Positions 1 through 64,000 of a DNA stretch of 64,000 nucleotides are shown here, in pieces. The stretch comes from an uncultured Chlamydiae bacterium. GTDB taxonomy: Bacteria > Chlamydiota > Chlamydiia > Chlamydiales > SM23-39. Under the pieces are notes generated by a model that saw only the letters and a program-made list of their open reading frames with translations, ran no database searches and was not told where the DNA came from. A program made the translations under genes and the position numbers. The DNA is taken from NCBI GenBank assembly GCA_963828125.1, contig CAWHDP010000002.1:640001-704000 (forward strand), read 5' to 3'. The first letter of the stretch is position 1. Each line of letters starts with the position of its first letter.

Positions 1-2
1 AG

Positions 3-869
3 ACGCTCAATTTTATCGGAATGGCCTTTGGAGCCGTTTTTGCAGCAGCAGCCCTCCGGATCTTCCTCATTCCCAATGAACTGATTGACGGCGGGGTGAT
101 CGGCGTCTCCCTGATCCTGTCGCGGCTCTTCGGCGCCCCTTATTTCTCTTTTTTCCTTTTGATTTTGAATATCCCGTTCATGGTTCTCGCTTACAAATAC
201 ATCCGGAGATCGTTCGTCCTTTACATGTTCGTAGCCACCGTCATGCTGGCCCTCTTCTACTCTCTCTTGGAAGCCCTCCCCGCTTTCAATGCCGATCCTC
301 TTGAGGCGATCGTCATCGGCGGCGCCATGCTCGGCGCTGGCGCCGGTCTGATCATCAGAAATGGGGGCTGCACCGACGGGACTGAAATTTTGGCGATCTT
401 GATCAATCGGCGAAAAGGGTTCACGGTCGGCCAAGTCATTTTCGTGATCAATATCTTTATCTTCGCGGCGTATGGCTGGATTTTTAACGACTGGCATATC
501 GCTTTGAGATCGCTCATGACCTACATCGTCGCCTTCAAAATGATGGACATCGTGATCGCGGGCCTTGAGGAGCTCAAGTCGGTCTTGATCATGTGTTCTA
601 AACCCGATCATTTGAGCAAAATCATTACGCACGAATTGGGGCTGGGTCTCACCTTCATCAAAGGAAAGGGGGGCTACTCCGGAGAAGACAGAGATATCCT
701 ATTCATCATCGTCGAACGATTGGATTTGGCTGAATTGAAGGAGATCGTTCTCCGAGAGGATCCGAGCGCCTTTATCGCGATCGAGAATTTGCATGAGGTG
801 GCCTACGGCAGAACGGCCCAAATCGCGCTCAGGCGAAAAGTCAGACATAAAATGGGCGCAGGGCATTGA
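3..869 (+). CDS. YitT family membrane protein (DUF2179 C-terminus); frame open from window start, probably 5'-truncated
   Basis: Multiple TM segments; DGGVIG, GGCTDGTEIL, G-x-GGYSG and EDPSAFI motifs. Confidence 0.85.
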   Translation, partial: TLNFIGMAFGAVFAAAALRIFLIPNELIDGGVIGVSLILSRLFGAPYFSFFLLILNIPFMVLAYKYIRRSFVLYMFVATVMLALFYSLLEALPAFNADPLEAIVIGGAMLGAGAGLIIRNGGCTDGTEILAILINRRKGFTVGQVIFVINIFIFAAYGWIFNDWHIALRSLMTYIVAFKMMDIVIAGLEELKSVLIMCSKPDHLSKIITHELGLGLTFIKGKGGYSGEDRDILFIIVERLDLAELKEIVLREDPSAFIAIENLHEVAYGRTAQIALRRKVRHKMGAGH

Positions 870-870
870 C

Positions 871-1572
871 ATGAGAGAAGAGATCTACCCCGAGGGCTAT
901 TTAAAGCCCCATAAACAGATCCACTCGGTTGACGCATGGCGGGTCTTTCGGATCATGGCTGAATTCGTCGACGGGTTTGAAACCATGACTTCCCTTGGCC
1001 CCTCAGTGGCCATTTTCGGCTCGACGAATCAAACGCCTCAAGAGACAAAATATTACGATCTGGCCGAAACCATCGCTGAGAAAATTGCCAAGAGAGGCTT
1101 CGGCGTCATCACCGGCGGGGGCCCAGGGATCATGGAGAGGGCCAATCGGGGAGCGCAAAACGCGAAGGGAAGATCTTGCGGCCTTTGCATCAAGCTCCCT
1201 GCAGAGCCTCGGCCTAATCCCTACATCGACCCAAAATACGAACTCAATTTTCGCTACTTCTTCGTCCGAAAGGTGATGTTCGTCCGTTACGCGCAAGCGT
1301 TCGTCGTTCTCCCTGGAGGATTTGGGACGCTCGACGAACTATTCGAAGCGCTCACCTTAATCCAGACGGAAAAAATCCATTTCTTCCCCGTCTACTTGGT
1401 CGGCAAAAACTACTGGAAGGGCCTACTCGATTGGATCAAAGAGACGGTTCTTGCCCAGGGAAACATCAAACCGTCCGATTTTCAGTTAATCCATTTGGCA
1501 GATGACCCAGATGAGATCGCAGAGGGGATCGAAAAACACTATAGAAAAACTAAGTCATTAGAGAACTTCTAA
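871..1572 (+). CDS. LOG family (TIGR00730) nucleotide phosphoribohydrolase
   Basis: TGGGPGIME, YFFVRKVMF and PGGFGTLDELFE motifs; ATG at 871. Confidence 0.9.
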   Translation: MREEIYPEGYLKPHKQIHSVDAWRVFRIMAEFVDGFETMTSLGPSVAIFGSTNQTPQETKYYDLAETIAEKIAKRGFGVITGGGPGIMERANRGAQNAKGRSCGLCIKLPAEPRPNPYIDPKYELNFRYFFVRKVMFVRYAQAFVVLPGGFGTLDELFEALTLIQTEKIHFFPVYLVGKNYWKGLLDWIKETVLAQGNIKPSDFQLIHLADDPDEIAEGIEKHYRKTKSLENF

Positions 1573-2425
1573 CTGACGGAGATATTCGCCGTATTCGTTT
1601 TTATTGTACCGGTCTGCAAGCAAAAAGAGCTGCCGCCGATCGATATACCCTTTCCGATAGGCAATTTCCTCAATACAAGAAATTTTGATCCCCTGCCTTT
1701 CTTGAATGGCCTGTACAAACGAGGCCGCTTTATGAAACGCATCAAAGGTTCCCGTATCAAGCCAAGACATGCCCCCTCCCCAACAACCTCACGGTTAACT
1801 CCCCTTGCTCCAAATAGACCCGATTGACATCCGTGATCTCCAGCTCGCCTCGGGCCGATGGCTTTAAACGACGCGCAATATCGACCACTTCAGGTCCGTA
1901 AAAATAGAGACCGGGTACAGCGTAGGGCGATTTGGGCAGCAAAGGCTTCTCCTCAATTCCCAAAACACGCATCCTCTCATCAAAATGGACTACCCCGTAA
2001 CGGTTTGGGTCTCTCACCTGATAGCCAAAAATCAATCCGCCAGATTCAAGCGCCGCCCCTTCTTGTAAAATGTCGGGAAGGCCGTGCCCATAAAAGATAT
2101 TGTCGCCCAAGATCAGGGCAACCGGTTCTTTTCCCACAAACTCTGCTCCAATCACAAAAGCCTGAGCCAGGCCGCCCGGCTCAGGCTGCACTCTGTACTG
2201 AAACTCCACTCCAAGCTGCGAGCCGTCCCCCAGTAATTTATCAAAACGGGGGGTGTCCTCAGGTGTGGAAATAATCAGAATCTCCCGAATCCCCGCTTGC
2301 ATGAGGACAGAGAGGGGATAATAGATCATCGGTTTATCGTAAATAGGGAGAAGCTGTTTAGAGAGCGCCATCGTCGCCGGATAGAGGCGGGTTCCACTCC
2401 CTCCCGCCAAAATAATCCCCTTCAT
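1558..2425 (-). pseudogene. rfbA: Glucose-1-phosphate thymidylyltransferase split by a +1 frameshift (real or sequencing error)
   Basis: [16 protein letters not shown] start; the C-terminal WLDTGT..IQERQG part is in another frame (1558-1770); removing one base from the C5 run at 1772-1776 restores [12 protein letters not shown]. Confidence 0.85.
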
Positions 2426-2437
2426 AAATGCGTCCGC

Positions 2438-3796
2438 TCAACGGGTAAAATGACAGCCTTCAGCAAGGAGATGATCGATATAATTAATCGTGTAATCATT
2501 CGCTAAAAATTTCTTGTCTTCCAGCATGTATTGATGAAACGGAATCGTCGTATGGACGCCCGCAATATGAAACTCGCGAAGGGCCCGTTTCGCGTGACAA
2601 ATCGCCTCTTCGCGAGTGCGCCCTTTAACGATGAGTTTCGCAATCATCGAGTCGTAATTGGGGGGGATCCGGTACCCTCCGTAACAGGCGCTATCGACTC
2701 GCACATGGGGTCCTCCAGGGGGAATATAATGCTCCAACTGGCCAGGCGATGGGGCAAATTGGTTCAGCGGATTTTCAGCGTTGATCCGAAATTCAAAAAT
2801 ATGCCCTCGAAACTCGATCTCCTTCTGCTTGAGGTTCAGCTTCTCCCCTTGTGCGATTTTGATCTGGCGCTGCACTAAATCAATCCCTGTCAATTCCTCG
2901 GTCACCGTATGCTCAACTTGAATCCGGGTATTGACCTCCATGAAATAAAACTCCCCCTGCTCGTCTAACAAAAATTCAACAGTCCCGACAGAGTGATACT
3001 TGGCGGCTTTGACAATGTTCACGGCGCACTCACCCATTTTTTTCCGCAGGCTCTCCCCTACCTTCGGACTCGGAGCCTCTTCAATCAGTTTTTGACGCCG
3101 CCGCTGAATGGTGCAATCCCGTTCGCCTAAATAGACGTATTGGCCATGCTTATCGCCCATGACCTGCACTTCGACGTGCCGAGGATTGACAATCATTTTT
3201 TCTAAATAGACGTCGGGATTATGGAAGCTCGCCCCTGCCTCCGCTCTCGCAGCCATAAATTTTTTAACAAAATCGTCCTCAGAATAGGCGATCCGAATCC
3301 CCTTGCCTCCGCCGCCAGCTACCGCTTTGATAAAAATAGGAAATCCAAATCTACGGGCCTCTTTTAACCCCTTCTCCACATCTGAAACAATCCCCTCCGA
3401 ACCGGGAATTACGGGACATTTCACGCTCTTGGCGGTCGCCTTCGCTGCAGCCTTATCGCCCAAAGCGGCGATTGCATGGGAGGAGGGGCCGATAAAATTG
3501 AGGCCGCAGCTCTCGCAAATAGAGGCAAAGTTGGCGTTCTCACTCAAAAATCCATAACCAGGATGAACCGCATCGGCATGGGTAATCTCGCAGGCAGCGA
3601 TTAAATTGGCGATTTTTAAATAGGATTTATTGGAGGGGGGCTCTCCAATACAAATCGCCTCATCGGCGTGGTGGACATGCATCGCCTCAGCATCGGCTTC
3701 GGAATAGACAGCCACCGTCGACAAGCCGAGATCGTGACAGGCTCTGATAATCCGAACGGCGATTTCGCCTCTGTTGGCTACAAGTACTTTTTTCAT
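2438..3796 (-). CDS. accC: Acetyl-CoA carboxylase biotin carboxylase
   Basis: MKKVLVANRGEIAVRIIR, HPGYGFLSEN, ERDCTIQRRRQK, EVNTRIQVEH; ATG at 3796 overlaps the accB stop. Confidence 0.97.
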   Translation of the reverse strand: MKKVLVANRGEIAVRIIRACHDLGLSTVAVYSEADAEAMHVHHADEAICIGEPPSNKSYLKIANLIAACEITHADAVHPGYGFLSENANFASICESCGLNFIGPSSHAIAALGDKAAAKATAKSVKCPVIPGSEGIVSDVEKGLKEARRFGFPIFIKAVAGGGGKGIRIAYSEDDFVKKFMAARAEAGASFHNPDVYLEKMIVNPRHVEVQVMGDKHGQYVYLGERDCTIQRRRQKLIEEAPSPKVGESLRKKMGECAVNIVKAAKYHSVGTVEFLLDEQGEFYFMEVNTRIQVEHTVTEELTGIDLVQRQIKIAQGEKLNLKQKEIEFRGHIFEFRINAENPLNQFAPSPGQLEHYIPPGGPHVRVDSACYGGYRIPPNYDSMIAKLIVKGRTREEAICHAKRALREFHIAGVHTTIPFHQYMLEDKKFLANDYTINYIDHLLAEGCHFTR

Positions 3797-4251
3797 TCGG
3801 TGATTCGCAAAAGCCTGGTTCCAAATTCTACAGCCTCGCCGTTCTCTGCTAAAATTTCGGCCACTGTCCCGCTGACGCCAGCCTTCACTTCGTTCATTAC
3901 TTTCATCGCTTCGACAATGCAAACGACCGTCTCCTCACCCACTCGATCCCCCACCTTCACAAAAGAGGGCTGATCGGGCGCAGGGGATGAGTAATAAGTC
4001 CCAACCATCGGAGACGTCACGTAAGTGCCTGACGAGTCTCCTCTCACAGAACCTCCCCGCTCCCCCAACATCGGAACCTCCGATTGAAAAGCCGATTCGG
4101 TCTCCGCAGCCGTCACGCGAGGCCTTAGCGTAGGCGGATGGATCGACTCTTTTTCGAGGTGGAGTTCAAAATCCCCTTTTTTATAGACGAGCTTACGCAA
4201 CTTGCTCGCCTCAAGGCAAGTCATCAAATCTTTTATTTGATCAATATCCAT
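3793..4251 (-). CDS. accB: Biotin carboxyl carrier protein
   Basis: SPMVGTYY and EAMKVMNE biotinylation motif. Confidence 0.95.
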   Translation of the reverse strand: MDIDQIKDLMTCLEASKLRKLVYKKGDFELHLEKESIHPPTLRPRVTAAETESAFQSEVPMLGERGGSVRGDSSGTYVTSPMVGTYYSSPAPDQPSFVKVGDRVGEETVVCIVEAMKVMNEVKAGVSGTVAEILAENGEAVEFGTRLLRITE

Positions 4252-4800
4252 TTAAACTCGCTGTATATAATCGTTGGTCTGGGTGTCGACTTTAATCACA
4301 TCGCCGCTTTCAATAAATAGAGGCACATCGATTTTTGCCCCTGTTTCCAAGACAGCCCTCTTCGTCGATCGATCAGCAGATTCAGACCCTTCTGTTTTAA
4401 CGACCATGATTTCCAAAAACTGAGGCAGCTCGATTGCGAAAATCATCTCCCCATAAAACATCGCCTTGACCTGAATCCCTTCCTTAAGATAGTGAACCTT
4501 CTCCGCGAGAATCGTCGAGGGAACCGGGATCTGTTCGAGATTGCCGACATCGAGAAATAGATATTCTTTCCCTTCCGGATAGAGAAACTCTAAATTTCTC
4601 TCTAAAAGAGAAACCTCCTGAACCGTCTGATCCAGCTTGAAATTCTTTTCAATCGTCTCGTCGGTGATCAAATTGCGAAGTTTCGTCTTTACAAACGGCG
4701 TCCCCTTCGCAACGGTCACTTTCACACTCGATTCAACACGAAAAATCTTCCCGTCGATATTGAGCGTCATTCCAGGAGTGATCTGGTTGGCTGTCGTCAT
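4252..4800 (-). CDS. efp: Elongation factor P family protein
   Basis: TKRAVLETGAKIDVPLFIESGDVIKVDT...YIQRV C-terminus; chlamydial rpe-efp-accB synteny. Confidence 0.9.
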   Translation of the reverse strand: MTTANQITPGMTLNIDGKIFRVESSVKVTVAKGTPFVKTKLRNLITDETIEKNFKLDQTVQEVSLLERNLEFLYPEGKEYLFLDVGNLEQIPVPSTILAEKVHYLKEGIQVKAMFYGEMIFAIELPQFLEIMVVKTEGSESADRSTKRAVLETGAKIDVPLFIESGDVIKVDTQTNDYIQRV

Positions 4801-5456
4801 TTTCTCACAATCCGTTTTAATTCACTGAGGTCGGAAATCGCATAGTGAACCCACTGATCCGTCTTCCCAACCCGTCCCCGTCCCCAACGCATATGAACCG
4901 TCGTGATCCCCAGCTCAAAAGCGGGGAGGAGATCCATTGCAACCCGATCTCCGCAGACCATCACATCGCACGGCGACAGAGAAAATTCCTCAAGCAACCT
5001 CCGATAAAAGGGTTTCTTGATAGAATCCTCAGGGACAGCTATGTTACTAAAAATCGTCTTATCAATACCAGCTTTTTCGAGCTTTTCCATCTGAAAAGGG
5101 GGATGGCCGCCTGTCACTAGGGCCAAAGTATCCGTTTGAGCCAGCGTCTTCAAAATTTCCTTAGCATGGGGCGTCGTCGGAATCGAAAAACCCTCCGGCA
5201 GAGGCCGAACCATCTCTCGAAGAGCCCCCTCAATCAACGATGAGCGGGCGCCCCTCTTAGCTAAAAATTGAACCAAGGCGTCCTTCGACTTCAGCGCCTG
5301 AGCATTGATGGCCAGCAGCTCGGCATAGGCTGTTTCAAAATCGGGAACAACGAGCCCCCCCGCTACGAACCCCTTCAGGCACTCCCTCAACTTAAAAGGG
5401 GTCACTGCACCTGAAGTATCGATCAAAGTGTCGTCCAGATCAAAGATGATCAACAA
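4797..5456 (-). CDS. HAD-superfamily hydrolase
   Basis: IFDLDDTLID motif I; GDRVAMD motif IV. Confidence 0.85.
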   Translation of the reverse strand: MLIIFDLDDTLIDTSGAVTPFKLRECLKGFVAGGLVVPDFETAYAELLAINAQALKSKDALVQFLAKRGARSSLIEGALREMVRPLPEGFSIPTTPHAKEILKTLAQTDTLALVTGGHPPFQMEKLEKAGIDKTIFSNIAVPEDSIKKPFYRRLLEEFSLSPCDVMVCGDRVAMDLLPAFELGITTVHMRWGRGRVGKTDQWVHYAISDLSELKRIVRK

Positions 5457-6417
5457 TTTTCATTAACTCCTGCGCTAATTTTTTTGAATCGTGCCGGATT
5501 AAATTGCGCCGGATCAAATCCCTTTTGGGTTCTTCCGCCAGTTTACCTAAGAGATCTGCCGAAATCAACCGGTCGTCATCGATGTCATTTTCGACCAGTT
5601 CTCCCTCTTCAGCATAGACGTCGATCAATTCTTTGGTCGGCTTCTGGGCATTAATCAAAACATAATCAAACACATCTTTGCCTAAATACCGGACAAGCTC
5701 CTTTAAGTAATGGGAAGTTTTGAATCCTGTCGTTTGCCCTTTCCGGTTCATTAAATTAACGACGTAGACTTTTTTGGCGTCGCTCCGAGCAATCGCCTCA
5801 GAGACCCCTTCGACCAGCAAATTGGGAATGAGGGAAGTGTGGAGCCCTCCTGGGCCGACGACGATCAGATCGGCATTTTGAATCTCTTCGATGACCCGCG
5901 GATTCACCTTAGGGAACGGTTCGAGAAACATCGTTTTATACCCCTGATCGATCTCCTGCGATAGATAGACCTCTTTTTCCCCCTCGAGGATCCGCCGGTT
6001 GTTCAGAACCATCTTCAGCCGGACCTGGTGGGTCGTTACCGGGATGACCTTTCCCTTGATATAGAGAATTTTCCCCGCCTCTTCAACCGCCTTCTCGAAG
6101 CTGCCCGTCACTTTTTCCAGAGCTGAAAGGAGCAAATTGCCGAAGGAATGACCTCCCAATCCCCCATTTTCAAAACGGTAATTCATTAAAGAGCGCATCA
6201 ACCGGCTCGAATTAGACAAAGCGACCAGGCACTGCCGGACGTCTCCCGGAGGCAAAACCCCCAGCTCATCGCGGAGAATCCCCGTACTCCCTCCGTCGTC
6301 TGCCATTGAAACAATCGCCGTCAAATCGAGCGGATATTTTTTCAAACCTCTTAAAATGACGAAATTCCCGGTACCCCCTCCGACTACGACCACTTTTTTC
6401 ACAGACGCACGATTCAT
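5440..6417 (-). CDS. YvcK/GlmR (CofD-related) family protein
   Basis: GGGTG, MADDGGSTG, PPGDVRQCL, GHSFGNL and RHDS motifs. Confidence 0.9.
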   Translation of the reverse strand: MNRASVKKVVVVGGGTGNFVILRGLKKYPLDLTAIVSMADDGGSTGILRDELGVLPPGDVRQCLVALSNSSRLMRSLMNYRFENGGLGGHSFGNLLLSALEKVTGSFEKAVEEAGKILYIKGKVIPVTTHQVRLKMVLNNRRILEGEKEVYLSQEIDQGYKTMFLEPFPKVNPRVIEEIQNADLIVVGPGGLHTSLIPNLLVEGVSEAIARSDAKKVYVVNLMNRKGQTTGFKTSHYLKELVRYLGKDVFDYVLINAQKPTKELIDVYAEEGELVENDIDDDRLISADLLGKLAEEPKRDLIRRNLIRHDSKKLAQELMKIVDHL

Positions 6418-7115
6418 AGACAATTTCGCAAGTTTTCAATCGCTTTTTTGAGATCGGGTTGGCTAAAGAGAAAATGACCGCTGACCAAAACGTTCGCTCC
6501 CGCCTCCACGCAAGCCCGTCCGGTCTCTGTGTTGATGCCGCCGTCTACCTGAATATCGAAAGGCGGCAAGGAGAGCCCCGGCCGAATCAGCCCGCCCTGC
6601 CGGATTCCGTGCCGATCACAGTACTGCCGAGCCAGCTCGACTTTTTCAAGCACTTCGGGCATAAATTTTTGTCCGCCGAAACCGGGACTCACTGTCATGA
6701 GCAAAATCAGATCGCATTTTTCAAGATATGGGGGAATCATTGAAAAAGAGGTTTCAGGGCGGAAAGCGAGCCCCGCCTTTTTGCCGCACCGCCGAATGAA
6801 GGCAAGGGTCTCGTCCACATCCTCGGTCGCCTCAAAATGAAACGTGATCCGATCGGCCCCTGACTGAGCCAGCGCTTCGATATAGTCGAACGGGTTATAA
6901 ACCATGATATGCACATCAAGGAAAAGAGAGGTCGCTTTCCGGATTGCGGCAAGAGCGCGCGGACCTAAAGTCAAGTTGGGAACAAAATGGCCATCCATGA
7001 TATCGACATGGATCCCATCGGCCGCCGCCCGTTCGAGCCGCTTTGCCTCATCAGCGAGCCTTCCGAAATCTCCAGAGAGGATTGAGGGACATATTTGGAT
7101 CGGAAATTTTTCCAT
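6414..7115 (-). CDS. rpe: Ribulose-phosphate 3-epimerase
   Basis: HVDIMDGHFVPNLT, MTVSPGFGGQKF and VDGGIN motifs. Confidence 0.95.
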   Translation of the reverse strand: MEKFPIQICPSILSGDFGRLADEAKRLERAAADGIHVDIMDGHFVPNLTLGPRALAAIRKATSLFLDVHIMVYNPFDYIEALAQSGADRITFHFEATEDVDETLAFIRRCGKKAGLAFRPETSFSMIPPYLEKCDLILLMTVSPGFGGQKFMPEVLEKVELARQYCDRHGIRQGGLIRPGLSLPPFDIQVDGGINTETGRACVEAGANVLVSGHFLFSQPDLKKAIENLRNCL

Positions 7116-7127
7116 ATTTCCATTATC

Positions 7128-9002
7128 TTAGAGAAAGAATCGATTAAATTCGACCAGAAACTGATCCTGCTCTTCTTTCACATCGGACGCCAGCATGTAC
7201 CCAATAAACGGACTTTCATGGACGTCGAGGGAAAATGAGACGAGTTTTTGTGTAGGAAGAGAAAATTCGGCATGCCGTTTTTTCTTGGGTGCCGCCACAT
7301 AAATTCCATGACTGTCTTGCCGCTTCTGCATCGCATCGACTTTGACCGCCTGCGCGAGCGTCAAAAAGAACTGTTTCAGCGGCTCAGTCTCTAAGCTGCT
7401 CCGCATTTCAATCGGGACGATCGCATAGAAGAATTTTTCGATTAAGATCGGATCAGCGCTTCGCCCTAAAGCCCTCTTTAGGGCGTTGAGCGACTCTCCC
7501 AGTTTATAGATCATCCCGCCATTGTAATCGCGCACTGGCCCCAAAATGCGGCTCACTTGAGTCAACACAAATTCGCGGGCCTTATACAGATCGACCGAAT
7601 GATCCGAGCGGAGAAAAGGATCCCCCGCGATCACCGTCCGGAACACGGTCGCCTCTTTGACATACTTGCGCCGTAAATGACCCACCCGTCGAATCCGGTC
7701 GGGGATATACTTCAACTCACTTTTTTGCGCGCTGAAAATCTCCTGCACGCTCGGCTCTTTCTCTGAGACCACCCTGAGTAAAATCACGGTAAAACAAAGA
7801 TCGCTCCCCTTTTGCTCATCGAAAGAGATGGTGATCTGAGGCATATCGCCGACAAAGCGGAGCTGTCTTGAAAGGGCCATGATGTTCCGGAGCACCTCTT
7901 CTTCGTTGCGCGGCATGAAAATCGGATGGGCAAGCTGTTCGATGTGCCTTTTAATCTGATCGGGAAGAGACACTTTCAAAAGCTGGATCTCTTCCAAACT
8001 GAAATCGGATCCGTCTCTCTTTTCGATCTCGAGATACAGAGTCTGGATCGCATCTTCATTCCGATCGACAAACGCCGACCCGTCGACCAGGCGGATCGAC
8101 GCGAGATTTTTTTGAATAGCCGAAATCAAGTGATTGGTTTCAAATACTTCATGCTCGCGAAGAAAATTAAGAGCGGTTAAGACGCCCAATACCGGCCTCT
8201 CTTTTTGCGTGGAAGCGGTCAGTTTCGCTTTGAGGAATTTGAAAATGACATGCCTTTTATTCGGATAGACCTGGACATTTTGCTGGATGAATTTTCGGAG
8301 CGAATGCAAATTAGAGATGATTCGGCTGATGTGGTGGTAATCGCGCAGCGTTTTAAAATCGTCCCGGACACAGACGAGAAAATGTTGCATCTGAGAAAAA
8401 ATCCCCTGATCAAAATCCTTCGAGTGGCTCTGGATCAGCGAGCCGATTTTCTCTTGAATCATCGCCGTCTTTCCATCAGTAGAGAGTCCCTTGAATTCAA
8501 GGATGCGGCGCGCATGGTAATTGGAGACGACCCCGAGCCGGATCTCCGTCTCGATCGGATGCAAATTGCGGCGAGCCGCCTCTACGTCCTGCGCGCTCTT
8601 GAGATGGATCACCATTTCCGCGACAGAGAGGAGATCGTCCGAAAGGTGCGGCAGCCGGACGTCAGAGGCGAAGAAAAGCTCGACGTTCACCCGTTTTTGC
8701 GGCAAAAGCCATCGGCTGATCATGTCGTAGAAGAAGTTGCAGGCGTTCAGCCGATATTTGCAGAGCAGCAGCACCGAGAGGGCGCACGGCGCTTTCGTCA
8801 GATCAGACCAACAGATTAACGGGAGCATGTCTGCGAACCTCGCCCTTTGCGCAGGGAGACCATGGCCCCCTTCTTCGAGAAGATCTGCCGGCACCAAACG
8901 GCGGATCAGATCCTGCGCCCCATCCCGGTAATATTCAGCTTCGATATAAGGACAACTGAATTGAAACTCAAATTCTAATTGCTCTTCTAACTGTGCAAAC
9001 AT
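7128..9002 (-). CDS. Hypothetical protein (624 aa)
   Basis: Long ORF co-directional with the rpe operon; no motif recognised. Confidence 0.7.
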   Translation of the reverse strand: MFAQLEEQLEFEFQFSCPYIEAEYYRDGAQDLIRRLVPADLLEEGGHGLPAQRARFADMLPLICWSDLTKAPCALSVLLLCKYRLNACNFFYDMISRWLLPQKRVNVELFFASDVRLPHLSDDLLSVAEMVIHLKSAQDVEAARRNLHPIETEIRLGVVSNYHARRILEFKGLSTDGKTAMIQEKIGSLIQSHSKDFDQGIFSQMQHFLVCVRDDFKTLRDYHHISRIISNLHSLRKFIQQNVQVYPNKRHVIFKFLKAKLTASTQKERPVLGVLTALNFLREHEVFETNHLISAIQKNLASIRLVDGSAFVDRNEDAIQTLYLEIEKRDGSDFSLEEIQLLKVSLPDQIKRHIEQLAHPIFMPRNEEEVLRNIMALSRQLRFVGDMPQITISFDEQKGSDLCFTVILLRVVSEKEPSVQEIFSAQKSELKYIPDRIRRVGHLRRKYVKEATVFRTVIAGDPFLRSDHSVDLYKAREFVLTQVSRILGPVRDYNGGMIYKLGESLNALKRALGRSADPILIEKFFYAIVPIEMRSSLETEPLKQFFLTLAQAVKVDAMQKRQDSHGIYVAAPKKKRHAEFSLPTQKLVSFSLDVHESPFIGYMLASDVKEEQDQFLVEFNRFFL

Positions 9003-9234
9003 TGACTAACCTCTTTTTTTCCGCGTAACTGGATAAAAAATTGACCCGACGCCAGAAATTTTCAATCTAGCGAATATATTTAAAAAAAATAAAGGAGAAA
9101 GTTTATTTTACAAATTTTCTGAGTTTGTTGAACAGATGATTCTTTCGCAAAAGGCACTCTCAGAGAGAGGGTTGCGTAGAGAAAAGCGGTTCAAATTATT
9201 TTTGATAAATTAAAACAAACTGTTCTTTTTATGT

Positions 9235-9282
9235 TATACTGCGGCCACCCCAAAAGTGTGAATTTGGGGTGGCCGCAGTATA
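9235..9282. repeat. TA-flanked 48-bp palindromic MITE/REP-like element, copy 1
   Basis: TATACTGCGGCCACCCCAAA-AGTGTGAA-TTTGGGGTGGCCGCAGTATA; perfect 20-bp arms. Confidence 0.9.
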
Positions 9283-9283
9283 T

Positions 9284-10267
9284 CTAAATACGGGCATTAA
9301 AGGAGAGGACGCCACTGATAAATTGCGTGGCGTTTCTTCCCGCCAGCGCACCCCAGACGCCGAAGAGAAAGCCCAAATTTTCGTTGAGATTATACTCGAT
9401 CGCAGGAGCTATGCTAAATTGCTCGACGGAGAGACTCGAGACCGAACCAATCGACTCCTCGTCCAGATCGCCTGCCTGGCCGCAAAAGCGGTTTTTATCC
9501 GTATGCTGATAGATGAGATCGCAAGCAAAAGCCCACCGTTGATCCAAATTGTACTGGATGGCCCCATCTACTAAAAGTACATTCCCTGGATAGACCGTCC
9601 CCCGCGTGCTGCTGACGCCCCCATATGTATTGATCCCTTTGACGCCAACAGGAATTCCAAACCGATAAGAACTCGAAAGACGCCACTCCAAATAGTGCGT
9701 TCCGTAAATATGCAACAGCTGGCCCAACGTCAAAATCGGCCCAGGCGCCCAATTGCCGGAGCCTCCGATATCTGTCTGCAGTCTGTTGGCACTCAACTGC
9801 TGATATTTGCCACTGGGGATATTCACCCCAAGCCCTAGCTTAATCGAAGGCCAAGGATCGGTTGTTTTGGCATCGAGCCACTGGAAATTAAGGACGATCG
9901 GCAAATCGCCCAATGTAGAGGTTCCAACTCCTTGCGTATGTTTGTAATGCATCTGGGGCGTCAATTGGAAATCACATGCATCACAAATTCCCACCTTCAC
10001 GGGAAGCCGGAAATTCAAATGATAAAAATTGGGTTGATTCTCGACGTGCCAATCAGAGGTAAAAATTCCCGTATCCGCTGTGAAAAAAAGATAGGGTTGA
10101 ATGTTGACTCTGCCCGCACGGAGAGTGTTTGCTGAAGGGGCGATCAGGGGGCCTGTAAACCAGGGTTTAAAACCCTCTTGTGCGGAGATCCGATGAGTCT
10201 CTTCCTCATCTGCCGCTAAAGCGCCGATGAGTAAAAGAAAAACAACTGCATGAAATCTTATAACCAC
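9284..10267 (-). CDS. Putative outer-membrane beta-barrel (MetA-pathway/phenol-degradation-like transporter)
   Basis: Signal peptide, WFTGPLIAPS, amphipathic strands, PAIEYN motif. Confidence 0.55.
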   Translation of the reverse strand: MVIRFHAVVFLLLIGALAADEEETHRISAQEGFKPWFTGPLIAPSANTLRAGRVNIQPYLFFTADTGIFTSDWHVENQPNFYHLNFRLPVKVGICDACDFQLTPQMHYKHTQGVGTSTLGDLPIVLNFQWLDAKTTDPWPSIKLGLGVNIPSGKYQQLSANRLQTDIGGSGNWAPGPILTLGQLLHIYGTHYLEWRLSSSYRFGIPVGVKGINTYGGVSSTRGTVYPGNVLLVDGAIQYNLDQRWAFACDLIYQHTDKNRFCGQAGDLDEESIGSVSSLSVEQFSIAPAIEYNLNENLGFLFGVWGALAGRNATQFISGVLSFNARI

Positions 10268-10878
10268 TCCACCGCACCGGTGGCGAGATTATAGTATGCC
10301 GCACGCACAATGATTTTCTTTTCTTGGACTAATTTTTTGATCACTCTAGATTCGAGCAAATACTCTCTCATTCGAACCGCGTTATTTTTAACCGCTCTAG
10401 CCAGGAGATCGTCTGGGCCGCTCTGTCTCGCCTCACCCACTGCTGGCTCGATCAGTTTTGCAATCGATTCGATATCTTTGGTTTGCCCAGTGACGACCGC
10501 TTGGACGGCGCCGCACCGTTCATGACCCATTACGACCACACAAGCCGCCCCTAGATAGAGCGCCGCGTAGTCGACGCTATCAATTTCTAAAGGCCCTATG
10601 ACGTTTCCTGCCACTCGGACGACAAATAAATCGCCTATCCCTTGATCGAACAGAATCTCTGGAGAGACCCTCGAATCGGAACACCCCACAATAATAGCAA
10701 ATGGAGATTGGTTAGCCACAATGGCCATCCGCCGTTCCGAATCGCGATCCGGGTGTTCGAGCTCATCTCGAACATAGCGCCCGTTCCCCTCTCGCAGTCG
10801 CTGAAGCGCTTGTTCAGGAGACACATTTCCTCCATAGATTACAGATAAAACAAAACTCAAAATAAAAATTAACCACAT
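10258..10878 (-). CDS. Beta-class carbonic anhydrase
   Basis: GCSDSRV, DLFVVRVAGN and GHERCGAV zinc ligands. Confidence 0.93.
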   Translation of the reverse strand: MWLIFILSFVLSVIYGGNVSPEQALQRLREGNGRYVRDELEHPDRDSERRMAIVANQSPFAIIVGCSDSRVSPEILFDQGIGDLFVVRVAGNVIGPLEIDSVDYAALYLGAACVVVMGHERCGAVQAVVTGQTKDIESIAKLIEPAVGEARQSGPDDLLARAVKNNAVRMREYLLESRVIKKLVQEKKIIVRAAYYNLATGAVEWL

Positions 10879-10908
10879 GCCATCCCTCTTTTGAATTCCT
10901 ATTACATG

Positions 10909-10956
10909 TATACCGCGGCCACCCCAAATTCACACTTTTGGGGTGGCCGCAGTATA
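10909..10956. repeat. 48-bp palindromic element, copy 2 (opposite orientation), overlapping the asnB 3' end
   Basis: TATACCGCGGCCACCCCAAATTCACACTTTTGGGGTGGCCGCAGTATA. Confidence 0.9.
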
Positions 10957-12726
10957 CCAATCCGGAGCATATTTACGAAACCACCATTCCAGTGTCAGCA
11001 GGGAAAAGAGGCGCGTTGCGTGATGGCGCCGTCCAAAAATGGCGCCAGGGCGAAAAATGCGCCTCTTCTCCAGGCTCCTAAGCGCGTCATCTAAGAGGGG
11101 CTTTAACTCGCCCGCCATCCACTCTTTCAGCGGGATTACAAACCCCCATTTAGGCCTTTGGACGATTTCAGCAGGGAGAAGCCCTTTGCCTGCCAATTTC
11201 TTAAGGAGGTATTTTCCCATTTTAAACCGGGCAGGCAGACGGGCTGCAAATTCGGCAAGCCGGTGATCTAAGTAGGGGACGCGAGCCTCGAGCGAGTGGC
11301 TCATGGTCGCCCGATCGACTTTGGTTAAAAGATCATCGGGGAGCCAAAGGTTTTGATCGATGTGGAGCATCTGATCCAAATACTCATCGGAATCGCAAGC
11401 GAAATAATGGAGCTCTGCAAGCGCCTCAAGTCCTGGTCCGATCAATGCTGGGGAGAGGAGGGAGCGGTGGGTCTCGCTGTCGAATAAGTTGGGAATGGTC
11501 GTATATCTCCTCGAAAGGGGGCGAGACATCGCCTTCACAAGCCGGTTTTTTCGCAATTTCTCTGGCATAAACCGATGGAAAGGGGCATAAAATCTTCCCC
11601 ATTTTGCAGAAATGGGGGCCTCTTGCAGCCTTTTCGCATAATTGCTGTAGCCGGCAAAGATCTCATCGGCCCCCTCTCCAGAGAGGACCACTTTGACATG
11701 CCGGGCCGTCATCTCCGAGAGGAGTAGAGTCGGAAGCGCCGCCTGATCGCCGAATGGCTCATCAAAGGCGCCGATCGCTCGAAGAAGATCGTTCGGCTGG
11801 ATGATGAGAGGATAGAACTCAGCGCCTAAATACTCTGCCACGCGGGCGGCGTGGGAATGCTCACTATGGCCATGCTCCAAACCGATGGTGAATAGTTTGA
11901 TCGGTTGGCGGCACTCCGATTGCATGAGGGCGGCGATGAGAGATGAATCGAGCCCTCCGCTGACAAAGGCGCCGAGGGGGACGTCGGCCATCAACATCGA
12001 GGAGACAGAGCGGCGGAGCTCTGTCTCGAGCTGAGCCAGCGCTGCCGGTTCATCTAGCTCAGACTTCGGAAGGTAGCTCGGAGTCCAGTAGCGCCTCTTT
12101 TCAAGACGGCCCTCTTTAAATCTCAGAAAATGGGCGGAGGGGAGTTTTTGAATCTGTTGAAACATCGTGAACGGAGCCGGAATATACTGGCACTCCAGAT
12201 AGAGTCCGATCGCCTTGGGATCGATCTCGCGCGAAACGGCGGGGTGAACCAGGAGCGCTTTGAGCTCAGAGCCGAATAGGAGCCGTCCGTTTTGGTGGGA
12301 GATATAGAGCGGTTTCACTCCAAAATGATCGCGTGCAAGCAAGAGCGACTCTCCGTCCCAAAAAGCAAAGGCAAACATCCCCTGAAGACGGGGGAGGATC
12401 TCTTCGCCCCATTCAATGAGGGCATGGAGGAGCGCCTCCGTGTCCCCTTCCGTCTGAAAAACGTGGCCCAAGGCTGTAAGTTCGATGCGGAGTTCTTTGA
12501 AATTGTAGAGCTCTCCATTATAGGCAAGGACGTATCTGCCGTGAACCATTGGCTGGGAACTTCCATTCAGATCGATGATCGAGAGGCGCCGGTGGCCAAG
12601 GGCCACGGATCCTTGGTAAAAATATCCGGAGGCGTCGGGTCCCCGATGAGCCAAGACCCCGGTCATCTGCTCCAAAACCTCTCTTCCACAAGGGCGTGGA
12701 TCTACCCAACCAGTCAATCCGCACAT
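10930..12726 (-). CDS. asnB: Asparagine synthase (glutamine-hydrolysing) family amidotransferase
   Basis: N-terminal MCG, HRGPD, GHRRLSIID, SGGLDSS, SGEGADE and EARVPYLD motifs. Confidence 0.92.
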   Translation of the reverse strand: MCGLTGWVDPRPCGREVLEQMTGVLAHRGPDASGYFYQGSVALGHRRLSIIDLNGSSQPMVHGRYVLAYNGELYNFKELRIELTALGHVFQTEGDTEALLHALIEWGEEILPRLQGMFAFAFWDGESLLLARDHFGVKPLYISHQNGRLLFGSELKALLVHPAVSREIDPKAIGLYLECQYIPAPFTMFQQIQKLPSAHFLRFKEGRLEKRRYWTPSYLPKSELDEPAALAQLETELRRSVSSMLMADVPLGAFVSGGLDSSLIAALMQSECRQPIKLFTIGLEHGHSEHSHAARVAEYLGAEFYPLIIQPNDLLRAIGAFDEPFGDQAALPTLLLSEMTARHVKVVLSGEGADEIFAGYSNYAKRLQEAPISAKWGRFYAPFHRFMPEKLRKNRLVKAMSRPLSRRYTTIPNLFDSETHRSLLSPALIGPGLEALAELHYFACDSDEYLDQMLHIDQNLWLPDDLLTKVDRATMSHSLEARVPYLDHRLAEFAARLPARFKMGKYLLKKLAGKGLLPAEIVQRPKWGFVIPLKEWMAGELKPLLDDALRSLEKRRIFRPGAIFGRRHHATRLFSLLTLEWWFRKYAPDWYTAATPKV

Positions 12727-12816
12727 TTGGAACATAAGCATCTACGGCTATTGAATATTCGTCTAGACAAAAAGAGGGCTAAAGAGATACCCTGATAGTC
12801 TCAACTGAGTTGGATT

Positions 12817-14394
12817 ATGCCGTTTCCCGTCCCCGAATATCAAAACCACGAAGAATTCCAAAACCGGTCCCGTAAACTAGACGAAATACGGAGCCTCGGA
12901 ATCGATCCCTACCCTCCAAAATTCGTCCATACAAAAAAGACGGCGCAGATCTTCCTCGAATCTGAAGAAAAAGAGGTGGGCCACCACGATGATGCGGCGG
13001 CTGGGAATACAGAATTAGTATTCGTGTCGGGACGGCTCGTTTTGTTTCGCGCCATGGGGAAAAACGCCTTTGCCCACATTCAAGATGAGACGGGGCGCAT
13101 CCAAATCATGTGCAACCGCGATTTAACCGAGGTGCAAGGCCTTGCGAGGATCGAAGAGATCACCCCGCTCAAATTCATCGAGAAGAAACTCGATCTGGGG
13201 GACATCATCGGCGTCGAAGGGCACCTCTTTAAAACACAAAAAGGGGAGTTGACGATCTTCGCAAAAAAGGTGACGCTCCTTTGCAAATCGCTCCTCCCCC
13301 TCCCCGATAAACATTCGGGGTTGGTAGATAAAGGCGTCCGGTACCGGAAACGGTGGCTCGATCTGATCACTCATCCAGATTCCATGGAGCGGTTCAGAAC
13401 CCGCTCCCGCATTTTGCTCGCAATTCGCGGGTATCTCGAAGAGCGGGAATTCGAAGAGGTCGAAACCCCAGTTTTACAAAATACCTATGGAGGGGCGCAG
13501 GCAAGGCCGTTCACAACCCATTTGAATGCTTTGAAACAGGATATGTTCTTGAGGATCAGTTTGGAAATCCCTCTCAAAGAGCTGATCGTCGGCGGCATGC
13601 AGAAAATCTACGAGATCGGCAAGGTGTTCAGAAATGAGGGGATCGACCGGACGCATAACCCGGAGTTCACGATGCTCGAGGCCTACGCGGCAGGTTGGGA
13701 CTACCAGGATATGATGGACTTTACTGAAGGGCTCTTCGAAGCGGTAGCTTTAAGTCTCTTCGGCGACACCAAAGTGCGGCTGACGCCAGAGGGAGAGGGG
13801 GTCGCCTATGTGATCGACCTCAAGGCCCCTTGGAAACGGATGAGCATGAAAGAGGCGATTCAGGTGTATGGGCATTTGAATGTCGATAAAATGTCGGAAC
13901 AAGAGATGAGAGCCCGCTTGCTCCAAGAGACCCATATCGATCCGAAAGGGGTTCGCCAGGCTCCAAGGGGCGCCCTGATCGCCAGGCTCTTCGAAGAGTT
14001 CGCAGAGCCGCATCTGATCCAGCCTCATCACATCATTGACCATCCAATCGAAACAACTCCCCTGTGCAAACCCCACCGCGATCCCCGCCTGCGCAAAGAG
14101 GGGTTTGTAGAGCGGTTCGAGAGCTTTATTTTGGGTCGAGAAATGTGCAACTCCTACACCGAGCTCAATGATCCCGAATTGCAGAGAAAGCTGCTCGTTG
14201 AACAGGGAGAAAAAAAAGAACAGGGGGACGCAGAGGCCAACCCATTAGACGAAGAATTCATCGAGGCGATCTGCCAAGGGATGCCGCCCACGGGAGGCGT
14301 AGGGATTGGGATCGACCGATTGGCGATGCTCTTTACCAATGGAGAGTCTATCCGAGATGTTCTCTTTTTTCCCCTGATGCGCGCGGAAGAGTAG
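12817..14394 (+). CDS. lysS: Lysyl-tRNA synthetase (class II)
   Basis: OB fold; GGAQARPF, FRNEGIDRTHNPEFT and GMPPTGGVGIGIDRL motifs. Confidence 0.97.
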   Translation: MPFPVPEYQNHEEFQNRSRKLDEIRSLGIDPYPPKFVHTKKTAQIFLESEEKEVGHHDDAAAGNTELVFVSGRLVLFRAMGKNAFAHIQDETGRIQIMCNRDLTEVQGLARIEEITPLKFIEKKLDLGDIIGVEGHLFKTQKGELTIFAKKVTLLCKSLLPLPDKHSGLVDKGVRYRKRWLDLITHPDSMERFRTRSRILLAIRGYLEEREFEEVETPVLQNTYGGAQARPFTTHLNALKQDMFLRISLEIPLKELIVGGMQKIYEIGKVFRNEGIDRTHNPEFTMLEAYAAGWDYQDMMDFTEGLFEAVALSLFGDTKVRLTPEGEGVAYVIDLKAPWKRMSMKEAIQVYGHLNVDKMSEQEMRARLLQETHIDPKGVRQAPRGALIARLFEEFAEPHLIQPHHIIDHPIETTPLCKPHRDPRLRKEGFVERFESFILGREMCNSYTELNDPELQRKLLVEQGEKKEQGDAEANPLDEEFIEAICQGMPPTGGVGIGIDRLAMLFTNGESIRDVLFFPLMRAEE

Positions 14395-15157
14395 CTGAGT
14401 AACTTTCTAGGCCTTGCCGTTTTTTTGCAATGGTCGAATTGGGTCTGTCGGCTAAGATCCTCGCTATCGCCTCGTCCACAGTCATATTGCAATATTTCAT
14501 TAAATATGCCGCGACGATCATTGCCGATCGCCCTTGGCCCGCTTTGCAATGGACATAGAGGTTTCTCCCCGCATCTAATTCAGCGCGGATGTACTCCGCC
14601 CCTTCATCGAGCTGCCCGGTGGTGAGGATCGCGTGGTCTTCTACATCCATCCCTTTATACTTGACGCCGAGCGTCCCCCAATCGGTCGCAGAATAAGGGA
14701 GCGATAGTCCGAGCGGCCTCCTCTCCCAAGGTTCGTTCATCGAAAGGACCGAGTTCACCTCTTTCTCTCGGACAAGACGTTCGCCTTCGAATTTGAGGCC
14801 ATTCGGGAGCGCCCCGAGAAACAATTTATGTGTGTGATGTGCGTGCCGGATCTCGCTATCATTGGTGGTAAAGAGCCGCTTAATCGCCCCTAATTCAAAG
14901 AAAAGTTGGTTCCGCGCGTCTTGATGCAACACCACCATGGCCACATTCATCAATAACGTGAACGCCGCCACAGCCACCATTGTAATCAACACAGCCGTCC
15001 ATCCAACCGGATTGAAAGCGAGCAGCACCGATCCGGTAATCAGCAACGCCACAAAAGGGAGGTTCCGGAGGATGAATGACTTTCCTAACCCCTCGCCAAG
15101 AGCCTCCACTTTGGGCTGTATATTAAAATATTGATTTTTCGGGACAGGCGCAGTCAC
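14348..15157 (-). CDS. Dual-specificity (PTPMT1-like) phosphatase with an N-terminal bilobed hydrophobic domain
   Basis: YVHCKAGQGRS CX5R motif; ~45-residue hydrophobic stretch. Confidence 0.8.
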   Translation of the reverse strand: MTAPVPKNQYFNIQPKVEALGEGLGKSFILRNLPFVALLITGSVLLAFNPVGWTAVLITMVAVAAFTLLMNVAMVVLHQDARNQLFFELGAIKRLFTTNDSEIRHAHHTHKLFLGALPNGLKFEGERLVREKEVNSVLSMNEPWERRPLGLSLPYSATDWGTLGVKYKGMDVEDHAILTTGQLDEGAEYIRAELDAGRNLYVHCKAGQGRSAMIVAAYLMKYCNMTVDEAIARILADRPNSTIAKKRQGLESYSATLPRASGEKREHLG

Positions 15158-15216
15158 TATAAATTCCTTTTCCTAGAAATTATAATAACTTATAAATAAT
15201 TTGTAAATAAAACAAA

Positions 15217-15459
15217 TTATTTAAAATCTAAAACAAAATTACATCCATGCTCCGTGAGGCAAACCAGAGAATCATCCCCTTTTTTGAGGAAGTTAGCCTG
15301 AGCCAAGTGCTTAATGATATTTTTAACCATGGTCTCTTTGTGACCGAGGGCTTTAGCCACTCCCCTATAATCGATTAAGGCGTGCGGATCGCCGCCCGCC
15401 AGGGCCGTTTCGTAGAGTTTGATCAAAAACCGTTCGTCAGGGGTCGATTTAGACTTCAT
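15217..15459 (-). CDS. Small hypothetical protein, possible winged helix
   Basis: Start overlaps the cysS stop. Confidence 0.6.
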   Translation of the reverse strand: MKSKSTPDERFLIKLYETALAGGDPHALIDYRGVAKALGHKETMVKNIIKHLAQANFLKKGDDSLVCLTEHGCNFVLDFK

Positions 15460-16853
15460 TTTTTCTTTAACCTCGCTCCTTGGGGGGTGTCTTCAATGAG
15501 GTATCCTCGGCCATGGATGGCGTCGCGCATTTCATCGCTGAGGATCCAATTTTTTTCTTTACGAGCCCTCTCCCTCTCATCTAAACACCGAAGGAGTTCT
15601 GGCGGGATAATCTCCTCTTTTGGGCTTAAAGGGAGTACTCCAAAAACACGGTCCCAGGCTCCTAAAAGCTGCAAAGCCGCCTCAGCCTCTCCCTTGCCAA
15701 ACCGGTCTTCATCGCAAAGAGTGTTGAGTTCGCGGATCAGATCGAAAAGGGCGGCGAGGGCAGCTGAGAGGTTGAGATCGTCGGCAAGAGCGGCTCTAAA
15801 TCGGGCGTCTGCCTTTGTGAGAACCTCCGAACTCGGCCGCTCCGTCCGGATCGAGCGGAGGCGGAGGACGAGATCTTCGATCCGCTGCAGACTCGAGCGG
15901 GCGGCGTCGAGGCCCGCAAAGGTAAAATTGAGCTGCGTCCGATAATGGGTCGAAAGGAGAAGGTAGCGCACTTCAGATCCGGTGTACCCTTTTTTGAGAA
16001 GATCGCGCAGGGTATAAAAATTGCCGAGACTCTTCGACATTTTTTTATGATCGACGAGGAGATGCTCCACGTGAACCCAGTGGAGGACAAAACGGTGGCC
16101 GGAGCAGCATTCCGATTGGGCGATTTCATTCTCGTGATGGGGAAACATGTTATCGACGCCGCCGCAGTGAATATCGATCGTTTTGCCAAGGAGCTGAGTG
16201 GCCATAGCAGAGCATTCGATGTGCCAGCCCGGCCTCCCCAGACCAAAGGGGCTCTCCCAATAGATCTCTCCATCCCGTTCGGGATCATACGCCTTCCAGA
16301 GGACGAAATCGGCGATGTTGTCTTTGTCGTATTCATCGGCCTCGTTATCGCCCGATGCGTTGATCTTCAACTCTGAGAGATTGAGATGGGAGAGTTTCCC
16401 ATATTCGGGAAATTTCCGGATGGAAAAATAGATGCTCCCATTGGAGCTCTTATAGGCGAAACCCTTGGCGATCAGAGTCTGAATCATGCCGATCATTTGA
16501 GGAATATAATCAGTAGCCGCCGGATAGTGTTCCGCCTTTTCGATATGAAGCGCCTCCAAATCTTCGAAAAAAGCCCTCCGAAACGGTTCGGTATACTGTT
16601 TGAGGGGCGCCCGATTGCGGATGGCTCCTCGGATCGTCTTGTCGTCGATATCGGTGATATTCATCGCCTGCTCGATACCGAATCCAAAATACTGGATGGT
16701 TCGCCTCAAAACATCTTCAAAAACATAGGTGCGGAAATTGCCGATATGGGCAAAATCGTAAATGGTAGGCCCGCAAGTGTACATCTTGATCTTCCCTTGA
16801 TGGGGGCGGATCTCCTCTTTTTCACGCGTCTCTGTATTGTATAATTTTAGCAT
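15456..16853 (-). CDS. cysS: Cysteinyl-tRNA synthetase
   Basis: CGPTIY, HIGN, GRPGWHIECSAM and KMSKS motifs. Confidence 0.97.
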   Translation of the reverse strand: MLKLYNTETREKEEIRPHQGKIKMYTCGPTIYDFAHIGNFRTYVFEDVLRRTIQYFGFGIEQAMNITDIDDKTIRGAIRNRAPLKQYTEPFRRAFFEDLEALHIEKAEHYPAATDYIPQMIGMIQTLIAKGFAYKSSNGSIYFSIRKFPEYGKLSHLNLSELKINASGDNEADEYDKDNIADFVLWKAYDPERDGEIYWESPFGLGRPGWHIECSAMATQLLGKTIDIHCGGVDNMFPHHENEIAQSECCSGHRFVLHWVHVEHLLVDHKKMSKSLGNFYTLRDLLKKGYTGSEVRYLLLSTHYRTQLNFTFAGLDAARSSLQRIEDLVLRLRSIRTERPSSEVLTKADARFRAALADDLNLSAALAALFDLIRELNTLCDEDRFGKGEAEAALQLLGAWDRVFGVLPLSPKEEIIPPELLRCLDERERARKEKNWILSDEMRDAIHGRGYLIEDTPQGARLKKK

Positions 16854-19534
16854 AGGGCCTGCAAAGTGCGATAATCGGTTTTCCCCGCTCCCATCAGAGG
16901 GATCTCTTCGACATGTTGAACGGCGTGGATTTTGACGAGATTACTGAAACCTACCTGTTGGAGGATTTGATTGATCTCCTCCTTTTCGATCGAGATCGTC
17001 GCGAATAAAATCAGCCTCGCCCTCCCCTCTTCCCGCTCATCGGCGCAAAGGGCGAGCGACGGGACATCAGGAGAGATCCGCTTTTCTTGAATGAGATGTT
17101 TGACAAGGGCCTCTTCAATCGCACCGAGGCTGATCATCTCTCCGCCGATTTTGGTGAACCGTTTCATCCGCCCCGATAAAATCAGGCATTCATCTTGATC
17201 CAAATGGCCCAAATCGCCCGTCCGATACCACTGTTTCCCATCAATTTCAATAAAGGGGGTGCGCGGGTTGCCGAGGTAGCCGCTAAAGACATTGGGGCCT
17301 CGGACACAGATCTCGCCGTCGCCCCCTTTTGGGAGAGGCTCAAGCGTCTCGGGATGGATTGTGATCAGTTCGATATCAGGGGCCAAGCGGCCCACTCCTC
17401 TAGGGGGCATGTTCGGGCGATTGAGGGTCAAAATCGGCGAGCATTCGGTGATCCCATACCCTTCGACTAATTTACCGCTCTTCAGCGCCTTGACCCTCAC
17501 AAAGAGCTCTTCGGGAGCTTTTTCCGCGCCAGAGATAAAGAGACGGACAGTCCTCAACTGCTCGCTCTTCGCCGCATGGAAAAGGCCTTTAATGAAGCTA
17601 GGGGCGCCGCAGAAGAGGGTCACTTTCCACCGCTCGATCCCCTCAGCAAGAGCAAAGCTATCGGTGGGGTCGGGATAGAAAGCCACTTTGATCCCGCCCA
17701 AGATCGGGAAGAGCCCCGCTACAGAAAAACCAAACGAATGGAACGGAGGCAAAATCCCATAGAGCACATCTTGAGGATTGAGTTCAATGCACTGCATGGC
17801 CGAGCGCTGGTTGGTCACGATATTCCGATGGGAGAGGGGCACCCCCTTAGGCGCCGCCTCAGTGCCGCTCGTAAAAAGGATGACGCACGGATCCTTTTCA
17901 TCGATCCGATCGAGGCGCATCGCCCTGAGAACATAAGAGGGCGTAGAGAGGGATAAAAAAAGGCCGCGGAGCTTCATTTGAAGGGTGAGCTTTTTCCGGA
18001 TCTCTTCGATCCCAACGAGCTGGCTCAAGCAGGTTCCGAATTGGACATTGGCAAGCCGCTGTAAAAACCGCTCGGATGTGACAATTCTTGAACTCCCGCT
18101 GATCTTCATCATCTCTTCCAGATAGCGAGAACCGAGAGTCCAATTCAGCATCACCGGAGTCTTCCCTGCAAATTGGAGAGCGAGGATCACAATATAGGCC
18201 CCCGCCGATGCAGGGAGCATGACCGCCACCCGCTCCTCATCCCACGTCCGGAACGCCTGCGCCAGGACAAGGACAGCCTTTTTCATCCTCTTGTAGCTCA
18301 AAACGGAAACGAGATCGTCCCCGCACGCCGCATAGCCGCCCATCCGCTCGCAAGAGTTGAGAAACGCCTCCGGAATCGTCCTCCCCAACGGGAGCGCCGG
18401 AGGCAATCGCCCTTTCTCTTTAGGCCAGGTAAAGCTCGAAGGGGGGCCTCTTTGCGTACGGGCCTCAGCGCCCCCCTCCGCGATCTCTAAAATCGACTCA
18501 ACCGATTCGAGATCCTCCGGATGGAGCTCGCCGACATCAAAATTTTTTGCCAAGTAAGCGATAAATTCGGCGATGTTGAGCGAGTCCATGCCAAGATCGT
18601 AGGCAAGGCTCATCTCAGGCTGAACCTCGAGATCTGGTTTGTCGAGGATCTTCCGAATCTGATGGGTGATCTTGCGACGGGTCTCTTCGGAAATAGCCAC
18701 TCCGTTAGAACCCCGTTTTTTATCAGGCCGGTGAACCTCAGGCAACTCCTCGCGCCACCGGCTGTAGGAGACAAGCGTGAGCGGCTCCCGCTCCGAAATA
18801 TTCCCCTGATCATCCGGATAGCGGTTATACCAGCCCTCCAAGTAGCGGTTTAACTCGATCCGCGACCCGTTTTCGCGCGGCATACCCGCCGGATTCGGCT
18901 CAATTTCAATGAGGACTTTTCTCCTCGGCGTAAAAAAAATAAGGTTCTTGAGAATCACTTTCAGAGCGTGCGCAATCGTCGGCCCCAATTCTGGAGACCG
19001 TCCGATCAGCGCCCTTGAAAAACTACTCCCCCATAGTCCTGTCGTCCGAATCAAAACGACATTCGCCTCCGGACATTCTCTCAAAAGCTCATGAGCGCCG
19101 GAAGAGCCCCCAAGGAGCTCTTTTTTTGTCGTCTTCAATCTTCCCGCGGGATAGACAATGAAATTCTCACCCCTCTTTAAGCCCGCCGCAATCTCCCCGA
19201 TCGACTTTTCGGCCTGCTTCACCTTGTACTCGTTGACAGCCAATTCGAAATTGGGGATCGAAATGGCCTTAAGCCGCTTGTTAATGAGCTTCAACAAGGG
19301 CAAGTTATAGATGTGATCGATCTCAAGCGGGCGCATCTGGAATTTCGGCCAAAGCCAAACGAAATTGATGAGCGGATCGACATGAGCCGGATGGTTCGGC
19401 ATGAACAAGATCCCCTGCTTCCGATTCAATCGATCTGGCGTAAGCTCCTCCATTCCCCTGATCTCGACCCGATAGCGGAGAGAAATGACCCCCTTGAGGA
19501 TCGATGTGATGAGCGTCCAAAAAAATCTCGACAT
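16847..19534 (-). CDS. aas: Aas-like fusion: acyltransferase + acyl-carrier domain + AMP-binding acyl-ACP synthetase
   Basis: NHPAHVD (HX4D), LGMDSL phosphopantetheine site, FTSGTEAAPKG, EGYGITE and YRTGDLG motifs. Confidence 0.85.
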   Translation of the reverse strand: MSRFFWTLITSILKGVISLRYRVEIRGMEELTPDRLNRKQGILFMPNHPAHVDPLINFVWLWPKFQMRPLEIDHIYNLPLLKLINKRLKAISIPNFELAVNEYKVKQAEKSIGEIAAGLKRGENFIVYPAGRLKTTKKELLGGSSGAHELLRECPEANVVLIRTTGLWGSSFSRALIGRSPELGPTIAHALKVILKNLIFFTPRRKVLIEIEPNPAGMPRENGSRIELNRYLEGWYNRYPDDQGNISEREPLTLVSYSRWREELPEVHRPDKKRGSNGVAISEETRRKITHQIRKILDKPDLEVQPEMSLAYDLGMDSLNIAEFIAYLAKNFDVGELHPEDLESVESILEIAEGGAEARTQRGPPSSFTWPKEKGRLPPALPLGRTIPEAFLNSCERMGGYAACGDDLVSVLSYKRMKKAVLVLAQAFRTWDEERVAVMLPASAGAYIVILALQFAGKTPVMLNWTLGSRYLEEMMKISGSSRIVTSERFLQRLANVQFGTCLSQLVGIEEIRKKLTLQMKLRGLFLSLSTPSYVLRAMRLDRIDEKDPCVILFTSGTEAAPKGVPLSHRNIVTNQRSAMQCIELNPQDVLYGILPPFHSFGFSVAGLFPILGGIKVAFYPDPTDSFALAEGIERWKVTLFCGAPSFIKGLFHAAKSEQLRTVRLFISGAEKAPEELFVRVKALKSGKLVEGYGITECSPILTLNRPNMPPRGVGRLAPDIELITIHPETLEPLPKGGDGEICVRGPNVFSGYLGNPRTPFIEIDGKQWYRTGDLGHLDQDECLILSGRMKRFTKIGGEMISLGAIEEALVKHLIQEKRISPDVPSLALCADEREEGRARLILFATISIEKEEINQILQQVGFSNLVKIHAVQHVEEIPLMGAGKTDYRTLQALC

Positions 19535-19681
19535 AGACACTATTTAACCCCGTCAGGGCTGTTTTCTGCCACTGTTTTCTTGTCTTCCGTAAGTAACTTT
19601 ATGTTAAGTTGATAGACAAAAAATAGACAATTTAAGAAAGAATATATATACATAAAAATTCACGAATATCAGGAGAGCGGC

Positions 19682-19993
19682 ATGACCAACATTCCAGACG
19701 GTTTTCAAAATCGGATCCCACCAGGGATTCCAAGAGAACTAAAAGAAGAGATTGACCTAGCCTCTGGCATGGTGGTTCCGAGAAATTTAAAAACCGCCAA
19801 TGGGCGGAATGGAGTCGAGCGGATTCATGCCGCGCCTACAAAAGACCCCTATAAAAATTACTTCAACAAAGCCACAGTCCAGCGAAAGCCAAGCGCTGGC
19901 TCCACCCACATGGCCGCCCTGCCCGTATTTCGGAAACGGGCCATGACCGGATCCTCTCCGCAGCCACCTCTTAAACGTCCGCGAACTCGCTAA
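19682..19993 (+). CDS. Hypothetical basic protein
   Basis: AGGAG upstream of the ATG; follows an AT-rich intergenic region. Confidence 0.5.
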   Translation: MTNIPDGFQNRIPPGIPRELKEEIDLASGMVVPRNLKTANGRNGVERIHAAPTKDPYKNYFNKATVQRKPSAGSTHMAALPVFRKRAMTGSSPQPPLKRPRTR

Positions 19994-20002
19994 TTTTTCC
20001 GT

Positions 20003-21100
20003 ATGGCCGATAAATTTTTTGATTATCTAGTTGCCAGTTTGAAAACGGTATTCATGCCGCTTGTTTACTTCTACTGCGCGGTATCCGCCAACGTGTTTCT
20101 CAACGTCTCGGTGGAAAATGCCTCTGGGCTGGAGCGGCTAGCCGATCTTCTATTATCCCCTGTTCACTACGCCCTTGCCGGTAAACAAGCGGAGGAAAAA
20201 CCCGATGGAAGATGGCAATTTACCCAGAGATATCGCTATGACGATGCGTTTTGGGTGAAAACAGCTGCGAGTTACATCGCTCTTCCGCCGAGCCTGCTCC
20301 TTGGTAGTGCAGTGAAGGGGCTTAGTCTCCTCGATGAGCGCGCCAGACTCCGCTACCGCTCTATCGTTGCTGCCAGAGACTCTAAAGCAGTGCGCCCAAA
20401 TTTGGAAATGTACCGGCAAATGGGGCTCGAAATCGGGCAGATCGCCGAACCGCTAATCCCCCTTGGATTTCAGCGAAGACCAGGCGATGAGCATGTATTG
20501 GAGGGCGACAAAGAGGCGCTCCGCGACGTGGCCCAAGCACTCAATGAAGCGGGGATTGTTTGGTGGGCCGACTGCGGGACGTGTCTCGGAGCCTACAGAT
20601 ATGGCGGAGTGATCCCATGGGACGGCGATATTGATATTGCAGTGCTATTGCCCGATTTTGAGAATGTCTGGCACGCGCTCAATCGTCTTGATCCAGACAA
20701 ATATGTAGTACAGGATTGGTCGACCCGGGATCACCCCGGCACGTTTCTGAAACTCTATATCCGGAAAACCAGAACGATGATCGATATCTACCATTTCGCC
20801 ATCCATCCGGAGACAAGAGATCTCCGATACATCCTCTCGTTCGAGAGCAATATGTTTGTCCCTGCCTGGTGGAAACAGAGAGAGCGCCGTTTTACAATCC
20901 CCGTCTCATTCGATACGATGTTTCCCCTGAGAACTGCAACCCTCGACGGAGTCGATATTTTTGTGCCGAACAACACCAAAGAATATCTAGAGAGATGTTA
21001 TGGAGAAAACTTAGGTCCGGTCAAAATCTACGACCCCGCTACCAAGAGCTATGAAAGAGACCTCTCCCATCCTTATTGGACAGGCGCCTATATTCATTAG
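20003..21100 (+). CDS. LicD family nucleotidyltransferase-fold protein
   Basis: GTCLGAYRYGGVIPWDGDIDI and YLERCYG motifs. Confidence 0.85.
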   Translation: MADKFFDYLVASLKTVFMPLVYFYCAVSANVFLNVSVENASGLERLADLLLSPVHYALAGKQAEEKPDGRWQFTQRYRYDDAFWVKTAASYIALPPSLLLGSAVKGLSLLDERARLRYRSIVAARDSKAVRPNLEMYRQMGLEIGQIAEPLIPLGFQRRPGDEHVLEGDKEALRDVAQALNEAGIVWWADCGTCLGAYRYGGVIPWDGDIDIAVLLPDFENVWHALNRLDPDKYVVQDWSTRDHPGTFLKLYIRKTRTMIDIYHFAIHPETRDLRYILSFESNMFVPAWWKQRERRFTIPVSFDTMFPLRTATLDGVDIFVPNNTKEYLERCYGENLGPVKIYDPATKSYERDLSHPYWTGAYIH

Positions 21101-21153
21101 GCTCCGCTGCCGCTTCCAGCAACTCAAAGAAAACTTGCCAATCTAAAACCATG

Positions 21154-21432
21154 TTATGCAAACCTAACTTCTAAATGCTTTCCTAACGCCATTGCAGCTA
21201 AAATTAATGACTTCAGACTGCAAGTCCTTTTGGGGTCTAATAGCCTGTCCACAGCTGAACGACTTGTGTTCATTCGTTTTGCGAACTGAGATTTAGTTAA
21301 TTTCTGTTTTTTCAATTCTTCTTCAAGCTGAAATGCGATTACCCTTTTCACGGCTTCAGCATGACATTCTTCAAAAATACCTTCTTCTTTGAGGAAGTCC
21401 TCAAAGTTTGATCCTCTATGCTTGTTTTTCAT
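21154..21432 (-). CDS. XRE-HTH antitoxin (HigA-like)
   Basis: GSNFEDFLKEEG and LTKSQFAKRMNTSRSAVDRLLDP; downstream of the toxin. Confidence 0.85.
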   Translation of the reverse strand: MKNKHRGSNFEDFLKEEGIFEECHAEAVKRVIAFQLEEELKKQKLTKSQFAKRMNTSRSAVDRLLDPKRTCSLKSLILAAMALGKHLEVRFA

Positions 21433-21791
21433 CTTTTACTCTCCATGATTTTTGCACGATTTTTCGCAAGTTTTAGGTCTTCTAGTGGAGTCTTCTGCGT
21501 TTTTTTTATAAAACCATGCAGAAGAACTATTTCGCCATCAATCATCTTGAAAAGGACTCGAGCGATCCCCTTGGGAATATGCGAACGAATTTCCCAGAGA
21601 CCACTTCCGAGACTTTTAACCAAAGGCATTCCCAACGGCCACCTCAGCTGGACGATCCTGATGTCCCTACCTATCTCTTTTCGGCTTTCCTTATCGATTT
21701 CGGATAACCACTCCCTCACCGGTTCATTTCCACTTGGATTTTCACAGTAGAAAATGACAGGGATAGGTTGATGGGATGAATCCATTGGCAT
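21429..21791 (-). CDS. RelE/ParE (Gp49/HigB-like) toxin
   Basis: GNEPVREWL, LWEIRS and LLHGFIKKTQKTP motifs. Confidence 0.88.
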   Translation of the reverse strand: MPMDSSHQPIPVIFYCENPSGNEPVREWLSEIDKESRKEIGRDIRIVQLRWPLGMPLVKSLGSGLWEIRSHIPKGIARVLFKMIDGEIVLLHGFIKKTQKTPLEDLKLAKNRAKIMESKR

Positions 21792-21811
21792 TAACCTCTT
21801 TTTCTATGAGT

Positions 21812-21827
21812 GTACCACAACTGGTAC
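21812..21827. promoter_or_regulatory. Probable TA operator palindrome
   Basis: GTACCA-CAAC-TGGTAC 20 bp upstream of the toxin start. Confidence 0.5.
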
Positions 21828-21919
21828 GCGCATGCAAACAGAAAGTGATGGTCTGATTCAAAATCGCGCAATACTTCACCCTTCTGCTATGATTAAAGGG
21901 AAAGAACACCAAAAGAATC

Positions 21920-21976
21920 ATGTCTGATAAAACAGGTGAAAAACAGGGAAAGTTTCAAAAGGGGCGATCTGGAAAC
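21920..21976 (+). pseudogene. 5' fragment of a DUF5681-like gene
   Basis: MSDKTGEKQGKFQKGRSGN versus MPDKTEKKQGKFKKGLSGN at 36368; similarity stops abruptly. Confidence 0.7.
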
Positions 21977-22031
21977 GATGTTACACTACCCAGCGGCGAT
22001 GTCTATTTTTTCAATTTTCATATCTTCTTCT

Positions 22032-22256
22032 TTATAAGGGAACAGATAATTTGGACAGTTTATGAGCAATTGTTTGTGTGTGTTTCTGATCCCCAGACAA
22101 ACCCATATGCTCTGTTTCAATCCCCCATAAATAGTCAAACACCTCACTTTCAGTGCTTTTAGACTGTATTAATTCATAAATATCAGAAACATAAGAATCA
22201 TATTCATCTTGTGCTTCGGGAATATTTTGAATACCTATCGGATCCCATTCCTTCAA
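22032..22256 (-). pseudogene. DUF1871-like small protein, probably a fragment
   Basis: EWDPIGI...DEYDSY motif. Confidence 0.45.
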
Positions 22257-22271
22257 AATGGCATTGCCCCG

Positions 22272-22466
22272 ATGGGCACAGTGTCCGGAGAAGCGGGTGT
22301 GTCTTATGAATGGGGCGGCAAAGACGGAGGCGGCGTTAGCGGATATGTCAGCGGCAGCGCTAGCGATGATAACGGCAATAAGGCTGAAGTCGAGGTGCAG
22401 GTGAACAGTGATGGTTCCGGAAAGGTGGACGTATCAGTCAGTCATGATGAAGACACAAATGGCTAA
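22272..22466 (+). pseudogene. Gly/Ser-rich small protein fragment
   Basis: Short ORF followed by hairpin AAATGGGGA-ATAAT-TCCCCATTT (22472-22494). Confidence 0.35.
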
Positions 22467-22528
22467 CAAATAAATGGGGAATAATTCCCCATTTCTCCAT
22501 CATTGTATTTCACCTATTCTGAGGAACG

Positions 22529-23497
22529 ATGCGGGTTAGGGTTATTCTCGTTTTGGTTGCTTTGCTTATAAGCAGTTGCTCGATCACACAAAAGCAGGCA
22601 GTTCCATCTCCCAGCAGTACCATTATCTCAAAAAAAAATGCCTACTTTATCGAAGCATCCATCACAAAGCTGTCCTCTATACAGTGTCCATGCATAGATG
22701 TTGAAATCGATTCCAGACAATTTTCGATGGAACTTGACTTAGGCTTTCGAGGAGATCTTTCCATTGAAGAAGATCATATTGATCTGATTGTGGAAAAATC
22801 ATTTGTCCTCGAAAAGATCATGCATGGTGTTAGAGGTAAGCAATACCCAACCAAAATATATCGGATACCAAAAGCGAAGATTGGGAAAATGACGTTTATA
22901 AATCCGAGATTGGAAAAGGGCAGTCGAGAATTTACTAAAAACTCTACTTTTGTAGCCGATGGAGGCCGACCTTCCCCGAGAGAAGAAGGAAGAATCGGAT
23001 GGCACTTATTCCAGAAAGTCAACTTATTGATTGATATGAAAAATTCCCGAGTCGCTTTTTGTGACAGTCTGAATACTCTAGCAGAGCAGGGGTACCCAAT
23101 TGAAAACTTTATCAGAACGCCGCTCGTGCTTGACAACGGCCTAGTCCAAATCATCGGAAATACCCCTGAAGGCGCCTTGCATTGTATGCTCGATACAGGC
23201 GCTACTTGGAATATCTTAAACCGGGCGCTAAAGCCCCATCAATCCCTCGATAAAGCAGTTTGGGAACCGGAAAATATTTTAGAGTTTTCTTATTTTAAAA
23301 TAGATCAGGAAGATTTTGGCCCCATAAATTTTCATCGCATGCCGATTCAGCTTCCCTTTCTTGTTGATGCCATACTCGGAATTGAATTCTTTGAAAAAAA
23401 CCTTGTTTATCTTGATTTCGTGAGGGGATTTGCCTACTTTGCAAAAGATCAATCCATGACCACTAATGATGAGAAATGGAATCTGCGATTGAAGTAA
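22529..23497 (+). CDS. Lipoprotein with tandem retropepsin-like aspartic protease domains
   Basis: Lipobox LISSC; ELDLG and MLDTGA motifs; AILGIEFF. Confidence 0.65.
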   Translation: MRVRVILVLVALLISSCSITQKQAVPSPSSTIISKKNAYFIEASITKLSSIQCPCIDVEIDSRQFSMELDLGFRGDLSIEEDHIDLIVEKSFVLEKIMHGVRGKQYPTKIYRIPKAKIGKMTFINPRLEKGSREFTKNSTFVADGGRPSPREEGRIGWHLFQKVNLLIDMKNSRVAFCDSLNTLAEQGYPIENFIRTPLVLDNGLVQIIGNTPEGALHCMLDTGATWNILNRALKPHQSLDKAVWEPENILEFSYFKIDQEDFGPINFHRMPIQLPFLVDAILGIEFFEKNLVYLDFVRGFAYFAKDQSMTTNDEKWNLRLK

Positions 23498-23622
23498 CCC
23501 AGAGGTCGCCACCTGGCGCTAAAATCGCCAAAGCTCAAAATCGTGTAGCAACACAACGAAAAATCGTGGCATTTCTTTACAAAACTATTTAGTCTATCAT
23601 TCTTAAATGACAGGAAAAGTAG

Positions 23623-23825
23623 ATGTTAAAAAAGGCTTATCGATACGACGACGAAACCATTTTTTATTTTGATGCACAGGATAATAAATACGTTGCAAAA
23701 GACGGTAGTCTCACCTGGAGACTGAATAACCCCGGACTTATCTCATCACATAGCCTTGCCAAAATCAGATATAAGGCCATTGGAACCCATCATCAGTACG
23801 CAATATTCTCCGATGTTCTTACGGG
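23623..23825 (+). pseudogene. Gene with a WRLNNPG motif, interrupted by an IS21 end
   Basis: ORF runs into the IS21 terminus at 23826. Confidence 0.5.
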
Positions 23826-24425
23826 TGTCAGGCGACAGTGTAAAATGACCCCCTTTCGACATTGAAAAGTGACCCACCCCCCTATTTGAAGTGAGAGTAA
23901 GCATGGAACCCAATAAAATCTCTGCTGTTGTAACAGGAGACAGTAAAGAGAGAATGGAACCACCTAATGTCGTAGAGAAAATTTTATATTTGTCATCAGA
24001 AGGGTGGGGTAAAAGACGGATTGCCAAAGAGCTTGGAATTAGTGCCAATACCGTTAAACACTATCGGCGACAAGGGAAATGGCGCCCGTATAATATTCCC
24101 AAAAGAATTAAGAGGCTGGAAGCATTAGATGTCTGGCTCGAAGAAATGTTTAACCCCCATAAAGGTAATGCAGAGGTTATCCGCCAAGAGTTGGTTCGTC
24201 AACACAATCTGCAAGCTGATCTACGCACTGTCGAAAGAGCAGTTAAACTATTTAGACGAAGGGCCTTTGCTTCAGCAAAGGCGACGATTCGGTTTGAGAC
24301 GCCGCCGGGCAAGCAGATGCAAATTGACTTTGGATCGATTACTATCAAGATTGCAGGAGAGCCGAAGAAGATCTATTTTTTCGCGGCAGTTCTTGGTTTT
24401 TCACGCCGCCAATATATACAGGCCT
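23826..24425 (+). mobile_element. istA: Truncated IS21-family element (left end plus 5' istA); right boundary approximate
   Basis: TG terminus with tandem subterminal repeats CGACAGTGTAAAATGACCCC / CGACATTGAAAAGTGACCCA; HTH and RFETPPGKQMQIDFG; no istB or right end. Confidence 0.85.
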
Positions 24426-24650
24426 TATTAAGACGCTTATTTGATGCCCCTTTTCGTATAAGCAGCAGTGCTCTTATGTTTTTTCTGCGCCTTCAACCCA
24501 GGTTTTTCGATGAATCAAAAGCATTCTATAGTATTAATAATTTTTATTACATTAAATATTTAATAAAAAAAACAAAATAAAAACATAAATTTAACACTTC
24601 TCATTTATCTTTCATTTTCAGTACAATTTATCTTTATAGACCAGGGAATT

Positions 24651-25880
24651 ATGAACTCTAGCCATGCAATTCAAGCCAACCCTAATATTCAATCTGAAAC
24701 CTCTTATCGAGCAATGTTTGGAAATTTTTTTTTCTATGCAAAAAACAGCTTTCCTTGGCATATCTCTCGCATTGGGACTATGCGTTACTTTCCTGCCGTA
24801 TATGCTACTGCTGAAGTTGCATCGTCACTGTTAGCAGGGACGAAAGCTCTTTTCGCTTCATATCGTTACGGCAAAAATATTTTGCCCGGAAGTTTCTCAG
24901 AGACCCTATGTCAATTATCACCTGAAATATTAAAGAAATCTATTTGTCTTGTGTTATGCCTCGACTTTTCTGGCCTAGCACCTCAGCAAAAAGAGTACCG
25001 AATTGCTGCTGATACTTTCCTTCTTTTAGCAAGCGCTTTAGGAGGTATGAAAGCGTTAAAAGATGGGACTTCACAAATTCTCTCAATTGCAAACAATAAG
25101 GGAATAACTGTGAAAGAAAAAATTAAGAAATTGATCAGCGGAGGGCTCTTGATTTCGATGGGAGGATGGGTCTTGTCCCGCCTCTATCCTGCATCTATGA
25201 ACCTCTATCAAGGCTCGAAACTCTTTGATTCACTTTCTGATGAACAAAAAGAGGGTGTACTCAAATATAGATCCATCCATCACCTATCTAAAGAAAAAAT
25301 ATCGAATGCAGTCATTATTGATGGAATGTCTTCAAAATGGGGCGGGAAGATTGATGATATCCCTCTCTCTTTTGGTGAGCTCACCTATGAACAGGCTAAA
25401 ACCAGGTTCTATCGAGTTAATTCCAGCCAATCTTTTTGCAGTGCACTTGAAGATGCTTCTAAACAATTTGGAGAAAAAATACAAAACTTAGAAATCTTCG
25501 GCCACGGACTAAACCAAAATAGAGAAAATAGCAATCAGATGGTTAAAATGAATGTTGATTATTTTTTTGAAGGAACAAAACCAGAAACCGATTGCATTCT
25601 TAATAATCTAAAAGAGAAGAGTCAGTTATTTTTAATCAGCTGTAATTCTGCTACAAAAACAAATCTCATTTCTCTTGCAGAGAGAATATCTAAGACCCTT
25701 TCATCCATCTATGTGACGGGGATTGCCGCTTTCTTTAACCCTATGCTTATTTCTAGCTGGGTAGGACCTAATAACACACTCAACTTAGAATCTCACTTTC
25801 CTGGAGACTTGAATGACCAGGTAGTATTTCCTCAAAATACAATTGTCTATCCTCCAATGAATGAGTCAACTCCATGTTGA
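24651..25880 (+). CDS. Hypothetical membrane protein with a C-terminal GHG...SC domain
   Basis: Hydrophobic segments; LEIFGHG and LFLISCNSA. Confidence 0.55.
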   Translation: MNSSHAIQANPNIQSETSYRAMFGNFFFYAKNSFPWHISRIGTMRYFPAVYATAEVASSLLAGTKALFASYRYGKNILPGSFSETLCQLSPEILKKSICLVLCLDFSGLAPQQKEYRIAADTFLLLASALGGMKALKDGTSQILSIANNKGITVKEKIKKLISGGLLISMGGWVLSRLYPASMNLYQGSKLFDSLSDEQKEGVLKYRSIHHLSKEKISNAVIIDGMSSKWGGKIDDIPLSFGELTYEQAKTRFYRVNSSQSFCSALEDASKQFGEKIQNLEIFGHGLNQNRENSNQMVKMNVDYFFEGTKPETDCILNNLKEKSQLFLISCNSATKTNLISLAERISKTLSSIYVTGIAAFFNPMLISSWVGPNNTLNLESHFPGDLNDQVVFPQNTIVYPPMNESTPC

Positions 25881-25919
25881 CTTAAAAAAAACATCTCATG
25901 AATAAGCATGGTCTTCTTA

Positions 25920-27219
25920 CAGGGCGATTTAACTAAAATTTTTTGATAACAGATCTGGTAACATGGCATAGTAAATACCTCATATTTAAGGAGGTCCTAT
26001 GTCACGACGTAAACCGATTGATGCCAAAATCCTAGAAGCCAGTAAGGAATTCGACGCGCATATATTTGCAGAGACTGTCAAGGGGTCGTTTTTCGATTTC
26101 CCTGATTATCGACGCAACCAAAAACGAGTCTTGTACCCCGTTTGGTACCTATCCCTTGTGATTCTCTGCGGGTTCTTTTGCGGATGCAATACTATCGAGG
26201 AAATTGCCGAATATGCCCATCTACAAGAGGAATGGTTTGCCTCGCTACTAGGAGAACCGGTTTCAGCTCCTTCCCATGGATCGCTTTGGTGGTTTTTAGT
26301 CAAAACACCCCCGAACGCTCTCAAGAGCTATTTACAAAAATGGTTCAGTAAAATTCCTAGTTCATTGCGCGATCAACTGTTGGCGATCGACGGCAAAAGA
26401 CTGAGGGGGGCTAATTTTTTGGGCCGCATTACCCATGTAGTAGAGTTGTTCGCTGCAGAAGATCGTCTATGTCTTGCCGCAGAAAAAGTCCCCGATAAAA
26501 CGGTCGAGAAGAGCACACTGCCAATTATTTTGGAGCAGGTGGATGTAGAAGGTGCGATTATTTCGGGCGATGCTCATTTTACCGTACCTGAATCAGCAGC
26601 AAAAATCGTTGATGCAAAAGCAGATTATCTGTTGGCTGTTAAAGAAAACCAGCCCACTCTTTGCGCTGAGTTGGAAAATTTTTTCGATCAGGCACATGCA
26701 GCCGAATGGGAGGAAGTCTCACATTCATTTTACCAGGAAGTCGAAAAAGGTCATGGTCGAATCGATATTCGAGAAGTACAAGTCGTAGAGGACTTGGATT
26801 GGCTGCCTAATGTTGACAGATGGAAGAACTTGGTCTGCCTGGTCGAAGTACGATCCACAAGGCAAAAAACCGGATCAACCGCAAGCGAGACGTTAAGACG
26901 GCTGTATATTTCGAGTCGTCGAGCATCTGCCAAGCATTTTGCTAAGTGGACCAGGCAGCATTGGCACGTAGAAAACAATTGCCATTGGGTAGCTGATGTG
27001 ATCTTTAGAGAGGATGATGTGTTGATGGACAGAGGAAATAGCGCAGAAAATTTGGGGTTGTTTCGTCGCTTAGCTATGAATATGGCTGCAGTTGCAGATC
27101 CGGATAGAGGGCTTGCCTCTGTGAGACGAGCAGCGACTTTCGGTAGCGGATATCTGAAAGGAATATTGGCAAGATTTTTCTGTTCAGGCGTATCAAAAAA
27201 TTTTAGTTAAATCGCCCTG
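25920..27219 (+). mobile_element. Complete ISAs1-family insertion sequence, 1300 bp
   Basis: Perfect 29-bp IRs CAGGGCGATTTAACTAAAATTTTTTGATA; 10-bp target duplication GGTCTTCTTA at 25910-25919 and 27220-27229. Confidence 0.95.
25999..27210 (+). CDS. ISAs1-family DDE transposase
   Basis: AIDGKRLRG, AVKENQPTL, EKGHGRI and RQHWHVENNCHWVADVIFRED motifs. Confidence 0.93.
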   Translation: MSRRKPIDAKILEASKEFDAHIFAETVKGSFFDFPDYRRNQKRVLYPVWYLSLVILCGFFCGCNTIEEIAEYAHLQEEWFASLLGEPVSAPSHGSLWWFLVKTPPNALKSYLQKWFSKIPSSLRDQLLAIDGKRLRGANFLGRITHVVELFAAEDRLCLAAEKVPDKTVEKSTLPIILEQVDVEGAIISGDAHFTVPESAAKIVDAKADYLLAVKENQPTLCAELENFFDQAHAAEWEEVSHSFYQEVEKGHGRIDIREVQVVEDLDWLPNVDRWKNLVCLVEVRSTRQKTGSTASETLRRLYISSRRASAKHFAKWTRQHWHVENNCHWVADVIFREDDVLMDRGNSAENLGLFRRLAMNMAAVADPDRGLASVRRAATFGSGYLKGILARFFCSGVSKNFS

Positions 27220-27305
27220 GGTCTTCTTATAAGAATCCTAATAAACAATCCCATAGCTATACCGGTGGCAAAACAACACTATGGGGAAGTTCTCCAGAAT
27301 TTTGA

Positions 27306-27660
27306 TTTGAAAGATTTGACCTGGTACTTTCAGGAGGCCGGATGGGAAGCTAAGAGAAAACTGCTTGATTCGATCTTTCCGGCAAAATTGACTTTTCAAG
27401 ATGGAAAATATCGAACCGATGGGCTAAACCCAGCACTTGCGATTATCTTGCAGAAAACCAATGCTTTAGGAAATAAAAAATGTGGAGACACTTCCGTTTC
27501 TGAAAATGTCCCCGGGGATGTGCCCAGGACCGGAGCGTTCTCGAACCAATTTCTCGAAGGGATGAAGCAACTTTATGAACTTGAGCCCTTTATCAAGGTG
27601 AAGCCCTACCTTACAAATCAGTGGGAAAAGGGAGGTAGAGCAATAAAACATGCCTCTTGA
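27306..27660 (+). pseudogene. C-terminal remnant of a serine recombinase plus att-like junction and alternative tail
   Basis: 27306-27534 aligns without gaps to 39425-39653 (32 mismatches in 229 by hand count); frame continues GAFSNQFLEG...HAS. Confidence 0.85.
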
Positions 27661-27825
27661 CCGAGGGAATCTCTTAGATCTTAACTCCCTCCTACAAAAT
27701 AGAACCTCTTCTTAAGGGAGTGCAGGGGGACTGGTACCGTTCAAAAACAAAAAGTCTGGGAAATCTCAGCGGTTTTCTTTATAGATAATACAGACATCAC
27801 TATAAATTGAAAGGCCGCCGCTTCC

Positions 27826-29223
27826 ATGAAGAGAAACGTTATTAATAAAATCTGGGATCTACATATTGTAGAAAGTAAAGAAGAGTTCCCGGACATCCTC
27901 TCAATTGATCTTCATCTTCTTCATGAAGTTACCTCCCCACAAGCATTTGAGGTTTTGAGAAAAAGAGGATTGAAAATTCATGCTTTAGAACGAACCATTG
28001 CAACGGTAGACCACAATGTTTCGACAACCGCCGACCGCGAAAGACTTCCTAGCCTAGTAAGCCGGAATCAAATTCTAACACTTCGACGGAACTGTGAAGA
28101 TTTTGGAGTCAAACTTTGGGATATGGGAAGTGGACGTCAAGGGATTGTCCACATCATTGGACCAGAACAGGGACTCACACAGCCAGGTATGACAATTGTC
28201 TGTGGAGACAGCCACACCTCAACTCATGGAGCTTTTGGGGCTCTTGCCTTAGGAATAGGCACTACCGAAATCAGCTATGTAATGGCAACTGGATGCCTTT
28301 TGCTGCCCAAGCCCAAAACAATGAAAGTCCAGTTCAATGGGCATTTAGGAAAGGGAATCACGGCAAAAGATATGATCCTCAAGCTCATCCAAGTCATTGG
28401 TGTTCATGGAGCCAATGGGTATGTGCTTGAATATTGCGGCCCTGTCATTCGGAAATTATCGATGGAACAACGGATGACCATTTGCAATATGAGCATCGAG
28501 TGTGGCGCTAGAGCGGGGCTTGTATCTCCCGATGAAATTACCTATGAGTATATGAAAGGCAGGTTAGGTGCGCCAAAAGGGTCTCTGTGGGATCGTGCAG
28601 TAGCTCATTGGAAGTCTTTGGCGAGCACAGACCAATCGACATACGATCGGACCGTAGAAATCGAATTAGACCATCTTACCCCCCTTGTCACGTGGGGAAC
28701 AACCCCGGGTCAGTCAATCGGGATCGATCAGGAGATTCCTAGCCTAGAGTCAATGACTCCAGAGGAAGGTGAACTAGCGAAGAAATCCTTGGAGTATATG
28801 CGCCTTAAAGCTGGGCAATCTTTAGAGGGAGTGCCCATCGATTATATCTTTCTCGGTTCTTGCACGAACTCCAGAATCTCCGATTATCGAGAAGCGGCTA
28901 AGATTTTAAAAGGCAAACGGGTGGCTAAAGGCGTGACGGTCTATGTCGTACCAGGCAGTGAAGCAGTCCGTAAACAAATGATTGAAGAAGGCTTGGATCG
29001 CATCTTTATCGAAGCTGGCGCCGACTTCCGGCAGCCTGGTTGCAGCATGTGCCTAGGAATGAATGAAGATAAGTGCCCACCTGGAAAAAGGGTTGCCAGC
29101 ACAAGCAATCGCAATTTTATCGGTAGACAAGGACCTGGAGCTCTTTCCCATTTGATGAGCCCGATCATGGCTGCGGCTGCGGCAGTCGAAGGAAAGATCG
29201 TGGATGTGAGGAAATTTTTATGA
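27826..29223 (+). CDS. leuC: 3-isopropylmalate dehydratase large subunit
   Basis: HEVTSPQAF, CGDSHTSTHGAFG, GSCTNSR, PGCSMCLGMN and STSNRNF motifs. Confidence 0.96.
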   Translation: MKRNVINKIWDLHIVESKEEFPDILSIDLHLLHEVTSPQAFEVLRKRGLKIHALERTIATVDHNVSTTADRERLPSLVSRNQILTLRRNCEDFGVKLWDMGSGRQGIVHIIGPEQGLTQPGMTIVCGDSHTSTHGAFGALALGIGTTEISYVMATGCLLLPKPKTMKVQFNGHLGKGITAKDMILKLIQVIGVHGANGYVLEYCGPVIRKLSMEQRMTICNMSIECGARAGLVSPDEITYEYMKGRLGAPKGSLWDRAVAHWKSLASTDQSTYDRTVEIELDHLTPLVTWGTTPGQSIGIDQEIPSLESMTPEEGELAKKSLEYMRLKAGQSLEGVPIDYIFLGSCTNSRISDYREAAKILKGKRVAKGVTVYVVPGSEAVRKQMIEEGLDRIFIEAGADFRQPGCSMCLGMNEDKCPPGKRVASTSNRNFIGRQGPGALSHLMSPIMAAAAAVEGKIVDVRKFL

Positions 29224-29816
29224 GAGAAATTAAATCCCAAATTCTTCCACTGCCCTTTGCAGATATCAATACTGATTTGATTCTTCCGGCAAAATATCTT
29301 ACGACCACTGTAACGCACGGTCTGGGAGTTCATCTATTTACCGATATGCGAAAAATGGATCCTTCTTTCCCAATGAACCTAAAAAAATATGCCCATGCCA
29401 AAATCATTGTTACGCGACGCAATTTTGGCTGCGGCAGCTCGCGAGAACACGCCGCCTGGGCCCTTGTCGACCATGGCATCCGAGTGATTATTGCTCCCAG
29501 TTTTGGTGACATTTTCTACAGCAATGCAGTTAAAAACCATCTATTGCCTCTAGTACTTGACGCGGAGCTTATCGAACATATTTTCGCTGATGAAAAACAG
29601 AGTGTGGAATATATCGTCGATGTAGATCTCGTAGGGCAAAGAGTGACTCTTCCCGATGAAACAAGTTATTCTTTCGAGATCAATGGGTACGACAAACATG
29701 CTTTGATTAACGAAATTGATAACCTCGACTACCTGCTCTCACAACTCGATAAGATCAATGCTTTTGATGAAAGGTACCGAAAAAACATTTTTCTCGATAC
29801 CCATTCTCTTCATTAA
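29220..29816 (+). CDS. leuD: 3-isopropylmalate dehydratase small subunit
   Basis: INTDLILP, NFGCGSSREHAAWAL and SFGDIFYSN motifs. Confidence 0.95.
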   Translation: MREIKSQILPLPFADINTDLILPAKYLTTTVTHGLGVHLFTDMRKMDPSFPMNLKKYAHAKIIVTRRNFGCGSSREHAAWALVDHGIRVIIAPSFGDIFYSNAVKNHLLPLVLDAELIEHIFADEKQSVEYIVDVDLVGQRVTLPDETSYSFEINGYDKHALINEIDNLDYLLSQLDKINAFDERYRKNIFLDTHSLH

Positions 29817-30568
29817 TAATAAGCACCTTGTCGATAATCAAACTGTTTCCAAATGGAGCTCATCTCCAACATAATTTTCTCAACGGCAAGCCCCTTCCGA
29901 ATCACAGTCGGAACGTCCGTCAATTGGCCATTCGCACCTACCATCGAAACCATCACCCCCTGTTCATAGCGAGTGCTTGCATCTTCATTAGGTTGTTGCT
30001 TAGCCACATAATCATCAGCGTAAATAGCCGTGTCGATACCATTCAAGATCTGCTCACCAACTCCTTCCAATTGACCACGATTTCCTTTTCCAGAAGGGTT
30101 TGCCGATGAAGCAAAAACCAGGCGCTGATGATCCTCCCATAACTGCCTACAAATTGTTTCCGACGGTTTACCAAAGCAGATCACGAAACAGCTGGTATTA
30201 CGACTGTCCATAATGAGTTCGCGAGAGCCGTCAGCAGGGATATATCGATCCATCGCACTAGGCTGCCACGGCAAGATGCAGCCGAGCAAAATATCCTTCC
30301 CTTCGCAAGCTTTATAAAGGCGCTTAATTTCCTCATTCATTTGTGCCAGTTTCTCAACCTGCTCGATACTGCCGCAAAGCACTACGCCTGGCTTGGTACG
30401 TGACCGTCCCTTCAATACAAACTTTCTCTCCAATCCTGCACGATCTGCCGTTGCGATAATGTATCCCACCTTCGTCGGAGTAACGATCGTTTTGCCACCT
30501 TGCAAGAGCAAATCGGCAGTTCGCTTGAGAACTTCGTCATTGCCATCCCACCAACTATCCTTCTTCAT
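29813..30568 (-). CDS. Sua5/YciO/YrdC (TsaC-like) family protein
   Basis: PTKVGY, LKGRSRTKP and SSANPSG motifs. Confidence 0.75.
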   Translation of the reverse strand: MKKDSWWDGNDEVLKRTADLLLQGGKTIVTPTKVGYIIATADRAGLERKFVLKGRSRTKPGVVLCGSIEQVEKLAQMNEEIKRLYKACEGKDILLGCILPWQPSAMDRYIPADGSRELIMDSRNTSCFVICFGKPSETICRQLWEDHQRLVFASSANPSGKGNRGQLEGVGEQILNGIDTAIYADDYVAKQQPNEDASTRYEQGVMVSMVGANGQLTDVPTVIRKGLAVEKIMLEMSSIWKQFDYRQGAYY

Positions 30569-30577
30569 AAATCCTCC

Positions 30578-31726
30578 TTATGTATTAAACCGTTTTACTA
30601 GAACAATTAAGTCTTCGTCATAGACGCATTTCTTGCGGTCTGCAAGATCTTTGAAGGAAACAAATAGCTCATCTATAAACGCCCCAACGTCAATTCCCAA
30701 CTGCTGTAGCCGATAGATCAAAGCATGTTTCCCGGAATGTTTGCTTAAGACGATTTCCGTCGACTCAAAGCCTACATCTTTTGGGTCCATGATTTCGTAG
30801 GTCTGCTGATTCGACAACATTCCGTGCTGGTGAATTCCAGAACCATGAGCAAAAGCATTTTTCCCAACAATAGCCTTATTGGGAGGCGCTTTATACCCAG
30901 TAATTTCACTCAAAGCTTGGCTTATACCAACGAGTCCCGGCGTATGGATCGAGGTTTGGGCTCCATAGATATCGCTTTTGGTCTTCATAGCCATTACGAC
31001 CTCTTCCAAAGCTGCGTTCCCAGCTCTTTCCCCTACCCCGTTAATCGTGCACTCGATTTGCCCAGCACCTCTCAATACTCCCGTAAGGCTGTTAGCCACA
31101 GCAAGCCCCAAATCATCATGGCAGTGGGTTGAAATGATCGCCTTTTCAATTCCCTTCACATTGCTCCTTACATATGCAATCAAATCTCCATACTCTTCCG
31201 GAGTCATGTACCCCACTGTATCGGGAATATTGACCACATCAGCGCCAGCTGCAATGACAGCTTCAAGAACCTGTACGAGAAACTCCCGATCGGTCCGAGA
31301 GGCATCTTCGGCAGAAAACTCAACTCTAGAAGTAAAGATCCTAGCTTGGCTTACGCCTTTGATCGCCTTTTTAATGACCTCTTCCCGAGTCATTTTCAAT
31401 TTATGCTGCATATGGATCTCACTCGTAGCGATAAAGACATGAACGCGCGGCCTAGCCGCCTTTTCTAAAGCTCGAATCGCACAATCAATATCCTTTTCAT
31501 TGCACCGAGCCAAGGCACACACCTCTACATTTTGGCAGCTTTCTGCGATCGCTTGAACGGATTCAAAATCCTGCGGTGAGGCGATCGGGAATCCTGCTTC
31601 GATCACATCGACGCCAAGAGCTTCAAGTCTTTTGGCAAAGGCTACCTTCTCCTCTTTTTTCATTGCAAAACCCGGAGCCTGCTCTCCATCTCGGAGAGTT
31701 GTGTCAAATATACGAACATGCTTCAT
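30578..31726 (-). CDS. leuA: 2-isopropylmalate synthase, short form without the C-terminal regulatory domain
   Basis: FDTTLRDGEQAPG, HCHDDLG, GERAGNA and HGSGIHQHG motifs; ends at 382 aa. Confidence 0.93.
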   Translation of the reverse strand: MKHVRIFDTTLRDGEQAPGFAMKKEEKVAFAKRLEALGVDVIEAGFPIASPQDFESVQAIAESCQNVEVCALARCNEKDIDCAIRALEKAARPRVHVFIATSEIHMQHKLKMTREEVIKKAIKGVSQARIFTSRVEFSAEDASRTDREFLVQVLEAVIAAGADVVNIPDTVGYMTPEEYGDLIAYVRSNVKGIEKAIISTHCHDDLGLAVANSLTGVLRGAGQIECTINGVGERAGNAALEEVVMAMKTKSDIYGAQTSIHTPGLVGISQALSEITGYKAPPNKAIVGKNAFAHGSGIHQHGMLSNQQTYEIMDPKDVGFESTEIVLSKHSGKHALIYRLQQLGIDVGAFIDELFVSFKDLADRKKCVYDEDLIVLVKRFNT

Positions 31727-32660
31727 GACACACCTCCGATATAGAAAACTCTGATACCCAGCCCTTTGATTTAGGGTGCTCCATTTCGATCACACTTTGA
31801 AACTCTTGTCTGACCGCTCTGGCAATAGAGCCTTCCTTTCCATTTCCAATGATTCTTCCGTCTACGGAATCCGCGAAAATGACTCCAGCTGCCGTACCTG
31901 TCAAAAACAACTCATCGCAGGTATAAATCATCGATCGGCTAATCGGTTCATAACGGATCTTGTAGCCTTTGGTCTCCAGAAGCTCGATCACCGTTCTCAT
32001 TGTGATGCCCTCCAATACATCGGATCCTACGGGAGGAGTGAAAACTTCCCCTCGATGTACGATGAAAAGATTTGCAACGCTGGCCTCAACAATATTTTGA
32101 TTGTGGTCCATCATCAAAGCTTCGTCGTATCCAGCAGCTCTGGCATCCGTTGTGGCCATAGAGGAGTTCACATAACAGCCTCCAGCTTTAGCCTTTGTTG
32201 ACATCGCAGCATCGGAGATCTTTTGCCAACTAGAAATAGTCAGCCTCAATCCCTTATCGCTCTGGTAGTAGGACTTCAAAGGGATCATATAAACCCCAAG
32301 ATCAAATGTGAGTCCATTGTAGCAGACCCCGATCACTTCATTTTCAGAGTAGAGAAAGGGGCGAATATAAAAGTCCGATTCAGGACGGTTGGCTTCAATC
32401 AACTGAGCAATAATTTGCTCAAAATCCCCATAGGAAATATGAAATCCAAATCCCATAATCTTTGAGGCGTTCATCAACCTTTCATGGTGATCCCGCAATC
32501 TAAAAATTCGGACCTTTCCCTCTCGCACATAACCTCGAATTCCTGCAAAGCAAGTCGATCCATATTGCAAGCTATGGCTAGCCAGACTGACGGTTGCTTG
32601 TTCCTTTGGAACAATCTGATGCCCTTTAAAAGCAAAAGGCATAACGGATGGCGTTGCCAT
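31704..32660 (-). CDS. ilvE: Branched-chain amino acid aminotransferase
   Basis: LQYG, AKAGGCYVNS, GYDEAL, LEGIT and DELFLTGTAA motifs. Confidence 0.9.
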   Translation of the reverse strand: MATPSVMPFAFKGHQIVPKEQATVSLASHSLQYGSTCFAGIRGYVREGKVRIFRLRDHHERLMNASKIMGFGFHISYGDFEQIIAQLIEANRPESDFYIRPFLYSENEVIGVCYNGLTFDLGVYMIPLKSYYQSDKGLRLTISSWQKISDAAMSTKAKAGGCYVNSSMATTDARAAGYDEALMMDHNQNIVEASVANLFIVHRGEVFTPPVGSDVLEGITMRTVIELLETKGYKIRYEPISRSMIYTCDELFLTGTAAGVIFADSVDGRIIGNGKEGSIARAVRQEFQSVIEMEHPKSKGWVSEFSISEVCHEACSYI

Positions 32661-33717
32661 AAATATCCTCCTCTATTTTCCTATTGCGAATGATCTTAGC
32701 TATGGCATCTCCCATGCCTGCTGTTGTGCAAATTTTCTTTGAAGTGGCAATATCTTTAGTCCGATACCCAGCTGCGATCGCCTTTTGCACTGCATCGACG
32801 ATTGCATCGTGTTCGGCCTCCATTCCAAAAGAATACTTAAGCATCAGGGCAGCCGAAAGGATTTGACCGATCGGATTTGCAATGCCTTTCCCAGCAATGT
32901 CAGGTGCGCTTCCGCCTGCCGGCTCATAAAGTCCTTTTCCTTCTTTATTGAATGAAGCGGAAGGGAGCATTCCCAACGACCCGCCCCATATGCTGGCCAA
33001 ATCAGAAAGAATGTCTCCAAACAAATTTGGCATCAAAAGGACATCGAAATTCCGAGGATTTTTAGCTAATTGCATGGCGCAATTATCGACTAATATGTGT
33101 TCCACCTTACATTCGGGATATTCTTTTGAAACCTCCTCGACAACCTCCCGCCACAACTTGCTGCAATCCAAAACATTTGCCTTATCGACTGATGTGACTT
33201 TTTTACCCCTCGACATTGCGAACTCAAATGCCTGATGGGCGATCTGGCGAATCGCCCCTTCGCTATAGATCATCATGTCTTGGGCTACTCGCTCTCCAAT
33301 GCTCCCCGATGTTTCATGAGAGCCAAAGTAGACATCTTCAGAAAGTTCCCTTACGCAAAAGATATCTATCTCATTGCCAATCCCCTGAACAGGACGGACA
33401 TTGCAGTTCAATCCCATCTGGCTACGAATCGCCAAAATGCTATTCTTTTCACAATCCTTCCATTTAGGACTGCTCTGACTGCCTACCGGTCCGCCTACCG
33501 AACCAAATAAAATCGCATCCGCATTTTCGCAGATATCGGCTGTCTCTTGGGGAAAATGGGTTCCATGAGCATCCCATGCCGCTCCGCCAATAACAGCATA
33601 GTGGTAGATGAAGCGATGGCCGAAAATAGATTCGATCTCTTTCAACACTTTGATTGCTTCGGCCATAATTTCAGGCCCAATGCCATCGCCAGGAATAATT
33701 GCTATTGTTTTATCCAT
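32626..33717 (-). CDS. leuB: 3-isopropylmalate dehydrogenase
   Basis: GDGIGPEI, VDKANVL, NLFGDILSD and EPAGGSAPDIAG motifs. Confidence 0.96.
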   Translation of the reverse strand: MDKTIAIIPGDGIGPEIMAEAIKVLKEIESIFGHRFIYHYAVIGGAAWDAHGTHFPQETADICENADAILFGSVGGPVGSQSSPKWKDCEKNSILAIRSQMGLNCNVRPVQGIGNEIDIFCVRELSEDVYFGSHETSGSIGERVAQDMMIYSEGAIRQIAHQAFEFAMSRGKKVTSVDKANVLDCSKLWREVVEEVSKEYPECKVEHILVDNCAMQLAKNPRNFDVLLMPNLFGDILSDLASIWGGSLGMLPSASFNKEGKGLYEPAGGSAPDIAGKGIANPIGQILSAALMLKYSFGMEAEHDAIVDAVQKAIAAGYRTKDIATSKKICTTAGMGDAIAKIIRNRKIEEDIYGNAIRYAFCF

Positions 33718-33841
33718 TGTTATCTCTCCTAAAAAATTATTCAGCCGCTCTATTCCAGCTTGAAATATACAAGCAGAAATAAAGCGTTTATCTCGGATCT
33801 TTTTCCGAGCTATTTAGTTATAAAAAATCTGATTTGGTGAT

Positions 33842-33869
33842 AAAAAATGTTAAGCCCTTACAGGCTTAA
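33842..33869 (-). terminator. Putative attenuator hairpin overlapping the leader stop codon
   Basis: Minus strand TTAAGCC-TGTAAG-GGCTTAA followed by CATTTTTT. Confidence 0.55.
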
Positions 33870-33968
33870 AAGGAGGAGAGATAGTAAAGAAGAAAAACGA
33901 CGTGCAGGCGCGAAGCTTCGCTTAGAAGCTGCTCCGGCAAAAAAACTGTTGTTTTGTTGTGTTTTCAT
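33858..33968 (-). CDS. Putative leu operon leader peptide (36 aa)
   Basis: MKTQQNNSFFAGAASKRSFAPARRFSSLLSLLLLSL*; all 7 Leu lie in the last 9 codons; 140 bp upstream of leuB. Confidence 0.75.
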   Translation of the reverse strand: MKTQQNNSFFAGAASKRSFAPARRFSSLLSLLLLSL

Positions 33969-34150
33969 AACGTCATTTTTTTGTTAAATCTAACATTAAT
34001 TGTCAGACTGTATCACTATTATACAAATAATTTCCATTTATTACAATCCAAATGGATTGCATTTGAAAAAAAGCCTAGATATTTATATAATTCACTGAAT
34101 ACGAGTGTATTAAGAAATATTGACGTTCATTCACTTGAAGAAAATCTCCA

Positions 34151-34175
34151 TAACAACTAAGTTTATTAGTAGTTA
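34151..34175. promoter_or_regulatory. Inverted repeat upstream of abiEi, possible autoregulatory operator
   Basis: TAACAACTAA-GTTTA-TTAGTAGTTA (9/10 match). Confidence 0.35.
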
Positions 34176-34183
34176 AAGAGAAA

Positions 34184-35002
34184 ATGCTCAAGTATATGAA
34201 CGCAGAAACATTTCTAGCTCATAACCAGATATTTACGATAGAAGAGGCTAGAATCGCTCTTGAGATAGAGCGACCCGGGAGCACCCTTCATAATCTCTTA
34301 GCCTATCATCTCCAGAGAGGGCACATTGTTCGAATTCGCAAAGGGCTATATTACACCATTCCTAGAGGCGCAGATCCAACGACTTACCCAATCGATCCTT
34401 ACCTCATCGCCAGTAAAATGACCCAGGATGCGGTTTTGGCTTATCACACTTCACTGGGATTTCATGGAAAGCTTCATTCTTTGCGCAACAATTTTGTCTA
34501 CATTACTCAGAGAAAATTAAAACCTCCTTTTACCTTCCAAAACCTCCTCTTTAAAGGAATTTCTATTCCTAAAGGAACTTCACACGATATAAATTTTGGC
34601 GTCGAAACCATCGATTACCAAGGATGTAAAATCCGAGTTACCAATCTAGAACGCACTTTTGTAGACGTACTTGATCGGCCTGCCTTGATTGACGATTGGG
34701 AAGAAATTTGGCGCTCTTTAGAATCTATTGAATACCTCAATCTCCAGCAGGTATTGGCTTATGCCCGACTCCTCAACAATGCAACAACTTACGTTCGGAT
34801 TGCTTTCTTTCTTGATCAACATCGTGAAATGCTCAACCTCTCAGAAAAAGACCTATCCGTTTTTGATGCATTCAAACCAAAAAGCCCCCATTATTTAGCT
34901 CGCCTTAATAAAGAACCAAAACAACTCATCGCTCGATGGAATCTCATCGTTCCAAAGTCGTTGCTCCAAAGAAGTTGGGAAGAACCTCATGAAAATTTCT
35001 AA
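34184..35002 (+). CDS. Type IV TA antitoxin, AbiEi family
   Basis: N-terminal wHTH with RIRKGLY; VTNLERTFVD motif; overlaps the toxin start. Confidence 0.85.
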   Translation: MLKYMNAETFLAHNQIFTIEEARIALEIERPGSTLHNLLAYHLQRGHIVRIRKGLYYTIPRGADPTTYPIDPYLIASKMTQDAVLAYHTSLGFHGKLHSLRNNFVYITQRKLKPPFTFQNLLFKGISIPKGTSHDINFGVETIDYQGCKIRVTNLERTFVDVLDRPALIDDWEEIWRSLESIEYLNLQQVLAYARLLNNATTYVRIAFFLDQHREMLNLSEKDLSVFDAFKPKSPHYLARLNKEPKQLIARWNLIVPKSLLQRSWEEPHENF

Positions 35003-36350
35003 AGAACTACTTATTAGAGAATCCAGCAAAACAGGTTTTCGCCCTGAAATACTAGAAAAAGTTTGGCGCCTGATGAATGTGCTTGAGGGGATCTCTGGGC
35101 ATCCGTATTTGCAGGGACGACTCGTTTTAAAAGGTGGCACAGCTCTCAATCTTTTTATCTTTGATCTTCCCCGTCTTTCCGTCGATATCGATCTAAATTA
35201 TATAGGAATGCGGGATCGTGAAGGAATGATTGCCGAGCGTCCTTTAGTTGAAAAATCCCTAGAGGCTGTTTTCCAACGAGAAAATCTCACCATAAGGCGC
35301 ATCCCTGCGAAGCACGCTGGTGGAAAATGGCAGCTCAAATATCAAAGTGTCCTAGGTATCCAGGGCAATCTCGAAGTCGATCTCAATTTTATGTTCAGAA
35401 TTCCGCTTTGGGATATCCAAAAATGTTCATCTAAATTTGCAGGTCATCACCAAATCAGTGATATTCCCATCCTAGATCTTCATGAGCTTGCGGCAGGGAA
35501 GCTAACGGCTCTCTTTGCCCGCACTGCATCCCGCGACCTATTCGATACCCATCACCTTCTCACTAAAACACAGCTTAATCTCGAACAGCTGCGCTTGGCC
35601 TTCATCCTTTATATCGGGATGAGTTCAATTCAAGATTTTCAAAAGCTTTCTCCTGAATCCCTTTTATTTGATGAGGATGACTTTCAGCAGCAGCTTTTAC
35701 CCGTCTTGAGAAATGCCAAAAATCAGGAAGATTCTCGATCATGGAAAACCACAAAATTCCATGAATGCAAACAAGCTTTGGCGCAGCTCTTTCCTTTTAA
35801 GCCCCAAGAAGTGGAATTCTTGAAAAATCTCATTGAAAAAGGAGAAATCCATACCTCTCTATTGACAAATGATTCCGCCATGCAAAGCAAAATCGAACAT
35901 TTGCCATCTCTTCTATGGAGAGCTTCGCTTGCTAAATTGCCATTGCGCCAGGACATGAAAAATCTATCGCAAATCGAAGAACAGCTCTCATTAGGAAGAC
36001 TTATTGGCTCTGAAACTTACAAACACTTGCGAGGAGAAAATCTAAAATCTGCATGCGAAAAACTCATCCGAAATGGTCAAAGTGTAGATGACGATTCCTG
36101 GAATGGCCATCGTCCTCTTCACATGCTATTAAGACGCGGAGAAACTCAATCAGCGCTGCTTCTTATAGAAGCAAAAGCCGATATACATTCCACTGATCGT
36201 TCTGATCTGACTCCATTTCAAATAGCAGTGTCTATGGGAAACAAGAGAATTGCTGACTTGTTAATTTCCCTTGGAGTTCGAAAAATTGCTCCCCCAGGAA
36301 CGGGTTATGCGAACTATTATAACATGTATCATCAACTTCCTCCGAACTAA
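34989..36350 (+). CDS. AbiEii/AbiGii nucleotidyltransferase toxin with C-terminal ankyrin repeats
   Basis: LKGGTALN, RLSVDIDL, K-x-x-A-L and RDLFD motifs; GHRPLH and DLTPFQIAV ankyrin-like repeats. Confidence 0.85.
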   Translation: MKISKELLIRESSKTGFRPEILEKVWRLMNVLEGISGHPYLQGRLVLKGGTALNLFIFDLPRLSVDIDLNYIGMRDREGMIAERPLVEKSLEAVFQRENLTIRRIPAKHAGGKWQLKYQSVLGIQGNLEVDLNFMFRIPLWDIQKCSSKFAGHHQISDIPILDLHELAAGKLTALFARTASRDLFDTHHLLTKTQLNLEQLRLAFILYIGMSSIQDFQKLSPESLLFDEDDFQQQLLPVLRNAKNQEDSRSWKTTKFHECKQALAQLFPFKPQEVEFLKNLIEKGEIHTSLLTNDSAMQSKIEHLPSLLWRASLAKLPLRQDMKNLSQIEEQLSLGRLIGSETYKHLRGENLKSACEKLIRNGQSVDDDSWNGHRPLHMLLRRGETQSALLLIEAKADIHSTDRSDLTPFQIAVSMGNKRIADLLISLGVRKIAPPGTGYANYYNMYHQLPPN

Positions 36351-36814
36351 TGGAAAAAGAACCTGCAATGCCTGATAAAACAGAGAAAAAACAGGGAAAG
36401 TTTAAAAAAGGGCTCTCGGGAAACCCTCTTGGCAGACCAAGAGGAATCAGAAATAAAGCGACCATCGCAGCAGAAGCTCTCTTTGAAGGTGAGATTGAAG
36501 GAATCTGCCGCAAAGCCATAGAAGAAGCAAAGCGGGGAAACATTCAAGCAATCAAGCTTGTGTTGGATCGCATTCTTCCACCTAAAAAAGAAGCCTCTAT
36601 ATTTATTGACTTGCCTGCAATGAAAACCGGTTCGGATATTTTAGAAGCAATTCATAGAGTAGCTCAAGCCGTATCCCGTGGAGAACTCTCCCCTACAGAA
36701 GGAGATTGTCTAACCAGAATCATCGAAAGGCAAGCAAAAGTGATAGAGATGAATGATTTTGAGGAACGGCTTAAGAAATTAGAAGAACGGCAAATTCATG
36801 AAAGCCTCCATTAA
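36350..36814 (+). CDS. DUF5681 family protein (terminase small-subunit-like)
   Basis: FKKGLSGNPLGRPRG and AIKLVLDRILP motifs. Confidence 0.7.
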   Translation: MEKEPAMPDKTEKKQGKFKKGLSGNPLGRPRGIRNKATIAAEALFEGEIEGICRKAIEEAKRGNIQAIKLVLDRILPPKKEASIFIDLPAMKTGSDILEAIHRVAQAVSRGELSPTEGDCLTRIIERQAKVIEMNDFEERLKKLEERQIHESLH

Positions 36815-36971
36815 AAAGAGGCTGAAAAAGCTCGAAGAAACGCTAAAAGAAAAATCAGCTCCCCTAGATCCAGTTATCATTTACGATCCAGAGGCTCCTT
36901 TGCCAGACCTTTCACAATTCGGCGCCCAAGTCGTAATTCTTCTGCCCGATAATCGAAGACACCTATCTTGA
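36798..36971 (+). CDS. Small hypothetical protein (57 aa), not in the ORF track
   Basis: MKASIKKRLKKLEE...VVILLPDNRRHLS; overlaps the end of DUF5681. Confidence 0.5.
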   Translation: MKASIKKRLKKLEETLKEKSAPLDPVIIYDPEAPLPDLSQFGAQVVILLPDNRRHLS

Positions 36972-37033
36972 TTCCAATTTTCTTTTACATAAATATTACA
37001 TTCGTGTAAGGTCTGTCCTTTTAGGAGAAGTTC

Positions 37034-37876
37034 ATGCTGCGAAGAAGGACTTTCGTAGGTCTAGATGAGGAGAAAACTAACATTCCTGATAGAGGGGATG
37101 TTTTTTTGAGCCATGTTTACCATATCTGTCAGTCGGAAAAGATTCAGGATTTATTGACGCTTTTTAGAACAAGAACAGCTTACTACGATATGGATAAAGA
37201 CTGGCGCTTTTACCGTGTGCTCAGCCATTGGGATTCAAAGGGGCTCGTTGAATGCGAAAGAGAATCGATGGATGGTTGGAGAAAATTTAATCTGATCGAG
37301 GCATTGTGGGTCTCTGTTATTCAGAGATTGCGCCATTTGAACACTTCTTTAGGCGACATCGGTCATATAAAACCAAATTTCTTTGAAATAATCGATTGGG
37401 AATGCCCAATCTCATTGGCTGAATATTATGCTTTGTGCGCTGTTTTTCTAGAAAAACCTACATTTTTTGTTCTGGCTCCGTTATGGCGTGATTTTTTCTT
37501 CTATGAAGAGCTACAGGCAGCATTGGCAACAACCCTTTTTGAATCATGCATCATTGTTCAGCTCAATCCCCTCCTCAATAAACTGCTCCCGAAAGAAGGA
37601 GTCAAATCGCGATTTCCCTTTGAAAGCGGGATTACCTTTAAGCAACAAGAAATTCTCGAGACTCTTGCAAAAGAGGACTTCGATAAGATCACTTTTAGAA
37701 AAGAGAAAGGCAAGATCTATCGATGCGATATTGAAAAGGGATTTGCGCCCACTGTCTCTGAACATGAACTCAAGCAAGGACACAAGAATTTGACCATCAC
37801 GACGAACATAGTAGATGGACGAACTGCTTCTCGGACAAGAACGATTAAAAAACACCTTAAAGGATCTACCCAATGA
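37034..37876 (+). CDS. Hypothetical protein with a MerR-like HTH
   Basis: YRVLSHWDSKGLV...GWRKFN...LRHLNTSL; AGGAG upstream. Confidence 0.55.
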   Translation: MLRRRTFVGLDEEKTNIPDRGDVFLSHVYHICQSEKIQDLLTLFRTRTAYYDMDKDWRFYRVLSHWDSKGLVECERESMDGWRKFNLIEALWVSVIQRLRHLNTSLGDIGHIKPNFFEIIDWECPISLAEYYALCAVFLEKPTFFVLAPLWRDFFFYEELQAALATTLFESCIIVQLNPLLNKLLPKEGVKSRFPFESGITFKQQEILETLAKEDFDKITFRKEKGKIYRCDIEKGFAPTVSEHELKQGHKNLTITTNIVDGRTASRTRTIKKHLKGSTQ

Positions 37877-37972
37877 CCCACCAATATTTCGCACGGTCAA
37901 CTACTGTGTTTTTTAAATCGAAGATTTCTGCTGATGACCTCAAAAGAGTCTTGCTATTCGTCAAGGTAGTTC

Positions 37973-38161
37973 ATGCTTTCAGAAGAGAAAGCCATGGAGA
38001 TTCTCAATGGTTATGAGAGGAAATATTCTCGCAGCGAAGTAAAAATTATTAAAGAGTTTATAGAGAGGATCTGTCAAATCGAATATGAAATACTCTGCGA
38101 GAGACCAAAGACCGAAAACAGCGGTCATTTACACAAGGGTATCAACCGACGAGCAAGCTGA
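37973..38161 (+). CDS. Small protein overlapping the recombinase start
   Basis: 62-aa ORF overlapping the first 77 nt of the recombinase in another frame. Confidence 0.5.
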   Translation: MLSEEKAMEILNGYERKYSRSEVKIIKEFIERICQIEYEILCERPKTENSGHLHKGINRRAS

Positions 38162-39677
38162 GCATGGATTTAGCCTAGCTCATCAAGAGGATCTTTTGCG
38201 AAGAGAGTGTGCTCGCAAAGGAATTCAAATAGTCGAGCACTTTAGAGATGATGGATATAGTGCAAAAGATTTTAAACGCCCCGATTTTCAACGACTTCTC
38301 GACTATCTTAAACGACACAAAAAGCAAATCCAATACCTCTTTGTAACCAAATGGTGTCGTTTTTCAAGGGATGTTGCCAATACGATTCTGATGAATCGTG
38401 AACTCCAATCGTATGGAACTCGCGTTGTTACTCTGGATGATGGAGAAGAATCTGATAATCCAGCCAGTTTCCTGCTCACCATGCTCAATATGACTCTTCC
38501 CGAGATCGATAACCGTATCCGTTCAAGAAATACTCGGGCTGGGATATTGCGAGCTTTAAAAGAAGGATTCTATCCTTATGGCGGCTCTCCCAAAGGTTAT
38601 TCCAAGGATCGAAGCAGTCAGAAAACACCTTTGCTAATTCTCAGTGAATTAGCGCCTTTAGTGAAAGAAGCATTCGAGGTTTTTGCAACAGGTGCTTTTC
38701 CTATTGAGGATGTTCGGAAGGCATCGTGGAAAAATGGGCTCAAATTGCAGCGTAGTCAGTTCGGACAGATGTTAAGAAATCCGGTTTACATGGGAAAGAT
38801 CTATGTTCCAGAAACGGAGAGCGAGGAGGCTCGTTTAGTCAATGGAGTCCACGAAGCTATTGTTCCCGAAGATCTCTTCTTGAAAGTGCAGAAAATCTTG
38901 ACCAAACGACTGGAAACAAATACGCATCTTTGCGCTAAAGAAAAGCTACGAGATGAACTCCCTTTGAGAGGACATTTGAAATGCCCTCAATGTGGAAAGA
39001 ACTGGACAGGAAGCATCTCTTCCGGAAATGGAGGAAAGTATCCCTATTACCATTGCGAAAAAGGATGCAAAGCGCGAGCAAGTGCCGCTACCGCTCATGA
39101 ACAGCTCTTTCAATTCCTGGATACTCTTCAACCTCCTCCCGAAGTCATCGACCTTCAAATGGCGATGATGGAAGTGCTTTTTAAGGCAAAAGAAGGAGAT
39201 AGAGATCAGCAAATCAAAAAGCTTCGAGCTGAGGTGGAGCAGCACAAACAAAATCTTTTGAAATTTGATCAGCAGCGATTCATATCAGGGGAATTGGAAG
39301 CGGATTCTTACCAGAGACTAAAAACTCATACTCTCGGAGAACTCGACAGACTAAACCTCAAGATCTCTGATTTGGAAATCTCAGATACGGCCTTTCAGAA
39401 GTATGCACGGTATGGAATGAGTCTTTTGAAAGATTTGACCTGGTACTTTCAGGAGGCTGGATTGGAAGCTAAGAGAAAACTGCTTGGTTCGATCTTCCCG
39501 GCAAAATTGACTTTTCAAGATGGAAAATATCGAACCGATGGCCTGAATCCGGCTTTGGCAATTATCCTACAGAAAACCAAGAACTTAGAAAGTGCAAAAA
39601 ATGGAGACATTGTCATTTCTGAAAATGTCTCCGGGGATGTGCCGGCGACCGGACTCGAACCAGCATCTTATTGCTAA
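38085..39677 (+). CDS. Large serine recombinase (resolvase, recombinase and Zn-ribbon domains)
   Basis: YTRVSTDEQ catalytic Ser, RPDFQRLL, RFSRD, NPVYMG and CPQCG...YYHC motifs. Confidence 0.93.
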   Translation: MKYSARDQRPKTAVIYTRVSTDEQAEHGFSLAHQEDLLRRECARKGIQIVEHFRDDGYSAKDFKRPDFQRLLDYLKRHKKQIQYLFVTKWCRFSRDVANTILMNRELQSYGTRVVTLDDGEESDNPASFLLTMLNMTLPEIDNRIRSRNTRAGILRALKEGFYPYGGSPKGYSKDRSSQKTPLLILSELAPLVKEAFEVFATGAFPIEDVRKASWKNGLKLQRSQFGQMLRNPVYMGKIYVPETESEEARLVNGVHEAIVPEDLFLKVQKILTKRLETNTHLCAKEKLRDELPLRGHLKCPQCGKNWTGSISSGNGGKYPYYHCEKGCKARASAATAHEQLFQFLDTLQPPPEVIDLQMAMMEVLFKAKEGDRDQQIKKLRAEVEQHKQNLLKFDQQRFISGELEADSYQRLKTHTLGELDRLNLKISDLEISDTAFQKYARYGMSLLKDLTWYFQEAGLEAKRKLLGSIFPAKLTFQDGKYRTDGLNPALAIILQKTKNLESAKNGDIVISENVSGDVPATGLEPASYC

Positions 39678-39723
39678 GAGTAGATTTTGAGTCTACCGCG
39701 TCTACCAATTTCGCCACGCCGGC
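39640..39723 (-). tRNA. tRNA-Leu(CAA), CCA not encoded
   Basis: GCCGGCGTGGCGAAATTGGTAGACGCGGTAGACTCAAAATCTAC...GGTTCGAGTCCGGTCGCCGGCA; long variable arm. Confidence 0.95.
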
Positions 39724-39769
39724 CTAAAAGAGTTCCATTGTAAACAATGATCCCCTTTTCTTGAAAGCT

Positions 39770-40612
39770 TTATGATCGGGAATACCCCTGGTGAGCTTTC
39801 GCCCAATTGTAAACCACCCTCTCTTTCCCTTCTCGGTCAAAGCGAACTTGTATGGAAAGATAGGGGTGGGGATGCCGATTATCCCCGTCCCTCCCCTCCC
39901 CTTTCTGGTAGAGCTTAATCAAAATCTCTTTATTGAACCACGGCTGGATAGCCAGTTCGCTTGCCTCAAGGCGCTGAAACTCTTGGCTCTCTTTGTCTTT
40001 CTTATAAATCGGATTCTCTTGGAAATACTGCATCAAAATCCCTGCAATCTCTTGGGGTCGCTCCTCCATCCCCTGAACATAAAAATCGACTTCAGCGCCC
40101 ATCTGATGCTTCGAAACTTTGTTTTCCTTCGAGGGATCTGAGTAGGTGTTGTGGACGGGACAGCGGTGGCCGCACGTAATGATGACACGTCGACCGGTCC
40201 TCTTCTGTAGATAATTGAGAAGTTCGATCAAAATCGGGTAAACTCCCTCTTTGCCGCGGATGATCGGAAGCCCATGGCTGCTCGACCCTTCACAATCAGC
40301 CAAGGGGTCTGACGTCTCTGGGTCGGTCATTAAAAGAGGAGGGTTCTGCGGACTGCCCTTGCAGCGAAAATAGTCTTTCGTAATCCGGGGCAGGTTGGTC
40401 TCCGATTCCCACGGATAGGGCCCCCTAGGGGTATGGACGAGGGGTTGCATCGGATAAAACCGATCCCCTTGATTTCGGTAAATCGGCTCCCCTTTACAAT
40501 TAAGGCGGCGAATCTTTTCTCTCTCTGACTGCTCCATTCCAGAACACCCGATCAGAAGAAACAGTGAGAATAATAAGACTTTTCGTATAGTCCGGATTGA
40601 GGCGATACCCAT
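39770..40612 (-). CDS. Lipoprotein with a peptidase M15A-like domain
   Basis: Lipobox LLIGC; ITCGHRCPVHN and SKHQMGAEVDF. Confidence 0.6.
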   Translation of the reverse strand: MGIASIRTIRKVLLFSLFLLIGCSGMEQSEREKIRRLNCKGEPIYRNQGDRFYPMQPLVHTPRGPYPWESETNLPRITKDYFRCKGSPQNPPLLMTDPETSDPLADCEGSSSHGLPIIRGKEGVYPILIELLNYLQKRTGRRVIITCGHRCPVHNTYSDPSKENKVSKHQMGAEVDFYVQGMEERPQEIAGILMQYFQENPIYKKDKESQEFQRLEASELAIQPWFNKEILIKLYQKGEGRDGDNRHPHPYLSIQVRFDREGKERVVYNWAKAHQGYSRS

Positions 40613-41819
40613 GTCGGATCACATTCTCCAGCAATTGCAGCAGTCGGCTGATTTGGCCCTCAAAAGCCAAACCGTCCAAGAGGGCGTCCAACACCTCTCA
40701 CACGCTTTTGCCCTCTTCTCTGAAGAGGCAGCCCGCCTTAAAAGCGCCTATTCAAGGTACCAAGAGCGTCTCGAGACTGTCAACCAAGAACTTGCCATGC
40801 AGACGGCAAGCGGGGTCTGGCTCAGGCGCATCCTCAGAGAAATCTCCGATGGGATTTTCTTTATCCACCTCGACGGAACAATCGCCCTCTGCAACGAGGC
40901 GGCTCAACTGTTGCTCAAAATCAAGCCAGAACAGATCCAATTGAAAAAATACTGGGAGGTCTTTCAAGATGAACTGTTTGGATTTTCTATGCGAGAGGCG
41001 CTTAAATTCGGAATTTCGCATCAGCACCTCTATCAAAAAGAACTCGAAATTTCAACCTCCTTTGTCTACGAGGGACCAAAATCATCGCACGGGATGATCC
41101 TCATCGTCAGGGATATCGGCGAAAAACAGAGGCTGCAGCTGATCGCAAACCGCAATGACCGGATGAAGGATCTCGGGCAAATGGCGGCAACGGTGGCTCA
41201 TGAGATCCGAAATCCTCTCGGAGGGATCCGCGGCTATGCTTCCCTCCTCTACCGAGACCTAAGAGAAAGTTGTCACCTGCAGGAGATGGCGGGATTCATC
41301 ATCGAGGGGACAAAATCGTTGGAAAAAATCGTGAGCGCGGTGCTCCACTACGCAAAACCTGTTGAAATCGAGCTGCAGACGCTCGATTTGGGATCCTTTC
41401 TCAAGCAGGTCGGAAAATTCATTAAGGTCGATCCGTCATTCCCTGCTCATGTGAAACTGGCTCTCCATATTCCCGACGCCCCGCTCCTCGCCCCGTTCGA
41501 CCCTCAGGCTCTGAAATCGGCGCTGCTGAACCTGATTTTCAACGCCTTCCAGGCAATGCCCCTTGGGGGCTCTCTCACTGTATCGCTGCTGAAAATCGAT
41601 TCCTCTTGCCAAATTGCCATCGCTGATACAGGGTTGGGAATGGGAGAGGATCAGCTAGAGCGGCTGTTCTCCCCCTTCTACACTACGAAAAAAGGGGGCA
41701 ACGGCCTCGGGTTGGTGGAGACGCAAAAAATCGTGCAAGCTCATAGGGGAACTCTCGATGTCCGCTCGCAGCCGAGAAAGGGAACTACATTTACAATCAC
41801 ATTGCCGCTAAAAAGGTAG
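40611..41819 (+). CDS. ctcB: PAS sensor histidine kinase (CtcB/AtoS-like)
   Basis: AHEIRNPLGGI H-box, NLIFNA, DTGLG, FSPFYTTK and GLGL motifs. Confidence 0.88.
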   Translation: MSDHILQQLQQSADLALKSQTVQEGVQHLSHAFALFSEEAARLKSAYSRYQERLETVNQELAMQTASGVWLRRILREISDGIFFIHLDGTIALCNEAAQLLLKIKPEQIQLKKYWEVFQDELFGFSMREALKFGISHQHLYQKELEISTSFVYEGPKSSHGMILIVRDIGEKQRLQLIANRNDRMKDLGQMAATVAHEIRNPLGGIRGYASLLYRDLRESCHLQEMAGFIIEGTKSLEKIVSAVLHYAKPVEIELQTLDLGSFLKQVGKFIKVDPSFPAHVKLALHIPDAPLLAPFDPQALKSALLNLIFNAFQAMPLGGSLTVSLLKIDSSCQIAIADTGLGMGEDQLERLFSPFYTTKKGGNGLGLVETQKIVQAHRGTLDVRSQPRKGTTFTITLPLKR

Positions 41820-41822
41820 AAT

Positions 41823-43163
41823 ATGATCGAAAAAATTCTCATTGTCGATGATGAGCCTCTGATGCTCCGCTTCATGGCCGATCTATTGCGGCGCCATGGC
41901 AAGGAGCCACTGTCTGCATCAAACGGGGCCGAGGCGATCCAAATCTTGGAAAAAGAGCCGATCGATCTGGTGATCACCGATATGAAAATGCCACTGAAAA
42001 ATGGTCTTGATGTCCTAAAAGCTGCCAAAACGGCAGATCATGCGCCTTTAGTGATTCTCGCTACCGCTCATGGGACGATCGAATCGGCGGTTGAGGCAAT
42101 GAGGCTCGGGGCGTTTCATTATTTGATCAAACCGTTTTCTCCAGAGGCGCTCGAGAGCGCTCTTGAAAAAGCAGAGGAGCATTTACGCCTCGTCAAGGAA
42201 AATAAATTTTACCGGGAAGATGCAAAGGTCCCTCTCCTCATCGCTGAAAGTTTCGCGATGAAGCGGATCTTGCAGGATCTCGAAAAAATCGCCAAAGCTC
42301 ACGCGAGTGTCTTCATAACGGGTGAGTCGGGGACTGGCAAGGAGGTGATCGCAGGGGCGATTCACGAACTCTCGCCAAGGACGCAGTATCCATTCATCAA
42401 AGTAAACTGCGCGGCCATTCCAGAGACGCTCCTCGAATCGGAGTTTTTCGGCCATGAGCGGGGTTCATTTACAGGGGCTCATATCAGAAAAACGGGAAGG
42501 TTTGAACTGGCAGACAGGGGCACTTTATTATTGGACGAGGTCACCGAAATTCCACTGGTGCTGCAACCTAAGCTCTTAAGGGCGATACAAGAACAGGAAT
42601 TCGAACGGGTCGGGGGGACGCGACAGATCAAAGTGAATGTCCGATTTTTGGCAACGTCAAACCGAAATATGCAAGAGGCAATTGAAACAAAGGTATTTAG
42701 GGAAGACCTCTTTTATCGATTGAATGTCGTGCCGATCCACATCCCCCCACTGAGGGAGCGTCGCGAAGATATTTTGCCGCTGGCCCGCCACTTTCTCGAG
42801 AAATTTTGTGCGGAAAATCATAAACCGCTAAAAATATTCACCGAGGCGGCGGCGAAAAAACTCCTCGACTACCCCTGGCCCGGAAATATTAGGGAGCTTG
42901 CCAATATGATCGAAAGGACGGTCGTACTCGATTTCGATCCCCTCATCGATGCAGGGCATCTCTACCTCGATTCCACTGCATTGGCCCCGGCCAAAGAACT
43001 CAAAAAAGGGATGACGCTTCACGCAATGGAAAAACAGCTCATCCTCGAAACGCTCGACGCTCACCACCAAAACCGAACCCGTACGGCGGCCATCTTGGGA
43101 ATCAGCGTCCGGACTCTTCGCAATAAACTCCATGAATATGGAGATCAATCCACCGCCTCTTGA
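41823..43163 (+). CDS. ctcC: Sigma-54-dependent response regulator (CtcC/AtoC-like)
   Basis: Receiver domain, GESGTGKE, GSFTGA, WPGNIREL and Fis-type HTH. Confidence 0.92.
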   Translation: MIEKILIVDDEPLMLRFMADLLRRHGKEPLSASNGAEAIQILEKEPIDLVITDMKMPLKNGLDVLKAAKTADHAPLVILATAHGTIESAVEAMRLGAFHYLIKPFSPEALESALEKAEEHLRLVKENKFYREDAKVPLLIAESFAMKRILQDLEKIAKAHASVFITGESGTGKEVIAGAIHELSPRTQYPFIKVNCAAIPETLLESEFFGHERGSFTGAHIRKTGRFELADRGTLLLDEVTEIPLVLQPKLLRAIQEQEFERVGGTRQIKVNVRFLATSNRNMQEAIETKVFREDLFYRLNVVPIHIPPLRERREDILPLARHFLEKFCAENHKPLKIFTEAAAKKLLDYPWPGNIRELANMIERTVVLDFDPLIDAGHLYLDSTALAPAKELKKGMTLHAMEKQLILETLDAHHQNRTRTAAILGISVRTLRNKLHEYGDQSTAS

Positions 43164-44752
43164 TACTTTAACGCTAACTGAAGCCAAGATTTCCAAAACT
43201 CATCTCCCGGCTTATAAAGCTGGTAAACATCGTAAAAAAGGGCACAGTAGGCGATCTCTTCTTTCAGCTCTATTTCTGCAAGGGCGGTAGATCCTCTCTT
43301 CGTCCCAGACAGCACTTCAAGATGGCCCACGACTCGATCCAAGCTCCCTCTCAACTCCCTTATCGCCTCTCCGATTTTCTTGTCCGTTCCCGCCGGCATC
43401 GGATTCCGGTCGATCGCCTCCCGCACCAGCTTCCAAATATCTCGTTGCTCAAACCCTTTCGCAGCTTCACTCAACGGGACGTAATCAATCCCCCGAAATC
43501 CGATCCCTCCGTCTGTCGTATTGATGAAACGGATCTTTTTATGCTTTTTGGCAAAATCAGAGAGGCTCGCCGACTCCATGATCCACCGAACCGCGCTCAA
43601 AACAGATTCGCCGCTCCGATTCTTTCGCCGGATAATCCGGTCGGCTGCCGATTTTTCCGCATCGATCTCCTTCCAAGCCACCTCTTTCTCTTGGCTCACC
43701 CCTGAGGCGTACCTCCGGTTCCCCGTATAAGCCATATCGACCCCGTTGATTAAAATGGGGTTGCAACCTAAAAACTGAGCCCACGCAACGCAAATAGCCG
43801 TGACCGAAATCGCCTCGGGCGAGAGAAAATCGCCCATCAACGGCCCAAGGAGGCCAAGCTCCTCCTCAAGCCAAAGTTCAGGCGCCCCTCCAATTCCGCT
43901 CCGCATATAGCCGAATGGGCCGTTGCAGGTCTGAAAAATCGACGGATGGACCCGGGTCGAGTAGAGGAGGGGCATCTCAAAGGCAAAGCTATTCTTCAAA
44001 CGGCGATACTCCTCCAGATTAGGATCGAGCGCCATCCCAAAATGGGGCACGATCCCCTGCGAGCTGAGAGCTGCGAGGGTCGACCCTCCCGCAATGATGA
44101 GCGCCTGATCCACGAGAGGCCGGAGCTGTTCAATGGATGACTGCAGAGAGGGTCCTGCTCCACAGACAATCGCCGGCATTCCTGTAAACGCCCCTTTCAG
44201 ACCATTCGCATAAAAGGAGCGGGGCAAGCGCCGTATATTTTCGATAAAATGGCGAAAAGGTTGGTAGCCGTGCAGCCGGTCGATATGGAGAGCGTGGGCA
44301 AGGGCCGTTTTTCGGAGGAATTTGAGCCGAAGGGGAGAGAGCCCTTTTTTAGACTGGAGGGCGGCCACTTCAATTCGCTGGAGGGGAAATCGCTGAGCAA
44401 GGGCCTCGATCTCCTCCGTTTTTTTAGAGAAAAGCTCGAGATGAACTTGAGGATCAGACAAAATCTCAATGGCTTCGGAGCGATGGAGAAACGAGGCGAT
44501 GAGGCTTGGGTCGTCCTCGAGAAAAATCAACTGCCGTTTGGGAGATTGGCGCAGCCACTCTTTACAGTGGGCATAGATAGAGGAGTGGAGCCCATAAAAA
44601 TAGAGCGCCTCGATGTTCTCAATATTGGGAAGGGGCACCGTTTCATTCACAGGCTCTCTCCTCTCCCAAGTGCCTGCCGCTAGGCCAAGACCAGGAAACC
44701 GTTCCATGAGCAGCTGCACCGCTTCGCTATACGTAGATAAGCTTTCTCCCAT
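43145..44752 (-). CDS. Maf/DUF115 (MptE-like) family protein
   Basis: PAIVCGAGPSL, GVDMAY and FINTTDGG motifs. Confidence 0.75.
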   Translation of the reverse strand: MGESLSTYSEAVQLLMERFPGLGLAAGTWERREPVNETVPLPNIENIEALYFYGLHSSIYAHCKEWLRQSPKRQLIFLEDDPSLIASFLHRSEAIEILSDPQVHLELFSKKTEEIEALAQRFPLQRIEVAALQSKKGLSPLRLKFLRKTALAHALHIDRLHGYQPFRHFIENIRRLPRSFYANGLKGAFTGMPAIVCGAGPSLQSSIEQLRPLVDQALIIAGGSTLAALSSQGIVPHFGMALDPNLEEYRRLKNSFAFEMPLLYSTRVHPSIFQTCNGPFGYMRSGIGGAPELWLEEELGLLGPLMGDFLSPEAISVTAICVAWAQFLGCNPILINGVDMAYTGNRRYASGVSQEKEVAWKEIDAEKSAADRIIRRKNRSGESVLSAVRWIMESASLSDFAKKHKKIRFINTTDGGIGFRGIDYVPLSEAAKGFEQRDIWKLVREAIDRNPMPAGTDKKIGEAIRELRGSLDRVVGHLEVLSGTKRGSTALAEIELKEEIAYCALFYDVYQLYKPGDEFWKSWLQLALKYQEAVD

Positions 44753-45215
44753 TCCAGTACCCCTCTTTTTCGACCCAAATATTTTGGAATCGATCCCAAA
44801 TCTTTTCCCGGTAGCTGTCTAAATCGAACCAAATCGCCTCGACCCGGATTTCGCCTGCATCGTCCCATTGCCGCAAATTAAAACGGGTCTCATCCAGATA
44901 TTCGATCTCTTCAACAAGTCTCCCCTTCTTGTTGAACCGCCGATGGACGCCAATGGCCTTCCCCATCTGGTATTCCCCTTCATCCAACAAATCCCCCTCC
45001 TCGCTCCACATCTGGTCGAGTCCATCTCGAACCCCTCGGACAAAACGGCACTTCCGCTTCATCCTCCCGTTCGGCCAATAGAGGAGAGACTCTCCATTGA
45101 GCCTGCCCTCCACATAATTTTCAACCGTTTTAAGAGTCCCATCTTCGTAGAAATACTCTCTTTTCGTTTCGCTTTGGGTCGAGTAAAGCGCGCCGCTACG
45201 ATAATATAGATCCAT
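44727..45215 (-). CDS. MORN-variant repeat (YwqK-like) protein
   Basis: Repeated Y-x-x-G-x-L / G-x-x-x-G units. Confidence 0.7.
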   Translation of the reverse strand: MDLYYRSGALYSTQSETKREYFYEDGTLKTVENYVEGRLNGESLLYWPNGRMKRKCRFVRGVRDGLDQMWSEEGDLLDEGEYQMGKAIGVHRRFNKKGRLVEEIEYLDETRFNLRQWDDAGEIRVEAIWFDLDSYREKIWDRFQNIWVEKEGYWNGRKLIYV

Positions 45216-46491
45216 GTTCCTCAAGTACTGTTTGAAAAAAGACGCTCCGATGCACTTCTAATTTTTGCCGCGGGTCCATTTCCACTTCCCGTTCAAAAAC
45301 AGGCCTCCAAATCTCCCAAAGCGGCAAAAGCAGCTTCTGGTATACCACTTCGTCCTCTAAAAAGACACCTTTTTTTTTACAATTCCTTAACGAAAGATCC
45401 CATTCTTTCCACCTCTCTCCACTCGAAGAGAGCGGGAGCCGTTGCATGGTCTCGTGTACTAAAACCCGTAAGTCCTTCTCGATAGGACACCTTTTCAATA
45501 CATCCGATAACTTCTCCGCAGGAAGGGCTAAAAGGCCCCCTTCCGTCGCATTGATAAAATCGCGCCCCTCTGCCATCTTTTCAGTCCACTCAGCCCCCAT
45601 CAGCCAATCTCTTTGCGTCATTTTGCCGCGTGCCTGGATCAACCCTTCAGGGATCTCCGCCTCTATTTGGGCGTACTTCCTCCCCTCTTCGTAACAAAGA
45701 TCCATCCCCACAAAGACAATCGGCGAGCACCCCATATGAACCGCGGCCGCCGTTAAAAAATTCCCCACAGTCCACCCCCCATCAAACCGCTCTTCGCCAT
45801 GGATCCAATTGATCGGATCAGACGAGCTATCTGGGAAGAGGAGCCTCTCCCCATGCACCAAAGAGGCATTATCGCGGCTCATCCGGCTCTGATAGCAGAA
45901 AGGGATCTCGGAAAACGGCTGTATTTTAAACTGCCGGTACGGAGCCTCCGCATCGATCGCACCGCCAAAATGGGGCTCCATATCGATCTCATTTAACGCG
46001 CTTCCGCCCGCAAAAATCAACGCCCTTTTTGCAAATGCGGAGAGGAGGCGCCCATTTTTCTTCAGAGAGGGCCCGGCGCCCACAATGATCGCCGGAATCC
46101 CCGCAAACGCCCCCGCTAAAGCGATCCCCCTCCGGTAAGCCATTTGGTTGGCCCTCGCATTTTCCATCGGTTTGATCCAATAGCCAGCCGCCTCCGATAG
46201 AATCAATCCAGCTGCTAAATGACACCGTTCCAACTCCTTTTTGAGCGGCCCTTCGCCGATCACCGCCATGTTCCTCAACACCGCCGACCAACCGATTTTC
46301 CGGGCGATCGCCTCCATTTGCAGCGGCGACTCAAGGAGATAAATCTTCACCCTCGGGTCGTCGCTTGCCCGCTCGCTCTCCGATACAATCGCAACACGGC
46401 GCACCGCATCGACCCAAGACAAAGCTTCTCTATATAAAGCCTCGTCCCATCCAATCACGCAAACAAATTCAGAATCTTCGGGAAATCGCAT
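45196..46491 (-). CDS. Second Maf/DUF115 family protein
   Basis: PAIIVGAGPSL, GMDLCY and FINATEGG motifs. Confidence 0.75.
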   Translation of the reverse strand: MRFPEDSEFVCVIGWDEALYREALSWVDAVRRVAIVSESERASDDPRVKIYLLESPLQMEAIARKIGWSAVLRNMAVIGEGPLKKELERCHLAAGLILSEAAGYWIKPMENARANQMAYRRGIALAGAFAGIPAIIVGAGPSLKKNGRLLSAFAKRALIFAGGSALNEIDMEPHFGGAIDAEAPYRQFKIQPFSEIPFCYQSRMSRDNASLVHGERLLFPDSSSDPINWIHGEERFDGGWTVGNFLTAAAVHMGCSPIVFVGMDLCYEEGRKYAQIEAEIPEGLIQARGKMTQRDWLMGAEWTEKMAEGRDFINATEGGLLALPAEKLSDVLKRCPIEKDLRVLVHETMQRLPLSSSGERWKEWDLSLRNCKKKGVFLEDEVVYQKLLLPLWEIWRPVFEREVEMDPRQKLEVHRSVFFQTVLEEHGSILS

Positions 46492-46858
46492 AGAGCTCGC
46501 CAAACACCGGCAAAAACGGAACCGAAGCCAGCCTCCCCTTTTCGTGCCAAAACGTCAGAATCTCTTGAGCGCCCGCCACACAAATAAAGGGCGCCCCTAT
46601 GATCTCATTATAACCTAGGGCTTGGCTGATCGCCGCCTCATCCACCGCGCCCGCCTTGCACTCGACCAACAAAAGGGGAGTCATCTCTCTCGTATAACAG
46701 AGGAGATCATAGCGCCTAGCGCCAGACTTTCGCTCCACGGAGATCAGCCCCTTTGGGAACCCCCATTCATCCACCATTTTTTGAATCAAAGCCTGCCGAA
46801 TCTTCTCCTCGGGGCGTCGACTACTGTATTTGGACAAGGCCGTAATTTCGATCTTCAC
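46469..46858 (-). CDS. HsdR N-terminal-like PD-(D/E)XK domain protein
   Basis: PEEKIRQ, RYD, LLVECKA and QALGYN motifs. Confidence 0.75.
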   Translation of the reverse strand: MKIEITALSKYSSRRPEEKIRQALIQKMVDEWGFPKGLISVERKSGARRYDLLCYTREMTPLLLVECKAGAVDEAAISQALGYNEIIGAPFICVAGAQEILTFWHEKGRLASVPFLPVFGELYAISRRF

Positions 46859-47444
46859 GACGGTAGATCACCTTGATTTTCTGATCCTCTTCAGATCTAA
46901 AGATTAAAAAAGGATCGCTTGTGATCTCCATTTTCATGATCGCCTCATCTTGCGTCAAAGTCTTGAGCGGCATCGTATCCTTGGCAACCACTTGGTGCAG
47001 CTTATATTTTTCCTCTTCAACCCGGGCCGATTCAGCCTGAATTTCGTCGTTGATTTCGCTTAAGTCGTCCTTCAACGACTGGATCACATTAACGTGAATA
47101 TCCACCGTACTCAAGTGCTTATTGCGATAATCGTGCAATTTGGACTTATAGCGCCGGATCAATCGGGTCACTCGATCGATCGCCTTATCGATCGCTTCAT
47201 ACATATTGTCCTTGCCCACCTGAACCTTGATTTGAAACCGGATAAAATTCATCAAGATCGAACACGACTTTTCCAATTTTTGGGCGTCAAGAACGACATG
47301 GACGTCGATGATCTGATCGGTGATCCGTTCAATTCTCGTCAATTTCTCCCATACATAGTTCCGAATCGCATCGGTAATCTCGATGTGTTTACCGAGGATA
47401 TAGAGAATGTATTGCTCATTTGCGAACTTATTCGTCTTTGGCAT
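46821..47444 (-). CDS. hpf: Ribosome hibernation promoting factor (long HPF)
   Basis: GKHIEITDAIRNY, MYEAID and VIYRREDRNYGLV motifs. Confidence 0.88.
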   Translation of the reverse strand: MPKTNKFANEQYILYILGKHIEITDAIRNYVWEKLTRIERITDQIIDVHVVLDAQKLEKSCSILMNFIRFQIKVQVGKDNMYEAIDKAIDRVTRLIRRYKSKLHDYRNKHLSTVDIHVNVIQSLKDDLSEINDEIQAESARVEEEKYKLHQVVAKDTMPLKTLTQDEAIMKMEITSDPFLIFRSEEDQKIKVIYRREDRNYGLVQIQ

Positions 47445-47520
47445 AACCCGTCCTTCAATAACCAGTCAGTCTATCACTTAACTTCTTGCCTGCCAAGCAA
47501 ATTTTGATCATAATACCCTC

Positions 47521-48081
47521 ATGTCCATCACAACCCCCGGCCTTCTCCTTCAAACGATCCCTTATCTCGGCGAAAAAAAAATCCTAAAAATCTTTACCCC
47601 CGAACAAGGACTCCTCTCTCTTTTTGCCCGCAAAACAAAACTAGCCCCCTTCTGCCTTGCCGAGTGGATCTATCGGAAAACTGAAAAAGAGATCCATACA
47701 ATCCAAGACTCTACCCTCCTCGATCCCCTTCTTCACCTTCGCGACCACTACCATGTCCTCGTGGCAGCCGGCGCGATCGCAAGCGATCTTCTCAAAACCC
47801 AAATGCCTGGTAAAAAAGCCCCTGCACTCTTCGAGCTCGCCCTTTTTTACCTCAGAAAACTCTCTTCCGCACCCGATCTCTTCGTCGCCAGCTTCCGCCT
47901 CAAACTCCTCGTCCACGAGGGGCTCTTCTCCGAAACGCCCGACCCCAGCTTCTCCGCCCTGGAATGGGAAGAGGTCCATACCCTCGCCTTCTCCCGCAAA
48001 CTCTCAGCCATCCAAACTCTCCCCTCAGCGCCCCACGCCAAGATCCAACTCCTCTTCCACAAACGATTCAATGGAACATGA
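47521..48081 (+). CDS. recO: DNA repair protein RecO (short)
   Basis: GLLLQTIPYLGEKKILKIFTPEQG OB-fold start; FRLKLLVHEG; chlamydial synteny. Confidence 0.75.
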   Translation: MSITTPGLLLQTIPYLGEKKILKIFTPEQGLLSLFARKTKLAPFCLAEWIYRKTEKEIHTIQDSTLLDPLLHLRDHYHVLVAAGAIASDLLKTQMPGKKAPALFELALFYLRKLSSAPDLFVASFRLKLLVHEGLFSETPDPSFSALEWEEVHTLAFSRKLSAIQTLPSAPHAKIQLLFHKRFNGT

Positions 48082-48115
48082 TCAATGAACCCATCGCCCT
48101 CTTCCTCGCCGGCTA

Positions 48116-48134
48116 TTGGGGTGGCCGCAGTATA
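48116..48134. repeat. Half copy of the palindromic element
   Basis: TTGGGGTGGCCGCAGTATA. Confidence 0.75.
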
Positions 48135-48171
48135 ATAGGACTCTTCCTATTAGCGACGGGCGATCATTCCC

Positions 48172-48681
48172 TCAGTAGAGCCGATAGCGTTCAATATACT
48201 CCAACGTTTTTGCTGGCACGAGGTGAGCGCAGTACAGTTTTTTCTTTAATCTCATCCGGATCCCCGTACTCGATATCGGAATTTCGCGACGCCCAATCAA
48301 CGGCGGGGCTAACCTGACGAGCTCCTGAGTCTCTTTCCATTGATCGAGATGGGCGGCCGCCTCATCGGAGAGGAGGAGCCTGAATTCGACGCCTGGGGAT
48401 TGGAGAGCCCTGAGGGTATCGATCGTGTAAGAGGGCCCTCCTCGATCCAGCTCCAGGGTGGCAAGCTTGAATGCAGGGTGGTCAAGGGCCAATTGCAGCA
48501 TAGCGAGCCGTTGATCTGGCCTGGCGACAGGGGGCTCTGCTAGTTTAAAAGGGGAACAAAATGCAGGGCAGAACAACACCTCGTCAAGTCCATGCTCCTC
48601 CATCAATTGGATGGCAAAGGCAATGTGTCCAAAATGGATCGGATCGAACGTCCCGCCAAAAAAACCGATTCTCTTCCTCAT
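48172..48681 (-). CDS. nadD: Nicotinate-nucleotide adenylyltransferase
   Basis: GGTFDPIHFGH, SYTIDT and ISSTGIR motifs. Confidence 0.9.
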   Translation of the reverse strand: MRKRIGFFGGTFDPIHFGHIAFAIQLMEEHGLDEVLFCPAFCSPFKLAEPPVARPDQRLAMLQLALDHPAFKLATLELDRGGPSYTIDTLRALQSPGVEFRLLLSDEAAAHLDQWKETQELVRLAPPLIGRREIPISSTGIRMRLKKKLYCAHLVPAKTLEYIERYRLY

Positions 48682-50600
48682 AAATACAACAATTCTCTAT
48701 ATTTCGGCAAAGGCCAGAGAGCGCTGTCAACGACCCCCTCAAGCCGATCGACAATCGATCTCAGTTCATCCATTTTCGGACCGATTAATTCGGCGCAAAC
48801 CTTCCCTTTCCCCTCCCAGCCCAGGTCTTCAGTTTGCGACTGCAACCTGTTCAACTCTGCAGCCGTCCGGACAGCCTCTTCAATCAGCGGCTCTTGAATG
48901 CCGCGGAGCAGCATATCTTTTTGCGCGGCGGGCAGTATTTGTGTCTGGAAGAGTTCGATCATCAAATGGAGTTCAATCTGCACCGTTTTTACATACTGCT
49001 CGACAAAAATCTCGTAGCGGCTATGTAGCTCTTCCGGACTCAAGACGTCGCTAAAAACAGGGATCGTTTTTGGATCGATAAGTGAAGAAAAAGGGTCGAA
49101 GCTCTTTTGAATCTGGCCAGAATCGTGATTCCCGCCAAAAATCATATTTTTCGCTCCCCTCAAATGCTTTCGGAGCACGGGCAGAGCCCTAAAGAAAAGG
49201 GCCTCCCCCTCTAAAGCCCCATCGCCGACAGCGCCCGCTATTTCATCGAGAATGAGCTGCAAACTATCGGCGACAATCGCATTCATGACAGTCACCGGCA
49301 AGGGAGAGTGGGCCGAGCCGCCAACGGCGCGAAACTCAAATTGACGACCGGTGAATGCAAAGCACGGCGTCCGATTACGGGACAAACCGACATCTTGGCG
49401 GGGCGTTGCGAGCGGGCCGAGATCCATAGAGCGGAGCTCTGTCCCCCCCTTTTTTTCATGGATGATCTCCTCAATGATTTTCTCCAAAGCCTCGCCGAGA
49501 TAAACTGAGCCAACAGAACCAATGCTCGCATATAAAAGCTCCGCATGCTCATGGACAGCGCGGAGGATAGCGCTCAAAAGGGTGAAAAAAACAAGGTTAT
49601 TTCCCCGCGGATCGAGGAGATTTTGACCACCGTCCGTCGAGAGCGACCAGTGATTGTGTTGACCAGATCCGCTGATCCCCATGAACGGCTTGTCATGCAA
49701 TAGACAGACCAGATCGCGCTTCCATGCAAGGCCTCGCATCAGCTCCATTAAAAGCAAATTGTGATCCACCGCGACACTCGCCCGTTCAAACAACGGAGCC
49801 ACTTCATATTGGGCAAGAGCGGCCTCCTTATGCCAGGTCTTCACCGGAATGCTGAGACGGAGTGCAGCCTCTTCAACATCACCCATGTAGGCCATGACCT
49901 GCTCTTTCACCGCCCCCGAATGACGATCTTCCAACTCCTCCCCTTTCGGCGGCCTGGCGCCAAAAACGGTCCGACCCGCTAACACCAAATCAGACCTCAA
50001 CAAAAAAAGGTTCCGATCGATCACAAAGCACCCTTGCGCAACCCCAAGAATGGGAAAAACCTTATGAGCGGCCACCCCACACATCCGGAGGAGCCGAAGG
50101 GCAGCCCTGCCCAGTTTTTCTTCGGAGCGGAGGAGCGGGATTTTGTGATCGAGCGGCGCCCCCTTCCAAGAAAAAAAAAGGGCAGGGATACATAGAGTCA
50201 TCCCACCGCCCTCTTCCCATAAGAAGGGGAGAGCCTTTGGATCCCACACCGTATAACCGCGGGCCTCATGGCCAGGCTCACAGCGGAGGAGTTCTTTGCC
50301 CCGAAATTGTTGGATGACAGCCCCATGCGAGCCAAAGCTGAGGAAAGAGTCGTGCTGCTTGGCGCCCCCGTTCGTGAGGGGCTGGAACCAGTGGCTAAAA
50401 TGAGTCGCCCCATGCTGAAGGGCCCAATTTTTAAGAGCTTCAGCAATCACATCGGCATGAACAGGATCGAACTTCGCGTCCCCCTCTAGAACATCGAGCC
50501 AATTCTGAGCCACGCCTCTCGGAAGCTCTTGAATCAAGCTGCGATGAAACACCCGCGCGCCGAAGTGAGCCACTCGAGCCGCTGCCGACCTTCCGTTCAT
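48678..50600 (-). CDS. Glutamine synthetase type III homologue with degenerate active site
   Basis: HWFQPLT, EARGYT, FEFRAVG and WPLPKYRELL retained; catalytic motifs altered or deleted. Confidence 0.8.
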   Translation of the reverse strand: MNGRSAAARVAHFGARVFHRSLIQELPRGVAQNWLDVLEGDAKFDPVHADVIAEALKNWALQHGATHFSHWFQPLTNGGAKQHDSFLSFGSHGAVIQQFRGKELLRCEPGHEARGYTVWDPKALPFLWEEGGGMTLCIPALFFSWKGAPLDHKIPLLRSEEKLGRAALRLLRMCGVAAHKVFPILGVAQGCFVIDRNLFLLRSDLVLAGRTVFGARPPKGEELEDRHSGAVKEQVMAYMGDVEEAALRLSIPVKTWHKEAALAQYEVAPLFERASVAVDHNLLLMELMRGLAWKRDLVCLLHDKPFMGISGSGQHNHWSLSTDGGQNLLDPRGNNLVFFTLLSAILRAVHEHAELLYASIGSVGSVYLGEALEKIIEEIIHEKKGGTELRSMDLGPLATPRQDVGLSRNRTPCFAFTGRQFEFRAVGGSAHSPLPVTVMNAIVADSLQLILDEIAGAVGDGALEGEALFFRALPVLRKHLRGAKNMIFGGNHDSGQIQKSFDPFSSLIDPKTIPVFSDVLSPEELHSRYEIFVEQYVKTVQIELHLMIELFQTQILPAAQKDMLLRGIQEPLIEEAVRTAAELNRLQSQTEDLGWEGKGKVCAELIGPKMDELRSIVDRLEGVVDSALWPLPKYRELLYL

Positions 50601-50659
50601 AGAAAAACTCCCATCCCCACAGTGATGGCATCTTCTCAGAACGGAATCCGATTGTCAAG

Positions 50660-52270
50660 CTATAATCCAGCGATCTTCTGCTCGATCTCTTCAATCGCGC
50701 TATTGGCTTTCTCCAAGCGCTCTCTCTCCTGACTGACGAGTTCCTGGTATTGCATCGCCTTATCGAAGTCGAGACCTGAGCCGCCACCCAGCGCTTTCCG
50801 GTAGACCTCCAGCTGCATTTTGATCTCTTGGCGCCGCTCCTTTCTCTGCTGTAATACGAGCTTTAAATTTTCCAGAGCCTTTTTATCATCCTCGCTTAAG
50901 TTCAAAAGGGAGTGCTCTTTTTTGTCAGCGATCAAATCCTTCACAGGGCGAAGAGACCGCTCCATCTGCTGCTTCTCCATCCTGGACACTTCCATCTGAT
51001 TGAGCCGGAGCTCAATCTCAGTAAATTCCGCCACGAGAGCCTCAAGCTCCATCTTCTCGCCTTGCTTGGCAAGCTGCGCAATCCGCTCTTTTAAGAGAGC
51101 CGTCTGTTCCCGTTTGACCCGAAGCTTTTCCTTCTCAGCCAGCTCGAGCTCCTTCGCCTTCTGTTCTTGGGCGGCTAAGTGGGGCTCCCTGAGCCGATAG
51201 AGCTCCTCCCTTAAATACCGGACGTCGTCGCGATGAAGGGGAACGAGGCGCATCTCCTCCGAGATCGCATCGATCTCTTTGTTGAGTTCACCCATCGGCA
51301 TGTCCAACGACTTCGCCTTGAGCTCATCGATTTTCGTCTGGATCCCCTGCCGCTGCTCAGAAGAGGCCTGCTTTTTCTCAAAAACCTCTTTTTTATGCTC
51401 TTTCTCCAGCACCTTGACTTTGTCCCAGCATTCGCTGAGCTTCAGGCGGGTCCGGGTAAAGACCGCGCTGTTCAGCGTAAAGACCTTGGCCATACTCTGC
51501 AACGCCTTGATCTCTTCGCGCAAAGCGTAATAAGGGGCGCCTACGATCTCATCGCCCTGGAAATGTTTTGCAATGAAAGCGTCGATATCTTTTTCAAATT
51601 CAGCACTGATCGACTCAATGAACTCCTTCCTCCTGGGAAAAATATGATCTCCCAGCTCAGAGAGCCGCTTGAAAAATTTGGTCTTGAAACGGATCCGCAT
51701 ATCGGTCTTGATGATCTCCTTGCGGAGACCGTTTAGACGGCTCGCCAACGTATTGAGTACGTTCAACTCGCGCTGGATCCGGTTGTACACATCCCCTTTC
51801 TGCTGAATTGTTTGAGACGCTTCAGGAAAAGAGATCTCCCCAGTTGAAGCAAGGAGTTGCGGAAACTGGACGACGTCGCTCTCAAGAGCCCTGATAGCCA
51901 GATCGATCTGCTCCATCGCGAAGGCGCTCTGCTCTTCAAGGATCTCCTTGAGGCGGCGAGCCTCGACGGTGAGCTCCACATACTCGTTCCAAAGTTTAGA
52001 GCGGATGGCTGCGTTCAAGTTCTCTTTGAAAAAAGGGAGTACAAGCCTTCTGGCCTCCCAAAACTCTCGAAAACGGGGACTCCCCTCTTGGGAGATGGAA
52101 CTGCGCATAAAAAGCAGTCCGTGGGCAATCTTCTCCTCCGGAGTCGGCAAGGAGGCGAGCTTTTCAGCGAATTCCCTGAAAAGGGAACTCTCTTCCCTAG
52201 CCTCGCGGGGGGAAGGTTCTTGTTGAGGATCGGTATCTGAAGAAACGGGAGAATCTGGGGTAGAAATCAT
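50660..52270 (-). CDS. Coiled-coil hypothetical protein
   Basis: Long E/K/L-rich helical ORF downstream of miaA. Confidence 0.7.
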   Translation of the reverse strand: MISTPDSPVSSDTDPQQEPSPREAREESSLFREFAEKLASLPTPEEKIAHGLLFMRSSISQEGSPRFREFWEARRLVLPFFKENLNAAIRSKLWNEYVELTVEARRLKEILEEQSAFAMEQIDLAIRALESDVVQFPQLLASTGEISFPEASQTIQQKGDVYNRIQRELNVLNTLASRLNGLRKEIIKTDMRIRFKTKFFKRLSELGDHIFPRRKEFIESISAEFEKDIDAFIAKHFQGDEIVGAPYYALREEIKALQSMAKVFTLNSAVFTRTRLKLSECWDKVKVLEKEHKKEVFEKKQASSEQRQGIQTKIDELKAKSLDMPMGELNKEIDAISEEMRLVPLHRDDVRYLREELYRLREPHLAAQEQKAKELELAEKEKLRVKREQTALLKERIAQLAKQGEKMELEALVAEFTEIELRLNQMEVSRMEKQQMERSLRPVKDLIADKKEHSLLNLSEDDKKALENLKLVLQQRKERRQEIKMQLEVYRKALGGGSGLDFDKAMQYQELVSQERERLEKANSAIEEIEQKIAGL

Positions 52271-52431
52271 ATTCACTAGCCTTGAAAAAAAATCAGAATG
52301 TATCAAACAGCTTATTCTATCCCCCCTTTTATTGAAAGACATTTATTTTTTTGAGCCGTTCCCGATGTAGCCGTTTTTGAAATTGTTCATCACTTTCCCC
52401 TGGCGGCGCCGTCATGAGTGTGTTCTCGTTT

Positions 52432-53433
52432 TTACTCCCCCTGCTCGAAATCTTGGAGGATCAGCTCTTTGAGCCTTTCTGGAGGGTGCTCCTCGATATT
52501 GAGCCAACGAAACTGGGGCTCTTTCCGGAACCAAGTAAATTGCCGCTTGGCATAATGGCGCGAGGCCTTTTTAAATTCTGAAATAAATTTTTGATAGTCC
52601 AGATCCGTTTGGGGACTCGAAAGAAAATCTAGCGCCTGTCGATACCCAATAGCCTGAGAGGCGCTCGGATTTTGGCGAATCCCCCGTTGTTCAAGCCCCT
52701 TCACCTCTTCGATCAGCCCTTTTTGGATCATTTCATCGCACCTCTTTTCGATCCGCGCATAGAGCCGCTCGCGCGGATAGTAGAGGAACCAACAGCGGAA
52801 ATCGTATGTCTCTTCCTGTAGCTTGTTGGACTTTCGAAAATCGGTGACCCTCTTTTCCGAGAGGGCCATGATCTCAAGACCGCGGATGATCTTATGCCGG
52901 TCAAATTCAGAAATCGTCGCGGCATATTCAGGATCAAACATCTGGAGCCTCTCGTAGAGAACCTCAGGTCCCTGCTCACGCATTTGACTCTCGAGCTGTT
53001 CTCGCACCCCTCGATTCGAAGGGGGGCCCTCTGGCGGGCCGTAGAGGAGGGCATGGATATAAAATCCCGAGCCGCCGACTACGATCGGGACATTTTCGCG
53101 AGCCAGGATATCCTCGAATGCCTCCTGAACGTGTTTATAAAATTCGGCCACATTAAAGACCGACCCGATCTCGCAGATATCAATGAGGTGGTGGGCAATG
53201 AGAGCCCTCTCCTCAGGAAGAGCTTTTGCTGTACCGACGTCCATTCCGCGATAGACCTGCATTGAATCGGCCGAGATGATCTCTCCGCCGACGGCAGCCG
53301 CAATCGAGAGAGAGAGTTGGGTCTTTCCCGAGGCGGTAGGCCCCGCAATGACAAGAACCCGCTTCTTCCTCCCTTTAGGAAGAACCCTCTGTTTTTGGGG
53401 AATAGGACGGCGAGACAGTAGCGCTTGTTTCAC
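52432..53433 (-). CDS. miaA: tRNA dimethylallyltransferase
   Basis: GPTASGKT, DSMQVYRGMDVGTAK and YAKRQFTWF motifs. Confidence 0.96.
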   Translation of the reverse strand: MKQALLSRRPIPQKQRVLPKGRKKRVLVIAGPTASGKTQLSLSIAAAVGGEIISADSMQVYRGMDVGTAKALPEERALIAHHLIDICEIGSVFNVAEFYKHVQEAFEDILARENVPIVVGGSGFYIHALLYGPPEGPPSNRGVREQLESQMREQGPEVLYERLQMFDPEYAATISEFDRHKIIRGLEIMALSEKRVTDFRKSNKLQEETYDFRCWFLYYPRERLYARIEKRCDEMIQKGLIEEVKGLEQRGIRQNPSASQAIGYRQALDFLSSPQTDLDYQKFISEFKKASRHYAKRQFTWFRKEPQFRWLNIEEHPPERLKELILQDFEQGE

Positions 53434-53777
53434 TTGCAGAACTGCAGAGCCTCTTTTTCCGACGGACAGACATGGAGGATTTTATCAAAGCCCGCCATCT
53501 TGAGGACCTCTAGCGACTCCTCAGGCACTGAGAAGAGGATCAAAGCCCCCCTCTTCATTTTGAGTTTTTTCGTGGCAGACAATAAAACCCGCATTCCGGC
53601 ACTGCTCAAATAATCAACCCGAGTGAAATCGAGGAGCAGACGGATCCGATCCTCGTCAATCAAGCCGTTGATTTTCCTCTCTAAAATAGGCGCTGAAGCA
53701 GCGTCCAGCCGCCCATCAATCCGGAGGATGACTTGATATTCAATCTCCTCTAGTTCAATCCGCAAACCGATACCCAT
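53430..53777 (-). CDS. rsbV: STAS anti-sigma factor antagonist
   Basis: GRLDA and DYLSSAGMRVLL motifs. Confidence 0.88.
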   Translation of the reverse strand: MGIGLRIELEEIEYQVILRIDGRLDAASAPILERKINGLIDEDRIRLLLDFTRVDYLSSAGMRVLLSATKKLKMKRGALILFSVPEESLEVLKMAGFDKILHVCPSEKEALQFCK

Positions 53778-53785
53778 AAAACCTC

Positions 53786-54016
53786 TTATTGGACGATTTC
53801 TAAATGGATGCGCCGCCCGAGCCTTGCCCCAATCGTCATTGCGAGCGTTCGGAGGGATCGGATCACATTGCCTTTGCGACCCACAACCTTGCCCACATCC
53901 TCAGGAGCTACGCGGATCTCAATCAAAAGGCCGCTCTGGCCCTCCATGGAACGGATATCGACTTGATCAGGGGCATTGACCATATTTTTGACTAAGTAAG
54001 CGACAAATTCTTCCAT
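53786..54016 (-). CDS. KH-domain RNA-binding protein (KhpA-like)
   Basis: DVGKVVGRKGNVIRSLRT motif. Confidence 0.88.
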   Translation of the reverse strand: MEEFVAYLVKNMVNAPDQVDIRSMEGQSGLLIEIRVAPEDVGKVVGRKGNVIRSLRTLAMTIGARLGRRIHLEIVQ

Positions 54017-54152
54017 ATGTTGACTCCTATGAGTGAGAGCATAAGAAAAGGGGCTATTGAATTCAATTCTTTAAGCTCAAATATTTTTCTGTACAAAAAA
54101 ATTCACAAAATCTTTACTATTCCCCCTCAACCAATTCCAGAGGAGGAAGATC

Positions 54153-54536
54153 ATGGTGCCAGGAAGCGCATCCGTCGAACAAAATCCGTACCAATCTCTG
54201 CAGAGAGCATGCAAACAAAAACACATTGAAAACGGGGTATACGGATCTAAATTGATCACTGTAGCCCTTCTGATCGCCTCTCTGATCCCCACCCTCTTAT
54301 TGGGTCCTCTGATTGGGATCCCCTTGGGAGCCGCCCTCTATTTTTTAGCAGGCGAGCGGGCGCACAGCTATTACAATGAAGTGAGAAATCAAGACTTCAG
54401 ACAGATAGAGCAGGCCCTCGATACAGCTGTTTTTCAACACCATCTAGATGCAGCCGGCCAGGTATCCATAGACAACATCCTCGCAATCTATAAGCAATTT
54501 GTGCAAACAGTGATGACTCCGACTGAGTGCACGTGA
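54153..54536 (+). CDS. Small Inc-like protein with a bilobed hydrophobic segment
   Basis: LITVALLIASLIPTLLLGPLIGIPLGAALYFLA; GAGGA upstream. Confidence 0.5.
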   Translation: MVPGSASVEQNPYQSLQRACKQKHIENGVYGSKLITVALLIASLIPTLLLGPLIGIPLGAALYFLAGERAHSYYNEVRNQDFRQIEQALDTAVFQHHLDAAGQVSIDNILAIYKQFVQTVMTPTECT

Positions 54537-54578
54537 GAGACTGTCATTGAACTGGACGTTGGCCATTTATCGCTGATC

Positions 54579-54660
54579 TATACTGCGGCCACCCCAAAAG
54601 TGTGAATTTGGGCAGCGTCAAAGCTGCCCAAATTCACACTTTTGGGGTGGCCGCAGTATA
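54579..54660. repeat. Long 82-bp form of the palindromic element
   Basis: Perfect 38-bp arms TATACTGCGGCCACCCCAAAAGTGTGAATTTGGGCAGC around loop GTCAAA. Confidence 0.92.
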
Positions 54661-54719
54661 AAATTCGTCCCATCCGTTTTAGCATGACGTTGTCGGCGGG
54701 TCTGTATCCTTCCGAGGTG

Positions 54720-55490
54720 TTACTGAGATGCGGTGAAATGCGTTGCTTTGTCAGGTTGTTTGTATCGGCGCATCCATTTATCAGCTTTTGCCTGTGATTG
54801 TGCCGCTCCTATTCCGCCTTGATAACATTGGCTTACTGCATATTGCGCCAGTTTGTGTTTGCGGCATGCAGCGTGTAGGAAGCGTTTAAGAGCCTGGTCG
54901 GCATCGAGTTGGCTGCGATCTTTGTGCCATAGGTCTGCGTGATGCATTCCCAATTGATAGTACGCCTCAGCATTTCCTAGTCTGGCGTATTTCCGTAAGC
55001 GCTTTTCTGCTTGGGTGGATCCGTGCTGCATGGCGAGTACATACCATTTAACGCTCTCACGATCTGAGATGACCCTCGTCGCACCCTCCTGTTCGGCTGC
55101 GCAAATGCGCGCAAAGGGACTCTCGGCCTGTGCTGCAGCATTCCACCAACGCTCCACATCAGCCCTATCACACTTGTGCTGGACATAAAAGTCGAATATT
55201 TTTACTTGAGCCTCTAGAGAGCCTTTTTTTGCGGCGTCCTTTAGACCGTCCATTGAAGGGGGAGGCTTAGGAATATGAATGGGGTTGTGGGAAGGCCCCT
55301 GGACATTGGATAATTCGCGGGAGAATAGAGCCTTGGAGAGTGTCTCAACCACGCGGACTATAAGAGGAGGACTGGGTACAGGTTGAGGACTTATCCCCTT
55401 GGACTCTGGTTCGTCGCAGCCGTTCTGGTTTGGCATGTGGGGCACGGATAAAACATTCGGAAATGAAATATTTTTATTCATAAAAACCAT
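54720..55490 (-). CDS. SEL1-like repeat protein with a Pro-rich N-terminus
   Basis: GNAEAYYQLG, AQYAVSQCYQGGIG and AAKKGSLEAQ. Confidence 0.7.
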   Translation of the reverse strand: MVFMNKNISFPNVLSVPHMPNQNGCDEPESKGISPQPVPSPPLIVRVVETLSKALFSRELSNVQGPSHNPIHIPKPPPSMDGLKDAAKKGSLEAQVKIFDFYVQHKCDRADVERWWNAAAQAESPFARICAAEQEGATRVISDRESVKWYVLAMQHGSTQAEKRLRKYARLGNAEAYYQLGMHHADLWHKDRSQLDADQALKRFLHAACRKHKLAQYAVSQCYQGGIGAAQSQAKADKWMRRYKQPDKATHFTASQ

Positions 55491-55572
55491 TTTTTATTAG
55501 TATTGATTTTAAGTTGCGTTTTTATTTATTGTCAATTGTATTTGTTGTTTGGCTCGGAACTATAATGGTAGA

Positions 55573-55600
55573 TATACCGGCCACCCCAGTTTTTTGGGTG
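55573..55600. repeat. Degenerate copy of the palindromic element
   Basis: TATACCGGCCACCCCAGTTTTTTGGGTG. Confidence 0.5.
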
Positions 55601-55671
55601 AAATCTCAGGATAGAAGAGTTTGATGAAACTGAACCATGGCCAATGTCCAGTTAAAAAAAATACTAATAAT

Positions 55672-55719
55672 TATACTGCGGCCACCCCAAATTCACACTT
55701 TTGGGGTGGCCGCAGTATA
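55672..55719. repeat. 48-bp palindromic element copy
   Basis: TATACTGCGGCCACCCCAAATTCACACTTTTGGGGTGGCCGCAGTATA. Confidence 0.9.
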
Positions 55720-55748
55720 GATGGACTGAGCAAACAATGCAAAGTTTG

Positions 55749-56924
55749 TCACACCCTAGCAGCAGCTCGCCGCATGGCATAAACCTCATCTGTAGCCGTA
55801 AGAAATAGACAGGACTTCAGATCTTTTTGAAAAGGTTGCTTTACGCCTTGCACAGGGCCAATTGTCGGCATGCCAAAGATCTGTGGCAATAACGTGAATT
55901 CAACCTGAATCGAATAGATTTCTTGGATCTTTTTTGCCAAATCTTTTCCCCTTTCGGGGAATCCCGACAAGTTGATGCTGCGTCTGTCTTCCTGTTTTTT
56001 TCTTAGAAGTGCTATGATGCACCCGCGTTCAACGTACATAACCCCTCCAGGTTTTAATGCCTGGATAAACTCTCCTAACAACCCGATTCTTTGATCGCTG
56101 AGGTCTTGCGATTGCCCAAGATGCTGCATTGGATAGACAAGGGAAAATGTTGCAACAATTACATCGCAATTTGAGATATTTTCTGGCAATTTATGCAACC
56201 CCATGTTAAATTGAATTGTAACAATGTCACAATTAACAGCGGAACCTGACAATAACAGTTTACAGATTTTTTGATAATCCCCTGAGTCTATTGTTCCAAA
56301 TGTTTTGTTATTTTCATCGAACCATGTGGCCGTAATATTTGCCTTTGATACATCCTGGTCAATACTCTTTACAGCATCGAGCACCTCTTGATTGCAATCC
56401 AGCACAAACAAAGTTGAATGATTCCATATTCGCGACGCCTCCGCCACCTGAGGACAATGATCTACGCCTGCTGCATCCGTGCATTTTCCAGGTCCCAAAA
56501 TCAGTACCTTCTTATTCGGGCCAGTTAGGCCCTGCCCTTGAGCATGAACCCACATGTTCAAAAATCGGAAATATCCAGTTGCCGTAGGGGGATTGGGCCA
56601 ATCAGAGGAAACAGGTTCCGCCATTTTATGTTCGGATCGTTCCCGAATAGAGGTCATTTGCGAGTTGGCGCCCTGTGGAACCGAGCGCCCCATAAACTGG
56701 GTGTATGCCGTTCGGCATGTACTGGCCAAACGGGCCACTCCACCGTCCCCACACCATTCCTCTATCTGTTTACACAGGCTATCATCAGGGAAGTCAGACG
56801 TCCACCCATTTGGAGTACCAGATCCAACTTGAGATCGTCGATCACCAGAAGGCGTAACGGCTGACAAAATGACACCCCCACTTATTTTTCGAGAGATTTT
56901 ACCACAAAGCTTATTACATATCAA
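55749..56924 (-). CDS. Class I SAM-methyltransferase-like protein with a possible N-terminal F-box
   Basis: VLILGPG, FVLDCNQEVL, CDVIVATFSLVY and LKPGGVMYV; SDFPDDSL...LASTCR. Confidence 0.55.
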   Translation of the reverse strand: MICNKLCGKISRKISGGVILSAVTPSGDRRSQVGSGTPNGWTSDFPDDSLCKQIEEWCGDGGVARLASTCRTAYTQFMGRSVPQGANSQMTSIRERSEHKMAEPVSSDWPNPPTATGYFRFLNMWVHAQGQGLTGPNKKVLILGPGKCTDAAGVDHCPQVAEASRIWNHSTLFVLDCNQEVLDAVKSIDQDVSKANITATWFDENNKTFGTIDSGDYQKICKLLLSGSAVNCDIVTIQFNMGLHKLPENISNCDVIVATFSLVYPMQHLGQSQDLSDQRIGLLGEFIQALKPGGVMYVERGCIIALLRKKQEDRRSINLSGFPERGKDLAKKIQEIYSIQVEFTLLPQIFGMPTIGPVQGVKQPFQKDLKSCLFLTATDEVYAMRRAAARV

Positions 56925-56934
56925 TTGAAGTAAG

Positions 56935-56957
56935 TTCAGTCCCCTTCGGGGACTGAA
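56935..56957. terminator. Hairpin, probable terminator downstream of the cell-wall operon
   Basis: TTCAGTCCCC-TTC-GGGGACTGAA followed by a T-run on the + strand. Confidence 0.55.
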
Positions 56958-57023
56958 TTTTTACATTATTAAATGGGAGGGTTGCCAACAGGGCCATGAA
57001 CTTACGCTTATGCGGAGCTCCCT

Positions 57024-57893
57024 TTATCCCTTTTCGACGAAGGCGAGCTGCGGGATGCGCAGATCGATGATCCGAGGTGCAAAACGGCCCCCTTGTTGTA
57101 CCGAGGCGATTTGCCGCTTATAATCGTCCATCATCGCACGCCGGAGGGCGAAAAAATTGTTGAGCTGTTGCGTATATTCTTTTGGGGCGAGACGGAGGAT
57201 TTTGGGAAAGACGCAGACGATCTCCTGGTTCTCTTTCCGAATAGAGAGCTCCTCTTCGGTGAATAAGACGATCTCTCTTTGGCCAAGGCTTGGAGCAAAT
57301 GCGTTTGACACATCGATCCGCAAGATCTGGAGTCCCTCTTTCCATGGCGCCGTCTCTAAAAATTGGAGAATGCCGAGGGCTAAATCAAAATGGGGACCTT
57401 CGACTTTCCAGCCACTTTCCGCATGGAGGCCGAGATAAATGCCGGGAAGTTTTTTTGGCGACAAAAAAGGATCGATAGGGAACAGATATCCCTCTCTGTC
57501 CACGCCGATATTTTTAAAATCGGCCATCCAAGCGATCGGCTTGCGCACTGTATAGTCGATATAAAGGGTCGAGGGGGGGAGCCGCTTCACTTTGGCGCTT
57601 GCGATGAGGGGGGAGGCGAGGAGATCTTTTTCGGCCTTCTTTAAGTTGAGGGCATAAAGGGGCATGGGGGCGTCCGCAGAAAGGCCGAGCAGCTCTGCGA
57701 GATAAGCCGTTTTTAGGGCCTCTTTTTCGGGACCGGTTTGGACGATGGCCAAAATCCGATAGAGTGCGCTCTCTAGCCGCCCTTTTTGGTGTTCCTTCCA
57801 GGCAAAATACCCAGTTAAGCTGACTGCAAGGGTGAAACATGTGGATCCGATGAGGCAAAAAAGGGCTTGCCTGATGGTCCATTCCTGGCTCAT
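57024..57893 (-). CDS. FtsQ-like POTRA domain protein
   Basis: N-terminal TM; SPLIASAKVKRLPPSTLYIDYTVRKPIA; IIDLR; follows ddl. Confidence 0.7.
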   Translation of the reverse strand: MSQEWTIRQALFCLIGSTCFTLAVSLTGYFAWKEHQKGRLESALYRILAIVQTGPEKEALKTAYLAELLGLSADAPMPLYALNLKKAEKDLLASPLIASAKVKRLPPSTLYIDYTVRKPIAWMADFKNIGVDREGYLFPIDPFLSPKKLPGIYLGLHAESGWKVEGPHFDLALGILQFLETAPWKEGLQILRIDVSNAFAPSLGQREIVLFTEEELSIRKENQEIVCVFPKILRLAPKEYTQQLNNFFALRRAMMDDYKRQIASVQQGGRFAPRIIDLRIPQLAFVEKG

Positions 57894-60211
57894 ACGCGGC
57901 TCCTCTGCAGCGCGGCGGCGAGCAGCTCGTCGACAAGCTGCTGCATCGTCATACCGGCAGCCCCCCACATTTTAGGATAAGCGCTCGTGTCGGTACATCC
58001 GGGGAATGGGTTGATCTCGTTAAACCAGTAATGGCCGTGGAAATCGAGAAAAAAATCGACGCGGGCGAGCCCTTGACAACCGCACGCTCGATACGCTCTC
58101 TCAGCAAGTTCGGCTCCAATCTCTTTCTCTAATTCGGTGATCGGGGCAGGAACCTGGATCTCCATCGCCCCGGCGCCGTATTTTTTATCATAAGCGACGA
58201 AGGCGCCGTGATTGATGATCTCGCCGGGCGGGGCGATTTGGATCATTTCATTGCCGAGAAGGGCAAACTCAATTTGACGTCCGATAAGTTCTTTTTCGAC
58301 GATGATCTGATCGTCGTGGCTAAAGGCAAGTTCGGCTGCGCGGGCGGCCTCTTCTTGCGACGCCGCACGAGAGACGCCGATGCTCGATCCGAGGTGAACC
58401 GGTTTGATCCAAACGGGATAGGGGAAATGCTCGTCAATTTTTTTGAGGAGGGCCTCCACGCTATACTCAGCTGCGCTCATTTCAAAAAAAGGGACTACGG
58501 GAATATTGTGGTGCTGTACAACCCGCTTGGTCCACCCTTTGTGCATACAGATGGCGCCGGAACGGTAGTCGCAGCCGACATACGGAATGCCCAATGCCTC
58601 AAGAACCGCAGAAATCATCCCATCTTCTCCTTTAGGTCCATGCAACACGGGGATCACTACATCGCACTGCATCAGCTCTTGAACCCTTTCCGGAGAGATC
58701 CTCGGCCCTCTGGCGGGGGGATCTAAATCGAATCCAGAGCGCCACTCTCCCTCTTTCGTGATGCCAAACGGCGCCACGTCATAGACTGCCGGGTCAAGTC
58801 CGCTGATCACATTTTTGGCCGACATCAACGAAACGGGGTGTTCCGCCGACATGCCTCCAAAAAGGACTCCGACTCTCCATTTGGGGGCTCTTTGGGCATA
58901 CAAATTTAAAATCGACTCGCCTGCCTTAGTAATGTCGCCTGCGCCGATCGTCAATACGACGTCGAGAGGTTTTAAAAACATCGCAACGCCCGATTCTAAA
59001 TGGGTCCGGGGGAAAAAATGGATTTTGGCCCCCCACTTTTCCCGCATCCGGCTATAGAGAGCGGCGCTTGTGATTCCAGGAATCGGCGCTTCGCCCGCGC
59101 TATAAATATCGGTCATAATCACTTCGTCTGCATCGCTAAAAGATGAGGTGAACTCTTCAAAAAGATTGCGGACCCGTGTATAGCGATGCGGTTGGAAGAC
59201 AACGACAAGCCTCCTTTCCCGAATGTGATCGCGAAGGGCTTTAATCGTCACCCGAATTTCATTTGGATGGTGCCCATAATCATCGAAAACGGCGACTTTG
59301 TGCTTCTCTCCTCTCTGTTCAAGCCGCCTGCCGGCGCCTGAAAAGGTTCGAAAGGCTCTCCGAATCGTCTCTTCAGCAATTCCTAAACGTAACGAGAGGG
59401 CAAAGACGGCAGTTCCATTGAGGGCATTGTGCCGGCCGAGCAGAGCCAGCTCGACTGCCGCATAATTCCCCACATCAAAGACAATCCCCTTTTGAGTCTG
59501 TCTAAAGTGGGAAACTGGGATATCAGCTCCTTCCAAAAAACCGTATGAGGTCCCTTTTGTCCTCAACAAAGAAAGGCGAGGATCGTCATAACACCAAAAA
59601 AGGCGCTCCGCCTGATCGATGAACCGTTGAAAAGCCGCGTCGAGGGCCGAGTCAGAGCCCCAGTAGTCAAGGTGATCGTCCTCTAGGTTGGTCACGATGG
59701 CAGCATAGGCTCTTGTCTTCAAAAATGAGCCGTCGCTCTCGTCTGCTTCAGCGACAAAATACTCCCCTTGCCCTGCCCTGCCGTTCGTATTGAGCGAACG
59801 GATCAGCCCTCCGACGGCAAAGGAGGGGTCCAGCTCCGCTTGCATCAGAACCCAGGAGAGAAGAGCGCTCGTCGTCGTTTTCCCATGAGTGCCGCTCACA
59901 AGGAGAGGTTTTTTACCTCGCATCAATTCGTGTAACAGATCGGATCTATGAAATATGTTCAATCCCCTCTCCCTAGCTCGGATGAACTCGACGTTATCTT
60001 CTTTAATACCAGTACTATATATAACCGTCTCTCCCTCTTCGATGAAATCTGCCGAGTGGCCGATCTGCACAGTCGCCCCCTCTTGTTCCAGAGTCTGTAA
60101 AAGGGGGCTTTGGCGGATATCGCTCCCCTTCACCTTGCCCCCTCGTTGAAGGAGGATCCGGGCCAAGGCGCTCATCCCAATTCCGCCAAGTCCAATAAAA
60201 TGGTAGTTCAT
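57890..60211 (-). CDS. murC: Bifunctional MurC / D-Ala-D-Ala ligase
   Basis: GLGGIGMSALA, GTHGKTTT and DDYGHHP, then GGMSAEHPVS, LHGPKGEDG and NEINPFPG. Confidence 0.95.
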   Translation of the reverse strand: MNYHFIGLGGIGMSALARILLQRGGKVKGSDIRQSPLLQTLEQEGATVQIGHSADFIEEGETVIYSTGIKEDNVEFIRARERGLNIFHRSDLLHELMRGKKPLLVSGTHGKTTTSALLSWVLMQAELDPSFAVGGLIRSLNTNGRAGQGEYFVAEADESDGSFLKTRAYAAIVTNLEDDHLDYWGSDSALDAAFQRFIDQAERLFWCYDDPRLSLLRTKGTSYGFLEGADIPVSHFRQTQKGIVFDVGNYAAVELALLGRHNALNGTAVFALSLRLGIAEETIRRAFRTFSGAGRRLEQRGEKHKVAVFDDYGHHPNEIRVTIKALRDHIRERRLVVVFQPHRYTRVRNLFEEFTSSFSDADEVIMTDIYSAGEAPIPGITSAALYSRMREKWGAKIHFFPRTHLESGVAMFLKPLDVVLTIGAGDITKAGESILNLYAQRAPKWRVGVLFGGMSAEHPVSLMSAKNVISGLDPAVYDVAPFGITKEGEWRSGFDLDPPARGPRISPERVQELMQCDVVIPVLHGPKGEDGMISAVLEALGIPYVGCDYRSGAICMHKGWTKRVVQHHNIPVVPFFEMSAAEYSVEALLKKIDEHFPYPVWIKPVHLGSSIGVSRAASQEEAARAAELAFSHDDQIIVEKELIGRQIEFALLGNEMIQIAPPGEIINHGAFVAYDKKYGAGAMEIQVPAPITELEKEIGAELAERAYRACGCQGLARVDFFLDFHGHYWFNEINPFPGCTDTSAYPKMWGAAGMTMQQLVDELLAAALQRSRV

Positions 60212-61194
60212 CTGTTCTCTCCAATGGTCCGCACAAGCGAGCCGAAATCGACTGTCTTCGGGAAAGAGATCTCCCCAAGCGCTTTTCTATGCATGTCTAA
60301 ATTGTTCCTCAGCTCTCCGATTTCCCGGGCGAGAATCGCTGCTGAGGCGTCCGGCTGCAAGAGGAGGCGAACCCCTCCTTGCAGATACTCCCCGTTTTTC
60401 CTCTGGTGGTCGTTCGCATATGGATACGGAATGACAACCGCCGGTAGCCGATACCGAATCAATTCGGCGCTTGTCCCTGCGCCGCAGCGGCACACCGCAA
60501 AGTCTGCCGCTTCGTAGGCAGATTCCATCTCTTCTTCAAAGGGCTTGACGACACATGGGACTGAATATCTAATCTCAAGATCGGTTTTCCCCGTCAGGTG
60601 GATGACTTGAAAGGGAAAAGAGAGAAGTTTTGCAGCCTCTGGAAAAACCTGATTGATGAAAGAGGCGCCCTGCGAGCCGCCGAATACGAGAATCGTCGTC
60701 CGGTTCGGGTCTAAATGATATTTTTTGCCCCCCTGTTCCTTTTTGATCCAAGGCAGTAAAGGGACATAGACCGCTTTTTTCATCTTAATGGGAAACTGGA
60801 AGGCGATTTTTTCGGCGAAAGGGACAAAGAAGCGGTTCACTTGTCCAAGCGAACAATTCGCCTCAAAAAGGATGATTTTTTTTCGGAGAATAGCCGCCGC
60901 GGTCAAGACGGGGAAACTGTGAAAACTCCCAAAACCGACCACCACATCGGGTTTAAAACGGGCCACAAGGCGCAAGCTTTGCCAAATCCCTTTGAGGAGA
61001 AGAGGCCATTTTTTCTTTTGTGAGGTGGAGGCGATTTCAAAATAGGGGGTTTTCCGATCGAAAAACGGGGTGGTCTTGAGCTTGTGGCCTGCGAAAATCA
61101 CCGTGGCCCCTTCGAGAAGGGCCGCCAGCTGGGAGGAGGGGAATAAGTGGCCTCCGGTTCCGCCTGTCGCAATCAGTACTTTGAGAGGGCGCAT
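60208..61194 (-). CDS. murG: UDP-GlcNAc:lipid I transferase
   Basis: GGTGGHLFP, GGSQGA and RCGAGT motifs. Confidence 0.93.
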   Translation of the reverse strand: MRPLKVLIATGGTGGHLFPSSQLAALLEGATVIFAGHKLKTTPFFDRKTPYFEIASTSQKKKWPLLLKGIWQSLRLVARFKPDVVVGFGSFHSFPVLTAAAILRKKIILFEANCSLGQVNRFFVPFAEKIAFQFPIKMKKAVYVPLLPWIKKEQGGKKYHLDPNRTTILVFGGSQGASFINQVFPEAAKLLSFPFQVIHLTGKTDLEIRYSVPCVVKPFEEEMESAYEAADFAVCRCGAGTSAELIRYRLPAVVIPYPYANDHQRKNGEYLQGGVRLLLQPDASAAILAREIGELRNNLDMHRKALGEISFPKTVDFGSLVRTIGENR

Positions 61195-62279
61195 ACTTGT
61201 TTCCTTGAGATGTCGAGCAAAATAAATAAGACGACGATGTTGACCATGAGGGAACTTCCCCCTTGAGAAAAATAGGGAAGGGTCATCCCTTTGCTCGGCA
61301 AAAGGCCCGACACAACGCCTAAATTAAGAAATGCTTGGATAGAGATCAAAAAGGTCAATGTGGCGGCGAGCAAAAACGGGCTCCGCTCTTGTGAGCGGAT
61401 CGCGATGACAAAACCTGCCGAAGTGAGGATGATGTAGAGAGAAATCAGGGCCAAAATACCGATGAATCCAGTCTCTTCGGCATAGATGGCGGCAATATAG
61501 TCGCTCCGCGCTTCGGGAAGATAGTTCAGCTTTTGCAGACTCTCGCCAATCCCTCTCCCAAAAAGCTGGCCGGAACCCGCTGCAATCTTGGCTTGATGGG
61601 GCTGGTGCCCTTTGCCTCTCAGATCGAGTTCAGGATGGAGGTAGACTTGCAGTCTATTGTGGACGTGGGGCATCTGGTAGGCCGCCGCTGCGCCGAGTAG
61701 AGAGAGGGCAAAGAGGGGGAGGGCCCAGTACATGGGACGGATCCGGGAAAGGAGGAAGAGGATCACAAAAAGGAGGAAGATAATGAAGGTGGTTCCATTG
61801 TCCGGCTCAAAGAGGATGAGGGCGACCGGAATTGAGAGCCAGCCTAGGATTTTCAGGAACCGGGCCAACTCAATCGGCAGGCTTTGCTTAAGGAACCAGC
61901 CAATGTAGGCGGCCGGTAAAAGGACTTTGACGCTCTCAGAGGGCTGGCCGATCGGAAAACCGAAGAACCCTAACCACCTTCGGGCGCCGTTGATTTTCAT
62001 CCCAATCCCCGGTATAAAAACAAGGATGAGCAAAAAGGTCGCCCCCATCAAGAGGGGGAAGCTGTAGCGGATCAGATTTTCATAGCCCCACCGGTAAACC
62101 AAAAGGCCTCCGCAAAGGCCGACAAGTCCATAGGCGATCTGTTTAAAAAGGGCAGAATGAGTGCTGACCGGCAAAGAGCGGTCGATGATTTCAGCTGCGG
62201 TTGTATTGAAGACCATCAACAAGCCGGTCGAGAAGAGGAGAGCCACTGAAATAATGAGCCAAACCGCGGCGCGTGACAA
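61173..62279 (-). CDS. ftsW: SEDS peptidoglycan polymerase FtsW
   Basis: GARRW, QPSE, YLPEARSDY and LPYFSQGGSS motifs. Confidence 0.92.
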   Translation of the reverse strand: MSRAAVWLIISVALLFSTGLLMVFNTTAAEIIDRSLPVSTHSALFKQIAYGLVGLCGGLLVYRWGYENLIRYSFPLLMGATFLLILVFIPGIGMKINGARRWLGFFGFPIGQPSESVKVLLPAAYIGWFLKQSLPIELARFLKILGWLSIPVALILFEPDNGTTFIIFLLFVILFLLSRIRPMYWALPLFALSLLGAAAAYQMPHVHNRLQVYLHPELDLRGKGHQPHQAKIAAGSGQLFGRGIGESLQKLNYLPEARSDYIAAIYAEETGFIGILALISLYIILTSAGFVIAIRSQERSPFLLAATLTFLISIQAFLNLGVVSGLLPSKGMTLPYFSQGGSSLMVNIVVLFILLDISRKQVCALSKY

Positions 62280-62293
62280 AGCAACCCCCCAAT

Positions 62294-62941
62294 TTATCGA
62301 ATTCGCAGACGGTCGCCCGCTTTGAGTTTACGCGCTTTTTCTTCATTAAGGCCATTCAATCTAAGGAGCTCGTCGAGCTTCATATGGTGCCGAATCGCGA
62401 TTCCCCACGGATTTTCCCCCACTTTGATTGTGTAGTATTCGGGACCCGCTTCAGCCGGTTTTTTCTCTGCCGCTTTAGCAAGAGAGCGCTCTGCAGGGAT
62501 TTTGAGAACCTGGCCGATTTTCAAAAGACTGCTCGGCAAATGGTTCAATTTGATGATCCCATCGACAGTCGTATGATGAGTTTTTGCAATTCTTTCTAAA
62601 CTGTCCCCTTTTTTCACAGTCACTTCAGTGAAGGAGGGGAGAGAGGGGGCCGCCGCGATCTCAGGGGGCGCAGACTCGGGGACAAAAAGGGGCAGTGCAT
62701 GCAAAACAGGATCGGAAGAGGGGGCGATTTCAGGCAATTTGAATGGCTCATTCACCGCAAGGACAGGAAGTTCCTGGATCAATGGCTGTTCATCAAATAA
62801 AGGCCGCTCGAGAATCTCCTCTCTCGCCAGCGGAGCCTGGTTTGGCAATTCATTCTGAGTCGTCAAGGCCGCGATCAATAAAACGGCCAAAAGACCGGCG
62901 TTGATCAAGACAGCGATCAATATCGTGTTTTTTCGATTCAT
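62294..62941 (-). CDS. Membrane-anchored protein with two LysM domains
   Basis: VKKGDSLERIAK and IKVGENPWGIA. Confidence 0.88.
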   Translation of the reverse strand: MNRKNTILIAVLINAGLLAVLLIAALTTQNELPNQAPLAREEILERPLFDEQPLIQELPVLAVNEPFKLPEIAPSSDPVLHALPLFVPESAPPEIAAAPSLPSFTEVTVKKGDSLERIAKTHHTTVDGIIKLNHLPSSLLKIGQVLKIPAERSLAKAAEKKPAEAGPEYYTIKVGENPWGIAIRHHMKLDELLRLNGLNEEKARKLKAGDRLRIR

Positions 62942-64000
62942 TGTTCCCTCACTAAGCGCTTGAAGCACTCCCCGCGCCGCTCATAATTTTCGAACTGATC
63001 ATAACTCGAGCATCCCGGCGAAAGGAGAACCGTCTCCCCTCCCCTTGCCTCAGCCTTGGCCGCTTTCACCGCATCGGCAAATAAATCGACCCGCAAAAAC
63101 GGAATGTGAGACGCAAGCTCACACTCCATGATAGGGCCGGCTTTCCCATAAGCGATCATCAGGCGCACCTTCCCTCGAAATCTCTCGACCCACGGCTTAT
63201 AGGAAGAACCCTTATGCACTCCGCCTGCAATGAGTAACAACGGCCCCTCCAACCGATCCACCGCATGCATCACTGCATCGATGTTGGACGATTTGCTGTC
63301 ATTATAATACGCCACATCATTGATTTTTGCCACCCATTCGATCCGATGAGACGGTTTTTTGAACGTCTGAAGGCCGCGTAGAAATTCCACATCGGTCACT
63401 CCACACCGCTTGCAGAGCAAATAAGCCGCTTGCACACTTTGTTTCGAAGGCATCTCCAATTGGGTATAGCTCAGCGTGTTTAACAGTTCAATCTCTTTGT
63501 CAAAATGTTTCGGGTTCCGAAACAGCGACCCAAATTCCTTTTGTACCGATTCTGAAATGAATACTTCCCCGCTCATATTTTGGATGTGTGCTTTCGCCTT
63601 TGCATATTCTTCCATAGAAGGATACCGATCCAAATGGTTGGGCGTGATATTGAGGATGAGGGAGGCCTCGAGGGCAGCTGTGCGGAGAGTTTCCAATTGA
63701 AACGAGCTCAGTTCAATGATGAGAATCTCAGTAGGATCGGCAGAGAGGAGATAGCCGGTCAAACTATCCCCTACGTTGCCCAGCGAGCGCGCCCTCTTCC
63801 CCGCCGAGTTGAGGATATGGGTCGTCAATAAGACGGTGGTGGTCTTCCCATTCGAACCGGTGATCCCGAACGAGCGATTGTTGAGATGGCGGAAACCGAG
63901 CTCCATTTCGCCAATCACCTCTATCCCCAACTGCATAGCCTTTTGCACGAGAGGATGGCTTTGCGGCACCCCAGGAGAGAGAATGACCTGATGAAAACCA
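62938..64000 (-). CDS. murD: UDP-MurNAc-L-Ala-D-Glu ligase, 5' end outside the window
   Basis: GITGSNGKTTT, ELSSFQL, NDSKSSN and LSPGCSSYDQF motifs. Confidence 0.95.
   Translation of the reverse strand, partial: GFHQVILSPGVPQSHPLVQKAMQLGIEVIGEMELGFRHLNNRSFGITGSNGKTTTVLLTTHILNSAGKRARSLGNVGDSLTGYLLSADPTEILIIELSSFQLETLRTAALEASLILNITPNHLDRYPSMEEYAKAKAHIQNMSGEVFISESVQKEFGSLFRNPKHFDKEIELLNTLSYTQLEMPSKQSVQAAYLLCKRCGVTDVEFLRGLQTFKKPSHRIEWVAKINDVAYYNDSKSSNIDAVMHAVDRLEGPLLLIAGGVHKGSSYKPWVERFRGKVRLMIAYGKAGPIMECELASHIPFLRVDLFADAVKAAKAEARGGETVLLSPGCSSYDQFENYERRGECFKRLVREQ

Follow-up and report, generated by a model that had tools for sequence, protein, structure and literature searches.

A leucine-gene cassette on a serine-recombinase island of a soil chlamydia and its predicted role in converting valine

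Introduction

Chlamydiae have lost branched-chain amino-acid synthesis and live on import, according to two reports (PMC11323580, PMC11140210). What, then, are leuABCD and ilvE doing in a chlamydial genome, and how did they arrive there? The question is raised by the window, the whole 64,000-nt stretch analysed here, from a soil chlamydia whose genome (G000) is 95% complete. An earlier note, made from the sequence alone, proposed that an integrative element at tRNA-Leu, stabilized by a toxin-antitoxin pair, restores leucine production and brings its own leucine-sensing regulation; all the genes it listed are present where it placed them (Table 1). The literature consulted, mostly open-access texts, describes neither leu genes nor such islands for chlamydiae, although supplements of MAG surveys may tabulate leu genes.

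We consider it probable, taking the explanation as a whole, that a widespread chlamydial serine-recombinase island acquired a 6.3-kb leu cassette and integrated ahead of an older, decayed element, and that this cargo would serve as a valine-to-leucine converter controlled by a leader of Leu codons.

Table 1. Features of the island and its surroundings (window positions)
Feature	Position	Strand	Evidence or remark
ISAs1 copy beside older recombinase remnant	25920-27219		IS ends
Older recombinase 3' remnant, outside island, same tRNA	27306..27520	+	83% aa to intact recombinase
Distal att core, island left edge	27521..27524	-	GGCA on tRNA strand; identical 4 nt at 39640-39643
Conserved distal arm	27521..27728	+	Matches in other genomes (see text)
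Recombinase split-off C-terminus, 45 aa	27523-27660	+	Within distal arm
leuC, 3-isopropylmalate dehydratase large subunit	27826-29223	+	TIGR00170 648.8 bits, cut-off 560
leuD, small subunit	29220-29816	+	TIGR00171 159.5, cut-off 116
TsaC/Sua5 paralogue, SMU.1377c type, accessory	29813-30568	-	PDB 3l7v E 4e-76
leuA, short form, 382 aa	30578-31726	-	NF002086 598 bits, cut-off 532
ilvE, branched-chain aminotransferase	31704-32660	-	TIGR01122 266, cut-off 246
leuB, 3-isopropylmalate dehydrogenase	32626-33717	-	TIGR00169 392, cut-off 353
Leader region	33717..33968	-	36-codon peptide 33968-33858; hairpin 33869-33850
Sigma-70-type promoter candidate, leader-leuB-ilvE-leuA-tsaC-like	34018..34046	-	10/12 match, consensus alone
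abiEi antitoxin, backbone	34184-35002	+	PADLOC AbiEi E 3e-93; 78% to leu-free G368 element
abiEii nucleotidyltransferase toxin, C-terminal ankyrin repeats, backbone	34989-36350	+	PADLOC AbiEii E 6e-102; Pfam AbiEii, Ank
DUF5681 protein, backbone	36350-36814	+	PF18932; adjoins recombinase in several other elements
MerR-HTH protein, backbone; candidate regulator or directionality factor	37034-37876	+	PF13411 weak
Large serine recombinase	38085-39677	+	Resolvase, Recombinase, Zn ribbon domains
tRNA-Leu(CAA), integration target	39639-39723	-	ARAGORN + Rfam; proximal att core 39640-39643

Results

The island and its recombinase

The island occupies positions 27521-39643 (~12.1 kb) at the 3' end of tRNA-Leu(CAA), the sole Rfam match in a scan of 20000-41000, and has the marks of a site-specific genomic island: a recombinase at the tRNA end, shared end cores, an empty site in relatives and deviant composition. 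Both edges hold as originally claimed, being supported by a leu-free counterpart and by related arms elsewhere, which lose their match at 27521 and continue with unrelated DNA or with the native terminator of the tRNA. The supposed degenerate tRNA copy at the left edge is a real direct repeat of 229 nt (27306-27534 and 39425-39653, 86% identity), but most of it derives from an older recombinase gene, of which it is the 3' end, together with a tRNA-end junction. Rather than a tRNA fragment alone, the left copy is the far junction of the island and encodes the split-off recombinase C-terminus; in this genome, an older tandem element has left its recombinase 3' end fused to the distal att core. 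The low-GC region is wider than the island, with an outer left edge at about 21100 that is not fixable because the tRNA-downstream DNA of two congeners maps elsewhere in G000.

The integrated recombinase has 530 aa, its last codons overlapping tRNA-Leu(CAA) and being read from the tRNA antisense, and is predicted to reach 564 aa across the circular junction. The att site would lie inside the recombinase gene, so that integration would swap the recombinase C-terminus. The distal arm has evolved as coding sequence, with 171 synonymous versus 80 non-synonymous single-base codon changes in 25 arms. Integrases of phage Mx8 and of the archaeal SSV1 type likewise have attP inside the integrase gene, a split or swapped C-terminus and a tRNA target, but they are tyrosine recombinases, whereas here a large serine recombinase moves with a non-phage island.

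These small islands form a family in environmental chlamydiae, with the recombinase in 35/401 genomes and the distal end in 50/400. All but one of 20 recombinase loci adjoin a tRNA, and the targets comprise Leu CAA, TAG, TAA and GAG as well as Phe. A link between the tRNA-Leu(CAA) target and the leucine cargo was rejected: targeting such tRNAs is a habit of the whole family, whatever the cargo, and the leader lacks a TTG codon. Relatives do show the expected empty tRNA-Leu site (among 10 congeners whose sequence includes the tRNA, a recombinase abuts it in 2 and remnants lie there in 1). Neither an excised circle nor an empty-site joint appeared in four sets of contigs, from which rare forms are lost. 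The island is not an integrative conjugative element: it contains no relaxase or mating apparatus, every ORF being assigned otherwise. F-type TraC is absent from G000 and present in 2 of 8 genomes searched. Relatives of the recombinase on viral contigs are only 23-30% identical, and plasmids contain none at E 1e-40.

The leu cassette is cargo on a shared backbone

In a family-f7 genome this backbone stands at the corresponding tRNA but holds no leu genes, indicating that the 6.3-kb leu cassette is cargo; the leu-free twin in G368 matches at 78% DNA identity over 5.6 kb. AbiE and the MerR-like gene, which the earlier note counted among the parts of a leucine island, belong with DUF5681 to the backbone common to leu-free elements. 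The MerR-like protein falls in Atlas clusters where 49-80% of the members have MerR_1, and is 81-96% identical to proteins of leu-free elements; its presence there led us to reject it as a leucine sensor.

Adjacent AbiEi and AbiEii profiles identify an AbiE type IV gene pair, a predicted toxin and antitoxin that may stabilize the element, with intact frames under purifying selection; some elements have swapped it for other pairs. It resembles the AbiE systems in PMC7450476 in combining AbiEi with a DUF1814-type nucleotidyltransferase, but differs in the ankyrin repeats of its toxin. Any AbiEii-tRNA-Leu link is speculation, since what PMC7450476 shows is only weak tRNA-Leu activity, and for a different toxin.

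Horizontal transfer of the cassette

The rarity of leu genes in chlamydiae was borne out by a survey of chlamydial genomes, in which LeuA matches in G404 and G301 were left out of the carrier count because no leuB, leuC or leuD lay within the 10 and 20 kb examined. The horizontal origin proposed in the earlier note is supported by congener absence, high identity to an f7 copy and tree conflict. The cassette was not found in 13 congeners, yet it shares 91.8% DNA identity over 6,455 nt with L039, of family f7; between the same two genomes, identity is 69% for LysS and 56% for a flanking protein. In a leu tree of 8 rows only, which does not give the direction of transfer, G000 joined two f7 genomes at 100/99 and pairing with f1, and with it vertical descent, was rejected (p-AU 0.00028). 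The LysS tree showed the reverse (p-AU 0.0005).

The cassette, which probably circulates among chlamydial families, occurs in four different insertion contexts and is not bound to the island: two other carriers have it at unrelated sites, and the contig of a third has no element DNA. It is very improbable that the island merely landed beside leu genes of old vertical descent that most chlamydiae have lost. Chlamydial LeuC does group with three gammaproteobacterial sequences (SH-aLRT 97), indicating that the cassette has long been present in this gene pool, and the G278 and G401 cassettes lack the backbone; but here the cassette lies between both island ends, dS against an f7 genome reaches no more than 0.24-0.47, and the topology tests and insertion contexts likewise speak for transfer. 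No close non-chlamydial donor was found, LeuC being 50-57% identical to the 77 others among 80 loci retained out of 582. Among named sequences, those nearest to IlvE carry the labels Parachlamydia, Chlamydiales, Rhabdochlamydia and Patescibacteria, and a search of viral contigs with the IlvE alignment found no cassette.

Composition agrees in part. GC is 0.45 in the cassette and 0.42 in the backbone, low against 0.51 in both flanks, but the codon-usage distance of the leu genes is unremarkable (43-85th percentile); their GC3 is low, not extreme (13-27th percentile). As far as could be tested, the assembly is not chimeric: in the probable source run, a single contig of 10,745 nt covers 27393-38137 without a break at depth 11.6, compared with 13.7 and 12.8 in the flanks, although this run is possibly the assembly source and so not independent. 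Run X4, from another study, spans the distal arm to leuC and links leu with the abiEi side (95-98% and 90%), the island flanks being almost uncovered; the cassette is therefore joined to the same backbone in a second, independent data set.

Conversion of valine rather than de novo synthesis

LeuA, LeuB, LeuC, LeuD and IlvE all score above curated family cut-offs and together are predicted to process 2-ketoisovalerate. The cassette is under purifying selection, with dN/dS of 0.03-0.11 in 22 of 23 pairs, the other being saturated (leuC, 0.03-0.06). LeuA falls below the TIGR00973 cut-off (571 vs 599) because it is a short form, aligning through the linker subdomains up to residue 377; the leucine-binding allosteric domain PF08502 is absent from it and from four close copies, and present in three longer relatives. 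It is therefore not the long, feedback-inhibited LeuA; the short form is presumably active, in line with the LeuA2 profile and structure 4ov4. The TsaC-like protein is by score not a TsaC threonylcarbamoyl-AMP synthase equivalog (TIGR00057 54.8 vs 123), although KxR and SxN motifs are retained; a canonical tsaC lies elsewhere in the genome, and the TsaC-like gene stands beside ABC transporters in two plasmids. We rejected it as a fixed part of the pathway, since it is missing in the G278, G230 and G199 cassettes.

Genes ilvB, ilvC and ilvD were not found in the 95%-complete genome by searches that recovered 14/14 controls, and the weak IlvB match is MenD; we report such genes as 'not found' because this genome and the other carriers (83-98% complete) are incomplete. 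Restored de novo leucine production is thus not what the cassette offers, valine or its keto acid still having to be imported. Conversion of host valine to leucine through IlvE is most likely. Valine would enter via BrnQ, a carrier of this family being present, and IlvE would deaminate it to 2-ketoisovalerate; LeuA, LeuCD and LeuB would extend this to 2-ketoisocaproate, which IlvE would aminate to leucine. In all six leu carriers that lack ilvD, ilvE sits within the leu cluster; in G199, which has ilvD, it does not. Full leucine prototrophy kept by the toxin-antitoxin pair can hardly be credited: LeuA-D and IlvE are complete and the AbiE pair is intact and under selection, but acetolactate synthase, reductoisomerase and dehydratase were not found, and AbiE occurs in leu-free elements or gives way to other pairs.

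We also regard it as improbable that the cassette mainly supplies 2-ketoisocaproate to a branched-chain keto-acid dehydrogenase for fatty-acid primers, with leucine for protein secondary. The genome encodes a 674-aa 2-oxoacid dehydrogenase with E1 alpha and beta fused, whose branched-chain specificity is assumed by analogy with Chlamydia; IlvE is the sole branched-chain aminotransferase found (no second copy by tblastn), and LeuA has no leucine feedback domain. Against this, the leader would count Leu codons alone, and congeners lack any IlvE (0/13).

The preferred valine-to-leucine converter has counterparts. The Buchnera pLeu plasmid also places leuABCD on a mobile replicon in an intracellular bacterium, but it is a plasmid and not an island, and Buchnera has the upstream ilv genes and provisions its host. 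Our gene set corresponds to the leucine-only A* variant, defined as LeuA-D and IlvE without upstream ilv genes (PMC9026213), with the differences that it resides on a mobile island in an obligate intracellular chlamydia and has a short LeuA and its own leader.

A Leu-codon leader before leuB

Homology to other carriers stops at 34003-34053, and within it lies a leader peptide, unlisted as an ORF earlier, that ends with 7 Leu among its last 9 codons and has its stop codon in a hairpin loop. It is the only ORF of its type among the genome's 15,896 short ORFs. The leader counts only Leu codons, so its signal points to charged tRNA-Leu. All 5 of the 5 close cassettes keep it, and three distant clusters of chlamydial type are also preceded by it. 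Such a leader also precedes the leu operon of a gammaproteobacterium. The leucine-sensing regulation proposed earlier has its likely carrier in this leader; the MerR-like gene is not tied to leucine.

With LeuA free of feedback control, the leader would instead switch leuB-ilvE-leuA on when ribosomes stall in leucine-poor cells, most likely by freeing the leuB ribosome-binding site; leuCD, on the opposite strand with unconserved upstream DNA, lie outside its control. The Leu codons can pair with the leuB Shine-Dalgarno sequence, as predicted in all five close copies, and in predicted folds a ribosome placed on the first Leu codons cuts the energy needed to open the leuB start from 13.6 to 3.1 kcal/mol. 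This helix shows no compensatory change and does not stand out clearly from random pairing, which was as good in 610/5000 synonymous recodings and 33/408 SD-bearing starts (p about 0.1); G230, G199 and L049 show no stall effect.

Action on transcription, through Rho-dependent termination or the stop-in-loop hairpin with a U-rich tail, seems to us the less likely alternative; the rest of the explanation would be unchanged. In its favour, 9/10 leaders, including ones without SD pairing, retain a hairpin that places the stop in or at the loop, though with different stems; there is also a terminator-like match at 33869-33850, and the spacer is pyrimidine-rich. However, G401 and L065 have a weak U tract or none, leader folds revealed no antiterminator, and the SD helix is predicted in every close copy. 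As to classical attenuator features, the hairpin overlaps the stop, the U tract is weak and Rfam gives no match.

In enterobacterial leuL, a short Leu-rich peptide precedes the biosynthetic operon, with a terminator past the stop and an antiterminator. The Staphylococcus aureus ilv-leu attenuator (PMC5794164) shares the Leu-rich peptide but also has its terminator past the stop and an antiterminator, unlike the overlapping hairpin here. Release of the leuB Shine-Dalgarno, our preferred mechanism, would resemble the actinobacterial LEU element, whose Leu-codon leader pairs with the Shine-Dalgarno of the first gene (PMC1262725). That element, which includes a conserved pseudoknot, lies directly before leuA, whereas the window leader precedes leuB (leuC or ilvE in relatives) and has a stop-in-loop hairpin; the same paper refers to mutants whose behaviour argues against simple codon sensing in Actinobacteria (PMC1262725).

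Discussion

The locus defines a tRNA-targeting serine-recombinase family with predicted att sites. More broadly, and only tentatively, environmental chlamydiae may share undescribed small islands, whose serine recombinase has its tail swapped on integration, that move plug-in amino-acid modules between families, the leu module perhaps rebalancing host valine to leucine under a new class of leader that responds to ribosome occupancy and has its stop in a hairpin loop. The locus indicates that chlamydiae have recovered part of the leucine pathway and that its transfer from family to family is recent enough for 92% DNA identity to persist. This has a bearing on gene exchange among obligate intracellular bacteria and on their adaptation to host nutrition.

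The locus and its integrity

All the genes that the earlier note had listed were found, in the order it gave. LeuC, LeuD, LeuB, LeuA and IlvE scored above curated NCBIfam cut-offs, AbiEi and AbiEii were matched by PADLOC (E 3e-93 and 6e-102), and the 530-aa recombinase, with resolvase, recombinase and zinc-ribbon domains, overlaps tRNA-Leu(CAA). The GC profile fits an island, with 0.45 in the leu block, 0.42 in the remainder of the element and 0.51 in both flanks, and all six cassette genes had dN/dS of 0.03–0.11. The host genome (G000, family f1) grouped with chlamydial relatives. In the probable source run, which is not independent of the assembly, a single contig spans 27393–38137 at a depth like that of the flanks, arguing against a chimeric assembly.

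A family of islands at tRNA genes

Of the 401 genomes sampled from the phylum, 35 have a relative of the recombinase (E 1e-60 or better). A tRNA adjoins the recombinase at 19 of the 20 best loci, namely Leu(CAA) in 10, Phe in five and another Leu in four. The arm, the conserved DNA just inside the left edge, had matches in 50 of 400 genomes, often at roughly 5–10 kb from such a recombinase and on the same strand, ending at the same GGCA or GCCA with which the tRNA closes. Genome G368 (f7) contains at the same tRNA an arm-abiEi-abiEii-DUF5681-MerR-recombinase backbone of about 7 kb, without leu genes and 78% identical in DNA to that of G000 over 5.6 kb. Beyond the arm G368 shows a hairpin and U tract resembling the terminators 3' of the empty tRNA in relatives. 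Together, the leu-free twin and the arm/recombinase family bear out an integrative element at tRNA-Leu, and show that 27521–39643 is a true element and the leu block its cargo. Examples of cargo in other family members are a type I restriction methylase and a beta-eliminating lyase accompanied by an AlaX-like gene. No transfer genes were found in the element; a search for F-type TraC gave nothing in G000 but was positive in two of eight genomes searched. The ankyrin tail of AbiEii also occurs on a different toxin type in two related elements, L222 and L230 (43% over 136 aa), which suggests a C-terminal module common to different toxins.

Read in the frame of the recombinase, the arm codes for a peptide of 45 aa. 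After excluding four of 30 loci, incomplete at the start, changes across 25 other arms numbered 155, 94 and 304 at codon positions 1, 2 and 3, and single changes were synonymous in 171 cases versus 80 non-synonymous. The recombinase is predicted to have 564 aa when read over the circular junction; in the integrated state it has 530 aa, its tail coming from the tRNA. We infer from these sequences that attP lies within the recombinase gene; an attP inside an integrase gene has precedent.

At the left junction of G000 the arm adjoins the 3' terminal part of an older recombinase gene, as expected for a new element entering an already occupied tRNA. ISAs1, IS21, a fragment of DUF5681 and a second TA pair, all further left, resemble the remains of elements that came before. 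This ISAs1 has perfect 29-nt inverted repeats and at least seven near-identical copies in the genome. Four remnants of same-family recombinases or junctions lie elsewhere in G000; three of them end in tRNA-Phe-like sequence and the fourth is at tRNA-Leu(CAG). For 13 congeners, 12 loci were fetched, with the tRNA in view in 10; the recombinase abuts it in two of these 10, G002 (95%, one stop) and G005 (a remnant), and G001 retains junction and arm remnants.

Coordinates of the features discussed
Feature	Location	Content
RelE/Gp49-type toxin and HTH antitoxin	window 21154-21791	left end of low-GC region
Related copy of the RelE/Gp49 locus	G000:C2:631880-632113	
Older-element debris	window 21920-27520	DUF5681 start fragment, IS21 fragment, ISAs1, two unassigned ORFs
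Two ORFs in debris	window 22529-23497 and 24651-25880	
Arm	window 27521-27728	
AbiEii (ankyrin tail)	window 34989-36350	
Recombinase/junction remnants	G000:C2:1668790-1671904, 1066908-1067006, 1644736-1644831, 1817650-1817690	
Paired Ile/Leu-rich ORFs (G029)	L038:2355-2800	upstream of leuC
Ser/Leu-rich leader	L065:5099-5215	before ilvE-leuACDB
Ser/Leu-rich leader	L049:8206-8283	before leuACDB
Leader motif copy (G278)	L040:9750-9790	~240 nt upstream of leuC
Tyrosine integrase-like ORF (G230)	L137:1427-2620	

Movement of the leu cassette

LeuA (E 1e-60) was found in nine of 401 genomes; removal of two without leuBCD nearby and addition of G029, whose leuCDB genes lie at the end of a contig, gave eight carriers. 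Four genomes hold a close copy in the same convergent layout: G359, G210 and G278 (f7), and G401 (f1). The cassettes of G359 and G000 share 91.8% DNA identity over 6,455 nt, part of the element arm included, and LysS of the four genomes is 69–76% identical to that of G000. The concatenated leu tree (8 rows) joined G000 with G359 and G210 (100/99) and rejected G000+G401 (p-AU 0.00028); the LysS tree (6 rows) joined G000 with G401 (100/99) and rejected G000+G359 (p-AU 0.0005). Among the 13 congeners, LeuC had only aconitase-level matches and IlvE none (0/13 each). This conflict between trees, with the congener results, speaks for horizontal and against vertical inheritance of the leu genes, and indicates from sequence that the cassette has moved between chlamydial families.

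Run X4, from another study, covered the arm-leuC junction and cassette at 95–98%, joined the cassette to the abiEi side and covered abiEi-MerR at 90%. Next to nothing of the flanks was covered. On this pattern a second host appears to hold the leu-bearing element. The cassette lies near tmRNA in G278 and beside topoisomerase genes in G401, with no backbone nearby in either, arguing against a fixed cassette–backbone partnership.

Three distant chlamydial clusters (G230, G199 and L180) have the order leader-leuC-leuD-leuB-(ilvE)-leuA; leuCD were therefore probably inverted before the close copies diverged. Upstream of leuC in G278, the leader stop-hairpin motif recurs as a 14-nt copy, possibly left over from where the leader ancestrally stood. 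In the LeuC tree (83 rows), the chlamydial sequences formed a group (SH-aLRT 97) that also took in three from gammaproteobacteria, of which one is labelled Coxiella; we name no donor because LeuC sampling was limited by the search patterns. An ORF that by its sequence resembles a tyrosine integrase lies some 2 kb away from the distant leu operon of G230. The G278 contig is labelled Acidobacteria, probably wrongly: it matches G000 chlamydial genes and its genome was placed in the same order. The LeuA contig of G404 (L138) has neighbours that do not look chlamydial, possibly bin contamination.

Metabolic role

Leucine synthesis requires 2-ketoisovalerate. Neither IlvD nor IlvC was detected in G000 (14/14 search controls recovered), and chlamydial-type IlvB/C/D queries returned nothing there; a weak IlvB match was rejected as MenD. 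IlvD matched in nine of 400 genomes; of the leu carriers, G199 and G029 alone are among these nine. All six carriers lacking IlvD or true IlvC matches have ilvE within the leu cluster (6/6); the leu cluster of G199, which has both, does not contain ilvE. As five of these six are related copies, the pattern amounts to about two independent cases, and carrier completeness of 83–98% bounds every gene absence. G000 has a BrnQ-family carrier; in C. trachomatis, BrnQ is described as the branched-chain amino-acid transporter for which these amino acids compete (PMC11140210). The missing ilvB/C/D matches, the carrier and ilvE inside ilv-less leu clusters make conversion of valine to leucine the simplest reading. 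This reading matches the leucine-only A* variant known from gut bacteria (PMC9026213). The leucine production proposed earlier is narrowed by the ilvB/C/D genes not found in G000.

The TsaC-like gene belongs to the SMU.1377c-type paralogues and is dispensable in some carriers. Contig L182 has a chlamydial module for Ile/Val (ilvB-ilvC-PALP enzyme-ilvD-ilvE), distinct from the leu cassette, and IlvD occurs in L182, G127, G203, G368, G220, G029 and G199, most without a LeuA match; modules for Leu and those for Ile/Val seem to spread separately.

Leader and regulation

Upstream of leuB are a promoter candidate and a 36-codon ORF with seven Leu in its last nine codons, conserved in all close copies and the sole such case among 15,896 short ORFs of G000. 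LeuA has no PF08502 allosteric domain in G199 or in any of the five close copies. With this conserved leader, the suggestion that the island brings its own Leu-sensing regulation gained support: leucine is likely sensed by ribosome occupancy. The region folds better than 200/200 shuffles (z -6.1), and the Leu codons are predicted to pair with the leuB Shine-Dalgarno (SD). When the first Leu codons were masked by a ribosome footprint, the predicted opening energy fell from 13.6 to 3.1 kcal/mol in G000, and by 5–11 in the four other close copies; the effect was not seen in G230, G199 or L049. SD-pairing controls gave p of about 0.1, and compensatory changes numbered none in the SD helix and four in a spacer hairpin. 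The stop codon falls in or at a hairpin loop in 9/10 leaders, with differing stems, a feature more widespread than SD pairing. For the G000 clade we hold SD masking to be more probable than not as the read-out, termination being its rival; leuCD lie outside the unit that the leader would control.

G029 carries two short ORFs rich in Ile and Leu. A strong hairpin with a long U tract follows each of them, and together they look like tandem classical attenuators. Ser/Leu-rich leaders also precede leu genes in two gammaproteobacterial loci, L065 and L049; the L065 genome gave no IlvD match.

Precedents

Buchnera reportedly has leu genes on a mobile replicon. Each part of the island has precedent: leucine-only pathway, LEU element, mobile leu genes and attP-in-integrase. 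The LEU element, as described (PMC1262725), is a precedent for the leader. Chlamydiae are described as having lost these branched-chain pathways (PMC11323580), and a pathway table lists leucine synthesis for one genome with reduced metabolism (PMC11317633). In the literature searched, we found no description of the parts combined in chlamydiae, or of the island family itself. The island is real and horizontally acquired, with a function narrower than first proposed.
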